Assembly (NCBI RefSeq): GCF_964355755.1
Contig: NC_092675.1
Span: 11,713,812 to 11,777,811, forward strand
Direction: 5' to 3'
Source: Antedon mediterranea
Lineage: Eukaryota; Animalia; Echinodermata
Length of the DNA: 64,000 nucleotides
Shown here piece after piece: positions 1 to 64,000 of the stretch. The position numbers were made by a program, and so were the translations under genes. Under the pieces are notes generated by a model, which was not told the DNA's origin, made no database searches, and saw only the letters and a program-made list of their open reading frames with translations. Positions within the stretch are counted from its first letter, which is position 1. Every line of letters starts with the position of its first letter.

Positions 1-155
1 TGGGTACCCTCATCTCCTTTCCACGCTGCCTTTACAGAGAATCCTAACAGACCTGGGTTCGGAAATATGTATTCCAATGTTTCAGGTCTGTTAGGATTCT
101 TTGTAAAGGATCCATATTGATGACAGCGTGGAAAGGAGATGAGGGTACCCAGGCT
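1..155. mobile_element. Small MITE (left TIR cut by the window edge)
   Basis: tgggtaccctcatctcctttccacgctg (1-28) is the reverse complement of cagcgtggaaaggagatgagggtaccca (~124-151); inner inverted pair agaatcctaacagacctg / caggtctgttaggattct. Confidence 0.75.
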
Positions 156-224
156 TAGGCCTAAGAGGTTAAAACAAAATCGCGAGCGGGAATGACATAC
201 GCCGCCAATAGTTTGACTTTTCAA

Positions 225-415
225 TTCAATTCAAACATTTCATTTAAAACATTTCATTCAAAACATTTCATTCAAAACATTTCATTCAAAACATTTCGTT
301 CAAAACATTTCATTCAAAACATTTTATTCAAAACATTCAATTCAAAACATTTCATTCAAAACATTTCATTCAAAACATTCAATTCAAAGCATTCAATTCA
401 AAACATTTCATTCAT
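225..415. repeat. 14-bp minisatellite (ttcaaaacatttca)n
   Basis: About 13 degenerate tandem copies visible directly. Confidence 0.9.
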
Positions 416-552
416 ATATCGCGCCATTCAATTCCTATCGATGCATTTAATTCACATATCGCGTCATAAAATTCATATCATTGAAATGTTGCGTAAACGG
501 CGTTCCATATGTACCTTTCGGCTTTCCTAAATACTTCTTCTATGCGATCACT

Positions 553-974
553 TCATTTGGATGATGCTGCTTTTTCAAGTTGTTTTATTCGTGCTCGTAG
601 TCTACATATTTTCACTCGATCTGCTGTATTCTTTCTATTCTCCTTTTTTCTCTCCCGTACAACTGACTCATTTGATTTACTAGAACTTTGGATCGATCCT
701 AAAACCAATCCTAATACATTGTATTACAGGTAATAGTAAATACAACATTATCAGCACTTTACTAACTAAAACATTTGTCTTAAATGTAATACAATGCCGA
801 AATGTGTGTAAGGCATACCAATAGACCACTATGGAACATTCAGTATGTGTTCAAACTGAACGATAAGATAAAGGTTATGTAATAAACAACTACCTTCATC
901 AACTCGGTTAGTATTGCTGTGTATTGGTTCTTCATCTCTGATACAGTGGCGATGATCTGTCAAAGCTGCGCCTC
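553..974 (-). CDS. Two possible terminal coding exons (974-894 and 710-553) of an unknown small or TE-derived protein with a basic/coiled-coil tail
   Basis: AG/GT-bounded 81-nt exon after a poly-T tract splices in phase 1 to an exon reading LVLGSIQ...RERKKENRKNTADRVKICRLRARIKQLEKAASSK*. No upstream exon identified. Confidence 0.3.
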
Positions 975-1252
975 CTGAACCAAAAAAAAAAAAGTTTTTT
1001 TAGTAATTGCTATAGAATTTTTTGAGGTTCGCTTTGACAGACCTACATTCCATTGACAATATAAAGTTCGAAAAATAATTTAAATTTGAAATGTATGAAA
1101 TATAATAATAAGATTATTGCAGCATAAGATAAGATAAGATATTGTCGTGATCACAACAAGGCGAACATGAGATTTGTTTTCCTTGATGCTTATATTAGTT
1201 ATTACACACACAATACAGAAAAGTATATAAAAAGTATAACACTTAACAGTAA

Positions 1253-2737
1253 CTAGATTTAATTCGTCACTATGACGAATTATAGGTTATATGCATTGAT
1301 TTAAATAAAGATAATTGATTTTTAAAAGATATATTGATTGATTGATTTTCTCAGAATCTTTAATTATTTATAATATATGATAGGACCTTGCTAACGCGAA
1401 CACCATAGCCGGTATCACAATCCGATCAAAGATCCATATGCGTATAATGTCATAAACCACATTTGTTGTTACATAATAATAAAGACATAAGTAAATTTTT
1501 ATCTAGATTTCATTATAAATCATGTGTATAATCTATACACTAAGAAATAAATTTGAACAAACAATACGGATAATAAAAAAAAAATCTTATTTCGTTTCCC
1601 AAGGTGAGACTCGATCTCGGTACCTTGAATGCCATAGACACGAGCACAGACCACCGAGCCGTACACAACTGACTAAAAGTTGTAGAAAAATTCCTCCGTG
1701 TATTTACTATGCAGTAACCACTTTGATGCAAATAGATTATTACATACTGAAATGAATTATAATTTTTTACTATGATGACATCTTTAAAATGTATACAAAT
1801 GATGCACTGTCAAACTACATACTTTTAACTTTAATATATGAATTTTTGAAGGAAGAAAGTTAATGTTAAGTTTGTTATTTTGGCCTAAGAAAATGTCATA
1901 ATTTGTTTGATTGTCGAAATTATGTTTTTTTAATTTAATATGCAATTAATGATGACTTAATCAACTTTTGTTCTCTTAATTTGATAATAAATCATACATA
2001 TGATACATACACTTCAAGAAAATGAAATAAAAAATAGGTGTTCCCCTGCATTCTGACGATATATATTAATTTTAAAATTTAGCATATTTTCACCATTTTG
2101 TTAACTTATACGTGCGTAGCCAGTCACTTTTGACGTGCTCGTATAACGCAATTTCGAGTTGAAACCTGAATCAAATATGATGATATTATTAAAGAAAGAT
2201 TGTAAAACAGAAATCGGGCAAAAAGAGTGCGCATTAACGTTTAACGCGCAGTGCGCGTGCAAAAATCTGCGCACTCATGGCAATTTTTTAAACGCTTAAA
2301 ATTGCCTGAAACGTACTCTAATTTCATCGAAAATAAATTTTGACAATTTTGAACATTTTAAGCGCGCGTACGCAAGCGTTATATGCGCTACGCACGTAAT
2401 TTAATTGCCATATGATGAAATATGACCTGAAATTTATGAGTACCAAATTTTGTTTAATTGTGATTCATGCTTGTGAAGATATGATTACAAACGTGATTTC
2501 GTAAAATCGCGCGTAGACCGCGTAATTTTTGATTACGCATCGTGAAAATATAACCACATCGATTCCTGGCCATAAGGAATATACTCTGAAAACTTGACTT
2601 AGCTAGATGAAACTGATGCCAAGATAATGCACGGACAAAATAGTGCTAAGGAAAGAATAAATAAATAAATAAATAAATAAATAAAGATTTTGACAGAATC
2701 AAGAGGTTATATGCATATCATGCATATAACCTAATAA
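1253..2737 (-). mobile_element. Non-autonomous Helentron/HINE-like element
   Basis: 5' palindrome aggttatatgca-tatca-tgcatataacct (2704-2732); matching subTIR at 1284-1295; 3' hairpin aattcgtca-cta-tgacgaatt (1261-1281); CTAG end at 1253-1256; (taaa)n tract after the head; body resembles the 49-61 kb array units. Confidence 0.75.
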
Positions 2738-2845
2738 ATATCAATACAATATAAAGACTAAATTAGAAAACGTACATGGTTACAAGAGGGATTTAATCAA
2801 ACTTACTTTTTATCCTGTCACCATTGCTGCTGTGAATTGGATTGA

Positions 2846-4286
2846 CTAGATGGTACGCTCGCTTCGCTCGCGTACCATCTAGGTCGTGCCCACAGATGGT
2901 TCTCGAATACATAATAATTTCAGCGTTAAAAAACTGGCGATTTCAAATGTACGTACCGCAGGACAATAATACATGTCGTTTACAGGAACGAATAAATAGA
3001 CACTGTGATTTATGTACTGAACTAAAATTAGCACCCTGCTGGGAATTACTTCCGAAAGAGAAACTTGTCACAAAATGAGACCAATTGTTTAAGTCAAATT
3101 TAAACAAACTTAATTTGTGTTTGTATGTAACAGGGTTGAGGGATAGGAAAGAGGATGGGTGCAAAGAGGAACACTTTTTAAATATATTCTTTATCCATGT
3201 AGTAACGAAATATTAATTGTTTTCATGTTTTACTAATAATATACCACTAAACACAGTAAAACATTGCGATGTAATACTTTGTTGAAACTATCACCGTCCT
3301 AGTCGATTGAAATAGTACAGTACATGTAACGATACAACGACGTGTATGTTTATATAATGTAAGACAATTTGTGAAAACCACTTCTATTCGTGGCAAATCA
3401 TAAATTCGATTTAATTGTCAATAAATATTAAATTATCTAACTCAACTTAATTAGTAGGCCTAATGGTTTTCAATTGTTTCTTAGAGCCAATTCATACTTA
3501 AGTTGGTTCCTACCCTACCCACCAAAGTTGCGTTTAGGGCATGTGATGCACCGTAGGCCTATCCTCTACTGGCTTTACAACACTACTCATGCCAGTGTAG
3601 TGAGGGAAGGGTGATGATGTCACGTGGGTGGTTTAACTGCAATAATAAAGATTTGTACATAATATACGGCGACTGAAAACGCTAGCTCATTATCCGTTTA
3701 AAAAAATCTATATCCAACCTCTGCAGCACAGATTGAAAAAAAAATGGATCGAATTTCTGTTATGAGTATACAGTACTTGCCTTTACGACACCTGAAGGAA
3801 TAGACACTTGTGGAACAGAGATTGGAATGTTCCATTCATCGCAAATCAATACATTTGTATAAACGTATATTAAATCTATCAAAATAGGTTTTTTTAAAGA
3901 AAATCGGCCTGTCTTCAACATTATGATGCTGTACTCAAGCTGTTCAACCGGTTTTCAGCCATTAAAAACAATTATCGTAGGAGGAGATAGGAAAATGCGA
4001 AGCATCCTCGTATTATTGTCTGCGGGTATTTTTCAAGATGGACATACATTAGACAGTGTATACCACGATCGGAAAACACCCCTATTTGGGGCAAATCGTT
4101 GAACCTAAATTCGTTTTAATCGTCAATAACTAATTATCGAACTCAATTTAATTAGTAAACAGGGTTACATCAGGTGGTTAAAATCAGTACCGAAAGTACG
4201 AACCAACTTTATATACCATCGAGTAAACATTCTAGAAATTACGCGCGATTTACCGAATTTTGCCCTTACGTAAATTTATATATAGA
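2846..4286 (-). mobile_element. Non-autonomous canonical Helitron
   Basis: On the minus strand A|TCTATATA start at 4286; 3' hairpin ctagatggtacgc-gagcgaagcga-gcgtaccatctag ending CTAG|T at 2846; no TSD, AT target. Confidence 0.8.
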
Positions 4287-4660
4287 TGTTTGGTGTGTAC
4301 TGCATGACGGTTGGTGTGTAGGCCTACTGCATGACCATTGGTGTGTACTGCATGATAAATGTGAACTGAAGGCAGAGGAGGCGTTCCATACCACCTAGCA
4401 TAACATTTAATTTCCATCGCGCTGCTGCTGCTGGTGACCACACTACTGCGACTAAATCATACGTTTTCAGTGTCTAGGCCTATTGATCCATCAAAATGGT
4501 GAGTATTGACAAAATATATTTATTGGTAAAGTGTAATTGGATCTAATTTATTATATTAATTATTAGCCTAGCCTAAAAAGACGAATAGGCTAGGCAGAGG
4601 CTATTACTATTAGTAGGCCTACTACTGTACTACTACTACTACTAGCCTAGCCTACTACTA

Positions 4661-5116
4661 GCAAAGATTATATAGCGCCGCTACGCGGCGCAAGATAGGT
4701 AACTGTTGCCAAGCTCCTATCTTATAACACTACGCGCCCAGTAAATCCATAGACGCCATTCGGGCGGACAGGTTATTATTGTGATTTAAATGTAAATGGT
4801 TTAAATTTTGCGGTCCGCCTCGAAGTATCTGTGGTTAACCATCTTTATGATTGATTCATGGAAAAGGGAAGAAATTATCTAAACAAAGTAAAATAAAAGT
4901 TTCTTTGGCATCTGGACACTTTCCGATTAATTCTGTGTGTTTACATTGATATGCTTGGTTAGACAACTTCGTTCTTTAACCGAAACATCGTGGATATTGC
5001 CTTGACAACGACTTTATTCCGGTTCAAACTTGTCCGCCGGAATGGCGTCCATGGATTACAAAGGTCTCACCCAGTTACCTATCTTGCGCCGCGTAGCGGC
5101 GCTATACAATCTTTGC
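4661..5116. mobile_element. MITE with ~45-bp TIRs flanked by TA
   Basis: gcaaagattatatagcgccgctacgcggcgcaagataggtaactg ... cagttacctatcttgcgccgcgtagcggcgctatacaatctttgc; TA on both sides. Confidence 0.85.
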
Positions 5117-5124
5117 TACTAGTA

Positions 5125-5447
5125 CCAAAGATTATATAGCGCCGCTACGCGGCGCAAGATAGGTAACTGTTGCCAAGCTCCTATAACGCGCCCAGTAAAT
5201 CCATGGACGCCATTCGGGCGGACAGGTTATTATTGTGATTTAAATGTAAATGGTTTAAATTTTGCGGTCCGCCTCGAAGTATCTGTGGTTAACCATCCTT
5301 ATGATTGATTCATGGAAAAGGGAAGAAATTATGTAAACAAAGTAAAATAAAAGTTTCTTTGGGATCTGGACACTTTCCGATTAATTCTGTGTGTTTACAT
5401 TTATATGTTTGGTTAGACAACTTCATTCTTTAACCGAAACATCATGG
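5125..5447. mobile_element. Second, right-truncated copy of the 4661-5116 MITE
   Basis: Near-identical to 4661-4993 with one small deletion; right TIR absent. Confidence 0.85.
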
Positions 5448-5929
5448 CTAGGCTCGCGCTAACCGCTCGCCAATTCGCCAATGGCGACTGGAGTCTCCAT
5501 TTGGCGAAAATAATTATTGCCTCGTTCGCCAAATTGGCGAAAACACATTTCCAAGCCTAGGCCTAGCCTGATCGGCGTGACTTCTTATGGGAGCGACAAT
5601 TCGCCACACTTCGGTACTTTCTGACTCGGGTACACGTTTTACCACCACAGCATTTTATGTGACGACGTCACGATCGCCTTATTCATTTTTTTTTAGTTCT
5701 GTTTAAACATGCTCAGAGCGTGCCTCGATGACGTTTTAATGACACACGGTTAATGTGATTGGTTCGTGGCCGGCCGTCGTCGACGTGATGATGAGCGAAT
5801 AAAACTAAAAGGGGAAGTCCCTATTCTTCGACGTAGAAAATGAACTTCGAGAAGAAAATGTAAACAGCAACATGTGGACGAATACTTCCGTAAACGAGGC
5901 TGTTCTGTTATTTAAAAAGGGGAATTTTA

Positions 5930-6462
5930 AATTTAACAAAGTAATTACCTCAATAGTATAATGTTAACATGTTTAATTTTATTTCCCTTTCGATTATTCT
6001 AACCGAAAGTTGCGCTTTAAATTGAATAGCTAAGAAACAGCGTATACTACAAGTACAACGGGAACCCTGGCCAAAGCGCGTTTCGGCCGCCTACATAGAA
6101 TGGGTTACGGCCGCTGCATAGCAAATTCAAAGCTTCTTAAATTTCTGCGGTACATTTCTTCCTAACGTACTTGTTTTATATAATAGATTGATAAATATTC
6201 CACTTATTAAATAATTTAATAAATCGGTAAAATTGACGTTTCGAAGCAAATATTCCATGATGAGAGGCGACATTTTTCGACATGCCTTGTGTGCGGCGAA
6301 GACTAGTTCAGAAAATGGAACAGTCCACTGCGGGGGTTATCCAATCATTAATTAACGCGCTAATACATGCATACCATGCACATTGCCTGGGCGACGGTAA
6401 TTTAGTAATAAGCGGAGAACGGAATCCCCCGTAAGGAAAATGGTAAACACTGATATTTATGG
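5930..6462. repeat. ~530-bp repeat, inverted copy at ~13139-13684
   Basis: e.g. gtaaggaaaatggtaaacactgatatttatggta vs taccataaatatcagtgtttaccattttccttac; colinear over the whole length. Confidence 0.9.
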
Positions 6463-8221
6463 TAGGGATTATTTTCGTAAGTGGTTGGTCTTGTTGGCCT
6501 CTTCGCACGACGACCACTCAAAGACAAATAAAACAATGTAGTTTATCAAACAGAAATATAAATTAGGTTCAATTCAATACTAAATTCCCCAGATTTTGAT
6601 AATGAGAAAGACTCAAAAATGTAATTTTTATCGGAAAAATTGACATTTGAGGCGGATGTACAGTACATAATAATAATAACCGATTTACATATCAAAATAA
6701 AGAGTATTTAAAGCCTGATAACATGCAACAAAAATTACTCCACCACCTATTATGGTCGCCGAGCGATCGTGTTTTGAAAATGGGTTGGTGTTTTCCGAAG
6801 TTATTTTTAGCGCGCGGATTTCGGCTCGCCAGCTTTTGTACCTCCTTTTTAACTCGCGTTTTCTATTAAAATATTTAATAAACATAAATTAAAAATATAT
6901 ATAAATAAAATCTTAAACAAGATCTTTCTATACATATAAATTTTATTCACTATGGCTACATAAGAAATAGTATATTTTTAACTTCAAAGACATGTCACTT
7001 TTTGAAATTTCACGAACGTGTTAAAATCGCCATAACGAAAATCCGCTTCATCGGGATACCTACTATAATCCAGGAGTATTAGACAAAAAAAGGGCCAAAG
7101 GTAGAAATAAATATGCTAAAGCTGAATTTTTCAGGATAGGTCCCCAATGTTGTCTGGAACAACATACTAAAAGTCCCCGGGTTTCCCTGTTGTGCTTCAA
7201 CCTGATTGGGCCATTTTTCAAAATGGCGGCCATCTTAACATTATTTACCATATTTTGACAACCAGTAGGTGTAAGTAAACAATTTTGGTGTCAAAATACT
7301 TAGAAGACCAATATTTACAGTATATTCACTGTAATCACAGCTGTTTCAACCAATGTAAAATAAATAGAAAAAGTCAAGCGCCCTCAATATTGTCAGACGG
7401 CGATATGTGCCTGAGCGTGACGCCGCGCGAGTGGTTGAATCTCGTTCAACTTTCGCGACATTTGCAACTTTTATAACTACACTTTAAATTAATTTAATCA
7501 ATTTCGTCATAAATATTATAAAACCATTTTTATACTATTTGTTAGAAAATAAGATTCTTAATTACCGATTTTTTGGAAATAGTAAGTAATTAAGCATAAC
7601 AACAAGTTTACAAAATTATTTACACCCGGAAGTTTTAAAAATTAACATCGATCGGCCTAGCAAATGTAAACAATGGAAAGTTTGAAAAAATGCTTGTCAA
7701 ATTGTACACTTTTTGTTTTTATTCGTAATTTTCATAAATACTTGGAAAATCTAGGTAAAAGTTTGATTATATATGCTTACATGAGACATTGAATTGTTAG
7801 GAGGTGACGGTGAAAATCTCAAGAAATTTTCATTTAAAAACTCGACTGTTTTGTTAAATGCGAAACAGCGTATTTGGCGAGAGGTCGATGAACGCGGCTG
7901 ATAACCGCTCGCTAGGCTGTACGCAACTAGGCCTAGGTTGTAGCTAGGCCTAGTTGGTACGTATAAGTAGTGTAATCATACTATACATCATTTTAATTTA
8001 CAATAGAATAAATAATAAGCTTAATTATTATCATTGTATTTATTTCAACTGAATATAATTCATCATAAATGTAAAAATTTAGTAAAACTACTAACTACCA
8101 GGCCTAGCTAGGCCCTTAAAATTAAAGCCTAGGCCTATACAAAAATACTCAAACTACTGTATGATAAATATAATATAACATTAAAGGTTGGTAAAATTAA
8201 AATTTCTTTTCTTTTTTGTAG

Positions 8222-8540
8222 GCAACACAGTTTCACGAAAAGGCTTTACGTTCTACTTGCTTCTGTTGTGGAACAAAATTTAAAGAAAAGGATAAAAAAT
8301 ACAACTTAAAAAATATGAAAACCATCACAAATTTGCACTAAATCTAACAAATGTAAAATTACAACCTATATACATTTATACAACCTGCCATTCGCGAATT
8401 TTCAATGGATACTGTATACTACCACGCTAACATTTAAATTAACAGGGCATGGACCAAATTGCTTGGCATGCTACACTTCAACAACAACTATGACCTGGGC
8501 CAAAACTACATTCACAAGTGAAAGAACACACTGGCGTTTA
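8222..8540 (+). pseudogene. Frameshifted N-terminal transposase relic with a RAG1-N-terminus-like Zn motif
   Basis: After a ttttgtag acceptor: ATQFHEKALRSTCFCCG...; then QPIYIYTTCHSRI; then GHGPNCLAC. Order and spacing recall RAG1 HxxxLRxxCxxCG ... HPxxxCxxC ... HxPxCxxC. Confidence 0.6.
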
Positions 8541-8895
8541 AGGGAACAGTTTTTTGTCTGGTACAGCTGCTCCATAATCTGCTTTTCTTCTTTATATCTT
8601 CACTCTTTTTGAAAGTTTATACTAACAAATTTAATTAAATGAACATACCTCATAATCAAATAACTGTTTTCTCATCCTAATTTATATACATAGTTTAAAA
8701 AACGCCAATTTTCAATTAAGATTACATCATACATTGTATATTTCTATTCAACAAAATTGTCAGAACTTTCTATTATTTAAATGTCTAAGATAGTCAGATC
8801 TTGGGTCCATTCTACAGTCACCACAGATTGACTTTTTCATCACAAAATTTCTGAAATTATAAAATGTATTAATGTGTAAATTAAGTATTTTTTAA

Positions 8896-9108
8896 TTCCA
8901 TAAAAATATCATACAAGTATTTTTAGCAGAATACAGGCATATTGCACCAGGTGTAATACAGCCTAAGCTACATATGCTTGAGCACCATGCTATTGCATTC
9001 ATGAGAGAATGGAAGTGGGTCTCTGAGCAAGGCGGGGAGCTAATACATGCCAAACTCAACCGTCACAAAACAGCAGTGTGGATTAGAGTCAAACTTAGAC
9101 TCATCTGA
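8896..9108 (+). pseudogene. C-terminal DDE transposase relic (Chapaev/Transib/RAG1-related H..H..E region)
   Basis: Reads FLAEYRHIAPGVIQPKLHMLEHHAIAFMREWKWVSEQGGELIHAKLNR, matching the PKxHxLxxH ... SEQGxExxH motif. Confidence 0.75.
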
Positions 9109-9369
9109 TTTTCACATCTCCAATGATACAAAATGAAATAATAAAACCCAACAAATGCAAGAAAGCCAACAAAGAATGATTCATTAACATTAATGATCAT
9201 AAAATATTGTACATTTTTAAATGTTAAAGGAATATTGCATTGTATTGATTTCCTTTTAACAATGCCTAATGATAATGAATATGTAAAAGTAATACTATAG
9301 TATGTCTATATTTCAATTACTAACTAATTACTATTGATTGATAGTACTACTGCTGTACTGTACATGTGT

Positions 9370-11722
9370 TAGTGATTGATTGTTAAAGTTACAAATTCAT
9401 AGCATGGTAAACACAATTTAAAATTTACTAGTTCTTGAACAGTAAAATAAACTTACCTATATAGATGGTAGGTATAGGTATTGGTCCAAATCTGTTTAAA
9501 ATGTTTTAGCCATTTTGGGTTGCCGCTATATATGTACCTAAAAAATAGTAATAGTAATAGTATAACATTATAATAAGAATTAATTAAAATTAACTTATTA
9601 AATTTACTATGGTTGCATACATACTAATTTGAATATGCAGTGATGAGCAAAAACAAATGTTAAAATTCATTATTTATAATAATTGTAATTATTACATACA
9701 GGGTAGGCCTATATGCCTTATGTCATTGCATAGGGTATATATAACCAGGTATCCTCATAATAAACATTATTTGTAATAAATACTGTAAATATATTAAAAA
9801 TAAAAATGAATAATAATTAAATAATAATATATAGGCATAGAGCCTCTAGGCCTAATTAGGTAGCCTACTAATACCTAGCCTATTGCTCTAGGCTAGGCTA
9901 AATAAGCTGGAAAGCTACTTCTCTGTAGGCTGCTAGTGCAAGAGAGCACAGGTCTAGCTAGTATATTAAAATAAAAATAGGGCCTATAATATAGGCCTAG
10001 CCTACCCAGCCAGTGGTAGTGATTGGTTGTTAATATTGAAAATTAATAGCATGGTAAACACAATTTAAAATTTACTAGTTCTTGAACAGTAAAATAAACT
10101 TACCTATAATATAGATGGTAGGTATAGGTATAGGTATTGGTCAAAATCTGTTTAAAATGATTTTTCCACTTCGGGTTGCCGCTATGTACCTAAAAAATAG
10201 TAAAACATTACTATAAGAATTAATTAAAATTAGCTTATTAAATTTAATATGGTTGCATACATACTAATTTGAATATGCAGTGATAAGCAAAAACGAATGT
10301 TTAAATTCATTATTTATAATATTGTAATTGTAATTATTACATACAGGGTAGGCATATATGCCTTATGTCATTGCATAGGGTATATATAACCAGGTATTCT
10401 CATAATAAACATTATTTAAATAAAATACTGTAAATATATTAAAACTAAAAATAATAATAATTAAATAATAATATATAGGCGTAGAGCCTAGACCTAATTA
10501 GGTAGTCTACTTATACCTAGCCTATTGCTCTAGGCTAGGCTAAATAAGCTGGAAAGCTGCTTCTCTGTAGGCTGCTAGTGTTAGAGAGCACAGGTCTAGC
10601 TAGTATATTAAAATAAAAATAGGGCCTATAATATAGGCCTAGCCTACCCAGCCAGTGGTAGTGATTGATTGTTAATATTGAAAATTAATAGCATGGTAAA
10701 CACAATTTAAAATTTACTAGTTCTTGAGCAATAAAATAAACTTACCTACTGTATATAGATGGTAGGCTGCTAGGTATTGGTCCAAATCTGTTTAAAATGT
10801 TTTTGCTACTTCGGGTTGCCGCTATGTACCTAAAAAATAGTAAAACATTATTATAAGAATTACTTAAAATTAGCTTATTAAATTTAATATGGTTGCATAC
10901 ATACTAATTTGAATATGCAGTGATGAGCAAAAACGAATGTTAAAATTCATTATTTATAATAATTGTAATTATTACATACAGGGTAGGCATATATGCCTTA
11001 TGTCATTGCATAGGGTATATATAACCAGGTATTCTCATAAGAAACATTATTTAAATAAATACTGTAAATATATTAAACAAAAATTAATAATAATTAAATA
11101 ATATTAGGCCTATATAGGCGTAGAGCCTAGCCTAATTAGGTAGCCTACTTATACCTAGCCTAATTGCTCTAGGCTAGGCTAAATAAGCTGGAAAGCTGCT
11201 TCTCTGTAGGCTGCTGCTAGTGATAGAGAGCACAGGTCTAGCTAGTATATTAAAATAAAAATAGGGCCTATGATATAGGCCTAGCCTACCCAGCCTAGCC
11301 TACCCAGCCAATGAATATGATGCTTGTCATTATTTATATTGTAATTATTACATACATATAGGCCTATAATATTCCCTATTGCATACATGTTACATAGGGT
11401 ATATATAATCCTCATAATATTAAATTTACAGTTTTTGTAATGAATACTGTAAATTTAATAAAACTAAAATTAATTATAATGATTAAATAATATTAAAAAT
11501 ATATAGGCCTAGGCGTAGATCCTGGGCCTAATTTTAATTAGGTAGCCTACTAATACCTATTAGGCTAGTAGGCTAGCCTACTCAAGGCCAGGCTAACTAA
11601 GCCGGAAAGCTGCTTCTCTGTAGTAGGCTGCTAGAGAACACAGGTCTAGCAAGGGCCTAGGCCTAGTATTAAAATAAAAATAGGGCCTATAATATTGGTA
11701 TATGCCTACCCTACCCAGCCAG
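9370..11722. repeat. ~645-bp tandem repeat, 3 full copies plus 1 partial/diverged
   Basis: agcatggtaaacacaatttaaaatttactagttcttga at ~9401, ~10048 and ~10690; aagctgcttctctgtag-like block at ~9912, ~10554, ~11233 and ~11607. Confidence 0.9.
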
Positions 11723-13138
11723 GCCTAAATAATTAAAATAATGTAACATTTCCAAACTCATTTGGGTCAGCTGTCACATGAAAGGCAGTGTTGCAACTAG
11801 AGTAGACATAAGCCTAAGCCTAAAAATGACACAATTTGAAACGGCCATAGCTCAAAAATTCAACCATCACCTCTCGACCATTACTATGTTATAACATTCA
11901 CAGATAACTAAATTATCATGCAGTACCAAAGAATTAGAGTGAAAATTACATTTTTTAAAGATACGGACAAACAAACATGTACCTAATTTGGAAATGTCAC
12001 TCACGTGCGTAAATTGGTCTATGCTTGTAATTTATGGTCTACCCTTCCATTAATTTTCAGCGTTACATTCCTTCTTAAAAACAAAACGACAACGTGCTTG
12101 TTTCATCCAGGGACTCTTTAATGAATATTCATATTTTTAGCGACCCTTTATTTTTTTATCTCATTCTCATTGGCTGTTTAAAACATGTCTTTAAATGACG
12201 TTTGACTCCACTCTGCACACGTGGATTTGTAAGTAATTGTTTATGTATTGTTACTCCAGCGATACGACTTGTAACGTTGAGGGCGCATGACTTAATTCGT
12301 ATGTTTGAAACAGCTGTGTAATGGAGAAGTTTTTTAAAAAATGACCGGAAATGCCTGTTTTGACCTTTGACCATAAATTTGTACATAAGCGAAATTGGTG
12401 TCAAAATACTCAGAAGACCCATATTTATATTCATTATAATGGAAAAGTTTTTAAAAAAATGACCGGAAATGCATGTTTTGAACTTTGACCCTAAATTTGG
12501 ATTATCTCAATATCTCATCAACGACTGGCCGTAGAGACTTCAAAGTTTTCCCAAATTATTCGGAATGCCCAACTTTCTATTTACTTTAATGAAAGAAAAA
12601 TACCAAAAACCTTTAGAAACCTTCTATTTTGACCTTTGAACTATTGACGTAGGCATATTTATTTTTATAGACATCTTGGTGATCGATAGGATACGAAATT
12701 GGTTTCAAAATTTATAACTTTGATCCTAAATTTGGGTTATCTCAACACCGCATCAACTGCTGGCCGTAGAGACTTCAAAATTGTCCTAAATTAAGCAGTG
12801 TGCCCAACTCTCTATTCACTGTAGTTAAAGAAAAATACTAAAAGCCTTTAGAAACCACCTATTTTGCCATTTGAACTATTGATCTGGCCAATACAATATT
12901 TTATATCATAATTAATATATAGAAATCTTGGTGATCGATAGGAATACATAAGCGAATTTGTTGTCAAAATATTCCAAAACACCCATGTTTTTTTACCTTT
13001 GACTTTAATCACTATATTATAATTTAATAATTTAAGTCCCAAATAGCATGATGGACATATCATACCATTCATCATGCCATGAGATGTCAAATTTATCTGA
13101 AACAGCCTAGAAAAAATGTCCGATGGACGAATAATAAT

Positions 13139-13684
13139 ACCATAAATATCAGTGTTTACCATTTTCCTTACGGGGGGGATTCAGTTCTCCGCTTATTACT
13201 AAATTATCGTCGCCCACACAATGTGCATGGTATGCATGTATTAGCGCGTTAATTAATGATTGGATAACCCCTGCAGTGGACTGTTCCATTTTCTGAACTA
13301 GTCTTCGCCGCACACGAGGCATGTCGAAAAATGTCGCCTCTCATGGAATATTTGCTTCGAAACGTCAATTTTACCGATTTATTAAATTATTTAATAAGTG
13401 GAATATTTATAAATCTACTATATAAAGCAAGTACGTTAGGAAGAAATGTACCGAAGAAATTTAAGAAGCTTTGATTTTGCTATGCAGCGGCCGTAAGCCA
13501 TTCTATGTAGGCGGCCGAAACGCGCTTTGGCCTGTGTTGCCGTTGTATGTCTACGCTGTTTCTAGGCCTAAATTTTATTCCGTATATTTCAATTCAAAGT
13601 GCAACTTTCGGTTAGAATAATCGAAAGGGAAATAAAATTAAACATGCTACAATTATACCATTGAGGTAATTACTTTGTTAAATA
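13139..13684. repeat. Inverted copy of 5930-6462
   Basis: Direct reverse-complement match. Confidence 0.9.
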
Positions 13685-14063
13685 AAAAATTTCTTCCCGA
13701 TATTTCTTAGGCAGAATTTAGCGTCAGGCTTTTATTTAGATCTTGCTAGCTAGGGGCCTATCTTAACTTGTAGTAGGCGCGGCCGAGTCTACGTTCGGCC
13801 CGGCGCTCCAAATGGAATCGAACACATAATAAGCACGGGCTTAATTCTTATTTTTGGCGGTTCGAAAATCAATTTAAATAACATATGATTATAAATATAA
13901 CTTTAAATACTAGAATTATTAAAAAAATGTATACTTACGAAAAATAATATTTAATGAAAAGAAACAATACCCACACAGTTTTTTAACGCAATATTTTTTT
14001 TTTTCACATTTTAACATTTTTTAACAATATTTTATGTTGTATTTCAGAATTACCGAGACGGGT

Positions 14064-14625
14064 TGGTGAATTTTGTCCAAGATGGGGAAATTTCTGTCCA
14101 GAATGGGGAAATATTTTGTCCAGAATAAGGACAAAAGCGATAGGTGGCGCTATAATCGTGTCCAAGATGGGGAAGCTGTCCAATATAGAGAAATCCGATT
14201 TGTCCAAAATGGGGAAATTTCTGTCCAAGATGGGGAAGTGGTGGCGCTATATCGTGTCCAAAATGGGGAAATTTCTGTCCAGGATGGGGAAGTGGTGGCG
14301 CTATATCGTGTCCAAAATGGGGAAATTTCTGTCCGGGATGGGGAAGTGGTGGCGCTATATCGTGTCCAAAATGGGGACATTTCTGTCCAGGATGGGCTTA
14401 TGCTGTGTCAAAAATAGGCAGCTGTCCATATAGAGAAATCAGATTTGTCCAAAATGGGGAAATTTCTGTCCAGGATGGGGAAATTTCTGTCCAGAATGGG
14501 GAAGTGCTGTGTCCAAGATGGTGAAGCTGTCCAATATAGAGAAATCCGATTTGTCCAAAATAAAGACATTTCTGTCCAAAATGGGGAAGTGCTGTGTCTA
14601 AAATAGGGAAGCTGTACAATATAGA
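14064..14625. repeat. Left subterminal inverted repeat of the Zisupton, built of ~20-bp/60-bp units
   Basis: Repeated tgtcca(a/g)(a/g)atgggga motif; 60-bp unit present 3 times. Confidence 0.9.
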
Positions 14626-14799
14626 GAAGGCAAAACATTAACACAACATAAGAAACTTTTTTTTGTTTTAAAAACTTTAATTAAGTTCACACTTCTAATC
14701 TGAAAACATTACAAAATGTACACAATAATAACAGTACTATGTTAACACTTTAAAAGTACATTTGAAGTGGAAAAGTGTTCTATTAATTAAATAATTAAC

Positions 14800-16690
14800 A
14801 CCGTTATCAGCTAATTTTAAGTATAATAAACATTTAGTGAGGGATGTGGTTCCAATTTACTTCTAAAGTAAATTTTCACTGAATGTATACATTTATCTGA
14901 CGTTAAAAACTACAGTATATTATATTAAATTCCAACCATAAAAACCACAACAGAAAGTAGTACCGTCACCGCCCTTATTATACCACATCAAGAAAGAGTA
15001 CAGGATATTTATTACTATAATTAATACAGGTTGTCACTTTTTTTTTTATCATCTACCAATTTCTTTTTATTTCCTTCTCTATCTCTACCTTTTTATCTTT
15101 TTTTAAACCTTTTTTTCGACCACAGACCACGAGTATTAATCTATCGTCCCACAGGTAAAATTCAGGCTCAAAATAGGCTCTTATCCCCTTAAAATAATTA
15201 CGGTACTCAGCCTGGAAACAGTTTCAAAGTACAGGTTGGTAAATATGACACCTTTATCAGCTATTTTTAAGTATAATGAACATTTATTGAGTGAAATGGT
15301 TCCAATTTACCTCTAAAGTAAATTTTCACTGATTCTATACATTTTTATCTAACGTTAAAAACTACAGTATATTATATTAAATTCCAACCATAAAAACCAC
15401 AACAGAAAGTAGTACCGGCACCGACATCATTATACCACATCAAGAAAGCGTACATGATATTTATTAATATAATTAATACAGGTTGTCGCTTCTTTTCCTT
15501 CTTTTTATCCTTTTTCTTTTTTTATTTTTTTCTTTATTTTTTAAATATTTTTTTTACCACAGACCGCGGGTATTAACCTTGAGTTATTATAGTAACTCAA
15601 TGGTTTAAAATCAAACGTACACGCTGAATCATTAATTTCCAACTATAAACAAAGTAATATCATTGACAAATCGAGCTATATTTGGCCTAATTTTTCTCAT
15701 TTTACAATAGTATACGAGTGTTTGCATATTAGTAACATTAGTGCTTTAATTGCGTTATTTCCTACTCCAAATAGGCATAGTTTAGGGCTAATGATTATGT
15801 TGATATTAAAATATGATTACAGCCAGTGCTTTGCATTTTCTGTAAGGTTTATCATGCTCAATTAGATTTATTTTTTTGGTTAAATTTCTCTCAAAAACTT
15901 TGTGTCTATACAAATGTTATTAGTGAGCAACTATTCTATCAATGTGTATTCCTTTAAATTTACCAGGGAGTGAATTGTTATGCTGATTTATTATGTCTAC
16001 TTATGTTAATCGTTAAAAACTACTGTATATTATATTAAATTCCAACCATAAAAACCACAAAAGAAAGTAGTACCACATCAAGAAAGAGTAGGCCTACAGG
16101 ATATTTATTAATATAATTAATACAGATTGTCCCTTCTTTTCCTTCTTTTTATCCTTTTTATTTTTTTATTTTTTTCTTTATTTGTTTTTTATTTTTTTTT
16201 TTGTATTTATTTTTTTTTTTACCACAGACCGCGGGTATTAATCTACAGTCACATGCAGTAATTCCACATAGAATTTCGACCACATGATGGAATCCTTGAG
16301 TTATTATAGTAACTCAATGGTTTAAAATCAAACGTACACGCCAACTCATTAATTTCCAGCTATAAACAAAGTGATATCATTGACAAATCGTGTGTCTGCA
16401 TATTAGTAACATAGTATTAATTAGTGCTTTAATTGCGTTATTTCCTACTCCAAATAGGCATAGTTTAGGGCTAATAATTATGTTGATATTAAAATACGAT
16501 TACAGCCAGTGCTTCGCATATTCTGTAAGGTTTATCATGCTCAATTAGATTTATTTTTTTGGTTAAATTTCTCTCAAAAACTTTGTGTCTATACAAATGT
16601 TATTAGTGAGCAACTATTCTGTCAATGTGTATTCCTTTAAATTTACCAGGGAGTGAATTGCTGTGCTGATTTATTATGGCTACTGATGTT
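14800..16690. repeat. Internal duplications downstream of and including the ORF 3' end
   Basis: aaattccaaccataaaaaccacaa block at ~14927, ~15379 and ~16037; ~15578-16000 duplicates ~16295-16684, including the last ~27 codons of the ORF. Confidence 0.85.
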
Positions 16691-19600
16691 CTTCCCATTT
16701 TCATGAAAACTTTCCCATGCTGCCGGTCATCTCTAATTCCATCAAGAAAAATTTTCATATGGATCATTTCATGAGCCATAGTATTAAGCAATTCACTCGT
16801 CGAATCTGCAGCATTTTTACTATTAATATTTATTATTGATGAGGAACCAATTCTATTCTTATGCAATTGAAGTGTTTCTCCGTAAACATTACCTAAAGGT
16901 ACAAGAAACACATGATCCTCGGCCTTGGGTAACTTTCCCAAGTATACAATAGTATTTATGTAGTTGTAGAGCGAATGTATGTCCTTAACCATCTGTTGGT
17001 CTTGCTTGTGGGTCTCTCTTCTTGCTTCGGTTCGTAACCGCTCTTGTTGATCATATATTTTCTTTTTATGAGTACATCTTTCGCACATGGCATTTGTTAT
17101 GCATTCCTTATGATAAGGCTTGTGGCATGTAGAGCAGTTGATGACTTCTGGAGTGATAGGTGTGTTGCAGCAGTTTGTCAGAGGTATTGCGGACATCCTT
17201 GATGCAGGGGCATTGTGGCAGTTATCCTTTTCTAAATATCCACGCAAATCTCCCTTCTCAAATGCTTCAACAAGCTTTCGCCTAACAACCCTCTCGTCTT
17301 CTTCAAATCGTAGTGTTGATGGATCTTTTCCTGCACACAGTGCAGCAGCAAATGCTATACAAAAATGGCCACAAGTGTTACTTGCATAAGGTTGTTGCTG
17401 TACACCATGTACGTGAAAATTCATGTTGGGAACGCCGGGTTCCATCAACTTGCATGCTACCTGAGTCAATTCTAATGGGTAATTTCTTGGATTCAATGTC
17501 TGTAAACTATCGTACACATCGACGTTACTATTGGTAAGTTGTTGGTACCAATGCTTGTCTGATATTGTAATCCAGTGCGAGTTTCTCAGGTTTATAAATT
17601 GTACATATTGTGTAGTCTTGACAAAATTGTGCATTTGCTGTTGATAGATGGTGTCTTGTAATCCACGTGTTTCTGGATAGTTTCTCTTTAGAATTATGTT
17701 GGCGGCATTTATAATCCTATCATCTACCTCATTATGTCTCTCTTCTACAAGCTTTTTATGGTGTAACCTTAGTTGGTATTCCTCCAGCCACCAGTCATTG
17801 GGTTCATCAGTCGTTTGTACTACAACATTTGACTTGGGCGTTGAAATAATCAGTCTTCCAAGACTATCTTTCGTTGTTTTCAGACCGAACGACTTGTTAA
17901 TGTACTTAATATGGTTGCCATTTAATTTATTATTTCGACGGTGTACTAAGGATTTTACCATAAATAAATGATTCGCTATTGACATTTCATTTAAAAAATG
18001 CTTGGACTTATTTAATTCGGAATAAAATTGTTCTGCAACTTGTGTATTTGTTTTAGACTTCAATTGTGGTACAAAATTAATTTTCCGCAAAATTTCAGTT
18101 TCACTGTTTGTGTTAGCCTCATGAAATCGGTCAAAAAGCGCGTACGTGCTGCTTTGTCCAGTTACAGGATGCCCGGTTTCCGACGTCGCACGAAGCCCAT
18201 TAAGCCATGGCATGTCCATTAATAAAGTATTAGCTTTTGCACACCGAATATTCTCCTCTGTAGAATCAGCTACTCTTCCTTCGAACGGAAAGAACATTGG
18301 CTCTGTTTGACCATCATAATGCAAATTGTTACCAAATTTTGCAACAATGTGTGCCATGTCCACAATTATTATATTTGGCTTATGTTTCATCGACATGATT
18401 ATGTCTGTGTAATCTCGAGGCGATTCTGCTCGTAGGACAAACTTAATTCCGTAGACTACTCCATGGGGACAATGTGATGTTAATATTCCCCCGGAACACC
18501 CCCAGATTTTCTTCATTATTTTATTGAAATTATTATGGTTCTTGGCTAAAGCCTCCCTTATACTACAAATAATGTCCAACTTACTTCCCTTTGATGCAAG
18601 ATTGATAGTTTTAGCTATTTTCTTGACTTCCTTAACAGTAGATTGGTGGAGCATCTCAAAAAGTCTCTCCTTACTCATATGTCTGCAGTCAGCAGTCAAG
18701 TTACCGTCTTCTGAAACTTTCCTGAATTCTGTGTTGTAAATTAAATTGTCTTTTCTTGTATGCTCACCGATAAACGGAGACCATTCGTTCAGACCAGCCG
18801 TTATTGGAAAAGGATTTACTGCTGACTGATGCATGAGGCCTCTAGATAGTATATGCAAACTAACTCGTTCATAAAATTCTATGCAATCTACTTTTTCTTT
18901 ACATTTATGAGGCTTGCCAAGTTCAGACAAAGCTGTCCTAAAATGAACCTTTCTGTTCACATCCATGATCATTATTGTGGGATGGTAACCACATATATTG
19001 CAATGCATATCTTCATTGATGTTTGATTGAGCTTCAAATGCTAAATAAGCATTCAACACCAATGTTTGATCAATTTCTATGCCCGATGTTTCGCATATCT
19101 GCTTAACAATGCTACCAGTAGCTATGTGATGATCCACGCCTGACCTAAGCCATAGGCAAACATCAAATCCAATACAAAATGAATCATTATAGTTATAAAT
19201 ACCAAGTTCATAATCCTTGTAATGGTAAGTCATTGAACATTGTGGGCACTTTTTGTGATACACTAATATATCGTGCAAGCCATTCATTGAAAGGAGCCTT
19301 CCAGTTCGATATGCTTTTTGAGGTGGACCTAAATTAACATTGCATTTCTGACATACTTTTTCTGACGGAACGACCTCTTTAGACCACATTCCGGTTTTTG
19401 GAATAAACTCCTTGATCTGCAATGGGATTCGTTTATGGTTGAAAATGTATATAGCTTCGTCTTTAGCCTGATCCGTGACCGTTTTGCTATTATTGTCAGT
19501 TTGTTGTGTTTGTTCGGTTTCATTTGACTTTATGATTGAATCTTGTGATAAACGCCAAAGGCACATGCCTTTATGTACACATGGAACTTTGCGTTTGCAG

Positions 19601-20619
19601 CATTTGCAGTCAATTGCTTTCGTTTTAGCATCATATGTACATACTACCCGTTCAAGCTGTGCATAATAGTGACTTTCGCCCTCAAAGACCGACAGATGCT
19701 GGTAACGTCCATCACTAAAGTAGGCTACAGGTGGTGTGTTATGGTATTTTGCCAAATCATTTAAGGTCTTACATTTTTCAATTGTACTAGATGACAAAGC
19801 TTTAAATGACCCTGAAACAGATAAATTTTCTAGAAAAATCTCGTCTAATGGAGTGAACGAACTATATACCGCCCGTGAAGCTTCTTGTAGATGTTGGCAT
19901 TCAAAAACAGGCAAGCCGCTTGCTCCTGCAACATCCATGATAACACGACAATCTGTTAATTCACAGAAAGAAAACCTTGGATTTGGACCTATATTGGTTT
20001 TCTGGACATGACAGGGGTATGCAACACCACCATGGGAGCTCCTTCTAACAAGGAATATTCCTTTATTTACATCTATACAGATTCCTGTAACTTTGTTGGG
20101 TTTAGGTTTTTTGTTTTTTCCATATTCCATCTCATATTTTCGCTTTGAAGAGGGATCTTTACTATTGCATGTGTTATTGTCTTCCTTCCCTTCTTGTTCA
20201 TCAGTAGCTGTTTCATTTATTTTGGTGTTACTATCTGCATTTTCTTTGATGTTCGTTTGCTTGTTTCCTTTATCAACATTGGTTTCACAGAAATCATGAT
20301 TTTTACTTTCATTACATTCAAATCTATGAGTATCACGTAGGTGTTTCAGCATCCTGTCTCTTCTACACATTATTTTATTACACTCCGGGCAATGATAGTG
20401 ATACCTATCAGTGTCCGTCTGGGGCTCATGTGGAAGTTTGCATGCTATTATCAGGAAAATGCCATAATTAATTCCATGATTTAAATGTTTTGTTTTTATA
20501 TGTCTTTTTAACTTTGATTTAAACTTCCAATTGTTTAGCACACAATAATGGCATGAATGACTATCTGCTATCTCATTAATTATCCTATCTGTATCTATTA
20601 ACTTTATGGAAAATGCCAT
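16603..20619 (-). CDS. Zisupton/KDZ transposase polyprotein (~1338 aa from the first ATG): C2H2 fingers, SWIM, CxC-like, SAP, KDZ core, Ulp1/C48 protease, PHD-like finger, SprT-like metalloprotease
   Basis: Uninterrupted ORF. Motifs: CPECNK...LKHLRDTH; CKCCKRKVPCVH (SWIM); TVKEVKKIAKTINLASKGSKLDII (SAP); GGILTSHCPHGVVYGIKF..AESPRD, IIVDMAH, DRFHE, NTQVAEQ (KDZ/HMGXB3-like); HWITI..VYDSL..QQQ..TCGHF (C48 triad); AHEMIH..HGKVF (SprT-like). ATG in accATGg context at 20619. Confidence 0.92.
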   Translation of the reverse strand: MAFSIKLIDTDRIINEIADSHSCHYCVLNNWKFKSKLKRHIKTKHLNHGINYGIFLIIACKLPHEPQTDTDRYHYHCPECNKIMCRRDRMLKHLRDTHRFECNESKNHDFCETNVDKGNKQTNIKENADSNTKINETATDEQEGKEDNNTCNSKDPSSKRKYEMEYGKNKKPKPNKVTGICIDVNKGIFLVRRSSHGGVAYPCHVQKTNIGPNPRFSFCELTDCRVIMDVAGASGLPVFECQHLQEASRAVYSSFTPLDEIFLENLSVSGSFKALSSSTIEKCKTLNDLAKYHNTPPVAYFSDGRYQHLSVFEGESHYYAQLERVVCTYDAKTKAIDCKCCKRKVPCVHKGMCLWRLSQDSIIKSNETEQTQQTDNNSKTVTDQAKDEAIYIFNHKRIPLQIKEFIPKTGMWSKEVVPSEKVCQKCNVNLGPPQKAYRTGRLLSMNGLHDILVYHKKCPQCSMTYHYKDYELGIYNYNDSFCIGFDVCLWLRSGVDHHIATGSIVKQICETSGIEIDQTLVLNAYLAFEAQSNINEDMHCNICGYHPTIMIMDVNRKVHFRTALSELGKPHKCKEKVDCIEFYERVSLHILSRGLMHQSAVNPFPITAGLNEWSPFIGEHTRKDNLIYNTEFRKVSEDGNLTADCRHMSKERLFEMLHQSTVKEVKKIAKTINLASKGSKLDIICSIREALAKNHNNFNKIMKKIWGCSGGILTSHCPHGVVYGIKFVLRAESPRDYTDIIMSMKHKPNIIIVDMAHIVAKFGNNLHYDGQTEPMFFPFEGRVADSTEENIRCAKANTLLMDMPWLNGLRATSETGHPVTGQSSTYALFDRFHEANTNSETEILRKINFVPQLKSKTNTQVAEQFYSELNKSKHFLNEMSIANHLFMVKSLVHRRNNKLNGNHIKYINKSFGLKTTKDSLGRLIISTPKSNVVVQTTDEPNDWWLEEYQLRLHHKKLVEERHNEVDDRIINAANIILKRNYPETRGLQDTIYQQQMHNFVKTTQYVQFINLRNSHWITISDKHWYQQLTNSNVDVYDSLQTLNPRNYPLELTQVACKLMEPGVPNMNFHVHGVQQQPYASNTCGHFCIAFAAALCAGKDPSTLRFEEDERVVRRKLVEAFEKGDLRGYLEKDNCHNAPASRMSAIPLTNCCNTPITPEVINCSTCHKPYHKECITNAMCERCTHKKKIYDQQERLRTEARRETHKQDQQMVKDIHSLYNYINTIVYLGKLPKAEDHVFLVPLGNVYGETLQLHKNRIGSSSIININSKNAADSTSELLNTMAHEMIHMKIFLDGIRDDRQHGKVFMKMGRTSVAIINQHSNSLPGKFKGIHIDRIVAH

Positions 20620-21989
20620 GGTGTTTATACAATTAAAATTAACAATAGAGTAGAAATCAATAAACAATCAATGATTACAGTAGCCTATTCAATACAAACA
20701 TTACATTACAAAATGTACCGGTACTGACAAGTGTTCCTCTTGCAAAACTTTATCAGTGGCCCTACGAATAACAAATAACCAATCAAAAGCACCTGTTAAT
20801 ACAAAAAAAACAATGAAAATGATGTGACTACTTATTCTAATAAAATTACATAGAATTGTAATAAAATGAAAATATTTTACTAGGATATGGATTTATTTAT
20901 TATTTTATCATCAGGTTACGGTGATTGTTTTTTTATTTCAAAGTAAAATACTCAAATTCACGTTTATAGTTCATTAATTAAATTAATAGATCATAATTTT
21001 TTTTAATGTCACCAACCAAATATACAGTACACTCATCTTGACCAACTTAATTTACGACATGCATTTACATATTATGCAGATCGGAATATTATATCACTCT
21101 TAGATATGATAAATAATTACTGTATGTGATTTTAAACAAACTATTCTTGAAAAGACCTAATAATAAACAGTAAACAACATGTAGTTACCATTAGTACTTC
21201 GAAAATCTTATTTGGTTAATAATAGCTTTGAAAACAAGTAAAAACCAACATAAATAAAACAATCACTATTTGTAGTTGAATGACCGATGACAACAGTGTT
21301 CCGTTCTTTTTGCAAAATTGCATCAAAATCTCTTCAATGAAAAGCAGCCACACCTAATACAAAAAAATGATATAAAGTTTAGAATTTCCCAAATTGTATT
21401 GCAAAAGATAGGACATCAAACTAGTTAAGCACTTACTTTCACTACTTTTAGGCCCTGTCCTCCCATTAAAGAAAAGGGGAATACCCCCCCCCCCCCCACA
21501 CCCTCTATTTCAAAATACTGGAGTAACCACTGGCCTAACTAGGCCCGGTACCTGATGAATAATTAGTTTGCATCTTTCAGTATGCCTAATATGCGGGAGA
21601 AAATTGCAGACTTGCTATGATCAAGCCACGTGCATAGTGGAGTAACGACTAGGCCATTAAGGGCCTAGTAATTAGTGCAGCATTTTTCTTTCATTTGTAT
21701 ACATCATACATGATTATTATTATTGATTAATATGGTTCAACATACCTTGATGTGCAGACTCGATAGTAGGCCTACTGTACCATACGTCTTAAATATTAAT
21801 TGAATGCTTCCATAACTGAGACATTCCCTATATATTGGATAGTCTCTATATGCGGGAAAGATTTTCGACACGATGTAGCGCTAATCTTGACAAAAACTTT
21901 CCTCGTTTTGAACATTTCTGAATTTCTCTACATATTTGACAGTTTCTCTTTTATACAATTCGGAAAAATTGAATTTATTAGGCCTTGGA

Positions 21990-22925
21990 TACTGTAGTTT
22001 CTCTAATTTGGACACAGCACTTCTCTATTCTGGAGAAATTTGTCAAAATTATATTTTTCTGCTGAAAATTTCTCTATTTTAGAAAACACTTTGGACAAAT
22101 CGGATTTCTATATATTGGACAGTTTCTCTATTTTGGACACAGCCCTTCTCTATTCTGGACAAAATTTACCCATTTTGGACAAATCGGATTTCTCTATATT
22201 GGACAGCTTCTTTATTTTGGACACAGCACTTCCCCATCCTGGACAGAAATCCCCATTTTGGACCAATCGGATTTCTCTATATTGGACAGCTTCGCTATTT
22301 TAGACACAGTATTTCCCCATTCTGGACAGAAATTTCTTCATTTTGGACAAATCGGATTTCTCTATATTGGACAGCTTCTCTATTTATGACACAGCATTTC
22401 CCCATCCTGTACAGAAATGTCCCCATTTTGGACACAATATAGCGCCACCACTTCCCCATCCTGGACAGAAATTTCCCCATTTTGGACAAATCTGATTTCT
22501 CTATATGGACAGCTTGCCTATTTTTGACACAGCATAAGCCCATCCTGGACAGAAATGTCCCCATTTTGGACACGATATAGCGCCACCACTTCCCCATCCT
22601 GGACAGAAATGTCCCCATTTTGGACACGATATAGCGCCACCACTTCCCCATCCTGGACAGAAATTTCCCCATTTTGGACACGATATAGCGCCACCACTTC
22701 CCCATCCTGGACAGAAATTTCCCCATTTTGGACACGATATAGCGCCACCACTTCCCCATCTTGGACAGAAATTTCCCCATTTTGGACAAATCGGATTTCT
22801 CTATATTGGACAGCTTCCCCATCTTGGACACGATTATAGCGCCACCTATCGCTTTTGTCCTTATTCTGGACAAAATATTTCCCCATTCTGGACAGAAATT
22901 TCCCCATCTTGGACAAAATTCACCA
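21990..22925. repeat. Right subterminal inverted repeat of the Zisupton
   Basis: Reverse complement of the left arm, with more 60-bp units and a degenerate inner extension. Confidence 0.9.
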
Positions 22926-25900
22926 CACCTATTGGAATTACCTACCTGTCAATATAAATAACCTCACTAAAATACATATTACATTTTATGCAATGCAAAA
23001 AAAAAGAAGTTAATTCACACATTGGTTCAAAAGTTATGAATCATTTAAAGACAGGAACTTTTTGGGCATTTTTGAGACATTGGGAAAATCACGCGTAAAA
23101 AGCCCTCGGACGAATTTTGTAGGGCGATATCTAAAAAAAAAAATGTTGAGGACACCCAAAAAAAATTTTTTCTTGTACAACTCTGTTGTATCTATGGGTT
23201 TGGAAAAAATAAGAACTTTAAAATTATTAGTATAAAAGTTATAACCCTTCAAAAATGGGTTCAAATATAATTAGAAAAAGTGCCATTTTTTAAGCAAAAA
23301 TCACTGTTTTTTGGGCACTTTAACGGACCATAACTTTTGAATGGATAATCCGATTTCAATCATTTAAATTGCAAAAGTTTATGTTCAGTAAGTTCCTTCT
23401 GATTAACTGAAAGAAAAAGTACCATCATTAATTTGAATTTTTACATTGGGATACCTAATTATATCGAGCAACAAGTAGTAAGGTCTAGGCTAATAATTTA
23501 TCTACAGTATTTGATTAGGGATTAGGCCTACTAAATAAGGCAGCGCCTGTTTTTGTGGAATTCAGATTTTGGGGCATCTATCTAAGCCTTGGCTAGGCCT
23601 AGTGGTCGTAGTGTCTACAAGGCTAGGCCTAAGCCTGACGCGATCTATGGCTATTCATTTCGTAAGCGTTTTTTTGTTTTCGCGAATAATAACGGCGACT
23701 CCCCGGTGGTACAAGGTTAGGCCTAGACCTGACGCAATTTGTTGTTATTTATTTTCATAATTCTTTATGTTTCACTAAAATAACGACAAACCCCCGGGGC
23801 GGGGGGGGGGGGAAATACCCCGGGGGGGGGGGGGGTGAATTTGCCGACCGGCACTCCAAAAAGCTGGTGACATCCCTGAACAGATTTTCATGCCCTTATT
23901 TTATTAACCATCATAATTATAGTCCTGAAGTATTTTCGATTTTTTGAGAATTTTGATTAGAAAAAATACAGAGAAAAATGTTCACATCTTAAAGATAAAT
24001 GCAATAATTCTTTTAAAATTAAATTGCATCATATCAGATAAGAATCGGAGTTATGACTAGAGCCTAAAATGAGACTTAGACTGAGACCTTGATAAATGGT
24101 TGGGTGGGTGACTATGTACAGTGTGCAGTTTTAGACAATTTAAAAAATGTTATAAGATGAATTATGTACAGTACTCCAGACCTATATACACAAAGAAATG
24201 TAATAGTGCAGCTCAATTGAAAAAAAAAAAACAATTTTACCAATAAGTGTGTGTCAAATCAACCAGTAGTGGTCTCTGCTATATATTAAATGGCACTGCC
24301 GAAGAGGAAACATTTTAGAATTGGTAGCTCCAAAGTTTAAACATGGACATTAGCCATAATAGAAAGGGCGTGGCATTTTTTGGAGGACTAATTTCTAACC
24401 TTAATATTTCAAGAATAAATAAATAATAACATTTGTTTGGTTACTAATGAATAAAAGAAGTGAAAACAGGCTAAAGCCCAAACAGACAGTAAAATGTATC
24501 ATATATAGTTTAAAATTGGTGCTTGGTTTGTCTGTTTAGCATCTGAGCAATTTGGAATGAATTTTACCTCTCATGGCAATGACCATACTGATGAATTGTT
24601 AGATTCTGTCTGTCTTTATGTCAACTTAAATTTAACTTTTTGCATCTAAGCCCTCCCTATGGAGAGCACGGGCTATTGTCGGTTTATACAGGTAAGCTAG
24701 GCACGAAATAAGACTAATTCTCATTAAAATGTAATGATTAAAGTCAAAGGTCAAAACACTTTCAATCGCATTTAGTACATTATTTCTATAAGAGTAAACA
24801 GAAACATGGGTGTTTTGGAGTATTTTGACACCAAATTCCCTTGTGTATTCCTATCGATCACCAAGATTTCTCTACAATTTTGGTATAAAATATGACCAGA
24901 TCAAGGGTTCAAAGGTCAAAATAGAATGTTTCTAAAGGAATTTGGTATTTTTCTTTCATTAAAGTGAATAGAAAGTTGGGCATTCCGAATAATTTGAGAT
25001 ATTGATATAATCCAAATTTAGGGTCAAAGTTTAAAACATGCATTTCCGGTCATTTTTTTAAAAACTTTTCCATTATAATGAATATAAATATGGGTCTTCT
25101 GAGTATTTTGACAGCAATTTCGCTTGTGTACTCCTATCGATCACCAAGATGTCTATAAAATTAAAATATGTCTAGGTCAATAGTTGAAAGGTCAAAATAG
25201 AAGGTTTTTGGTATTTTTCTTTCATTAAAGTGAATAGAAAGTTGGGCATTCTGAATAATTTGGGACAACTTTGAAGTCTCTACGGCCAGTCATTGATGAG
25301 ATATTGAGATAATCCAAATTTAGGGTCAAAGGTCAAAACAGGCATTTCTGACCATTTTTTGTTAAACTTTTTCATTACAGTGAATATAAATATGGGTCTT
25401 CTGAGTATTTTGACACCAAGATTGTTTACTTACACCTACTGGTTGTCAGCATATGGTAAATAATTTTAAGAAGGCCGCCATTTTTAAAAATGGCCCAATC
25501 GGGTTGAAGCACAACGGGGAAACCCGGGGACTTTTAGTATATTGTTTCAGACAACATTAGGGACCTATCCTGAAAAATTCAGCTTTAGCATATTTATTTC
25601 TACCTCAAAGTCTAACCTGGGATTTGTTTGTCTTCCTATTATATTATATGCCAAGATAATATAGTTCTACATGCCATGTGCTTTTTTCTCTGAGAAATAT
25701 TTATTATATGCCAAAAAAACGGTTTTTTCTCTATATGAAGCCTTTATTATTTAAATCTTTTAGAGAAAAATCACACATACCATAAAGCAGGTCCATTTTT
25801 TTATTTCATTTTTTAAATAAAATTGTGAAAATTACGTGAGGCTCAACTACAAAACCACCATTTTGGGATATGATGTCATCGTAAGCCAATCAAAGCTGAG

Positions 25901-27643
25901 ATTTCCCGCGATCGGCAGAGCTCACCTTTGAATGATTTTGGATCCTGGCTATTTGATTGGTGGACGCAAATCACCCACAGCGGAATGTTTTCTCTTGCGT
26001 GTACCGGGAAGTCACATGGTCTGTCTGTACTGATGTTACTACACAAACTTAGAGCAATGAATTTGTACGAATTTCGTTAAATAAACAATTTTATATATTT
26101 TGTAAACATTTAATAACATATTTTATTGATATTTCCAATGTTGATATATAAAATAAATTACTATAAAACGTAATTATTTGTAATTGATTTAGCGAAAAAC
26201 GGTGTGGTTCATACAATTGTCGACTGAGGGCGCAATTTGTTTACAACGTTCGTGGCCAAAAACGATCATTTTCGGAGATGTTTTAGACCTTATATTTCGA
26301 AAACTACAAGTCAGATTTTCGTAATTCTTTCTTTATTGGAATATTGAAACAAAATACTAACATATAATGTTTAAATTGGTTGAAAAATAACAACTTTTAA
26401 TTTTGCATCGTTAATTTTCATTACCGATCAACCAAAAAAGAGAAAAATTTGAATAGATACCACAATGATAAAACTACTTTTCTACGGTAACGGGCCGATT
26501 CGGCCCTGAGACGATTCGGCCCTGGGACGATTCGGCCCGGGACGATTCGGCCCTGAGACGATTCGGCACACATTGATCGGCTTTGATATGCATTTTATAA
26601 GCATAAAATAAGCTTTTTCCCCAAACTTTATTTCCAGAGAGACTATGGGGTAGGCCTAGTACTACTGGCTGTAGTAGGGATGATGCAATAAAGCAAACAT
26701 ATTGAAAACATTGTCGAAAATGATCAATTTTTAGTCACGCGAACGATGTAAACAAGTTACGCCCTCTGTTGGCCGCTTGGCGAATGCACGAAATAAACAA
26801 GGTTTTCGAAGTAATAAATTGAATATAAAATTACGTTTTTTTAGTAATTTATTAGGCCTATAATTATAGTTATATCAACATTGTCAATATCAATAAAATA
26901 CGGATTGTTAAACACCTTTAGGGAGCGTGCCCAAATGTTTTTACTCCGTTAATAGACGTTTAAATGCGTTAATAATATGCAAAACGTTAATGAGTTTTGC
27001 GGTCTGTACTCAGCAGAGCGTATCATGGTTAATACTGTACAATGAAATTGAATTTACTATCTAACGCGTACAACGGAAGAACAACGTCCGTTGTTTTCGT
27101 CCGTTAAACGCCGACCTAACAGATCGTTTTTATATTCGTTAAACGCTCATTTAACGGACCCTTGTACTGAAAATATCACACCACACATTACAGAGTTCAA
27201 TACAATAATATCTAATAATAATATGAAGATCGACGGCAATTGCGGTAGAAAGGGCCTTGAAACTGCAGATGATGTTGTGGTAAACCGTCATTTCGACGGC
27301 AAAAAAAAAATGCTGTTAAAACAACCTTACCCAACATTAAATTATCAGCATCTACAATTCCACAATTTTTGTTGAACATTTTCAACTTATAGAACATTCC
27401 TATAATATACTCATTTTTTGTTTAGCATGCTTGACGTTAATTCCTTTTTTATTTTTTACCCCATACACTTGACCGGAAAAAAAAATGGCGAAATTGTAAA
27501 CACGGATAAAACCCCGACTGTCGTATCGATAGTATCAGCATGTATAGCCTTTATGGACGATGGTATGGACCAAACAATATAGAAACCGGTCGCCGTCTAT
27601 CTAGAGCTAAAACATTTACTGACTGTAGCTGCCGCGCGAGTTA

Positions 27644-28075
27644 AGTGTGTCCAAAAACAGAGGAGGAAACTTTGGGCGATATGACGTCACGTTATTAGCA
27701 AGCACATGGTTTTTTATCACCGCGAAGCGATGTACAACACGCACCACAGTGTTTTTGGCCAGCCTCCGTGATGCTGCTGCAAGGGTGTCATGTTTATTAC
27801 AAAATACTAAAAAAACTGTGTACATTAACAATTATTGTATTACGTAAATAAATTATTACTTTAACTATCGCTGACCTCGAGTGTGTCCAAAAACAGAGGA
27901 TGAAACTTTGGGCGATATGACGCCACGTTATTAGCAAGCACATGGTTTTTTATCACCGCGATGCGATGTACACACGCACCACGGTGTTTTTGGCAGCCTC
28001 CGTGATGCTGCTGCAAGGGTGTCATGTTTATTACAAAATACAAAAAAAAACTGTGTACATTAACAATTATTGTAT
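27644..28075. repeat. ~235-bp direct tandem duplication
   Basis: agtgtgtccaaaaacagagga...tacattaacaattattgtat at ~27644 and ~27880. Confidence 0.9.
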
Positions 28076-28234
28076 CTATTTAGGCCTAAATGGTGTAATA
28101 GGCAAAACACTTATACAGTATATATAAAATAAATATATAAAAACAATGTGCAATTGCCTTCTTGCAGTAGGGAGGCGGCGCAAAAAAGGGAATTCCCCTA
28201 CTTGCTCTCAACCAAGCGCGAATTTACTATTCAG

Positions 28235-28484
28235 TGCGTTCTGTTAAACGCCGAGTTAACGGACGATAGAGGACAGTATATAGAGTATGCATCATTCGAA
28301 TACCCATCATTCCCGGAGTTTACTGAGTTTTTGTGTCCGTTAAACGCCGAGCTAACGGACGATAGTATTAAAATGACAGCATAATATAGAGTATAGCATC
28401 ATTCCACAGGGTATATTACTGAGTTTTTGTGTCCGTTAAACGCCGAGCTAACGGACGGTAGTAATAAATGACAGATGGAGTATA
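28235..28484. repeat. ~85-bp satellite, left part (interrupted by the hAT-like insertion)
   Basis: Unit ctgagtttttgtgtccgttaaacgccgagctaacggacgatagtatt...; continues at 39445. Confidence 0.85.
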
Positions 28485-29585
28485 CAGGGCTGAAAATTAA
28501 CCTTTAAACCATAGTGGCCAGCAGGGCCAGTTGAAGTTGAAGGATGGTCGCCCTTATTAAAAATGGCTGGCCCTTATTAATTTTTTGTACATTTTTTTTT
28601 TGCCCAAGGGGGGGGGGGGAATTTATCCCCACCCCTCCCAATTATATCATTTATTACTTTTGATAATTAAATTACTCTCCCCAAAATTCCTCCCTCCCCC
28701 ACTCCCCTCCCACACCCACATTCACACACAATATTTTCCGTGGGGATCGTCATTGAAAAAAATCAATCCAATTTTTTGTATGGCCTGGGTAGGCCTAGAT
28801 TGGGTTTCAGGAGCCTGCCTGGAGAATCCTGACCAACATGTCTTTAGCCTAGGCCTAGCTTTTCTAGCCTAGCTTGTTGGCCTAGAAATCAGACAAAAAA
28901 CTACCTGTATTTCATAAATTATACAATTCTAACATGCAATAGCCATTAAAATATTGATAATAAGTTACAAAGTATCATTTTAAAATAATTAAGAAAGATA
29001 TTTAAAGGACAACTGTACCGAGGACCATATTTTAAAAACGTATTAGGGGTATACATATGATTTCAGAACCATCGCGAAATCGAGGATATCGCCGCACGCG
29101 CTTGCCGTACAGCCGTCGCCGTAAATTGCTGTGACGTCACAGGTGCATCGCATAATCTACTTAATGAGTTTTCGCTGTTGTTACCATACAATAGAATAGG
29201 TACCGTCACTTCAATTGCTTATTTAACCTTTTAAATTACTTAAATTTGCCAAAATGTTTTCCTGGTATTTTGAAGAAACACTTCAATATCCAGATAGACA
29301 AAACAAACAATAAAACAATTCAACTTTTATATTTTTTACGATTTATTTAAAAAGTGTGTTTACTAGAAATGTTCGCGCTTTGCGAGAGTTGTCTATGGGA
29401 CCCGAAGAGTAGCTAGTAGAAACATGACGTATGACGTTCTGGAATCATTCAACCATATCGGACTCAAAACTTTTTCTCTGCTAGCTAGCGATTTTTGGGC
29501 CGTGTGCGAGCTTCCTCCTCCTCGTGTGTGTGACGGTGGTGTGATCAACATTGTGTAGAGTAGTAGTAGAGAGAGGGAACTGAAA

Positions 29586-32500
29586 ATGCCAGCGTGTGTT
29601 GTTTCAAATTGTCGGGAATACGAAAAAGCCCGATTAGATGGAATACCCTTTCATACCTTTCCAAATGATAAGGCGTTGGCCAGAAGATGGTTAACTGTTA
29701 TTAGAAACGCTAATTTGAATCCCGGCTGTAAGCCGTCGACATACAGAACTTTGCGAGTTTGTGGAAAGCACTTCATGAAGTCAGATTACCTACCTGACCC
29801 AAAACACGATCTAGCTCCGCATCTTTACAAGCCAAAACACCGCCTGAAACCTGACGCAGTACCAAGTATATTTGCATTTAACAAACCTAGTAGTACAACT
29901 ATGAGAAGTGCATTTAAAAAAAGACAGGAGGCTGGTAATCAAGAATCGGTAAGAACAATGATGAATTTACCACCAGAACAATAATATTAATAATTAGGCC
30001 TAATATATCAAAGTAAATTATAGGCCTAATAAGTTCTTTTTTCTTTTTATGTTTAGGCTAAGCCTAAAAAAAAATTAAAAATTGACTGGGCCTACTACTC
30101 TGTACATTATTAAAATATTACATTTATGATATAGGCCTAGGGATTTTAGGCTATGCCTAGCCTATAAATCCAAACAAGAAAAAATATAGCCTAGGCCTAT
30201 GCTAGATAGTATTACTACTACTACTAGCTAGAGATAGGCCCTTTCTTAGTGCATTATTTTTTTTAAATGAAAAATGCTATAATGATGATTACTACTAACT
30301 AGGCCTACTAACTACTAGCCATCATTTGGTGATTGAGAACAACAACAATTAACACTAACTATAGTTTAAAAAAACAATTCTATTTTTTGTTACTGTGTAG
30401 AAATGGTATTAAAGAAAAATAAATATATTTAGTTTTTCACAGGCTCAGAATCATCGCATACATCACATGATGTCCAAGAAAAAAAATCAGTACATGGCAA
30501 TGATGAGGTATGATTATTTATGGTTTATCTATCTTCACCAACTTGTGAATGCGTAGTGTATGTAATATCAAATTCTGTAAACTATATAATATTATAATTT
30601 TACAGGACTTAAATGTAAGCTTTTCATCATCACATGGAAATGAGTTGATGGGATGGATACCAGAAGAGGACAGTTCTTCTTCCTCTGAAGAAGAAATAGA
30701 AGTAGTAGATGATAATGTTACAGGAAAAGTGATAGTCAATGTTGATAGTGTGCTTGAAATGTTTAAGCGATGCCAAGAATGCGGTCAGAAGATAATATCA
30801 ACAAATGTGTTATACAGGGGAGCAAAAATAATTGTACATTGGCAATGTACTGAATATCACTTTGGCAAATGGGAAAGCTGTCCAGATGTTCGTGGAATGG
30901 CAGAAATCAATTTACTTACAGCCTCTGCTATTTTGTACAGTGGAAACACATATCAAGCAATTAATAATTTTGCTAAAATTCTTGATATGCATTTTTTATC
31001 ATCATCAAGTTTTTATCAAATTCAAAAATGTTATTTGTTGCCAGTCATAAATGAAGCATATAAGGAACAACAAGATGTGATGATTGCTGAACTCATTTTA
31101 AGAAGTTTGGATAATGAGACTATCTCAATTTTGGGGGACGCCCGGTCAGACTCGCCAGGGTATTCCGCAAAATATTCTACGTACTCTTTTATTGAAGAGA
31201 AAAGTGACAAAATTGTTGATGCTCGGCTGATACAAGTGACGGAATGTTCCAGCTCAGTAGCAATGGAAAAGGAAGGTTTCATCAGAAGTTTAGAGTTTTT
31301 GTTGGGTCATGGCATCAACATCAAAACAATCACAACTGACAGATCACCATCAATCAGAAAAGTTATGAAGGACGAATACTGGGAGATATCACATCAGCTT
31401 GATTGCTGGCATGTTTGTAAAGGTATGATTGATACAGTAAAATAATTTTCTAACAAACTAAAACCAAATTAAATCCTTCATTTTTTTTACTCTCATCAGT
31501 ATATAAATAAGCACCATATACATATTGTACAAATGAGCATTATATGAGTTTGCTCTAATCTATCTCATCTCGCACAGTGTAATTTCAATTGACACTTCTT
31601 CTAGTCTACTAGTGTAGCACCAGCGAGTACAGTATATACTGTAATCATGTTTGTAAAGTTCATAAATTGTTTTACTAATACTATATTGTATATTTTATCA
31701 AATATTTCAGGCATTAAAAAGAAAGTCTTGGCAAGTGGTAAAAAGAAGGGAAATGAGCACCTATTATTGTGGACCAAGAGCATAACAAACCATTTGTGGT
31801 TCTGTTGTGCAACTTGTAAAGGTGATGTCCAGGTATGACCACTAGTGAATTTTTTTTTCAATCGACAGGGGTGAAGAGGAAAAGCAAAAGTAATGAAACT
31901 CTCATCTTGTGATGTGCTTAACAAGCCCTGTCAATATACTGTAAACAAAACAAAAATATATATTTATGTACATCATCATATTGATAATTGATATATAAAA
32001 TACTCAAAATTAAAAAATCAGTTCTGCTTTATACTGTGTTTATTATTAATAAGTACTATATAATTAATACAGAAATAAAAATAAAGTTGTGTCCAATAAA
32101 AAATATTGCAGTACTATATAAACTGCTCTTATACTAGTATAAAAGAAAAAAGAGCACCATCATCATCATTCTCTAAATTGAGCTTTACACTATTTTTTTA
32201 CTAATGTTTAGGTACTCAAAAACAGGTGGAAATCAATTTTAAATCACGTGGTAAATGTTCACAGATGGGAGGAAGATGGGATTGAGAATACCTGTGCACA
32301 CAGTGCCCTAACAGAAGAAGAAGCAGAAAGCAAGATATGGCTAGAATATGATTCGCCAGCCTATGATGCTTTGAAAAAAATTGTACTGGATAAAAGATTA
32401 GATAATGATCTTGGTCAACTTGGAGAATTTAAGCATACTGGTGGGTGTGAAATGTTTTTTGTGTAGACAATAAGAATTAAACGTTAGTGTAAAACCCATT

Positions 32501-33108
32501 TTACTTACTCACTGCTCAATTCTTCAATTCAGGTACCTTAGAGTCCTATCATGCCTCGTACACCAAGTTTGCCCCAAAACGAATTCACTTTCATTATGGT
32601 TCTATGCAAGGCAGGACTCAGCTAGCAGTTATAGATCATAATGCTAATGTTGGCAGGAAACAGGCACAAACAATTGCAGGTAATACTTATAATGCATGTA
32701 ATAAAATAATAAGACACTTTAAGTTAATATACAACATTTTATTATATTCTCTGTTCACCCATGTCTAAACTGTCTAGTCCAGCTACATAATAGGCCTATT
32801 AAAAATGATTTGTTTTTCTGAATTTAATTGTAGGTGATCTTCGATACAAAATGGTTTGCCCAAAACGGGGCGATGGATCATGGTCTGCCAAAAAAATTTA
32901 TGAAGCTAAAAAATATGATTACGTTGTTGATCTGGTTGAGAAGACGCTACAGAGACGAATGGACCCAGGTATAAGGTACAGATATACAGAATCTGCAGTG
33001 CCTCTTCCAGAATTACCAAAAAACATCTCAAAGCAGGAACAACCTTCTAAAGATTTATTAATAAATGAATATTGTCAAAGAACCGAGCAAATTATGGATA
33101 ATCAGTAG
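29586..33108 (+). CDS. Kolobok THAP-DDE transposase, multi-exon (29586-29934 or 29948, 30443-30507, 30606-31422, 31711-31832, 32212-32440, 32533-32679, 32834-33108)
   Basis: THAP: MPACVVSNC..FHTFP..W..VCGKHF..LKPDAVPSIF. Catalytic: GDARSDSPG, TTDRS, DCWH, HTGTLESYH..APKR. GT-AG exons from 30606 onward join in frame; the first junction is ambiguous. Confidence 0.88.
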
Positions 33109-33177
33109 ATGATTATGATGGTGATGATTTAAATACTGTTGTTATACAAAGTTTATTTTTCAGTTTAATCGAACAAA

Positions 33178-35441
33178 TTATGCATCATCAGTAGCAGGCC
33201 AAGAAAAACCTTTGTATGTTCCATCAGGTGAAGGAAACTTTTCTCTAATTTTCTTGACCAAACAAGCTGGCAATACCATTCTGTTCTTGTAGCCTAGTTT
33301 TTCACCTTGTAGAATCCATTGTAGTACAACTCTGTAAGCTACAAGGCGGTATTGTCTGATAATTTAAAAAAATGAATGACTTTAGCTAAGTCTGTTAAAA
33401 ATAAAAAGTGCCATGTTTTCTATATTTTGTTTTACTCACTGCTTGTTGATATCTAGTATTCTATATAGTAAATGGTTATTAGAGTGACTTTTGAAAACAT
33501 GGTCATGCAAAACAGATTTAGTGGTCAAATGTATTTTTAACAAGAAATATTTCTTACAAAAAACGCCGCGTAACTTTTTGACTGGACAGTTGTAAGAACA
33601 GTCTTCATTAATCTAATATAATAGGTCGGCCAATCAAAACGCAAGTGAACAATTGGGACTTTACTAATTGTGATTTATGTCATTGGCCTGTCAGCACAGT
33701 CGTTTCTTTCTAGAATTAAACGCACAAACTTGTATTGGGAATAATGTATGTGGTTATTACTATCGCATTTAGGTATTGATAATAATAATAATATGGCTTT
33801 TGAATATATAATTACTGTCTGTAGAATAACATTTATACATTTTCGGTTCGCGATGAAAAGTTATATGAATGGATTTGTAATAGGTATTTATAATAATAGT
33901 ATATGGGTTGTATTATTGCTAAGCTATCACCAAATCGCGTTATAACATTATTTCTCAGGGTTTTTTGCACCATTGATCAATACCAAACGCGTATCGGTAT
34001 TATAGTTTTTAATGAATCATTACATTAATAAAAATATCCAATTAAATCAATCGCGTCAGTCCAATTCCGACTTATGTTTCAATCACATAGTTCTCTGTCT
34101 ACACTGTCCCAACTAGTTTAACAAAAAAAGTGTGATGTGCCCAAATATGGTAGTGATATGCCCGAATATCGTAGTGATATGACATCGTCATGTCTATATA
34201 ATATGGGCACATCATATTTAGTTTGATAGTATAGACAGAGCTTAAGGATTATATTTAAAAAATATTTATATTTATTTGTTTATAAGCCCAATTTTCCAGT
34301 CTTAATTTTACATTTTGAAAAAAAGTATTTATTTGTTTATAAGCCCAATTTTCCAGTCTTAATTTTACATTTTGAAAAAAAAGTATTTTATTTGTTGATA
34401 AGCCCAATTGTGCAGTCTTATTTTACATTTTGAACGAAAGTATTTATTTGTTGATAAGCCCAATTTTGCATTCTTATTTTACATTTTAAATGAAAGTATT
34501 TATTTGTTGATAAGCCGAATTTTCCAGTTTAATAATAATGACCCCTTCCACAGTGCTTATACCATATACATTTTACATGATATTGACCGTGGGTTCTTTA
34601 CGCCTCTGATGCATTTGTTTTTATTGTACCTTTTTAATAAATTATTATATGTTTAGGCCTAATCACACCCAATTTAATGAAACGGTCAGATTCCGATTTC
34701 AATTGAACGAAAGTAGTACTGTATTTATTATTCATTGATAAGCCAAGGGTCCCATGGCGTTAGCTGATATCTTGAGCATTTGACTCTTGTGTGAACCTGT
34801 AACACAAATCATTCTTCAAAATCTAAAGAAAGAACCTCACACGTCTTTTTTGTGAGTGATACACTATGGATATGCCCACGGAAATAATATGTGGACATTG
34901 CAAACAATCATAGGCCTACAGTAACAAACATAGAATGGCTAATAAGCATAACATTCAGACTTGCTTGTTTTCTAGTGGATTTTTATTTACTTTAGCATGT
35001 AGAATAAAACTATTAACAGTGGCTATATTAATAATTATACTGATTATCCTTGATGTTATCGCGTCTAATAATAAAATATTTTGTTGTTGATAAGCCCAAT
35101 TTTTCAGCCTTGATTTTACATTTTGAACGAAAGTATTTATTTGTTGATAAGCCCAATTTCCTAATAATGACCCTTCCACAGTGCATTTTACATGATATTG
35201 ACCGAGGGTTTTTACGCCTCTATAGCCACTGATCAATACCATAATTAGTGTACTTTTTTAAATGAATATTGAAATGTTTCAACATACCCAATTCAAAAAA
35301 ACGGTCCGTTTTCGAGTTCAATCTTTTGATTAGAGAGGTTGGAGTTTCATTTTGAACGAAAGTATTTATTTGATTGATAAGCCAAATTTCTAGTCCTAAT
35401 GATTTGAGATTCAACGGGTTTTGCTTTCAATTGTATAATAA

Positions 35442-35495
<54 letters not shown>

Positions 35496-37604
35496 TAATA
35501 TTAAGTATAATTATGAATTCACCAACACTTTCAGGCCCGGGCCCGAGTTTGTGTAGACCAGACTTCCATGCACAGCCACATGTTAAGGAATATGAATCTC
35601 TTTATGATTTTAATATGGTTCGAAATGATATTACACAACAACAATTAGACAGCAACTGTGCAAGAGTCCAACTAATAAAATCGGAATGATCAATTAATTG
35701 AACATTTACAGCATAAGACCCATACACTAGGACAATAACGATCGACGATAAATAGACAAATGTGCATTTTTAATACATAAACTAAAAGAAATATAAACAA
35801 TTCCTTTGATGAAAATTATATTTTCACACGTCCAATCAAATGACGTCATGATTAGTAAGACCAATAATTTCGTGACAATACAGCGATTTTATTGTTTTTA
35901 TTTATCATGACGTCATTTGATTGGAATTTGAAAAACATTATTTTTATCAAAGACAGCATAAATGATTATCCTATAGGTCTAGAACGAAAACCTTTCTAAT
36001 TTCTTTTGGTTTATGTAAAAGAAATGCATGCTTATAATATATTATCGTCCGTCGTTATCGTCATAGTGTAATTAGGCCTTTATACAAAAAAAAATAAATT
36101 GATTACGAAGTTACATGCCATTTTCACCTATCACCAAAAAACTAACCTTTTCAACACTAATTAATTGTTACGAAGCCAATTTATATTATATATTTCATTA
36201 AAACTGAACTTTACGGTAAATGAAGAGTAAGTATCAGTTAATATGAATAATATAACTAGTAGGTCTATGAACTTGCGTCCAGACACAGAACTGTAACATT
36301 ACTATCATAAATGTTGAAACCACTTATAAAACCTTTTTTTAAAGAAAATATAATTGTGCTAGGAGAAGGCTAATAAACAAATAGATAATGTAGGCCTACA
36401 AACCTTTTTCTGGATTAATTAATGGAGCAGGCGTTCCTAATAATCTGCTGCTGCTACCTAGACTGATTGTTCACCTTCTGACGATAATTGATTGGACCTA
36501 CCCCCCCCCCCCCCCCCCCCCACGGCATCTGATAACCAAAAAAAATTTACCAGGACTGTTTCAATGATTTAATATCTGACGGCGTATTATTATAACATTG
36601 GCCTAGATTGACAGTCATAAAAAAGAAAGTCATTGTAAATACTTCCCTTTATGTTGACAGAGCCAAAATAAAGTTTTGACCATTATCGAATGATTATTTG
36701 ACAGTGACTTATTATAATACCGGCCTGGTTGACAGCAAAAACGAAGTTATTATTTATTAAACAAGATTTTACAGATTTCCGTCTACATCTCAATAATACT
36801 GTATTATCAGCAAAGGCTTTCATATAGACTCTCTTCTCCCAGACGTTTTTTGGGTCCAGCAGCTACCTATAAATTATAGTCGAGTTTCCAAATTCACAAA
36901 ACTGTCAGCCTTAGATACTAAAGCTACCGCTATGAAACAGCTTATTAATGAATGTGTCCTCCTGGGACATAGCTGGCTAGAGCCGCGGCGCGAAAACAAA
37001 ACATATTCTTGCTTATAGAGTAGTTCTCTTGAGTTTAACACAATGGAACTAGCGGCAAAATGAATGTATTATGTAGAAAGAATAAAAAAAATAAATAAAG
37101 GAAGAAAGATATCTTGAATAAAAAACCAGAAGCCTTACTCATTATTTAGTTGGCCATGTAGGCCCCTTGGTTTCGGAAATTGTTTCCAGTTGTGTCGATG
37201 ACTTCGAAAAAATGTTGTCAAAACACTTGTATTTAAGTGTGCTTCAAGATCACAATGAGATGTAATGCACCGTAATAATAAATCGTCATCTTTTTCCATT
37301 GGAGTTGTAGTAGGCCTCTCTCTCTCTAACAAAGACATGTTTGTTGAACTTCATTGCAACATACACATTCGTCTTCCGTTGCCATTGGTGTACAAAAACC
37401 ACATGTACACCAAAAACTGTCATTCAGTCTACTTACTAAAGCTGTTGGCAGGGGTGCAACTGCACTATTATTCTTCTCCTTTCTTCTGCGCTCTATCTCG
37501 GTTGGTGAGTATTGTGGTTCAAATAAATATGGTCTTGGAACAGAATAAAAAATATCGTCGTCACTTCCATACTCTTCTTCTTCTGTTTCATGCACTTCAG
37601 CCAT
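33178..37604 (-). CDS. KolX-like protein (P2X7 C-terminal ballast/Zn-domain homolog); exons 37604-37139 and 33355-33178; apparent frameshift near 37338
   Basis: PYLFEP, WCTCGFCTPMATEDECVCCNE, CITSH, then QYRLVAYR..W..LGYKNRMVLPACLVKKIREKFPSPDGTYKGF; phase-2 GT-AG intron joins GA+A. Confidence 0.85.
34089..34243. mobile_element. Small MITE in the KolX intron
   Basis: ctctgtctacactgtcccaact ... agtttgatagtatagacagag imperfect TIR; internal gatgtgccca / tgggcacatc. Confidence 0.65.
34270..35390. repeat. ~58-bp tandem repeat (tatttatttgttgataagcccaatttt...) with displaced copies
   Basis: Five copies at 34270-34530; further copies at ~35080-35160 and ~35350-35390. Confidence 0.85.
35451..35491. 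repeat. (AT)n microsatellite
   Basis: About 20 AT units. Confidence 0.95.
35725..36068. mobile_element. Fold-back MITE with CACTA-type ends, TA-flanked
   Basis: TA|cactaggacaataacga ... tcgttatcgtcatagtg|TA; inner tccaatcaaatgacgtcatgat / atcatgacgtcatttgattgga. Confidence 0.65.
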
Positions 37605-39444
37605 GTTTTATCGTTATATGTGTCTATGATGAAATTAAATGAGAGTATTAAATTGGGCTATATTAAATACCGATTTGATATGCACTGCCTAGTAGGCCCT
37701 GGGTCTACCTAGTAGTATTCAATCCATCTGCCTAACCCTTCCTCTAGCTGGGCACAATATGATTATGAGTGAGGATTTCGAGTAAAATATTATTAATATT
37801 ATTATAATAAGTTCATGAATTTGTAGGCGTTCATAAACGGCGGCCATGCCCCACCCATGCCATGGCCAAAGGCCCAAAATAATCAGACCCACTCTAAGCT
37901 AGTAGTAGAGTACTACTAGGCCTAGGCTGGTACTAGGTAGGCATAGTACTATACTAGGCTCTTGCGCATATCAATTAGTAGCCTATTTATTATAGGCCTA
38001 GCCAAGTAGTAGAATAGGCTTACCCAGACTCCTACTAGGACTAGGCTAGGCATATATATAAAAGAAAACAGCGGCAGCAGAGCCAGAGGGGACCTAGGCC
38101 TAGGTTAGGCCTAGTTTTGTTTTCCAAAATTGAAATTACGAGACCCTGACACAAAAACAAACATAATCTAATTTTTTTTTTAAACTTACGTGATAAGCCC
38201 ACGATCAATGCTAAAAAACTTGTCTGGAAAAATTACAACTATCTCACACACGTCACACAGTTTACCACATCACCACACGTCACATACACACCACCACCAC
38301 ACCACACAGCAGCAGCAGAGAAAAAGTTTTGAGTCCGATATGGTTGAATGATTCCAGAACGTCATACGTCATGTTTCTACTAGCTACTCTTCGGGTCCCA
38401 TAGACAAGTCTCGCAAAGCGCAAACATTTCTAGTAAACACACTTTTTAAATAAATCGTAAAAAATATAAAAGTTGAATTGTTTTATTGTTTGTTTTGTCT
38501 ATCTGGATATTGAAGTGTTTCTTCAAAATACCAGGAAAACATTTTGGCAAATTTAAGTTAAAAGGTTAAATAAGCAATTGAAGTGACGGTACCTATTCTA
38601 TTGTATGGTAACAACAGCGAAAACTCATTAAGTAGATTATGCGATGCACCTGTGACGTCACAGCAATTTACGGCGACGGCTGTACGGCGAGCGCGTGCGG
38701 CGATATCCTCGATTTCGCGATGGTTCTGAAATCATATGTATACCCCTAATACGTTTTTAAAATATGGTCCTCGGTACAGTTGTCCTTTAATCGTGTTTAC
38801 ATGTGTCACACATGCACGCACAATTTGGGGAGAGAGCTACCTTCTAGAAGATGATGACGTCACACGTCAGCACGTGTTTTGAGGAGGATTTGAGTGACCA
38901 AAATTGGTTGGAACTTTTGAAGAAATAATCCATCGATGACATAGCAACTAAGCTTTTTAAATAATAAACATTATATTTAGGCCTCCTATTAATGTTTCCT
39001 TTTAAAATTAAATATATTTTATAAACTCGTTCCATAAAAACATGCAGTAAGCATAAAAGGAACAATTATTGGTTGCTGTAAAGGAGGTATTTCTATGACA
39101 CCGTACTGGATGCACTATTATGAGGCGATGAAGTAAACTCGTCCTTGAATGCAGGCAGGGGAATCCCCTTGTTTGGTACCTAACCTCGCACTGTGAGATG
39201 GAGCGCGATTAATTGCTCTCCTTGAAGGTTGTTGATCGCGCTTGCGATCCTTAAAAACGAGGGACTGCTTGTAGCTTATAACTTAGCTTATATATTATTA
39301 GCCTAGGCCAAGATTAGTTATAAAAGGTAGGTGGATGCAGATTCTGGAAGTCGCCAGACGGGTCGACCATCACACAATTAATACTCGCCCTTACCAAATA
39401 AAGGTCGCCATTGGCGACCGGGCGACCGTTAATTTTCAGCCCTG

Positions 39445-40262
39445 GAGTATAGCATCATTCCACAATTTACTGAGTTTTTGTGTCCGTTAAACGCCGAGTT
39501 TACGGACGATAGTGTTGAATGACAGCTGCATATAGAGTATACCATCATTCCACAGTATACTGGGTTTTTGAGTCCATTAAACGCCGAGCTAACGGACGAT
39601 AGTATTGAATGACAGTATTATATAGCATCATATTCCACAGTTTTACTGAGTTTTTGAGTCCGTTAAATGCCGAGTTTACGGACGATAGTATTAAATGACA
39701 GTAGGCCTATTATATAGAGTGTAGTATCATTCTACAGTTTACTGAGTTTTTGTGTCCGTTAAACGCCGACAGCAGAGTATAGCATCATTCCACAGTATAC
39801 TTATGGAGCTATACAATTTTATAGCTCCATGGTATACTGTATTGAGTTTTTGTGTCCGTTAAACGCCGAGCGATAGTATTGAATTACAATAGAGTAGCAT
39901 CATTCCACAATTTACTGAGTTTTTGTGTCCGTTAAACGCCGAGCTAACGGACGATAGTATTGAATGACAGCATATAGAGTATAGCATCATTCCACAGGTT
40001 ACTGAGTTTTTGTGTCCGTTAAACGCCGATCTAACGGACGATAGTATTGAATTACAGTAGAGTAGCATCATTCCACAATCTACTGAGTTTTTGTGTCCGT
40101 TAAACGCCGATCTAACGGACGATAGTATTGAATGACAGCATACAGAGTATAGCATTATTCCACAGGTTACTGAGTGTTTGTGTCCGTTAAACGCCGAGCT
40201 AACGGACGATAGTATTGAATGACAGTAGGCCTATATAGAGTAGCATTATTCCACAGTACTGA
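39445..40262. repeat. ~85-bp satellite, right part (~9 copies)
   Basis: Same unit as 28235-28484; each carries the hairpin tccgtta...taacgga. Confidence 0.9.
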
Positions 40263-43234
40263 GGTTTTATGTCATACAAATAACAATAAATCTGGGGAAA
40301 AGGCAGAATCCCAGAAAGATACAGGATCTTTGGTTGCTTATGCAGATTGCAATCAGCACATTTTTTCCGTGAGAAGAATTCCTGGCGTTAAATAAAGTGT
40401 ACTGTACCTTTCGAAATCCATGTTCTTCACAGTCTGAACTGATACAGTAAATTATTTTTAAAAATATTGTCTAAAGTGCAAATCTATTTGATTGTTTAAT
40501 TAATGAAATGTTATGGATAAGAGTTGAAACCGTCACAAAATGGCTCAGTCAAAGCAAACTTATTTAACAATTTTAACGAGAGGAGGAGCTTATCTTTCTA
40601 GGCTTTCTTTGTTATTAATTGTTTATAGTATGTAATGTAAACAATAGCTATGCGATTGTCTGGCGGTGTACTTTTAACGAATCGTTCATGGCCTAGCTCT
40701 CTGTAGTGCGGTATTCGCGTCAATATCATGTTACATCCAGGGATAAAAAATACGTATTTTTTTTCAGGTGAAAGTCGGCTATTAGAAATTTAGACACGTG
40801 TCGCCCGATGTACCAGGCTAAAAAATACCATGAATCGGATCGTAAATACAGTAGTATGCTTAGACCTATATATTTTTATTTTACCGTGTAGGCCTAGGCC
40901 TATATATATTTTTATTTTACGGTAGGCCTAGGATATAGTATTATACATGATTATTTTAATAAATATAATTATATACGTTGTTACAACGCGTTGTAACAAC
41001 AATGACCGGACTGCTAATAACCCGTTATTTTGAGTCATCATAGGATTTCACGCAACATACCATAACAAGGACTTTTAATAACGCGTTGGAATCATCGTTA
41101 CGCAACACTGAACAGTATGTCCGGTCTCCCGTTAATTACGCGTTAAACAATGGAGTGATAACAACAGCATAGTAGCTAGTAAAGGGAGGGCTTGATATGC
41201 CTCACTGAACACGCCCAACCCCATTTAAATTGGCTTGCATATAACGGTAAAAGTTGCGTTACAACAAGTTTAACGGAGTAAAAACATTTGGGCACGCTCC
41301 CTTAAAAACTTGATAAATACCCAAAAAATGTATATGGGTGTTTCCATAAATTAAGGGGCCAGTGGGTATTTTAGTATTGGTGATAGTTAGTTTGCTGTTT
41401 ACTCTAAATTGGTAATAGTTATTTAAAAAATGATTTTATCATATGATAGAACAATAATATGGGTTAATACTATTACATGTTGGAAAAAAAAAATTGCAAA
41501 AAAAAATGATTTTTAAAAAAAATATATCGTGGTGTCTAGCTCATTTTATTAAAATATGTGTGACATTTAAATACACTGACATATCAGAGTTTAAAAAATA
41601 TACTACAGCAATAGTTATTTTGTATTTATTTATCATCACAATAGAGTACAAAGCAACGTTAAATATAAGCTAATTACAATTTCCCACGATTTTTTGTTTT
41701 CCACACAACGGTCCGCGACGTCCAGCATCACAACGTAACATTTCGTGTCTCACTTTGTTACGTTGTTAGTACGATCTTTATTAGTGAACAGACACAAGAA
41801 GTACCACTATAATGACGAAAATCGAATTACATTCACTACAACAGATCACTGAAATTTACCTTACACAATGTTCTACAAAATGGCGATTTTATTTAGTCAG
41901 TTACAGACGAAAAACTATTTTTTTAGAACATTTCGTGTCTCGTATATTCGTTACGTAGTTATTCATAGACCATCGGTGGTAAACGCCGCGAGAGCTATTT
42001 CTGAAGTTGAAGGTCACGTGATTCAAGAAGCAGGCGAACTAAAGTCTCGGCGAAAAAATCATTGCTAGGATCCGCGCTAATTTCGAGTTACAGCGGTAGA
42101 GACTTTTCGTGTCCCTCTGTTACGTTGTTTCAACTGTTACGTTGTAAATAACTTCTACGCGCTTCATTGCATGTAAGTTTTGTGTATTTTTATTTTGTTA
42201 GTTTTTAGAATTTAGAAAATAGTGGGTTATAATGAAAAATACAAGAAAATTAAACGCCAAAACTATCTTCGTACTCTACGTCAACATCATAGTCAAAAAC
42301 TGGGTGTCGTATACACAATGAGACACGGTTACGTTGGTAGTTTGTTGATACTATATAGTTGATATTTGTTTTAATGTGGTAGGAATGTTGTTTATCTCAT
42401 AGCAGCTTCATAATGTATACTCAATAAACAGATATGTCTATAATTGATTAATATTTAACAAATTAATGAGCAAAATTGCAAAACATTTTCCACTAGGCAG
42501 GTTACAGCGTAACATCGTAGAAGATACGCCGTGTCTTGTTACGTAGTGTACTAGACCTTATACTGGTGTAGTATTTTGCAAATAATTAGCAATTAGTTAC
42601 CATAAAATCTTTAAATTTTACATTATGTGTTTGCTATTTGGTTATTGCTTCTATATGACACAGAAAAATAAAAATTTATTTAATTATTGTCACAAGAAAT
42701 AGGGATAAAAGTCCATAGTTTACAACCACTTTCAGAATAAAAACAAATTCGTCGTTTTTGACTATTCTATTTGTTACAGTAGGAAAAAAAAGAATTGTAT
42801 TTGGTTCATTTCAGTTATAATAAAAAACATATTACACAAAATAATGTGTAATATTAGTACATAATTTTGTTTATTTATTTAACGTTGCTATTCGACAAGA
42901 TAAAATATGAATTAAATGTTTACTATAATATACATTTAAAATACCCTCCACTATAGTGAGCGAGTCCAAGCAACTTGGTTGTCGCGTATGCGCGCCTATC
43001 ATATTTGGGCGATTTCACTTGATGTGTAGGGAATATTTAACTTGTTTCAATTACAATCTACGGAAGATATACTAAGGTTTTATAAATTTAATAATAATTA
43101 ATAACTTTATTTAAATTGATAAAAACAATTACATATAATATAAACGCAAGGCTGTGGATAACAATTTATTATGAACGAAATCAAATCAAAACAACAAAGA
43201 ACAATAGGTTCTCCTAATAGTAATAGGATAGTAT

Positions 43235-43760
43235 TACCACGTGCTTGGGCAATGAACTCTGCTCCACATTGCGATAAGTTTATTTTTAGCTGGCTCGGCG
43301 ACTCCGAAGCTGAAAGGGGTGACTGGTATTTCTACAGGTCTGTACGATAATTATTAAGGGTTTTCCGAAATATCACGTGCTTGGCTAATGAGCTCTCCTC
43401 CACATTGAGATCGCGTTTATTTTTTAGCTGACTCGGCGACTCCGGCGGTATTTCTACAGCGAGAGTGTATATACTCCATGTACGATGATTATTAATAGGG
43501 TTTTCCGAAACACCACGTGCTTGGCTAATAAAATTCTCCTCCAAATTGAGATCGCGTTTATTTTTAGCTGTTCAGTTTGATGGACCTTTATTTTTTAATT
43601 TTTATTGAAAACCAACGTGATTGCTGGCTCGGCGACTCCCGGTGCTCAAATTGGGTGACTGGTATTATTTCGGTCATGGTTCGGTGAACCTTTATTTTGT
43701 TGGCCAAAACCCACATGCTTGCTTCGTCGGCTCCCTACAAAGAGATCGCGCTTAGTTTAA
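43235..43760. repeat. Degenerate ~135-bp tandem repeat
   Basis: cacgtgcttggc...attgagatcgcgtttattttt(t)agctg-like unit at ~43238, ~43374 and ~43514, plus fragments. Confidence 0.75.
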
Positions 43761-44461
43761 TGGGGAACCTTTATTTACTCTTCGTTTTAAATATATTCCA
43801 TAGACTTCAACATTATAACTAGTCTACTGTTTTCCCCGATGTGGTTTAAAAACAATTATAAAAGAATGAGAAATAAAGTCAACAGACATTTTACAACATT
43901 TAAAAATAATACGTAAAAAACATTTATACCCAGTATAACTAAGACAAAATTATCAGTAACATATTAATTTTATTATAATAATAAAATGATAATAATAAAT
44001 ATTTGATGAATAAAATTAATATTTTAAACTAATAATCTGAAAAGAAAGCAATAGTTTTAGTCAAATCAATTTATGAGCATAACTCAAGAAAGACAAATAT
44101 ATACAGTGTTCATTTATTGTTTTATAATTAATAATAATAAATATTATAATCCATCAACATAAGATAAGAAAACACTTTCTTTAGTATAGTAGGCCTAACA
44201 TATTTTATAATAATAATAGATATATTTATTTTTATTTAAATTGGTATAATTTATATTAAAAATACTTAATTATACTTTATATTTCTATATGATGATGAAT
44301 CAAATTTAACCCAGATGGGCAAATCTAATGTTTCATTGTCATTTTTTTCATCTATACAGATCAGCAGTTTATCAACAATGTTACCGTTCCAATTGAGAAC
44401 TGCATTTAACCCCAAAAATAGAGATGCCGCATCAACAAAAAGACCAACCAAAGAAACATCA

Positions 44462-44661
44462 GCCCACAGACGGTTCTCGAATATACAGTAATTTCAGCGT
44501 AAAAAAAAATTACATAACTGAAATTAAATTATTAAACAGGGTTACCTCAGGTGGTTAAAATCAGCACTGAAAGTACGAACCAACTTTATATACCATTGAG
44601 TAAACATTTTAGAAGTAATGCGCGATTTACCAAATTTTTCCCTCACGTAAATTTATATAGA
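44462..44661 (-). mobile_element. Internally deleted remnant of the 2846-4286 Helitron family
   Basis: 44462-44505 matches ~2888-2932 and 44530-44661 matches ~4150-4286, including the A|TCTATA start; 3' hairpin missing. Confidence 0.75.
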
Positions 44662-46738
44662 TTATACGTTTTAATGATTGAACAAGAGTGTTAATGCGAA
44701 GTATATCCAAATGTATTCTCAATGATTTTACTGTAAATGACTATTAATAGTATATTTTAGCAGTTTGTTGTGTGCAGTAGTAATTACAGTTGTCACACTT
44801 TAAAAATAATGTAGTAGTTCTTGTTGACTTATTTAAGTGAACTATTTGGTGTCTCTGTTACACGTGAAAACTTCAATTTTTTATTGCATGAATTATATTG
44901 TTTTATTGATTAAAAGATAGTATTTGATATACTATTTTTACCAGTTTATCAATTGTATGCAGTAGTAATCACATTTGTTACACTTTAAAAATGGCTGCAT
45001 ATCAAAACCATTTCATAAAACATTGTGACGAGTTAAAGTGAACATTTGGTGTCTCCGTTACACGTGAAATCTTCCATTTATATTTCATGAACCATATTGT
45101 TTTATTTCCACATGGAGGTATGATCCTGATTTGACTTGTTGCTAGTAAATGTATATACTTGAGGTATATTCTGTTCATTTCTGTATTGTTTACATGTAAT
45201 TTTTAAACAGCAGTGACTTTACAAATCTTTTATATAGAAATTAAGTCAACTTTAACGGCTTTGCATAATTATTTCATAAGCTATTTTTTAAATTTGAAAA
45301 GGTGTGATTTAAATAATATTTTTCTGCATTGAAGATGTTCCCAAAAGCTATTTAAAAATCCAATTTAAACAGTTTTAGGTTATTAATAATAACTTATAAG
45401 AGGGGTAGATAATGTGATTTTGGTGTCTCCGTTACACGTGAAATTTGCTATGCATGTTGATACTATATAAATGCTGTTACATAGAGACAACAGATTTAAT
45501 GTGTATTTTGCTTCTTTTTTTTAGTTCAAGTACATGATATACTATTTAGAATTGATTATTAGACTTAGAATGTCACACTTTGAAATTCTGACCCTAATGT
45601 CACACCTTGGCCCCTTTATTTATGGAAACACCCATATGAATTTGGTCTAAAGTGAGACGTTTCTGCCCACAAAGTCGGATGTTTCGGCCCAAAAGTGGGC
45701 CGAATCGTCCCACCAAAAGCGGGCCGAATAGTCCCAGGCCGAATCGTCTCAGGGCCGAATCGTCGTGGAACCCTTTTCTACTCTACCACTCCCAGTACAA
45801 GAGTGCCAGGCTAGGTCTAGTTCGGCCTAGGGCCGGGTATATGTACTAGATCTCGGTAGGTTACAAATAACTATTGAAATGAAATATAATAAGAACAAAT
45901 AATCATATAACAGTTGCATTTATTTTAATAATAACAGTATAATAAAATTAATTATCAATTATATTTTTTAAATAATGATAATATTCGCTTTAAACTTGAA
46001 AATATTAATAATAATACTGACAACAAAAATAATGGTAATAAATTGATAATAACATTAACTCCAATGCCCATCATATTATAGGTTAAGTATTGTTCGATCT
46101 GTAAGATTACCTTGGTTTTACTATTTCATTTTACTTGTATAATTCGTTTCTTATTTAAGACTAAAATGTTATTTTTGATACTTTTCTTTCTGTTTTTACA
46201 TTGCCTTGTAAATGTGTGCCGCATACAAAAGCGTTCAATAAAATTTATCTTATCAGGGGAATTCGTTATTTACATCTATTTTAAAAGCATCACAAACTAT
46301 TTTTTAGTAGAGTTGTTAGTATTTATATACAGTACAGGTAAGTAGTAATTACAGTGAATTATCAAATAACTATTTATAATTAACAAACAATAATAAAAAA
46401 TGTGTTTTTTATTTACGCCGTTTCTTATACAGTACCGTATCCTAACTTCCGTTTGCTAAAGGTACGGTAAAATTGCATTACGTCAATTATAATTCCTTTA
46501 CTTCAAATTTGCCTATCAACATATCGGATTATAATTACGGGGGATTACGCAATCGATCATCATGAAATAGCAGGCCTAGCCATGGCCGTCCAGATGTGAA
46601 ATAAATGAGTATAAAAAACAGCAATATTAACTTTATTTTACCAACAATTATATTTTGAATGAAATTTAATAAACAACATTATTGCAAACAATTTCATTTA
46701 ATTAGTTATTTCCGATAGGTGCCGAAGTCTCTTGCACA

Positions 46739-48062
46739 TCTATATATAAATTATGGTTAATTCTGACATAGGCGAGCACAATGCAAAAACTTCGGTACAA
46801 ATCTCCGCCTTGGATACCTACCTTATCTATCCGAGATGTACCGCGAAACGTAGATTTGATAACATTAGTGTGCACGCCGACGCTATTGTTCCATATTTAT
46901 ATCTTAGGAAGATATTATAAAGAGTTTTTTAACAACATTTATGATTTCAACATTGGATTTTCCTCTCAATTTCAATTCTTCCCGGTCAAAGTAATTTCCG
47001 GGTTTAAGATAAGTTCACCTTAGTTTCAAATATTTTCTCTCTTTTATACACAAGGGAGCAGTTAAAATAATAGATTTGACCCTAAAGGTGACTGGAAACA
47101 GGCACTTTCCATCAATCAATACAGTGTCCCTTTGGAAGACGAAAAAAAAATTGGCCATTAATCATAGCCATTTCAGTTTTTTGTTTATTTTAAAACATAC
47201 CACACATGTGTGAAGGTACAGTAGTTAAATAATAGGAATTATACTGCAAATTAATAAAGATCAAATTAAATATACGCCATAAAGAATCAGAATATATTGT
47301 GGGGAATAGTATTATAAAATTACATAGGGAGATTTGATAAGAAATTTTTCGAGTGAAATCCCGATAGCTGAGTTTTATTGAGTAAGCTTGCAGGAATAAC
47401 TGTAGGCTATCTTCCTGTGTCCCGTTAGGACCGAGATGTCTGCCCATGTTGCAAGCCGTAATGTCTTCTTTCTTGGGCCCACTCTGTCACGGCAGTTAGT
47501 TTCAAAAGATGATTAAATTAAATAATGTAATAATAATTATTAGGATAGTATTCATTTGAATAAACGCCTCTCCAATAAAACATCACTTTGAATAATAACC
47601 CCCCCCCCCCTCCACAACCCAACTATCTAATAAACGTCCATCCACATATTTATAATAACACAATTATACTATTTGTAGTAGAATTCACCGCACTGTTATC
47701 TGCAATTTACCAAGCATTTGTTATTCTTTTTTACCACTTTTCATATCTATGAGAGGATTTCATTTGATTATAAATGTTACCACATTATTAGAACTAAAAA
47801 ATGTAACATATATCCCTCGAATAAGCACCTCCCTCAAATGACCTCCGCCTCCCCAAAGAGCCCTACCAAACAATAAAAACTATACTTTAAAATGTTATTA
47901 ATCATCTAAAACACTGTGAAACAAAGTAGTTCAGTTTTACGAATGTCAAGCATTTTCAATAATGGTAACCGACAGAAAATGTATAAGGAGAACATTATCA
48001 TTCCGAGAACCATCGTCTACACTTCCTAGAGGGGGAGCGAGCGAAGCGAGCTCACCCTCTAG
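46739..48062 (+). mobile_element. Non-autonomous canonical Helitron
   Basis: A|TCTATATATAAATT start; 3' hairpin ctagagggggagc-gagcgaagcga-gctcaccctctag ending CTAG|T; shares the subterminal cgagaaccatc motif with the 2846 element. Confidence 0.8.
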
Positions 48063-48677
48063 TATCATTAATTATCAACCAAAAATCTTAACACTCCTGA
48101 TAAACCCTATATTTTTCATTCGTTTGAAAATGGAATATTCTGAAATGTTGCTACAATACACAGTAGGAGCCTATAGTATTATTATGAGATAAACATTTTT
48201 TTACACATAAAAGCATAGAAAATGAAAAACAAAACTGTTTTTCTCAAAATGTTGTTTTCATATAATTTCTCACAGTTTTATAATAGACGATCCTCCAGTC
48301 TGTTGTTAATTTTCTTTTCTTATGTTGTCCACCAATCAGCGTTTCAATTTTTGTCAGAAAAACAGATCAAGTATTATATGTATGAAATGCCACATGTGCC
48401 AAAATATTGATCTTTTACTATATTATTACTAATCTATAGTAATAACGTAATATTGAGAATTTTTTTTTGGGTGTCTCTATTTTAGAAAAATCTACATATA
48501 TTACCTAATGTTGAAAAGTTTTTGTTGGGGTCTATGGAATTATTAACAGGGTTTCATTTGTTATTTTAATATTATAAATTAAGCCTGTTTTTTAATTATC
48601 ATTATTAGTAGCAACTCATCAATAATTATAGTACTTTTGTTAGGCTTTTTGTGTACAATCTGTTTTTATCCACTTTT

Positions 48678-51600
48678 TAGTTATCCGCTTGGTATACCAA
48701 GCGGATAACTCCTTGTTATTGTATGAGATCAACAGTTTTTTTCTGTATTATTAGTTATCCGCTAAGCGGATAACTCCTTGTAATCGTCCTGTTACTTTTT
48801 TTTTTTTTTTTTTTTTAGTTATCCGCACTTGGCGGATAACTCCTTGTGATTGTATGGGATCATCATTTTTTTTTTTTTTTCTGTATTATTAGTTATCCGC
48901 TTGGTATACCAAGCGGATAACTCCTTGTTATTGTATGAGATCAACAGTTTTTTTCTGTATTATTAGTTATCCGCTTAGTAGCGGATAACTCCTTGTAACT
49001 GTATGAAATCATCTTTTTTTTTTTTTTTTTTTTTTTTGGTTATCCGCAACTTGTAAAGTTGCGGATAACCCTTGTGATTGTAAATATCTTTTTCATCTTC
49101 TTTGTTGTTCTTCTTTCTTTCCCGGATTTTTGTGACCAGCATATCTCTATTACTTGTGAACATAAGATTGTATAACTTTGTCAAAAGATTGACCTGTATG
49201 TGTAGATGTGCAAGAAACTTCGTTATATGACGTTAGAGTCGCGCAGCGTAAGTTACGCGCGATTTTATGAATTTCAATGATTGATCATAGATTATAAACC
49301 AAAAGTTATTTTGTATTGACACTTGGTGAAAATTTAAGTCATATCTTGGGCAAACTTTCTATGGATTAAAAATGGCATGTTTTACAAGAAGTTACGCGCG
49401 CACGCGCATTTAAAATTTAAAAATTTGCAAAATTAATTTCTAATCAACTTTCTACGCTGATCATTGACATTTTAAGCATGTCAAAAATTCCCTCGCGCGC
49501 GAAAAAATTGACGTGTATGGTGCGCACGGAGTACGAAAATCATGTTTTTTTCTCTTGATATGTAATTTTCCAGCCTTTGCTAGTCATTTTAAAAAAGATT
49601 GACATCATTTCAAATTAAAATGATGTCATACGAACACGTTGATTTAGACAATTTGCGTGCGTTTTAGTTGCAAAAGTGACAAAATATTGTCAAAATTATG
49701 CCTACTTTGAATCTATTATAGCTCCTCAGGATCAACCGTTACCCCCAATTTTTTTAATTTAATATGTAAGCAGATATGTTGTAGATATGAATTCATGCAG
49801 AATCTTTACCCCTCGGATGTTATGACGTCATCGTATGGCCACACGAATGTAAAATATTGGATTTTTGACTGTTTCGCTATTGCTCATTACATTAAATAGA
49901 GCGCATATCGCTTATACGTATTCCATTTCCTCATATATTTTAATACTGTCTAGGTCAATCAACTATCTTTCGCATGAGTTAAAAATATTTTAATTTTTAT
50001 GACGTCATCATGTCTAAAAATGTAAATAACGTCGTTCACCTATTTTCATCTTTACAGTAAGTTTCAATCTGTTATAGCTCGTCAGAAAAAAAAGTGATAA
50101 TCATGATTAAAACGTTTTCTGAAAGCTATTGGATTGTAGATACAAATTCATGTGAATATTTTGCCAATCAGATGTTGTGACGTCATTATATGGGCAGTTG
50201 AATTCAAAAGGTCATATTTTCATCTCTTGCGTAAAAGTTCCTTGCGTTTAAACGAGAGCGCATCTCTCTTTTACATGCCCAAAATTCCTCAAATTTGTAT
50301 TAATGTAATTATTTAGATAATTATCTTAATATAAAATATCTTTATATGTCAATTTGATGACGTCATCGTGTTAATAATTGGATTTAAAAGATGGGTCTCG
50401 TAATTTCGTCTATGCTACACTGTATATAACATACAATGTATTCTGTAAATACTGTAATATGCTGTATGCTACAAAATAGGTACAATTCAACACTGTAAAC
50501 ATACTTAATTCATGTCACAGGATGGCATAACAATTGTCGAAGTTCATATAGTTTAAAGTATGTGCATGTTGCGTTTGCGCGGATAACCCGAACTCGTCAA
50601 AGTGACGAGTTCAAATCTAGTTTTCTGTATTATTAGTTATCCGCTTAGTAGCGGATAACTCCTTGTAATCGTCCTGGATCTTTTTTTTTTTTTTCTTTAT
50701 TAGTTATCCGCACTTGGCGGATAACTCCTTGTGATTGTATGGGATCATCATTTTTTTTTTTTTTTTCTGTATTATTAGTTATCCGCACTATGGCGGATAA
50801 CTCCTTGTAACTGTCCTGTTTCATCATCTTTTTAGTTATCCGCTTAGTAGCGGATAACTCCTTGTGATTGTAGTGGATCAATATTTTTTTTTTTTTTCTG
50901 TATTATTCTTATTTCTTTCCCATTTTTTTGTGAGTCACGTTTCTCTAAAATGTGTAAACGTAACATTTTATAACTTTGACAACATGTGGGCATTTACGTG
51001 AAGTTGTGCATCTCCTATTTTGAATGACGTCAGAGTTGCGCAACGTGACTTGCGCGCGATTTTATGATTTTTAATGATTGATCATAGCTTAAAAACCAAG
51101 AGTAATTTTTTGTTTACCCTTTATGAAAATTTAAGTCATATCAAGGGCAAACTGTTAGTGCACTAAAAATGGCATGTTTTACAAAAAGTTACGCGTGCAC
51201 GCGCATTTAAAATTTCAAAATGCGCAAAATTAATTTCTAATCAACTTTCTACGCGTTTCATGTCATTTTAAGCATGTAAAAAATTCCCACGCGTGCGCAC
51301 ATTTTTACGTGTGCGGTGCGCACGTAGCATTAAAAACATGTTTTTTTCGAGTGATTTATGTTTTTCCAGTCTTTTATAGTAATTTTACCAACTTTTAATC
51401 ACTTTCGACTTAAAAGTTACGTCATACGAGCACGTCGAATTGGACAATTTGCGCTCGTTTTTGATGAAAAAGTACAAAAATTTGTCAAAATTATGCCTTT
51501 TTTTAAACAGTCGTAATTTCTAAACTACACGGTCAACTTTTTGTGGATGACATATTCCGGAAGTTGATGAGTTGTAGATATCGGATCATGTATTAATATG

Positions 51601-54600
51601 GCTAACCGGACATTTTAACGTCATCGTATGGCCCCGCGAATATAAAATTGAGGATTTTTGTATCTTTCGTCATAGCTCATCACATTTAATAGAGCGCATC
51701 TCCACTTATCCATTTTCCATTTTCACCCCGATTTTGATATTGTCTAGGTCAATCAACTATCTTTCGCATGAGTTAAAAATATTTTAATGATTATGACGTC
51801 ATCATGCCTAAAAATTTAAATTACATGTGGCATTAATTTCATCTTTACAGAACATTTTAATCTGTTATAGCTCGTAAGAATAAAATGTGATAATCACGAT
51901 TAAAACGTTTTCTGGAAGCTATTGGATTGTAGATACAAAATCATGTAAAAATTTGGCAAATCGGATGTTGTGACGTCATCATATGGCCAGTTAAATAAAA
52001 AAAGTCGTATTTTCATATTTTGCGTCATAGTTCATTACATTTAAAAGAGGGCGCATTAATATTTTACGTATTAAAATTTCTTCTACACGTTAATATGTTG
52101 TTGCTGAGATAATTTCCTTCCGAAATTCCTATATCAGTGTTTCATTTTCATACCGTCACCATGTTAAAAATTGGAATAAATGACGGGACCCGTAATTTCG
52201 CCTATCCTACACTGTATTAATATGTATACAGATTATACTATGTATACTGTAAATAGTATATGACACAAAATATACAGCATTTAGCACTAACAACATATTA
52301 TACTCTTCAGTTCATGTCAATATGCCATAATCTTTTTCTGTGTCCAATGTATGACGTGCACGTGGCGTTTGTCGTGCGGATAACTAACTCGTCAAAGTGA
52401 CGAGTTTCATGTCTAGTTTTTTTTCTGTATTCTTCTTTCTTTCTGTCATTTTTGTGCAGAGCATATCTCAAAAACGTGTACAGTTAACATTTCATAACTT
52501 TGTCAACATATGGGCATTCACGTGAAGTTGTGCTTTTTTATTTTTGAATGACGTCAGAATTGCGCAACATGACTTACGCGCGTTTTAACGAATTTAGCGT
52601 ATTTAACATTAATCAAAAACCATATAACAATTTAAATTGAAACTTAGCAAAAGTTTAATTTATATTCTGCGCTAACCGACTGTGGAAAAAAAATGGCATG
52701 TTTCACACGAAGTTACACGCGCACGCGCGTTTAAAATTTTAAAATGCAAAAAATCAATTTCTAATCAACTTTCTACGTGTTTCATGTCATTTTGAGCATG
52801 TAAAAAATTCCCACGCGCGCGAATATATTTACGCGCGTGGTGCGCACGTAGCGTTGAAAACAATTTTTTTCACGTGATTTAGGTTTTTCCAGCCTTTTCT
52901 AGTAATTTTACCAACTTTTAAACGATTTCGACTTAAAATCACGTCATACGAGCCCAATTATGAAAAAGTTCAAAAATTCATCAAAATTTGTCAAAATTAT
53001 ACCTTTTTTTAAACAGTTGTAGTTTCTAAACTAAACGGTAAAAGTTGTTTTTATTACGTTTTCTGGAAGATGATGAGTTGTAGATATCGTATCATGCATC
53101 AATATGGCTAACCGGACATTTAGACGTCATCGTATGGCCACTCGAATATAAAATATAGGGATTTTTTCTCTTTTGTCATAGCGCATCACATTTAATAGAG
53201 CGCATCTCCACTTATCCGTTTTCCATTTTCACGCCGATTTTGATATTGTCTAGGTCAATCAACTATCCTTTGCATGAGTTAAAAATATTTTAATTTTTAT
53301 GACGTCATCATGCCTAAAAATTTAAATTACGTGTGCCTTTAATTTCATCTTTACAGTAAATTTTAATCTGTTATAGCTCGTACGAATAAAATGTGATAAT
53401 CACGATTAAAACGTTTTCTGGAAGCTCTTGGATTGTAGATACAAAATCATGTAAAAATGTTGCCATTCGGATGTTGTGACGTCATCATATGGCCAGTTAA
53501 ATAAGAAGAGTCGTATTTTTATCTTTTGCGTCATAATTCATTACATTTAAAAGAGCGTGCATCAATATTGCACGTATTCAAATTTCTTCTGCACTTTAAT
53601 ATGTTGTTACTGAGATAATTTCCTTCCCAAATCGCTGTCTTAGTTTTTCATTTTGATACCGTTGCCATGTTAAAAATAGGAATAAACGGGGGGTCCCGTA
53701 ATTTCACCTATTCTACACTGTATGTAATATGTATACAGATTATATTGTATATACTATATCATATATGACACAAAATAACAGAATTCAGCAATAACAACAT
53801 ATCATATTCTTCAGTTCAGGTCATAATGCCATAATCTTTTTCTGTGTGCAATATTCTAACGTATCACGTGCACGTGGCGTTTGTCGTGCGGATAACTAAC
53901 TCGTCAAAGTGACGAGTTACATGTCTAGTTAGTTATCCGCTTAGTAGCGGATAACTCCTTGTAATCGTCCTGTTTCAATTTTATATTATTCTTCTGTCTT
54001 TCTCCCTCACTTTTTGTGCAGAGCGTATCTCTAAAATGGGTAAACATAACATTTCATAACTTTGTCAACATATGGGCATTTACGTGAAGTTGTGCACCTC
54101 CTATTTTTTAATGACGTCAGAGTTGCGCAACGTGACTTACGCGCGATTTTATGATTTTTTATGATTGCTCATAGACTAAAAACCAAGCATAATTTAGTTT
54201 TGACACTTTGTGAAAATTTAAGTCATATTAAGTGCAAACTTTTTATTGATTAAAAATGGCATGTTTTACAAGAAGTTACGCGCGCACGCGCATTTAAAGT
54301 TTCAAAATGCGTAAAATTAATTTTTAATCAACTTTTTACACGACTCATGACATTTCGCGCATGTCAAAAATTCCCACGTGCACGCATTTTTTTACGCGCG
54401 CGGTGGCCACGTACCGTGAAAAACATCTTTTTTTCTCATGAATTATGTTTTTCCAGCCTTCTAGAGTAATTTTACCATTTTAAAACCATTTGTGACTTTA
54501 AATTACGTCATACGAGCACGTCGAATTGGAAAATTTACGCGCGTTTTTGATCAAAAAGCTAAAAAAATCGTCAAAATTATGCCTTTTTTTAAACAGTTGT

Positions 54601-57600
54601 AGTTTCTAAACTAAACGGTGAAAGTTATTTTTATTACATATTCTGGAAGTTGATGAGTTGTAGATATCAAATCATACATTAATATGGCTAACAGGACATT
54701 TTGACGTCATCGTATGGCCACACAAATATAAAATATAGGATTTTTGTCTCTTTCGTTATTGCTCATCACATTCAATGGAGCGCATCACGCTTATCCGTAT
54801 TCCATTTTCTCCGAGATTTTAATATTGTCTAGGTCAATCAACTACCTTTCGCATGAGCTAAAAATATTTTAATATTTGTAACGTCATCATGCCTAAAAAT
54901 GTTAATTACTTGGGTCATTAATTTCATCTTTACAGTAAATTTTAATCTGTTATCGCTCGTAAGAACAAAATGGGATAATCACGATTAAAATGTTTTCTGG
55001 AAGCTATTGGATTGTAGATACGAAATCATGTAAACATTTTGCCAATCGGATGTTGTGACGTCATCATATGGCCAGTTAAATAAAAAAAGTCGTATTTTCA
55101 TCTTTTGCGTCATAGTTCATTACATTTAAAAGAACGTGCATCAATATTTCACGTGTTCAAATTTCTTCCACACGTTAATATGTTGTTGCTGAGATAATTT
55201 CCTTCCGAAATTGCTACATTCGCGTTTCATTTTGAAACCGTCAATATGTTAAAAATTTGAATAAATAGCGGGTCCCGTAATTTCACCTATTCTACACTGT
55301 ATGTGATATGTATACAGATTATACTGTGTATACTATATGACACAAAATAACAGAATTCAGCACTAAAAACATATCATATTCTTCAGTTCAGGTCACAATG
55401 CCATAATCTTTTTCCGTGTGCAATATTCCAACGTATGACGTGCACGTGGCGTTTGTCGTGCGGATAACTAACTCGTCAAATTGACGAGTTTCATGTCTAG
55501 TTCTTATTTCTTTCCTTCCATTTTTGTGTAGAGCGTTTCTCTAACATGTGTAAACGTAACATTTCATAACTTTGACAACATGTGGGCATTTATGTGAAGT
55601 TGTGCACCTCCTATTTTTGAATGACGTCAGAGGTGCGCAACGTGACTTACGCGCGATTTTATGAATTTCGCGTATTTAACATAGGTCAAAAACCAAATAA
55701 CATTTTGAATTGAAACTTTGCAGAAGTTTAATTTATATCGTGCGCTAACTTTCTGTGGAAAAAAAATTGCGAGGTTTACACAAATTTACGCGCGCACGCG
55801 CATTTAAAATTTGAAAATGCGAAAAATCAATTTCTAATCGACTTTCTACGCGTTTCATGTCATTTTGAGCATGTCAAAAATTCCCACGCGCCCGATATTT
55901 TTTACGCGCGCGGTACGCACGTAGCGTTAAAAACATCGCTTTTTCGAGTGATTTATGTTTTTCCAGCCTTTTCTAGTAATTTTACAAACTTTTAAACAAT
56001 TTTGACTTAAAATGACGTTATATACGAGCACGTAGAATTTAACAATTTGCACGGGTTTTTGATGAAAAAAATCAAAAATTCGTCAAAATTAAGCCTTTTT
56101 TTAAACAGTCGTAGTTTCTATACCAAACAATGAAAGTTATTTTTGTTACATATTCTGGAAGTTGATGAGTTGTAGATATCGGATCATGCATTAATATGGC
56201 TAACAGGACATTGTGATGTCATCGTAAGGCCACGCGAATATAAAATTTAGGATTTTTGTATCTTTCTTCATAGCTCATCACATTTAATAGAGCGCATCTA
56301 CACTTATCCGTTTTCCATTTTCACCCCGATTTTGATATTGTCTAGGTCAATCAACTATCTTTCGCATGAGTTAAAAATATTTTTATTTTTATGACGTCAT
56401 CATGCCTAAAAATTTAAATTACGTGTGGCATAAATTTCATATTTACAGTAAAATTTAATCTGTTATAGCTCGTAAGAATGAAATGTGATAATCATGATTA
56501 AAACGTTTTCTGGAAGCTATTGAATTGTAGATACGAAATCATGTGAACATTTTGCTAATCAGACGTTGTGACGTCATCATATGGCCAGTTATATAAAAAA
56601 AGTCGTATTTTCATCTTTTGCGTTATAATTCATTACATTTAAAAGAGCGCGCATCAATATTTTACGTATTCAAATTTCTTGTACACGCTAATATGTTGTT
56701 GCTGAGATAATTTCCTTCCGAAATTGCTACCTTCGCGTTTCATTTTGAAACCGTCAGCATGTTAAAAATTGGAATAAATAGCGGGTCCCGTATTTTCCCC
56801 TATTCTACACTGTATGTGATTGTGATATGTATACAGATTTTACTGTGTATACTATATGACACAAAATAACAGAATTCAGCAATAACAACATAATCATATT
56901 CTTCAGTCCAGGTCATAATGCCATAATCTTTTTCCGTGTGCAATATTCCAACGTATGACGTGCTCGTGGCGTTTGTCGTGCGGATAACTAACTCGTCAAA
57001 GTGACGAGTTTCATGTCTAGTATTATTCTTCTTTCTTTCTCCTCCATTTTTGTGTCTCGCGTATCTCAAAAACTTGTACACATAACATTTCATAACTTTG
57101 TCATCATATGGACATTTACGTGAAGTTGTGCACCTCCTATTTTTTAATGACGTCAGAGTTGCGCAACGTGACTTACGCGCGATTTTATGAATTTCATTGA
57201 TTGATCATAGGATAAAAAATAAAAGTCATTTTGTATTGACACTTGGTGAATATTTAAGTCATATCAAGGGCAAACTTTCTATGGATTAAAAATGGCATGT
57301 TTTACAAGAAGTTTACGTGCACACGCGCATTTCTCCTCCATTTTTGTGTCTCGCGTATCTCAAAAACTTGTAAATATAACATTTCATAACTTTGTCAACA
57401 TATGGGCATTCACGTGAAGTTGTGCACCTCCTATTGGGAATGACCTCAGAAATGCGCATTGTCATTTGAGCATGTCAAAAATTCCCACGCGCCCGATATT
57501 TTTTACGCGCGCGGTACGCACGTAGCGTTAAAAACATCGCTTTTTCGAGTGATTTATGTTTTTCCAGCCTTTTCTAGTAATTTTACAAACTTTTAAACAA

Positions 57601-60600
57601 TTTTGACTTAAAATGACGTTATATACGAGCACGTAGAATTTAACAATTTGCACGGGTTTTTGATGAAAAAAATCAAAAATTCGTCAAAATTAAGCCTTTT
57701 TTTAAACAGTCGTAGTTTCTATACCAAACAATGAAAGTTATTTTTGTTACATATTCTGGAAGTTGATGAGTTGTAGATATCGGATCATGCATTAATATGG
57801 CTAACAGGACATTGTGATGTCATCGTAAGGCCACGCGAATATAAAATTTAGGATTTTTGTATCTTTCTTCATAGCTCATCACATTTAATAGAGCGCATCT
57901 ACACTTATCCGTTTTCCATTTTCACCCCGATTTTGATATTGTCTAGGTCAATCAACTATCTTTCGCATGAGTTAAAAATATTTTTATTTTTATGACGTCA
58001 TCATGCCTAAAAATTTAAATTACGTGTGGCATAAATTTCATATTTACAGTAAAATTTAATCTGTTATAGCTCGTAAGAATGAAATGTGATAATCATGATT
58101 AAAACGTTTTCTGGAAGCTATTGAATTGTAGATACGAAATCATGTGAACATTTTGCTAATCAGACGTTGTGACGTCATCATATGGCCAGTTATATAAAAA
58201 AAGTCGTATTTTCATCTTTTGCGTTATAATTCATTACATTTAAAAGAGCGCGCATCAATATTTTACGTATTCAAATTTCTTGTACACGCTAATATGTTGT
58301 TGCTGAGATAATTTCCTTCCGAAATTGCTACCTTCGCGTTTCATTTTGAAACCGTCAGCATGTTAAAAATTGGAATAAATAGCGGGTCCCGTATTTTCCC
58401 CTATTCTACACTGTATGTGATTGTGATATGTATACAGATTTTACTGTGTATACTATATGACACAAAATAACAGAATTCAGCAATAACAACATAATCATAT
58501 TCTTCAGTCCAGGTCATAATGCCATAATCTTTTTCCGTGTGCAATATTCCAACGTATGACGTGCTCGTGGCGTTTGTCGTGCGGATAACTAACTCGTCAA
58601 AGTGACGAGTTTCATGTCTAGTATTATTCTTCTTTCTTTCTCCTCCATTTTTGTGTCTCGCGTATCTCAAAAACTTGTACACATAACATTTCATAACTTT
58701 GTCATCATATGGACATTTACGTGAAGTTGTGCACCTCCTATTTTTTAATGACGTCAGAGTTGCGCAACGTGACTTACGCGCGATTTTATGAATTTCATTG
58801 ATTGATCATAGGATAAAAAATAAAAGTCATTTTGTATTGACACTTGGTGAATATTTAAGTCATATCAAGGGCAAACTTTCTATGGATTAAAAATGGCATG
58901 TTTTACAAGAAGTTTACGTGCACACGCGCATTTCTACTCCATTTTTGTGTCTCGCGTATCTCAAAAACTTGTAAATATAACATTTCATAACTTTGTCAAC
59001 ATATGGGCATTCACGTGAAGTTGTGCACCTCCTATTGTGAATGACCTCAGAAATGCGCAACGTGACTTACGCGTGATTTTATGAATTTCGCGTATTTAAC
59101 ATAGATTGAAAACCATATAACAATTTAAATTGAAACTTAGCAAAAGTTTAATTTATATCTTGCGCTAACTTTTTGTGCACTAAAAATGGCATGTTTTACA
59201 CGAAGTTACGCGCGCACGCGCATTTAAAATTTAAAATGCGCAAAATTTCTACGCTGATCATGACATTTTGAGCATGTCAAAAATTCCCACGCGCGCGAAC
59301 AATCTTGCGCGCGTGGTCCGCACGTAGCGCTAAAAACATCTTTTTTGCGTGAATTATGTTTTTTCAGCCTTTTATAGTAATTTTATCAACTTTTAAAACA
59401 ATTTAGACTTAAAATTACGTCATACGAGCACGTCGAATTGTACAATTTGTGCGTGTTTTTAATGAAAAAATTCAAATATTCGTCAAAATTATGCCTTTTT
59501 TTAAACAATCATAGATTCTAAACTACAAGGTAAACTTTTTTTTACTTACATGTTCTGGAAGGTGATGAGTTGTAGATATCGGATCATTAATCAATATGGT
59601 TAACCGGACATTGTGACGTCATCGTATGGTCACACGAATGTAAAATATAGGATTTATGTCTCTTTCGTTATTGCTCCTCACATTAAATGGAGCGCATCAC
59701 CGTTATCTGTATTCCTTTTTCTCCGAGATTTTAATATTGTCTAGGTCAATCAACTATCTTATGCATGTGTTAAAAATATTAAATTTTTATGACATCATCA
59801 TGCCTAAAACTTTAAATTAGGTGTATACAGATTATACTGTGTACTTTAAAATGTATACTATATGACACAAAATAGACAGAATTTAGCACTAACAACATAT
59901 CATATTCTTCAGTTCAGGTCATAATGCCATAATCTTTTTCTGTGTGCAACATTCCAACGTATGACGTGCACGTGGCGTTTGTCGAGCGGATAACTAACTC
60001 GTCAAAGTTTCATGTCTAGTTCTTTCTTTCTGTCAATTTTGTGTCTCGCGTATCTCAAAAACTTGTAAACAAAACATTTTATAACTTTGTCAACATTTGG
60101 GCATTCACGTGAAATTGTGCACCTCCTATTGTGAATGACGTCAGAATTGCGCAACGTGATTTACGCGCGTTTTAACGAATTTCGCGTATTTAACATAGAT
60201 CGAAAACCATATAGCAATTTAAATTGAAACTTAACAAAAGTTTAATTTATATCTTGCGCTAACTGACTGTGGAAAAAAAATGGCATGTTTCACAAGAAGT
60301 TACGCGCGCACGGGCGTTTAAAATTTCAAAATGCGAAAAATCAATTTCTAATCAACTTTCTACGCGTTTCATGTCATTTTGAGCATGTCAAAAATTCCCA
60401 CGCGCGCGCATATTTTTACTCGCACGGTGCGCACGTAGCGTTGAAAATAAATTTTTTCGCTTGATTCATGTTTTTCCAGCTTTTTCTGGTAATTTTACCA
60501 ACTTTTGAACAATTTTGACTTAAAATTACGTCATACGGGCACATCCACTTGGATAATTTACGTGCGTTTTTGATGAAAAAGTTCAAAAATTTGTCAAAAT

Positions 60601-61550
60601 TCGTCAAAATTATGCCTTTTTTTAAACATTCATAGATTCTAAACTACGAGGTGAACTTTTTTTAAATTATATATTCTGGAAGTTGATGAGTTGTAGATAT
60701 GGAATCATGCATTAATATGGCTAATCGGACATTATAACGTCATCGTATGGCCACGCGAATATAAAATATAGGATTTTTATATCTTTCGTCATAGCGCATC
60801 ACATTTAATAGAGCGCATCTCCACTTATCCGTTTTTTATTTTCACCCCGATTTTGATATTGTCTAGGTGAATGAACTATCTTTTGCATGAGTTAAAAATA
60901 TTTTAATTTTTATGACGTCATCATGTCGAAAATTGTAAATAACGTGGGTCACTTATTTTCATCTTTACAGTAAATTTCAATCTGTTATAGCTCATCAGAA
61001 TTAAAAGTGATAATCATGATTAAAACGTTTTCTGGAAGCTATGGGATTGTAGATACGAATTCATGTAAACATTTTGCCAATCGGATGTTGTGACGTCATC
61101 ATATGGCCAGTTGAATAAAAAAAGTTGTATTTTCATATTTTGCGTAATAGTTCATCACATTTAAAAGGGTGCGCATCTATATTTTACGTATTCAAATTTT
61201 TTCTACACGTTAATATGTTGTTCCTAAGATAATTTCCTTCTGAAATTGCTATCTAAGTGTTTCATTTTGATACCGTCGCCATGTTAAAAATTGGAATAAA
61301 TGGCGGGTCCCGTAATTTCACCTTTTCTACACTGTATGTAATATGTATGCAGATTATACTGTAGTGTTTGCATGTATACTATATGACACAAAATTGACAG
61401 AATTCAGCACTAACAGCATATCATATTCTTCAGTTCTTGTCATAATGCCTTAATCTTTATCTGTGTGCAATATTCCAACGTATGACGTGCACGTGGCGTT
61501 TGTCGTGGTGCGGATAACTAACTCGTCAAAGTGACGAGTTTCATGTCTAG
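48678..61550 (+). mobile_element. Array of ~1.55-kb Helentron/HINE-like elements
   Basis: 11 palindromic heads gttatccgc-loop-gcggataac; 8 tails cggataac + aactcgtca-aag-tgacgagtt + CTAG|T ending at 50620, 52416, 53928, 55500, 57020, 58621, 60019 (hairpin partly deleted) and 61550. Confidence 0.85.
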
Positions 61551-62584
61551 TTTTTCTTTTTTCTTTTGTTTTAATTCCTCCATAATGTTAAAAACAATTT
61601 AATTCATTACTGATTTATGGTTAATCAATCAATAAATCAATTCAATACCAGGGGCGCAATCAGCGATGAAATCAAGGGCGGGGTCACCGATAATAGACTC
61701 CCCTGAGCCACCAAGGGACCCCTGCCGTTCCAGGGAAATCTAGATCATTTGAATCAGTTTACACACGGACAAATATGACAATGTTGACACTAATATTTAT
61801 GTTTTTCTCTGTTCTTACGGTGTTGCATTTTAAATCAAACTGCCTGTAGCGATATTTGCCGCACTGTTGCATCAATACATCGTTTCAATGTACAATGTTT
61901 CTATTTTGATACAATTCGGCCAAATTTACTAATTTGCATAAAGTGACGCAGATTTTTTTTTTGGTAATCTTAATGAAATTAAAGGATTTTGATTTGCATA
62001 TGGCTAGAACACCAATATTTAACCTTGCAGTTCTTTCAACGGCGAGCCAAGGACAATAGATGTGGTATCATGGGGTAAAATACTCACTGCTAATTTACAT
62101 CGAGAGAGCATTGACCATCATCTTTAAAAGTTTACATGATAAGTCCTAGTATGTAATAATAACGTTGATTTATGAGAGAGTAGGAAAAAACACAGAGAAA
62201 TATCTCTTTGAAACGAGAAAATCGAGACTAAAAAAGTTGTGCATGCTCACTCACCCACTGCTAGTTTACCACTTATTTTGAACATTAAACTAAAAGGTCA
62301 CTTCATTTTTTAAATTGAAAGAATGGATTGACACAGTCATTGCATCGGACCTTGTGCAATGTGTTTTGCATGCAGTATTTTATTTATGTATTATAAAAAA
62401 TGGAAAAAAGGGGGCCCTTGACACTCCCCAGCCTTGTGATGCTCGCATAGCCCCCACGTCGGGTAATTTATCCCCCACGTCGGGTAATTTATCCCCCTCG
62501 TCGGGAAGATCCTGGCCCCACAGCTTTATCTAGTATACAGTACATAGTATACTGTATACATACTATATCAGTGTAGCATACAGT

Positions 62585-63797
62585 AAGTGAAATTATGGGA
62601 CCCTCCTTTTATTCATTTTTTAACATAACATCATCAAAATAAAACAGATAGCAATAGCTGGAGATAGCAATTTCAAAAGAAAATTATTTGAGCAACAACA
62701 TATTACTGTACATTTTGAAGAAAGTTGGATGTAGAATATAGATGCGCGCTCTTTTAAATGTGTTAAACAATGATGCAACAGCGACATTTTTTATTCAACT
62801 GGCCATGTGATGATGTCACAACATCCAAAAGGCAAAATTTGAATTCATATCAACAATTCAACCGCTTCCAGAACACATTTTCATAACTTGTATCACATTT
62901 CATTCGGAGGAGCTGTAATAACAGATTGAAATTTATAAATAAAGATGAAAATAAGTGTTTGTTAAAATTTGTTGACATGATGTCATTATCAAAATTTAAA
63001 TGGTTTTTACTCATGCGAACGATAATTGATTGAGCAAACAAATATTAAATCTAGGGGAAATTAATGTACGGATTGCAAGATATTTTTTTCATTCATGTGG
63101 CCATATGATGTCGTCACAACATCCCATAGGTAAACATTTTACGTTAATTCATATCTAAAACATATCTGCTTGCATAATAAGTTTATAAAAAGTAGGGGTC
63201 ACCATTGATGAACTATAATAGATTCAATATAAGTATGATTTTTTTTTCAACTAAAATGTCTAATTCAGCGTGTTCGTATAACATGAAATGGGTTCAATTT
63301 TTTTTAATTACTGGGAAAGACTACAGAAATATAATTTAATTGAAAAAACAAGATTTTTACATTCCGTGTACAAAAAATGCACGTGCGTGGGAATTTTTTA
63401 TATGTGTAAAATTTCATGAATCGTTGAAAGTTGATTGGAAATTAATTTTGCGAATTTTTAAGTTTTAAATGCACGTGTATGCGTAACTTTGTGTAAAACA
63501 CAGAAAGTTCACCCTTGATATGAATTAAAATTTTACCAAGTGATAATAAAAAATGGCTGTTAGTGTTTATTCTATGATCAATCATTTCAATCAATTCATT
63601 AAATCGTGTGTAAGTCATGTTGCACAATTCTGACGTCATTAAAAATAGGAATGCACAACTTCACGTAAATGTTGACAAAGCTATGAAATATTACGTTTGC
63701 ACATTTTAGATATACACAACCAACAAAAAAGGGACAGAAAGAAAAAATACTACAGAAAAAAAAATTATGATAAAATAACGAGGAGTTATCAAGTTGG
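62585..63797 (-). mobile_element. Diverged, truncated inverted copy of the same Helentron-like family
   Basis: Reverse-complement similarity to the array units (tgcacaacttcacgtaaatg, gaaagttgatt, aactggccat); ends in the head remnant aggagttatc. Confidence 0.75.
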
Positions 63798-63900
63798 AAT
63801 TTATTCTGACTTGTTAAGCCTCCACTGATTGTGAGGGCGTTTGTTGTATGAGAGAATGTACTGTATCTGGTGTGTGAAATTCTGTGAAAATACTATATAT

Positions 63901-63971
63901 GGCTCTGTGGTCTAGTGGTATGATACTCGCCCTGTAAGCGAGAGGTTGCTGGTTCGAATCCCGTCAGAGAA
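63901..63971 (+). pseudogene. tRNA-like sequence (tRNA pseudogene or SINE head; tRNA-Pro-like body, TGT triplet in the loop)
   Basis: A box TGGTCTAGTGG, stem ctcgc/gcgag, B box GGTTCGAATCC, ctctg/cagag acceptor pairing, downstream T-run. Lacks U33 and has T-stem and acceptor-end mismatches. Confidence 0.65.
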
Positions 63972-64000
63972 ATTTTTTATACAACTAAAAAATATGGAAC

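Follow-up and report, generated by a model that had tools for sequence, protein, structure and literature searches.

Chapaev DNA transposons carry CAC/GTG terminal inverted repeats, create a 3- to 4-bp target site duplication and encode a transposase with a DDE triad and C(2)C, LH and H(4)H motifs (PMC4079192). The transposase core corresponds to DUF1280 (PMC3985635) and is preceded by an N-terminal Chapa zinc finger, followed in two subgroups by a RING domain (PMC4411706); in Chapaev3 elements the duplication is the 3-bp TWA (PMC3014272, PMC4079192). According to the limitations stated for the Chapa domain, Chapaev transposases have not been assayed (10.64898/2026.01.24.700457). In Transib and RAG-like transposons, ends with an asymmetry of one helical turn have already been described (PMC1131882, PMC9435367, PMC10462144). 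These include PflRAGL-A, with a 10-bp asymmetry (PMC10462144), and AanRAGL, with blocks of 13 and 10 bp and 4/13 spacers (PMC9435367); for ProtoRAG (27/31), a preference for unlike pairs was demonstrated by assay (PMC8289069). The origin of the 12/23 rule and the need for RAG2 are debated (PMC8355894 versus PMC10462144). Our literature search, with Repbase Reports outside its reach, found no report of one-turn asymmetric ends in Chapaev.

Here we describe an element, almost certainly of the Chapaev lineage, in a 64,000-nucleotide stretch of the Antedon mediterranea genome (hereafter the window). The one-turn offset in Chapaev extends a known trait to another branch. To this extent the relevance to recombination signal sequence (RSS) asymmetry that the initial annotation had seen in these ends stands; it was overstated in that Transib and RAG-like transposons were known to have such asymmetry, so that the Chapaev ends do not give RSS asymmetry a new explanation.

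The element and its bipartite ends

The transposon spans 4,983 bp (positions 7336-12318 of the window; Table 1), has 5'-CAC and GTG-3' inverted repeats at its termini, and is flanked on both sides by a TAAT duplication read directly from the sequence. The outer 14 bases are identical at the two ends, and the inner 17-mers match at 16 of 17 positions, a score that none of 2,000 inward-facing pairs drawn at random from the interior reached (maximum 15). This match occurs at an offset of 10; at all other offsets from 0 to 15 the ends score at most 9. The spacers cannot be aligned to each other (5 matches with two gaps). The common outer start, the 21- and 11-bp spacers, their lack of relatedness and the TAAT duplication, all described in the initial annotation, were confirmed at their exact positions. 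No second copy of the outer or inner block was found elsewhere in the window.

Each of three paralogous empty sites within the window holds one TAAT, which sets the duplication at 4 bp, and the empty junction is also seen in public contigs of runs X8 and X1. We also considered a 5-bp duplication with loss of the terminal G from the element and discarded it: multi-copy contigs stop exactly at 12318 and include this G, which is therefore part of the element, and at the full CAC...GTG ends the five flanking bases differ (GTAAT versus TAATG).

Public multi-copy contigs place the element at further insertion sites. These copies, mostly from one sample, keep both spacer lengths, 21 and 11, an observation limited by the fact that contigs with a different spacer would align only partly; runs X8, X10 and X11 are one sample, possibly of the same source as the window. 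No indel is listed for the right spacer in four runs at a 1% threshold, and a single variant of the left spacer combines a 1-bp insertion with a 1-bp deletion at equal depth, leaving the net length the same. We read a copy number in the tens from a contig depth of ~1,300 versus 22-46, depth not being equivalent to copy number. The comparison of sister copies that had been suggested as a check thus speaks against a private 10-bp indel.

Table 1. Positions of the transposon features and the surrounding host repeat in the window
Feature	Position	Strand	Supporting observation
Host repeat invaded by the element	7099..7335, continuing 12319-12990	.	uninterrupted inverted paralog at 24802-25605
Left target site duplication TAAT, 4 bp	7332..7335	.	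single TAAT at paralogous empty sites and in contigs of X8 and X1
Left outer block, 14 bp, CAC terminus	7336..7349	+	outer motif shared with related loci at their inward-facing ends
Left (long) spacer, 21 bp	7350..7370	+	kept in multi-copy contigs
Left inner block, 17 bp, 36-52 from tip	7371..7387	+	
Chapa (RAG1 N-terminal zinc finger-like) first-motif remnant, H-x3-L-x3-C-x2-C, stop at end	8222..8338	+	family N-terminal HMM, 7.8 bits
Probable decayed second and third Chapa motifs, other frame	8319..8500	+	by eye from translation; HMM below 0 bits, weak
Catalytic C-terminus remnant (H-x4-H and EQGGE motifs), 4-residue deletion, frameshifted tail	8905..9167	+	
Tandem array, unit ~642 bp; three almost complete copies, 90-93% alike, plus part of a diverged fourth	9366..11722	.	
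Right inner block, 17 bp, 26-42 from tip	12277..12293	-	
Right (short) spacer, 11 bp	12294..12304	-	no indel listed in four runs (1% threshold)
Right outer block, 14 bp	12305..12318	-	multi-copy contigs end exactly at 12318
Right target site duplication TAAT	12319..12322	.	

Family identity and predicted transposase architecture

The window element is a non-autonomous, internally deleted, multi-copy DNA transposon; its longest reading frames are all below 120 aa, and the DUF1280 core region is deleted. Its transposase remnants match DUF1280 (Chapaev) proteins, and on these sequence matches the assignment to Chapaev, as initially proposed, is nearly certain. Searched with the family HMM, the C-terminus remnant scores 54.1 bits over 8905-9081 (E = 1.2e-18); it is 64-73% identical to the family proteins P0001-P0003, and its frameshifted tail (9099-9167) is weak (E = 0.7). 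The copy retains only the H(4)H and E motifs among the family's catalytic motifs, and RING is absent. The remnant of the first Chapa motif (as defined in PMC1131882) scores 7.8 bits at 8224, versus at most 0.4 bits over the rest of the window, and had no Pfam match on its own; its order and strand are those expected. The RAG1-like N-terminus claimed for this element is therefore found in the family, and in the window copy as a weak remnant. Pfam scans of four window remnants, and likewise of P0001-P0003, returned nothing.

The PF06918 (DUF1280) domain is present in 8/11 of the longer homologues listed for P0002, the nearest relative (all except P0023, P0024 and P0026), and the full-length homologues that were scanned pass its cut-off (4/4). 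Family proteins carry the Chapa finger at their N-terminus, relatives also a RING; the catalytic residues are invariant in the family alignment (D493 in 22/22, D563 in 20/20, E912 in 19/19), which also holds the C(2)C, LH and H(4)H motifs. With Chapaev groups other than Chapaev3, the window element shares the CAC...GTG termini and a 4-bp duplication, and its relatives share the Chapa finger, RING and DDE core with all three motifs. It differs from described Chapaev elements in lacking most of the transposase and in carrying the 642-bp tandem array, and from Chapaev3 in duplicating the 4-bp TAAT rather than the 3-bp TWA. Searches of viral and prokaryote collections found neither relatives nor a match to the window's end pattern.

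Against RAG1, the family profile gives a match that starts at residue 100 (E = 3.7e-34), a similarity of the N-terminal part, and the core had no significant sequence match to RAG1. The predicted model of family member P0025 resembles the RAG1 fold (Foldseek E = 4.7e-16; Z = 25.0, with residues 313-958 on 397-1007, 512 aligned, rmsd 8.3), its core alone aligns over 455 residues at rmsd 3.5, and the model also matches HzTransib (Z = 23.2). In the full model, a three-helix segment before the core is colinear with the RAG1 nonamer-binding domain (NBD). When this NBD-like segment was folded alone, the RAG1 NBD ranked 2nd of 48,161 (Z = 4.5, 58/68 aligned, rmsd 3.9), a score tied with unrelated chains, below the usual chance best of 7-8 and weak by itself; Foldseek gave E = 3.1, no sequence match was found, and the GRPR/K motif is kept loosely in the family. 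P0002 had no match among solved structures, and a core-weighted profile (A1) retrieved weak coiled-coil matches alone. The family transposase is predicted to follow the domain order of RAG1, with the Chapa finger first, then RING, then the three-helix segment where RAG1 has its NBD, and the DDE core last.

The offset in distant relatives

Both ends were recognisable in 2/76 related loci, L040 and L014, where the 5' spacer is also 10 bp longer and the spacers and inner blocks differ from those of the window. The inner blocks match at 16/17 positions in L040 (0/2,000 random pairs), which has a 12-bp outer block and 4/14 spacers, and at 14/17 in L014 (3/2,000). The offset is thus exactly 10, with the long end 5', in all three elements with a significant inner match, which share 32-41% identity over 62-88 residues of the last exon and have no mutual blastn match. 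The initial annotation had suggested looking for conserved spacer lengths amid drifting spacer sequence among the genomic copies; across these distant relatives it is the 10-bp offset that persists, while spacer and inner block have turned over. Three long/short elements out of three would arise by coin toss with P = 0.125 (n = 3 whole elements), and shared descent could also account for them. In our view the one-turn offset is very likely under selection in at least part of the family.

L040 has a 5-bp target duplication, outside the 3-4 bp stated for Chapaev, and L014 has no clean duplication; the idea of a 4-bp-duplication lineage therefore holds for the window's TAAT and not for L040. No symmetric whole element was found among the 76 loci, of which only two had both ends; among five loci holding the N-terminus and both flanks, the search found no ends at L001, L002 and L018. 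A putative fourth pair (L073, offset 11) was dropped, as 133/2,000 random pairs match equally well and it has no duplication, and other CAC pairs without an inner block were taken as chance. A 78-row tree left out 9 loci without the last exon; a 29-row tree did not separate the deep forks, so the ancestral end state cannot be read from it.

The unpaired 3' ends group into two registers separated by ~10 bp. For 18 3' ends, either unpaired or counted singly, the best offsets between lineages were 0-1 in 11/47 scoring pairs and 9-11 in 13/47; the rotation null gave means of 4.3 and 5.6, and the observed counts were reached by 1/400 and 0/400 rotations, respectively. The motif TTAG[TC], picked by eye, lies at 24 or 34-35 in 14/19 occurrences among 41 inward-facing candidates and never so in 21 wrong-facing ones; 24 of the 41, both window ends included, do not have it. 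From the 7+12 and 7+23 layout, the nonamer occupies positions 20-28 in a 12-RSS and 31-39 in a 23-RSS, and TTAG[TC] thus sits at nonamer distance. The window inner block on its own did not align with the ends of relatives. Three lineages have long 3' ends with no 5' partner recovered and could be long/long; a search for a short 5' end gave an offset of 12 at L013 (4/1,000) and nothing at L015. Compared with L026 and L025, L033 has lost 9 bp at the same end, a shift of about one turn, and L030 and L034 are off register.

Comparison with Transib, RAG-like transposons and RSSs

Transib elements with asymmetric ends (PMC1131882; subgroup I of PMC9435367) have in common with the window element the CAC tip, bipartite ends and a long/short difference of about one turn, and with the Chapaev family a single transposase of the same predicted core fold. 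Transib differs in its 5-bp duplications, in its heptamer and A-rich nonamer, and in having no Chapa and RING domains; its 2005 examples have the short end at 5', whereas the window element, L040 and L014 have the long end there. Of the heptamer common to Transib and RSSs (PMC1131882) the window ends hold 5/7 bases, and the inner block is GC-rich rather than an A-rich nonamer. RAG-like transposons share the extended outer block, the inner block and the RAG1-like N-terminus, with a 9-10 bp offset in PflRAGL-A and AanRAGL, and the layout of L040 is close to that of AanRAGL; they differ in encoding RAG2L, in 5-bp duplications and in a RAG1L core nearer to RAG1. The CCTCAA common to the window and AanRAGL is not kept in relatives, and we treated it as chance. 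The pair preference of ProtoRAG was assayed, whereas the Chapaev ends described here are known from their sequence.

The 12/23 RSSs with RAG1-RAG2 share the CAC tip, an inner signal one turn apart and a predicted colinear protein, but the Chapaev outer block is 12-14 bp, the inner block is not A-rich and the offset is 10 rather than 11. Since the window's outer block measures 14 bp instead of 7, its 11- and 21-bp spacers cannot be equated with those of 12 and 23, and the comparison holds for the 10-bp difference alone. This Chapaev branch likely shares the lopsided-end design of antibody-gene assembly signals.

Possible mechanism and alternative explanations

Our main reading, to which we give a probability of about 0.58, is that this is a Chapaev element with one-turn-offset inner blocks, the offset being common to two distant relatives, and that it was likely moved in trans by a RAG1-like transposase binding a long/short pair. 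The catalytic core of such an enzyme would read the outer CAC block, and the three-helix segment would dimerise and read both inner blocks, reaching them on one helical face only and tilting toward the short end; this could produce two registers one turn apart and favour long/short pairs in a 12/23-like manner, although no second subunit was seen. The inner block is probably read by the NBD-like segment, and the odds that long/short pairs are preferred over like pairs, as the pairing rule proposed in the initial annotation would have it, are about even. More tentatively, a Chapaev transposase may be a full-length counterpart of RAG1 in a single chain (with Chapa finger, RING, NBD-like segment and core) and may enforce one-turn long/short pairing without RAG2; in whole lineages the long and short ends would then have traded places, with the pair itself maintained.

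The offset may instead reflect helical phasing without a pairing rule, where ends work singly with the inner block on the same face, the two registers are interchangeable between the ends, and the order of long 5' and short 3' is inherited rather than enforced. Such phasing would fit the presence of both registers among 3' ends across lineages, the long-3' lineages with no 5' partner shown to be short, and the L033 deletion that moves one end by about one turn; PMC7204232 also makes the case that, in invertebrates, RAG-like enzymes depend chiefly on the terminal 15-17 bp. We nevertheless find it doubtful, since the three whole elements are without exception hetero and share one polarity despite full turnover of spacer and inner block, and no symmetric whole element appeared among the 76 loci, though only two had both ends.

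An origin independent of RSS asymmetry, with the offset a Chapaev adaptation that marks left versus right, as in many transposons whose ends are unlike, and is read by a different domain, appears improbable: the whole protein is colinear with RAG1 (the N-terminus by sequence, the rest by predicted structure), the inner motif lies at nonamer distance, and the same offset occurs in Transib and RAG-like relatives. In its favour, no sequence similarity links the inner blocks to the A-rich nonamer, conservation of the GRPR/K motif is loose, and neither the core (at significance) nor the NBD-like segment matches RAG1 in sequence. Least credible is a functionless 10-bp indel, private or of the family founder. 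Indels of such size do occur at family ends (L033), and copies of a young family inherit the quirks of their founder, but the alignment of the 21- and 11-bp spacers is not that of a simple deletion, L040 and L014 show the offset again, and two registers exist across lineages; we consider this explanation largely refuted.

Implications

A one-turn offset in Chapaev, which is the more distant branch and has the N-terminus of RAG1, would place the trait in a common ancestor with Transib and RAG-like transposons. The family may also offer a test system, with one protein of RAG1's predicted domain order, long and short ends that occur naturally in three divergent families, and a contrast in duplication length among relatives (4 versus 5 bp). 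If a pairing rule without RAG2 is true, intact intronless Chapaev genes would represent a minimal test enzyme, and the 12/23 geometry would go back to an ancestor shared by Chapaev, Transib and RAG1.

Ends of the element and its family

The lopsided bipartite ends of the element are a real feature. The initial annotation had described bipartite ends with 21- and 11-bp spacers and a TAAT duplication, and we read the same layout: the first 14 bases are identical at both ends, and are followed by 21 bases at the left end versus 11 at the right, with unrelated sequences, and then by 17-bp inner blocks that agree at 16 positions. This 16/17 match was reached by none of 2,000 random inward-facing pairs from the element interior, and at every other offset (the difference in spacer length between the two ends) from 0 to 15 the inner blocks share at most 9 matches. 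No further copy of either end block was found elsewhere in the window. The insertion site is a dispersed host repeat, of which three uninterrupted paralogs in the window each carry a single TAAT. An inverted pair surrounds the host repeat and the element, which may be nested inside a larger element. The bases CCTCAA, which close the inner block, also open the 10-bp inner element of AanRAGL (PMC9435367); they are not kept in the relatives, and the likeness is probably due to chance.

A frame in the element matches three proteins at 64-73% identity, all named from crinoids, and the full HMMER scan gave 14 matches with the same two leading. Longer relatives of these proteins come from starfish, corals and hydrozoans; DUF1280, the Chapaev transposase (PMC3985635), is present in 8 of the 11 listed, and full-length relatives also carry RING and RAG1 N-terminal families. 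The literature gives CAC...GTG ends and 3-4-bp duplications as Chapaev hallmarks (PMC4079192), and Chapa followed by RING as the protein layout (PMC4411706). The family HMM detected a C-terminal (54.1 bits) and an N-terminal (7.8 bits) remnant in the window, in the correct order and strand, and the tree joins the window sequence to the crinoid protein P0002 (100/97) and next to the starfish protein P0020 (99/95). This makes a crinoid host probable, as judged from protein matches only. The middle of the transposase gene is missing and a tandem array fills 9366-11722; the Chapaev copy is therefore non-autonomous.

Coordinates of features in the window and in related loci (L names) from the metagenome scan
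Feature	Position	Details
Chapaev element	7336-12318	4,983 bp; TAAT on either side
Stretches with the CCTCAA likeness to AanRAGL	7382-7391; 12273-12282	
Protein-matching frame	8929-9081	
Tandem array in element	9366-11722	642-bp
Inverted pair	5923-6464; 13138-13691	~550 bp, 90% alike
8.9-kb element	14064-22925	repeat-rich inverted ends, ~560-650 bp, 83%
Enclosed intact frame	16603-20667, minus	1,354 aa; weak CxC5 (KDZ transposase) and SprT-like matches
9.8-kb element	29002-38790	481-bp inverted repeats, 98.5%
Its frames	29559; 30549	THAP; Mutator-like transposase
Array	48803-63790	units ~1.5-1.8 kb, 66-82% identity; one inverted; near-exact duplicate at 1,601-bp spacing
Identical frames in array	56800; 58401	
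L040 element	35-6200	
L040 duplication (AGTTG)	30-34; 6201-6205	5 bp
L040 third inverted repeat	458/5770	13-16 bp, ~420-430 bp inside both ends
L065, same repeat	223/4019	
L014 element	62-5197	
L033 3' end	1491	

Copies in public sequencing runs

Part of the element is present in 11 public runs, and contigs of five were aligned to it. At the left end, a contig of run X11 covers 7336-7455 with zero differences (depth 1,337) and one of X8 covers 7342-7530 (depth 963), versus depths of 22-46 for contigs reaching the unique flanks; depth does not equal copy number. Different flanks appear there in X8 (a loose end ahead of 7336) and X11 (record 9), and an empty insertion junction is visible in X8 and X1. 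Among the indels listed, X11 shows one base inserted at 7355 and one deleted at 7362. Their equal depth of 1,153 suggests that they lie on one contig, in which case the left spacer is altered but its length is not. The right-end contigs of X8, X10 and X11 all terminate at precisely 12318 (depth 1,257-1,345), and with a 1% cut-off no spacer indels are listed. Another contig, a divergent one across 12270-12318, has four changes and no gaps, and X1 (a different organism code and study) has two changes and no gaps over 12100-12320. Copies keep both spacer lengths, in data that come mostly from one sample: X8, X10 and X11 are a single sample, possibly the window's own source, and copies with a different spacer would align only partly. 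A 950-bp contig of these three runs aligns on 12221-12289 with 12 changes, ends just before the right spacer, and is possibly a relative with another end.

The same offset in divergent relatives

The metagenome scan yielded 76 related loci. Searching them with a profile built on the 12 outermost bases (score at least 15) found 21 inward-facing ends versus no wrong-facing ones, 13 of the 21 having seeded the profile. Both ends are visible in L040 and L014. In L040 the outer 12 bases are identical and the inner match is 16/17 at offset 10 (null 0/2,000); in L014 the figures are 9/12 and 14/17, again at offset 10 (null 3/2,000). The L040 duplication, as compared with 4 bp in the window copy, has the typical Transib and RAG length in a whole Chapaev-family element; no clean target duplication was found for L014. 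A further candidate pair, L073, was rejected (133/2,000 random pairs match as well), and no ends were found in L001, L002 and L018, which retain the N-terminus and both flanks.

The window copy, L040 and L014 share 32-41% identity over 62-88 residues and have no blastn match among them, and in all three the long spacer is 5' and the offset exactly 10. The alternative raised by the initial annotation, a private 10-bp indel, is largely contradicted by this recurrence in divergent loci; the end architecture is conserved across divergent Chapaev members.

Unpaired ends show two registers, short and long distances from tip to inner block. Of 41 inward-facing candidates, 17 contain TTAG[TC], a motif picked by eye; its 19 occurrences lie at position 24 (6), at 34-35 (8) or elsewhere (5), and none of 21 wrong-facing control ends contains it. 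We also compared, independently of any motif, 18 3' ends chosen by hand with near-duplicates and doubtful matches excluded. Of the 135 between-lineage pairs, 47 scored; the offset was 0-1 in 11 of these and 9-11 in 13, where rotations averaged 4.3 and 5.6 and reached the observed counts in 1 and 0 of 400 cases. The 3' end is short in five lineages and long in three (L016, L020, L021, L022, L025, L026, L028, L032, L036, L041); the latter possibly have reversed polarity, or could be long/long pairs. The 5' end of L013 fits best 12 bp shorter (4/1,000 shuffles), and that of L015 gave no fit in the same short-end test. A strict spacer rule is opposed by a 9-bp spacer deletion in L033 relative to its sister loci L026 and L025, which moves the end near the short register, by the off-register ends of L030 and L034, and by the window inner block, which agrees with relatives' ends in position only and does not align.

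Comparison with Transib and RAG

One-turn asymmetry is known from Transib subgroup I and AanRAGL (PMC9435367) and from some Transib families (PMC1131882) and PflRAGL-A (PMC10462144); ProtoRAG prefers its unlike end pair (PMC8289069). Other papers regard asymmetry as a Transib speciality (PMC8355894) or doubt its importance in invertebrates (PMC7204232). For Chapaev, the parts available of PMC3014272, 10.64898/2026.08.26.747230, 10.64898/2026.01.24.700457, 10.1101/100735 and one of two PMC4079192 supplements contain no such statement, nor does the rest of the literature searched, whose scope lay outside Repbase Reports (which may describe such ends), Yuan and Wessler 2011 and the N-RAG-TP paper. 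The superfamily is already known; its end architecture is apparently undescribed.

Against mouse RAG1, a 28-sequence family profile aligns from residue 100 onward (E 3.7e-34), with the core stretches scoring below zero. The structure model of the full-length relative P0025 (pLDDT 81.7) resembles RAG1 (Foldseek E 4.7e-16; Z 25.0), with Z scores of 23.4 for BbRAG1L, 23.2 for HzTransib and 10.6 for the P element. Its core (377-958) aligns on RAG1 over 455 residues at rmsd 3.5, and 313-958, with the preceding segment, on RAG1 397-1007 over 512 at rmsd 8.3. When that predicted three-helix segment (~313-376) was folded alone, the RAG1 nonamer-binding domain came 2nd among 48,161 structures compared (Z 4.5, 58/68 aligned, rmsd 3.9), a score that unrelated chains tie and that lies under chance level; Foldseek and sequence searches did not support the likeness. 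In RAG, the 12/23 rule is enforced by the nonamer-binding dimer, which pivots to accommodate such a pair (PMC10462144). In the relatives, the inner motif stands as far from the tip as the nonamer does, and a RAG-like geometry is therefore proposed by analogy, in which a dimer of this segment would bind the inner blocks of a long/short pair.

What the first reader, a model, noticed from the sequence alone, without database searches (positions are those of the whole stretch)
16603..17800. Transposase fused to a SUMO-protease, a PHD-like finger and a SprT/SPRTN-like metalloprotease
Seen: the C-terminal ~400 aa of the intact ORF carry a full C48 triad (HWITI, VYDSL, QQQ..TCG), a PHD-like finger, then YNYINTIVYLGKLP...INI...LLNTMAHEMIH...HGKVF (HEMIH at 16759-16773). 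Established: Zisupton proteins carry SWIM, SAP and Ulp1-like domains; the N..F/Y.G.LP...HExxH...HGxxF pattern is the SprT-like family (SPRTN, GCNA), which cleaves DNA-protein crosslinks, often SUMO-marked. I know of no description of a SprT domain on a Zisupton. Inference: the element may carry a two-protease toolkit, to reverse SUMO-dependent silencing and to clear chromatin proteins or its own post-integration complex, or to process its own polyprotein.
Basis: partly seen in the sequence, partly recalled or inferred. Interest (0 to 1): 0.92.

Follow-up and report, generated by a model that had tools for sequence, protein, structure and literature searches.

The report
Transposase carrying a Spartan-like zinc protease
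An intact 8.9-kb animal-type cut-and-paste transposon encodes one large transposase whose tail carries a SUMO-protease-like domain, a worn PHD finger and a predicted zinc protease resembling the DNA-repair enzyme SPRTN; relatives keep the same tail, and it likely cuts proteins bound where the element moves.

Summary
Confirmed. The intron-free ORF at 16603-20619 (-), 1338 aa, lies in an 8,880-bp element with subterminal inverted repeats and an 8-bp target-site duplication. Its order is zinc fingers, SWIM, CxC4, a Zisupton-like core with SAP, then C48 (H1015/D1037/C1083), a degenerate PHD finger and a SprT-like domain (H1283-E-x-x-H1287, H1301). SprT-like passes Pfam's cut-off. All 4 hits in 1.84 billion representatives are SprT-like. 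A model built from transposon sequences only matches SPRTN best (Z 10.1). Four relatives carry the whole architecture in one ORF, and more in broken or partial form. The SprT part shows dN/dS 0.20-0.26 among three close relatives. No activity was tested. Ten literature searches showed no SprT-transposase fusion, but Repbase/Dfam and the two founding papers were not available. This scan noted the same architecture twice before, in dead copies in other genomes; this copy is intact. New variant of a known kind.

The parts
14047..14054 (.). 8-bp target-site duplication, left copy (GAATTACC)
   Evidence: Only 8-mer repeated in the tested flank windows; about 0.07 expected by chance
14055..22934 (-). 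Whole element, 8,880 bp, between the two duplication copies
14061..14628 (.). Subterminal inverted repeat downstream of the ORF, starting 6 nt inside the end and built of 21- and 54-bp units
   Evidence: 333 nt at 100% with the other arm; gapped alignment; tandem units
14788..16690 (-). 3' non-coding region with internal duplications (14788-15142 with 15240-15579, 84%; 15353-16007 with 16011-16690, 78%). The second pair holds a decayed copy of the last ~28 codons of the ORF
16603..20619 (-). Transposase ORF, 1338 aa, no introns, no stops
16606..16983 (-). SprT-like zinc metalloprotease domain, aa 1213-1338: H1283, E1284, H1287 and third ligand H1301; no SPRTN-type zinc-binding subdomain after it
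   Evidence: Pfam PF10263 above cut-off; 4 of 4 phmmer hits SprT-like; Atlas 0.95, 28 of 30 hits; model pLDDT 78.9, best fold match SPRTN 6mdx Z 10.1, rmsd 3.0, 102 aligned
17074..17172 (-). Degenerate PHD finger, aa 1150-1182 (C1150, C1151, C1162, C1165, H1170, C1173, C1179, C1182)
   Evidence: Pfam PHD E 0.15 alone; aligned to PHDs of relatives; family profile hits PHD structures down to 5e-8
17251..17790 (-). C48/Ulp1-type cysteine protease domain, aa 944-1123, triad H1015, D1037, C1083
17875..18987 (-). Zisupton-like transposase core, about aa 545-915, with invariant D553, D736, D754 and E863 as candidate catalytic residues (inferred)
   Evidence: 19 homologs, 27-42% identity, including fish proteins named SAP-domain or HMG-domain-3; invariant columns; Pfam KDZ not hit
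18541..18651 (-). SAP-like DNA-binding motif inside the core, aa 657-693
   Evidence: weak SAP_new25 hit, E 0.11; fish homologs hit SAP at 9e-5 to 0.01
19132..19380 (-). CxC4 cysteine cluster, aa 414-496
   Evidence: PF18717 29.3 bits, cut-off 26.9, on the N-terminal piece
19573..19611 (-). SWIM-type CxC...CxH motif, aa 337-349
   Evidence: motif in the sequence, conserved in relatives; no Pfam SWIM hit
20326..20553 (-). Two N-terminal C2H2-like zinc fingers, aa 23-48 and 77-98
   Evidence: sub-threshold C2H2 hits; positions
22273..22929 (.). Subterminal inverted repeat upstream of the ORF, starting 5 nt inside the end
22935..22942 (.). 8-bp target-site duplication, right copy (GAATTACC)

Best explanation
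This is an intact Zisupton-like DNA transposon whose single protein joins the transposase to a C48 protease domain, a PHD finger and a SprT-like domain, and that domain likely works as a zinc protease held on DNA by the transposase, cutting proteins bound at the excision or insertion site. Shown: the element's structure, the domains, their catalytic residues, their conservation, and selection on them. Inferred: (1) the zinc fingers, CxC4 and SAP bind the inverted repeats, and the acidic core cuts and inserts with an 8-bp stagger; (2) because the SprT domain lacks SPRTN's own DNA-sensing subdomain, the fusion would supply the DNA tether and restrict cutting to the transposition site; (3) the likeliest substrates are the spent transposase complex and nucleosomal proteins there, whose removal lets host repair fill the gaps; (4) the C48 domain would strip SUMO from the transposase or its neighbours, keeping the complex out of SUMO-directed degradation and silencing. 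The tail would be an accessory that raises success, not a requirement.
For: Family evidence: Pfam cut-off passed; 4 of 4 whole-library hits SprT-like; Atlas; SPRTN is the top PDB hit of the transposon-only profile (E 0.04) and the only chain of 48,161 with Z >= 8. Catalytic residues: HExxH plus the third His are kept in 20 of 22 rows listed among domains only 15-23% identical to the window's. Conservation: full architecture in one ORF in P0004, P0005, P0027 and L001; 12 of the 14 metagenome loci with a detectable core also have SprT. Selection: SprT dN/dS 0.26, 0.26 and 0.20 among L001, L002 and L004, against 0.24, 0.19 and 0.62 for the core. The invertebrate branch without SprT also lacks the C48 cysteine (P0006, P0007, P0008, P0010, P0011, P0017), so the two activities may have been lost together. 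SPRTN cuts DNA-bound proteins and itself with little sequence preference, and Wss1 lacks the zinc subdomain (PMC9240642 passages). The C48 profile ranks SENP1, SENP2 and Ulp1 above SENP8 and bacterial deubiquitinases.
Against: No activity, substrate or expression was measured. Foldseek found nothing at E <= 0.001 in the PDB or viral libraries. The model has weak confidence at aa 60-73 of the domain and rests on 13 sequences. Few SprT-family structures seem to be solved (my knowledge), so SPRTN as top hit shows family, not closest kinship. Fish relatives and one invertebrate branch lack SprT. The paired loss of both activities is a single event. One pair of broken copies shows dN/dS 0.86 on SprT (L003/L031). 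ArdC, a plasmid protein with a metalloprotease domain, did not need that activity for its function (PMC7213743 abstract). DDE-type transposases do not form a covalent DNA link (established knowledge), so there is no true crosslink to clear.
Confidence: 0.45

Rival explanations
1. Anti-silencing cassette: both proteases act on host silencing proteins at the element's own chromatin. C48 would remove SUMO from co-repressors and SprT would clip them or histone tails, to keep the element transcribed rather than to finish the transposition reaction.
For: The relatives' PHDs match H3-tail readers best (EBS, PHF2, BPTF) and keep the aromatic residues. Transposon-borne anti-silencing enzymes are proposed for fungal KDZ elements (TET/JBP; PMC12730594 passages). 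The C48 profile is closest to SUMO proteases.
Against: This intact copy's PHD has lost those aromatic residues. The best PHD matches are, from recall, readers of the active mark H3K4me3 rather than of silent chromatin. No expression data were obtained.
Confidence: 0.25
2. Self-processing: the proteases cut the 1338-aa protein into working pieces or switch it off by self-cleavage, limiting over-transposition.
For: SPRTN self-cleaves in disordered regions (PMC9240642 passages). The protein has low-complexity linkers, and a Gly-Gly motif at aa 197-198 is present in the window protein and in 11 relatives (P0004-P0012, P0027, L001).
Against: The Gly-Gly motif is also kept in elements whose C48 cysteine is lost and that lack SprT (P0006, P0007, P0008, P0010, P0011), so it is more likely structural.
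Confidence: 0.15
3. Non-catalytic or near-neutral passenger: the SprT fold serves as a scaffold, decoy or zinc-stabilised binding module, and proteolysis is not its job.
For: The domain is absent from several branches. ArdC precedent. No Foldseek match at E <= 0.001.
Against: The catalytic Glu and three His are kept across very divergent copies, and dN/dS is about 0.2. Dead C48 domains in the same family do lose their catalytic residue, so non-catalytic retention is visible when it happens.
Confidence: 0.15

Closest known systems
Zisupton DNA transposons (KDZ group: Kyakuja, Dileera, Zisupton; Bohne 2012 and Iyer 2014, neither read, known through citing passages)
   Same: 8-bp target duplication, inverted repeats (PMC12730594 passages); SWIM + CxC4 + core order given as the canonical Zisupton structure (PMC11343200 passages); core homology to fish proteins carrying SAP and C48
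   Different: Carries PHD + SprT-like protease after C48; single exon, whereas Zisuptons are described as multi-exonic (PMC9297572 passages); no CxC7 or F-box hit; Pfam KDZ model not matched
Ginger1 and Mutator transposases with Ulp1 (+PHD) tails; OTU tails on Ginger1 and Helitron proteins
   Same: A C-terminal Ulp1 protease, sometimes followed by a PHD finger, on a transposase; a role in SUMO or ubiquitin handling and DNA repair was already proposed (PMC2836005 passages)
   Different: Different transposase; that paper has 0 occurrences of 'metallo'; none of the 55 metagenome loci without a detectable Zisupton-like core and outside the SprT set showed a SprT domain
SPRTN (Spartan/DVC1), GCNA and Wss1 DNA-protein-crosslink proteases
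   Same: Metalloprotease subdomain fold (Z 10.1 to SPRTN, 5.7-5.9 to Wss1); HExxH plus the HG..F third-ligand motif
   Different: No zinc-binding subdomain, basic region, p97-, PCNA- or ubiquitin-binding parts after the protease; instead a closing helix and an LP-x-x-Y/F motif shared by the transposon copies; fused to a transposase; 22% identity
Bacterial and phage SprT-like proteins (PF10263)
   Same: Closest by single-sequence search (unnamed SprT-like proteins, 32-36% identity, E about 6e-4) and by language-model features (phage and bacterial clusters)
   Different: Short proteins of 88-243 aa without the transposon domains; the direction of any transfer was not tested

Membership tests
Zisupton/KDZ transposon | 8-bp target-site duplication | tested here: met
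   GAATTACC at 14047-14054 and 22935-22942; chance about 0.07; 8 bp given in PMC12730594
Zisupton/KDZ transposon | Terminal or subterminal inverted repeats | tested here: met
   333 nt at 100%, starting 5-6 nt inside the ends; 'subterminal' as a Zisupton trait is recalled, not read
Zisupton/KDZ transposon | CxC4 cluster and SWIM finger upstream of the core | tested here: met
   CxC4 above cut-off; SWIM by motif only, no Pfam hit
Zisupton/KDZ transposon | KDZ transposase domain (Pfam PF18758) | tested here: inconclusive
   No PF18758 hit for the window core, for three locus cores or for any of 19 homologs including the fish ones, so the model may not cover this CxC4 branch; invariant D, D, E residues are present; the core was not folded
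Zisupton/KDZ transposon | SAP domain in the core | tested here: inconclusive
   E 0.11 in the window; 9e-5 to 0.01 in fish homologs
Zisupton/KDZ transposon | Mobility (other insertions, empty sites) | tested here: inconclusive
   No host assembly is held. Reads show variant copies in three coded organisms and a likely internally deleted derivative; flanks of other copies were not seen
SprT-like metalloproteases (PF10263) | Profile match above the curated cut-off | tested here: met
   25.8-29.8 bits against 25.6; P0004 26.9; other relatives sub-threshold, 14-23 bits
SprT-like metalloproteases (PF10263) | HExxH plus a third His in HG..F | tested here: met
   H1283, E1284, H1287, H1301; 20 of 22 rows
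SprT-like metalloproteases (PF10263) | Minimal zincin fold as in SPRTN's protease subdomain | tested here: met
   VIA-align Z 10.1, rmsd 3.0, 102 residues, next unrelated entry 7.8; Foldseek gave no E <= 0.001
SPRTN/GCNA orthologs | Zinc-binding subdomain (SPRTN aa 167-214) after the protease | tested here: not met
   The ORF ends 37 residues after H1301 with no Cys cluster; the structural match stops at SPRTN residue 152; domain bounds from PMC9240642
SPRTN/GCNA orthologs | DNA-dependent proteolysis of crosslinked proteins | not testable with these tools
   needs biochemistry
C48/Ulp1 SUMO proteases | His-Asp-Cys triad and oxyanion Gln | tested here: met
   H1015, D1037, Q1074-1076, C1083 aligned with relatives and with SENP1
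C48/Ulp1 SUMO proteases | Specificity for SUMO over ubiquitin or NEDD8 | tested here: inconclusive
   Profile ranks SENP1 (7e-7), SENP2 and Ulp1 above bacterial deubiquitinases (0.01) and SENP8 (0.06); a ranking is not a specificity test
PHD finger, methyl-lysine reader type | C4-H-C3 ligands plus aromatic cage residues (Tyr before C1, Met before C3, Trp two before His; positions recalled) | tested here: not met
   Eight ligands are present but C1/C2 are adjacent, and the window has Asn, Ile/Asn and Pro at the cage positions; most relatives keep them

The most novel reading that the evidence does not exclude
A lineage of animal DNA transposons carries its own SPRTN-like protease that, tethered by the transposase, dismantles the post-integration complex and clears chromatin at the target: a eukaryotic transposon encoding its own proteolytic disassembly step, paired with a deSUMOylase.
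Probability: 0.2. Interest if true: 0.85.

Novelty: new variant of a known kind. Interest (0 to 1): 0.62.

Why it matters
How eukaryotic transposase complexes are removed from DNA after integration, and why so many transposases carry SUMO or ubiquitin proteases, are open questions. A transposase that keeps an intact SprT-type protease next to a Ulp1-type protease, under selection and across divergent lineages, makes both testable with two point mutants. This copy has an open ORF, near-identical inverted repeats and its target duplication, so it can be assayed as it stands, unlike the dead copies that this scan noted earlier. It also widens the known settings of the SprT family to eukaryotic transposons, as far as the papers searched show.

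Tried and rejected
No host genome is held, so copy number and empty sites could not be examined. Folding the 395-aa tail without an alignment failed (pLDDT 35) and was not searched. Single-sequence PDB searches of the tail and of the C48 domain gave nothing significant. A homolog search with the tail alone gave 1 hit, an integrase-type protein with C48. Foldseek gave no E <= 0.001 in the PDB or viral libraries; weak top rows were selecase and SprT-like phage proteins. The viral contig collection held no relative (0 of 170 pattern matches confirmed). The idea that the unknown C-terminal domain of P0017 is a dead SprT was not supported (hhalign probability 0.1%). A single clade of all SprT-bearing elements was rejected (AU p 0.025, 18 of 25 rows, two long branches and five close relatives left out, group named after the first tree); one gain plus a later loss fits. 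The Gly-Gly motif as a processing site was set aside because it persists in dead-C48 elements. No RNA holder was listed; the one run guessed to be RNA is no evidence of expression. Reads were laid on 16560-20800 only, so the element's ends in other copies were not examined. The whole-protein Atlas search gave only a lead (0.80, CxC4 cluster). Iyer 2014 is not held. PMC9179492 held only reference-list mentions, and the GCNA preprint passages had no bearing on transposon-encoded SprT.
Full report
Observation. The window is AT-rich (29-40% G+C) and repeat-rich. One long ORF, 16603-20619 on the minus strand, gives 1338 aa from the ATG and 1354 aa stop to stop.

The element. The ORF lies between inverted repeats that are 100% complementary over 333 nt and extend with gaps to about 570-660 nt. 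An 8-mer, GAATTACC, flanks them at 14047-14054 and 22935-22942. It is the only 8-mer shared by the tested flank windows, where about 0.07 are expected by chance. The element is therefore 14055-22934, 8,880 bp, with the repeats starting 6 and 5 nt inside its ends. Zisupton is reported to have inverted repeats and 8-bp duplications (PMC12730594, passages), and SWIM + CxC4 + KDZ is given as its canonical structure (PMC11343200, passages). The N-terminal part passes the CxC4 cut-off and has a SWIM-type motif. The core (aa 170-930) found 19 homologs among 4,056 candidates, including fish proteins with SAP and C48. Pfam's KDZ model matched neither the window, nor three locus cores, nor any of the 19 homologs. 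I therefore file it as Zisupton-like on structure and homology, with that feature inconclusive. D553, D736, D754 and E863 are invariant in all core rows that cover them (21-25 of 25 rows) and are candidate catalytic residues by inference.

The SprT-like domain. Four lines agree. (1) Pfam SprT-like passes its cut-off, 25.8 to 29.8 bits against 25.6. (2) phmmer against 1.84 billion representatives gave 4 hits at E <= 0.001, and all 4 are strong SprT-like members. (3) The ESM Atlas gave 0.95, with 28 of 30 hits in SprT-like clusters. (4) A model built from 13 transposon-borne sequences only (pLDDT 78.9, pTM 0.77) matched human SPRTN best: Z 10.1, rmsd 3.0, 102 residues, the only one of 48,161 chains at Z >= 8, with Wss1 at 5.7-5.9. 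The same profile has SPRTN as top PDB sequence hit, though weakly (E 0.04). Against this, Foldseek gave no match at E <= 0.001 in either library. The match covers SPRTN residues 40-152 only. SPRTN's zinc-binding subdomain (aa 167-214), which shields the active site and senses DNA structure (PMC9240642, passages), has no counterpart: the ORF ends 37 residues after H1301. So this is a SprT-family protease domain, not a SPRTN ortholog, and its donor is undetermined.

C48 and PHD. The window's C48 is not hit by Pfam or by phmmer against the PDB. It is 35% identical to that of P0005 (E 1e-27), which passes the cut-off. A 9-sequence profile ranks SENP1 (7e-7), SENP2 and Ulp1 above bacterial deubiquitinases and SENP8. 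The relatives' PHDs are canonical and match H3-tail readers. The window's finger keeps eight ligands but has lost the aromatic residues that most relatives keep (the cage positions are recalled).

Conservation of the fusion. Of the 19 core homologs, 3 carry C48 + PHD + SprT (P0004, P0005, P0020); the two best hits are among them. Six carry PHD and a C48 without its cysteine and have no SprT. The other 10 are fish proteins, truncated records or have other tails. A search with the SprT alignment gave 5 hits among 7,995 candidates; all 5 have C48 + PHD + SprT, and one (P0027) also has the core. Of 74 metagenome loci, found by C48-derived patterns, 17 have SprT, 14 have a detectable core and 12 have both. 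Several of these are near-identical copies, so independent lineages are fewer, about half a dozen. L001 holds an intact 1520-aa ORF with all domains. The four catalytic residues are kept in 20 of 22 rows; the exceptions, P0031 and L031, look like broken copies, and four loci gave no row. NG86 dN/dS on SprT is 0.26, 0.26 and 0.20 among L001, L002 and L004 and 0.18 for L034/L051, but 0.86 for the broken pair L003/L031; the core gives 0.24, 0.19 and 0.62 for the first three pairs (pairs under 45% identity not shown). In core trees the SprT-bearing relatives form one branch (100/100, with two truncated records), while the window is a long branch outside it. Rooted on the fish proteins, it is sister to that branch plus the dead-C48 branch, and a single SprT clade is rejected (p 0.025; 18 of 25 rows). 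One old gain and a later loss of SprT together with the C48 cysteine is the simplest reading; two gains are not excluded.

Sister copies. Ten runs from 5 studies and at least three coded organisms hold the ORF or part of it. In 4 runs laid on 16560-20800, many contigs carry frameshifts, deletions and a stop at codon 1232, and in two runs the third zinc ligand is changed. Loose ends at 19249 match window position 21932, which points to a derivative lacking the 5' part of the ORF. These are dead copies throughout, not copies that lost SprT alone. Of 35 substitutions classed (35 of 40 shown, of 149 found; one 5-base block left out), 17 are synonymous against 20-27% expected, P 0.0002-0.006. The subset was chosen by the tool, so this is supportive only. 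The window copy has K650 where 20 of 22 relatives and the other copies have E, a possible sign of slight decay.

Mechanism. I commit, at 0.45, to a DNA-tethered zinc protease that cuts proteins at the transposition site, most likely the spent transposase complex and nucleosomal proteins, with the C48 domain removing SUMO. The structure, domains, conservation and selection are shown; all activities are inferred. Rivals are anti-silencing (0.25), self-processing (0.15) and a non-catalytic passenger (0.15). [quoted passage not shown]

Novelty. Ulp1, Ulp1 + PHD and OTU tails on Ginger1, Mutator and Helitron proteins are in print (PMC2836005, passages). Ten full-text searches were seen as listings only: 40 of 123, 30 of 49, 25 of 56, 8 of 14, 4 of 5, 25 of 98, 15 of 1,616, 9 of 11, 20 of 836 and 20 of 535 papers. 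None of the listed titles or abstract openings described a SprT domain on a transposase, and two Zisupton papers checked had 0 occurrences of 'SprT'. Bohne 2012 and Iyer 2014 were not read, their supplements were not seen, and Repbase/Dfam could not be searched; any of these could hold a prior annotation. This scan has two earlier notes of the same architecture in other genomes, both dead copies. I saw them after stating my reading, and they are not independent support.

Verdict. The feature is real and conserved. It is a new variant of a known kind of transposon, interest 0.62.

Noticed in passing
window 29002-38790: A second element with long inverted repeats (about 480 nt, 99%) and a 298-aa Mutator-like transposase fragment at 30549-31445 (+); no target duplication of 6 nt or more was found at its ends.
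   Followed up: partly
window ~49100-61600: A tandem array of about seven to eight units of 1.5-1.8 kb at 60-94% identity, with a palindromic TTATCCGC...GCGGATAA motif repeated near its start; no ORF of 150 aa or more lies in it.
   Followed up: no
window 39445-40228 and 28291-28476: An 81-96-bp minisatellite with a conserved core, about nine copies plus two distant ones.
   Followed up: no
window 5923-6430 with 13174-13691; 7099-7317 and 12380-12890 with 24888-25605: Further inverted-repeat pairs (81-97%), probably other non-autonomous elements around the transposon.
   Followed up: no
P0021 (named Tubulanus polymorphus by its source): A partial Zisupton-like core followed by a Josephin deubiquitinase domain and PHD fingers instead of C48: another protease swapped into the same position.
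   Followed up: no
P0006, P0007, P0008, P0010, P0011, P0017: A branch of related elements whose C48 domain has Ser or Thr in place of the catalytic Cys but is retained with an intact PHD; P0010 and P0017 end in an unidentified ~130-aa domain.
   Followed up: partly
L005-L074, mostly one large assembly: Dozens of C48 + PHD modules without a Zisupton-like core; in two loci they lie near pogo-like DDE_1 (L035) or MULE (L048) ORFs.
   Followed up: partly
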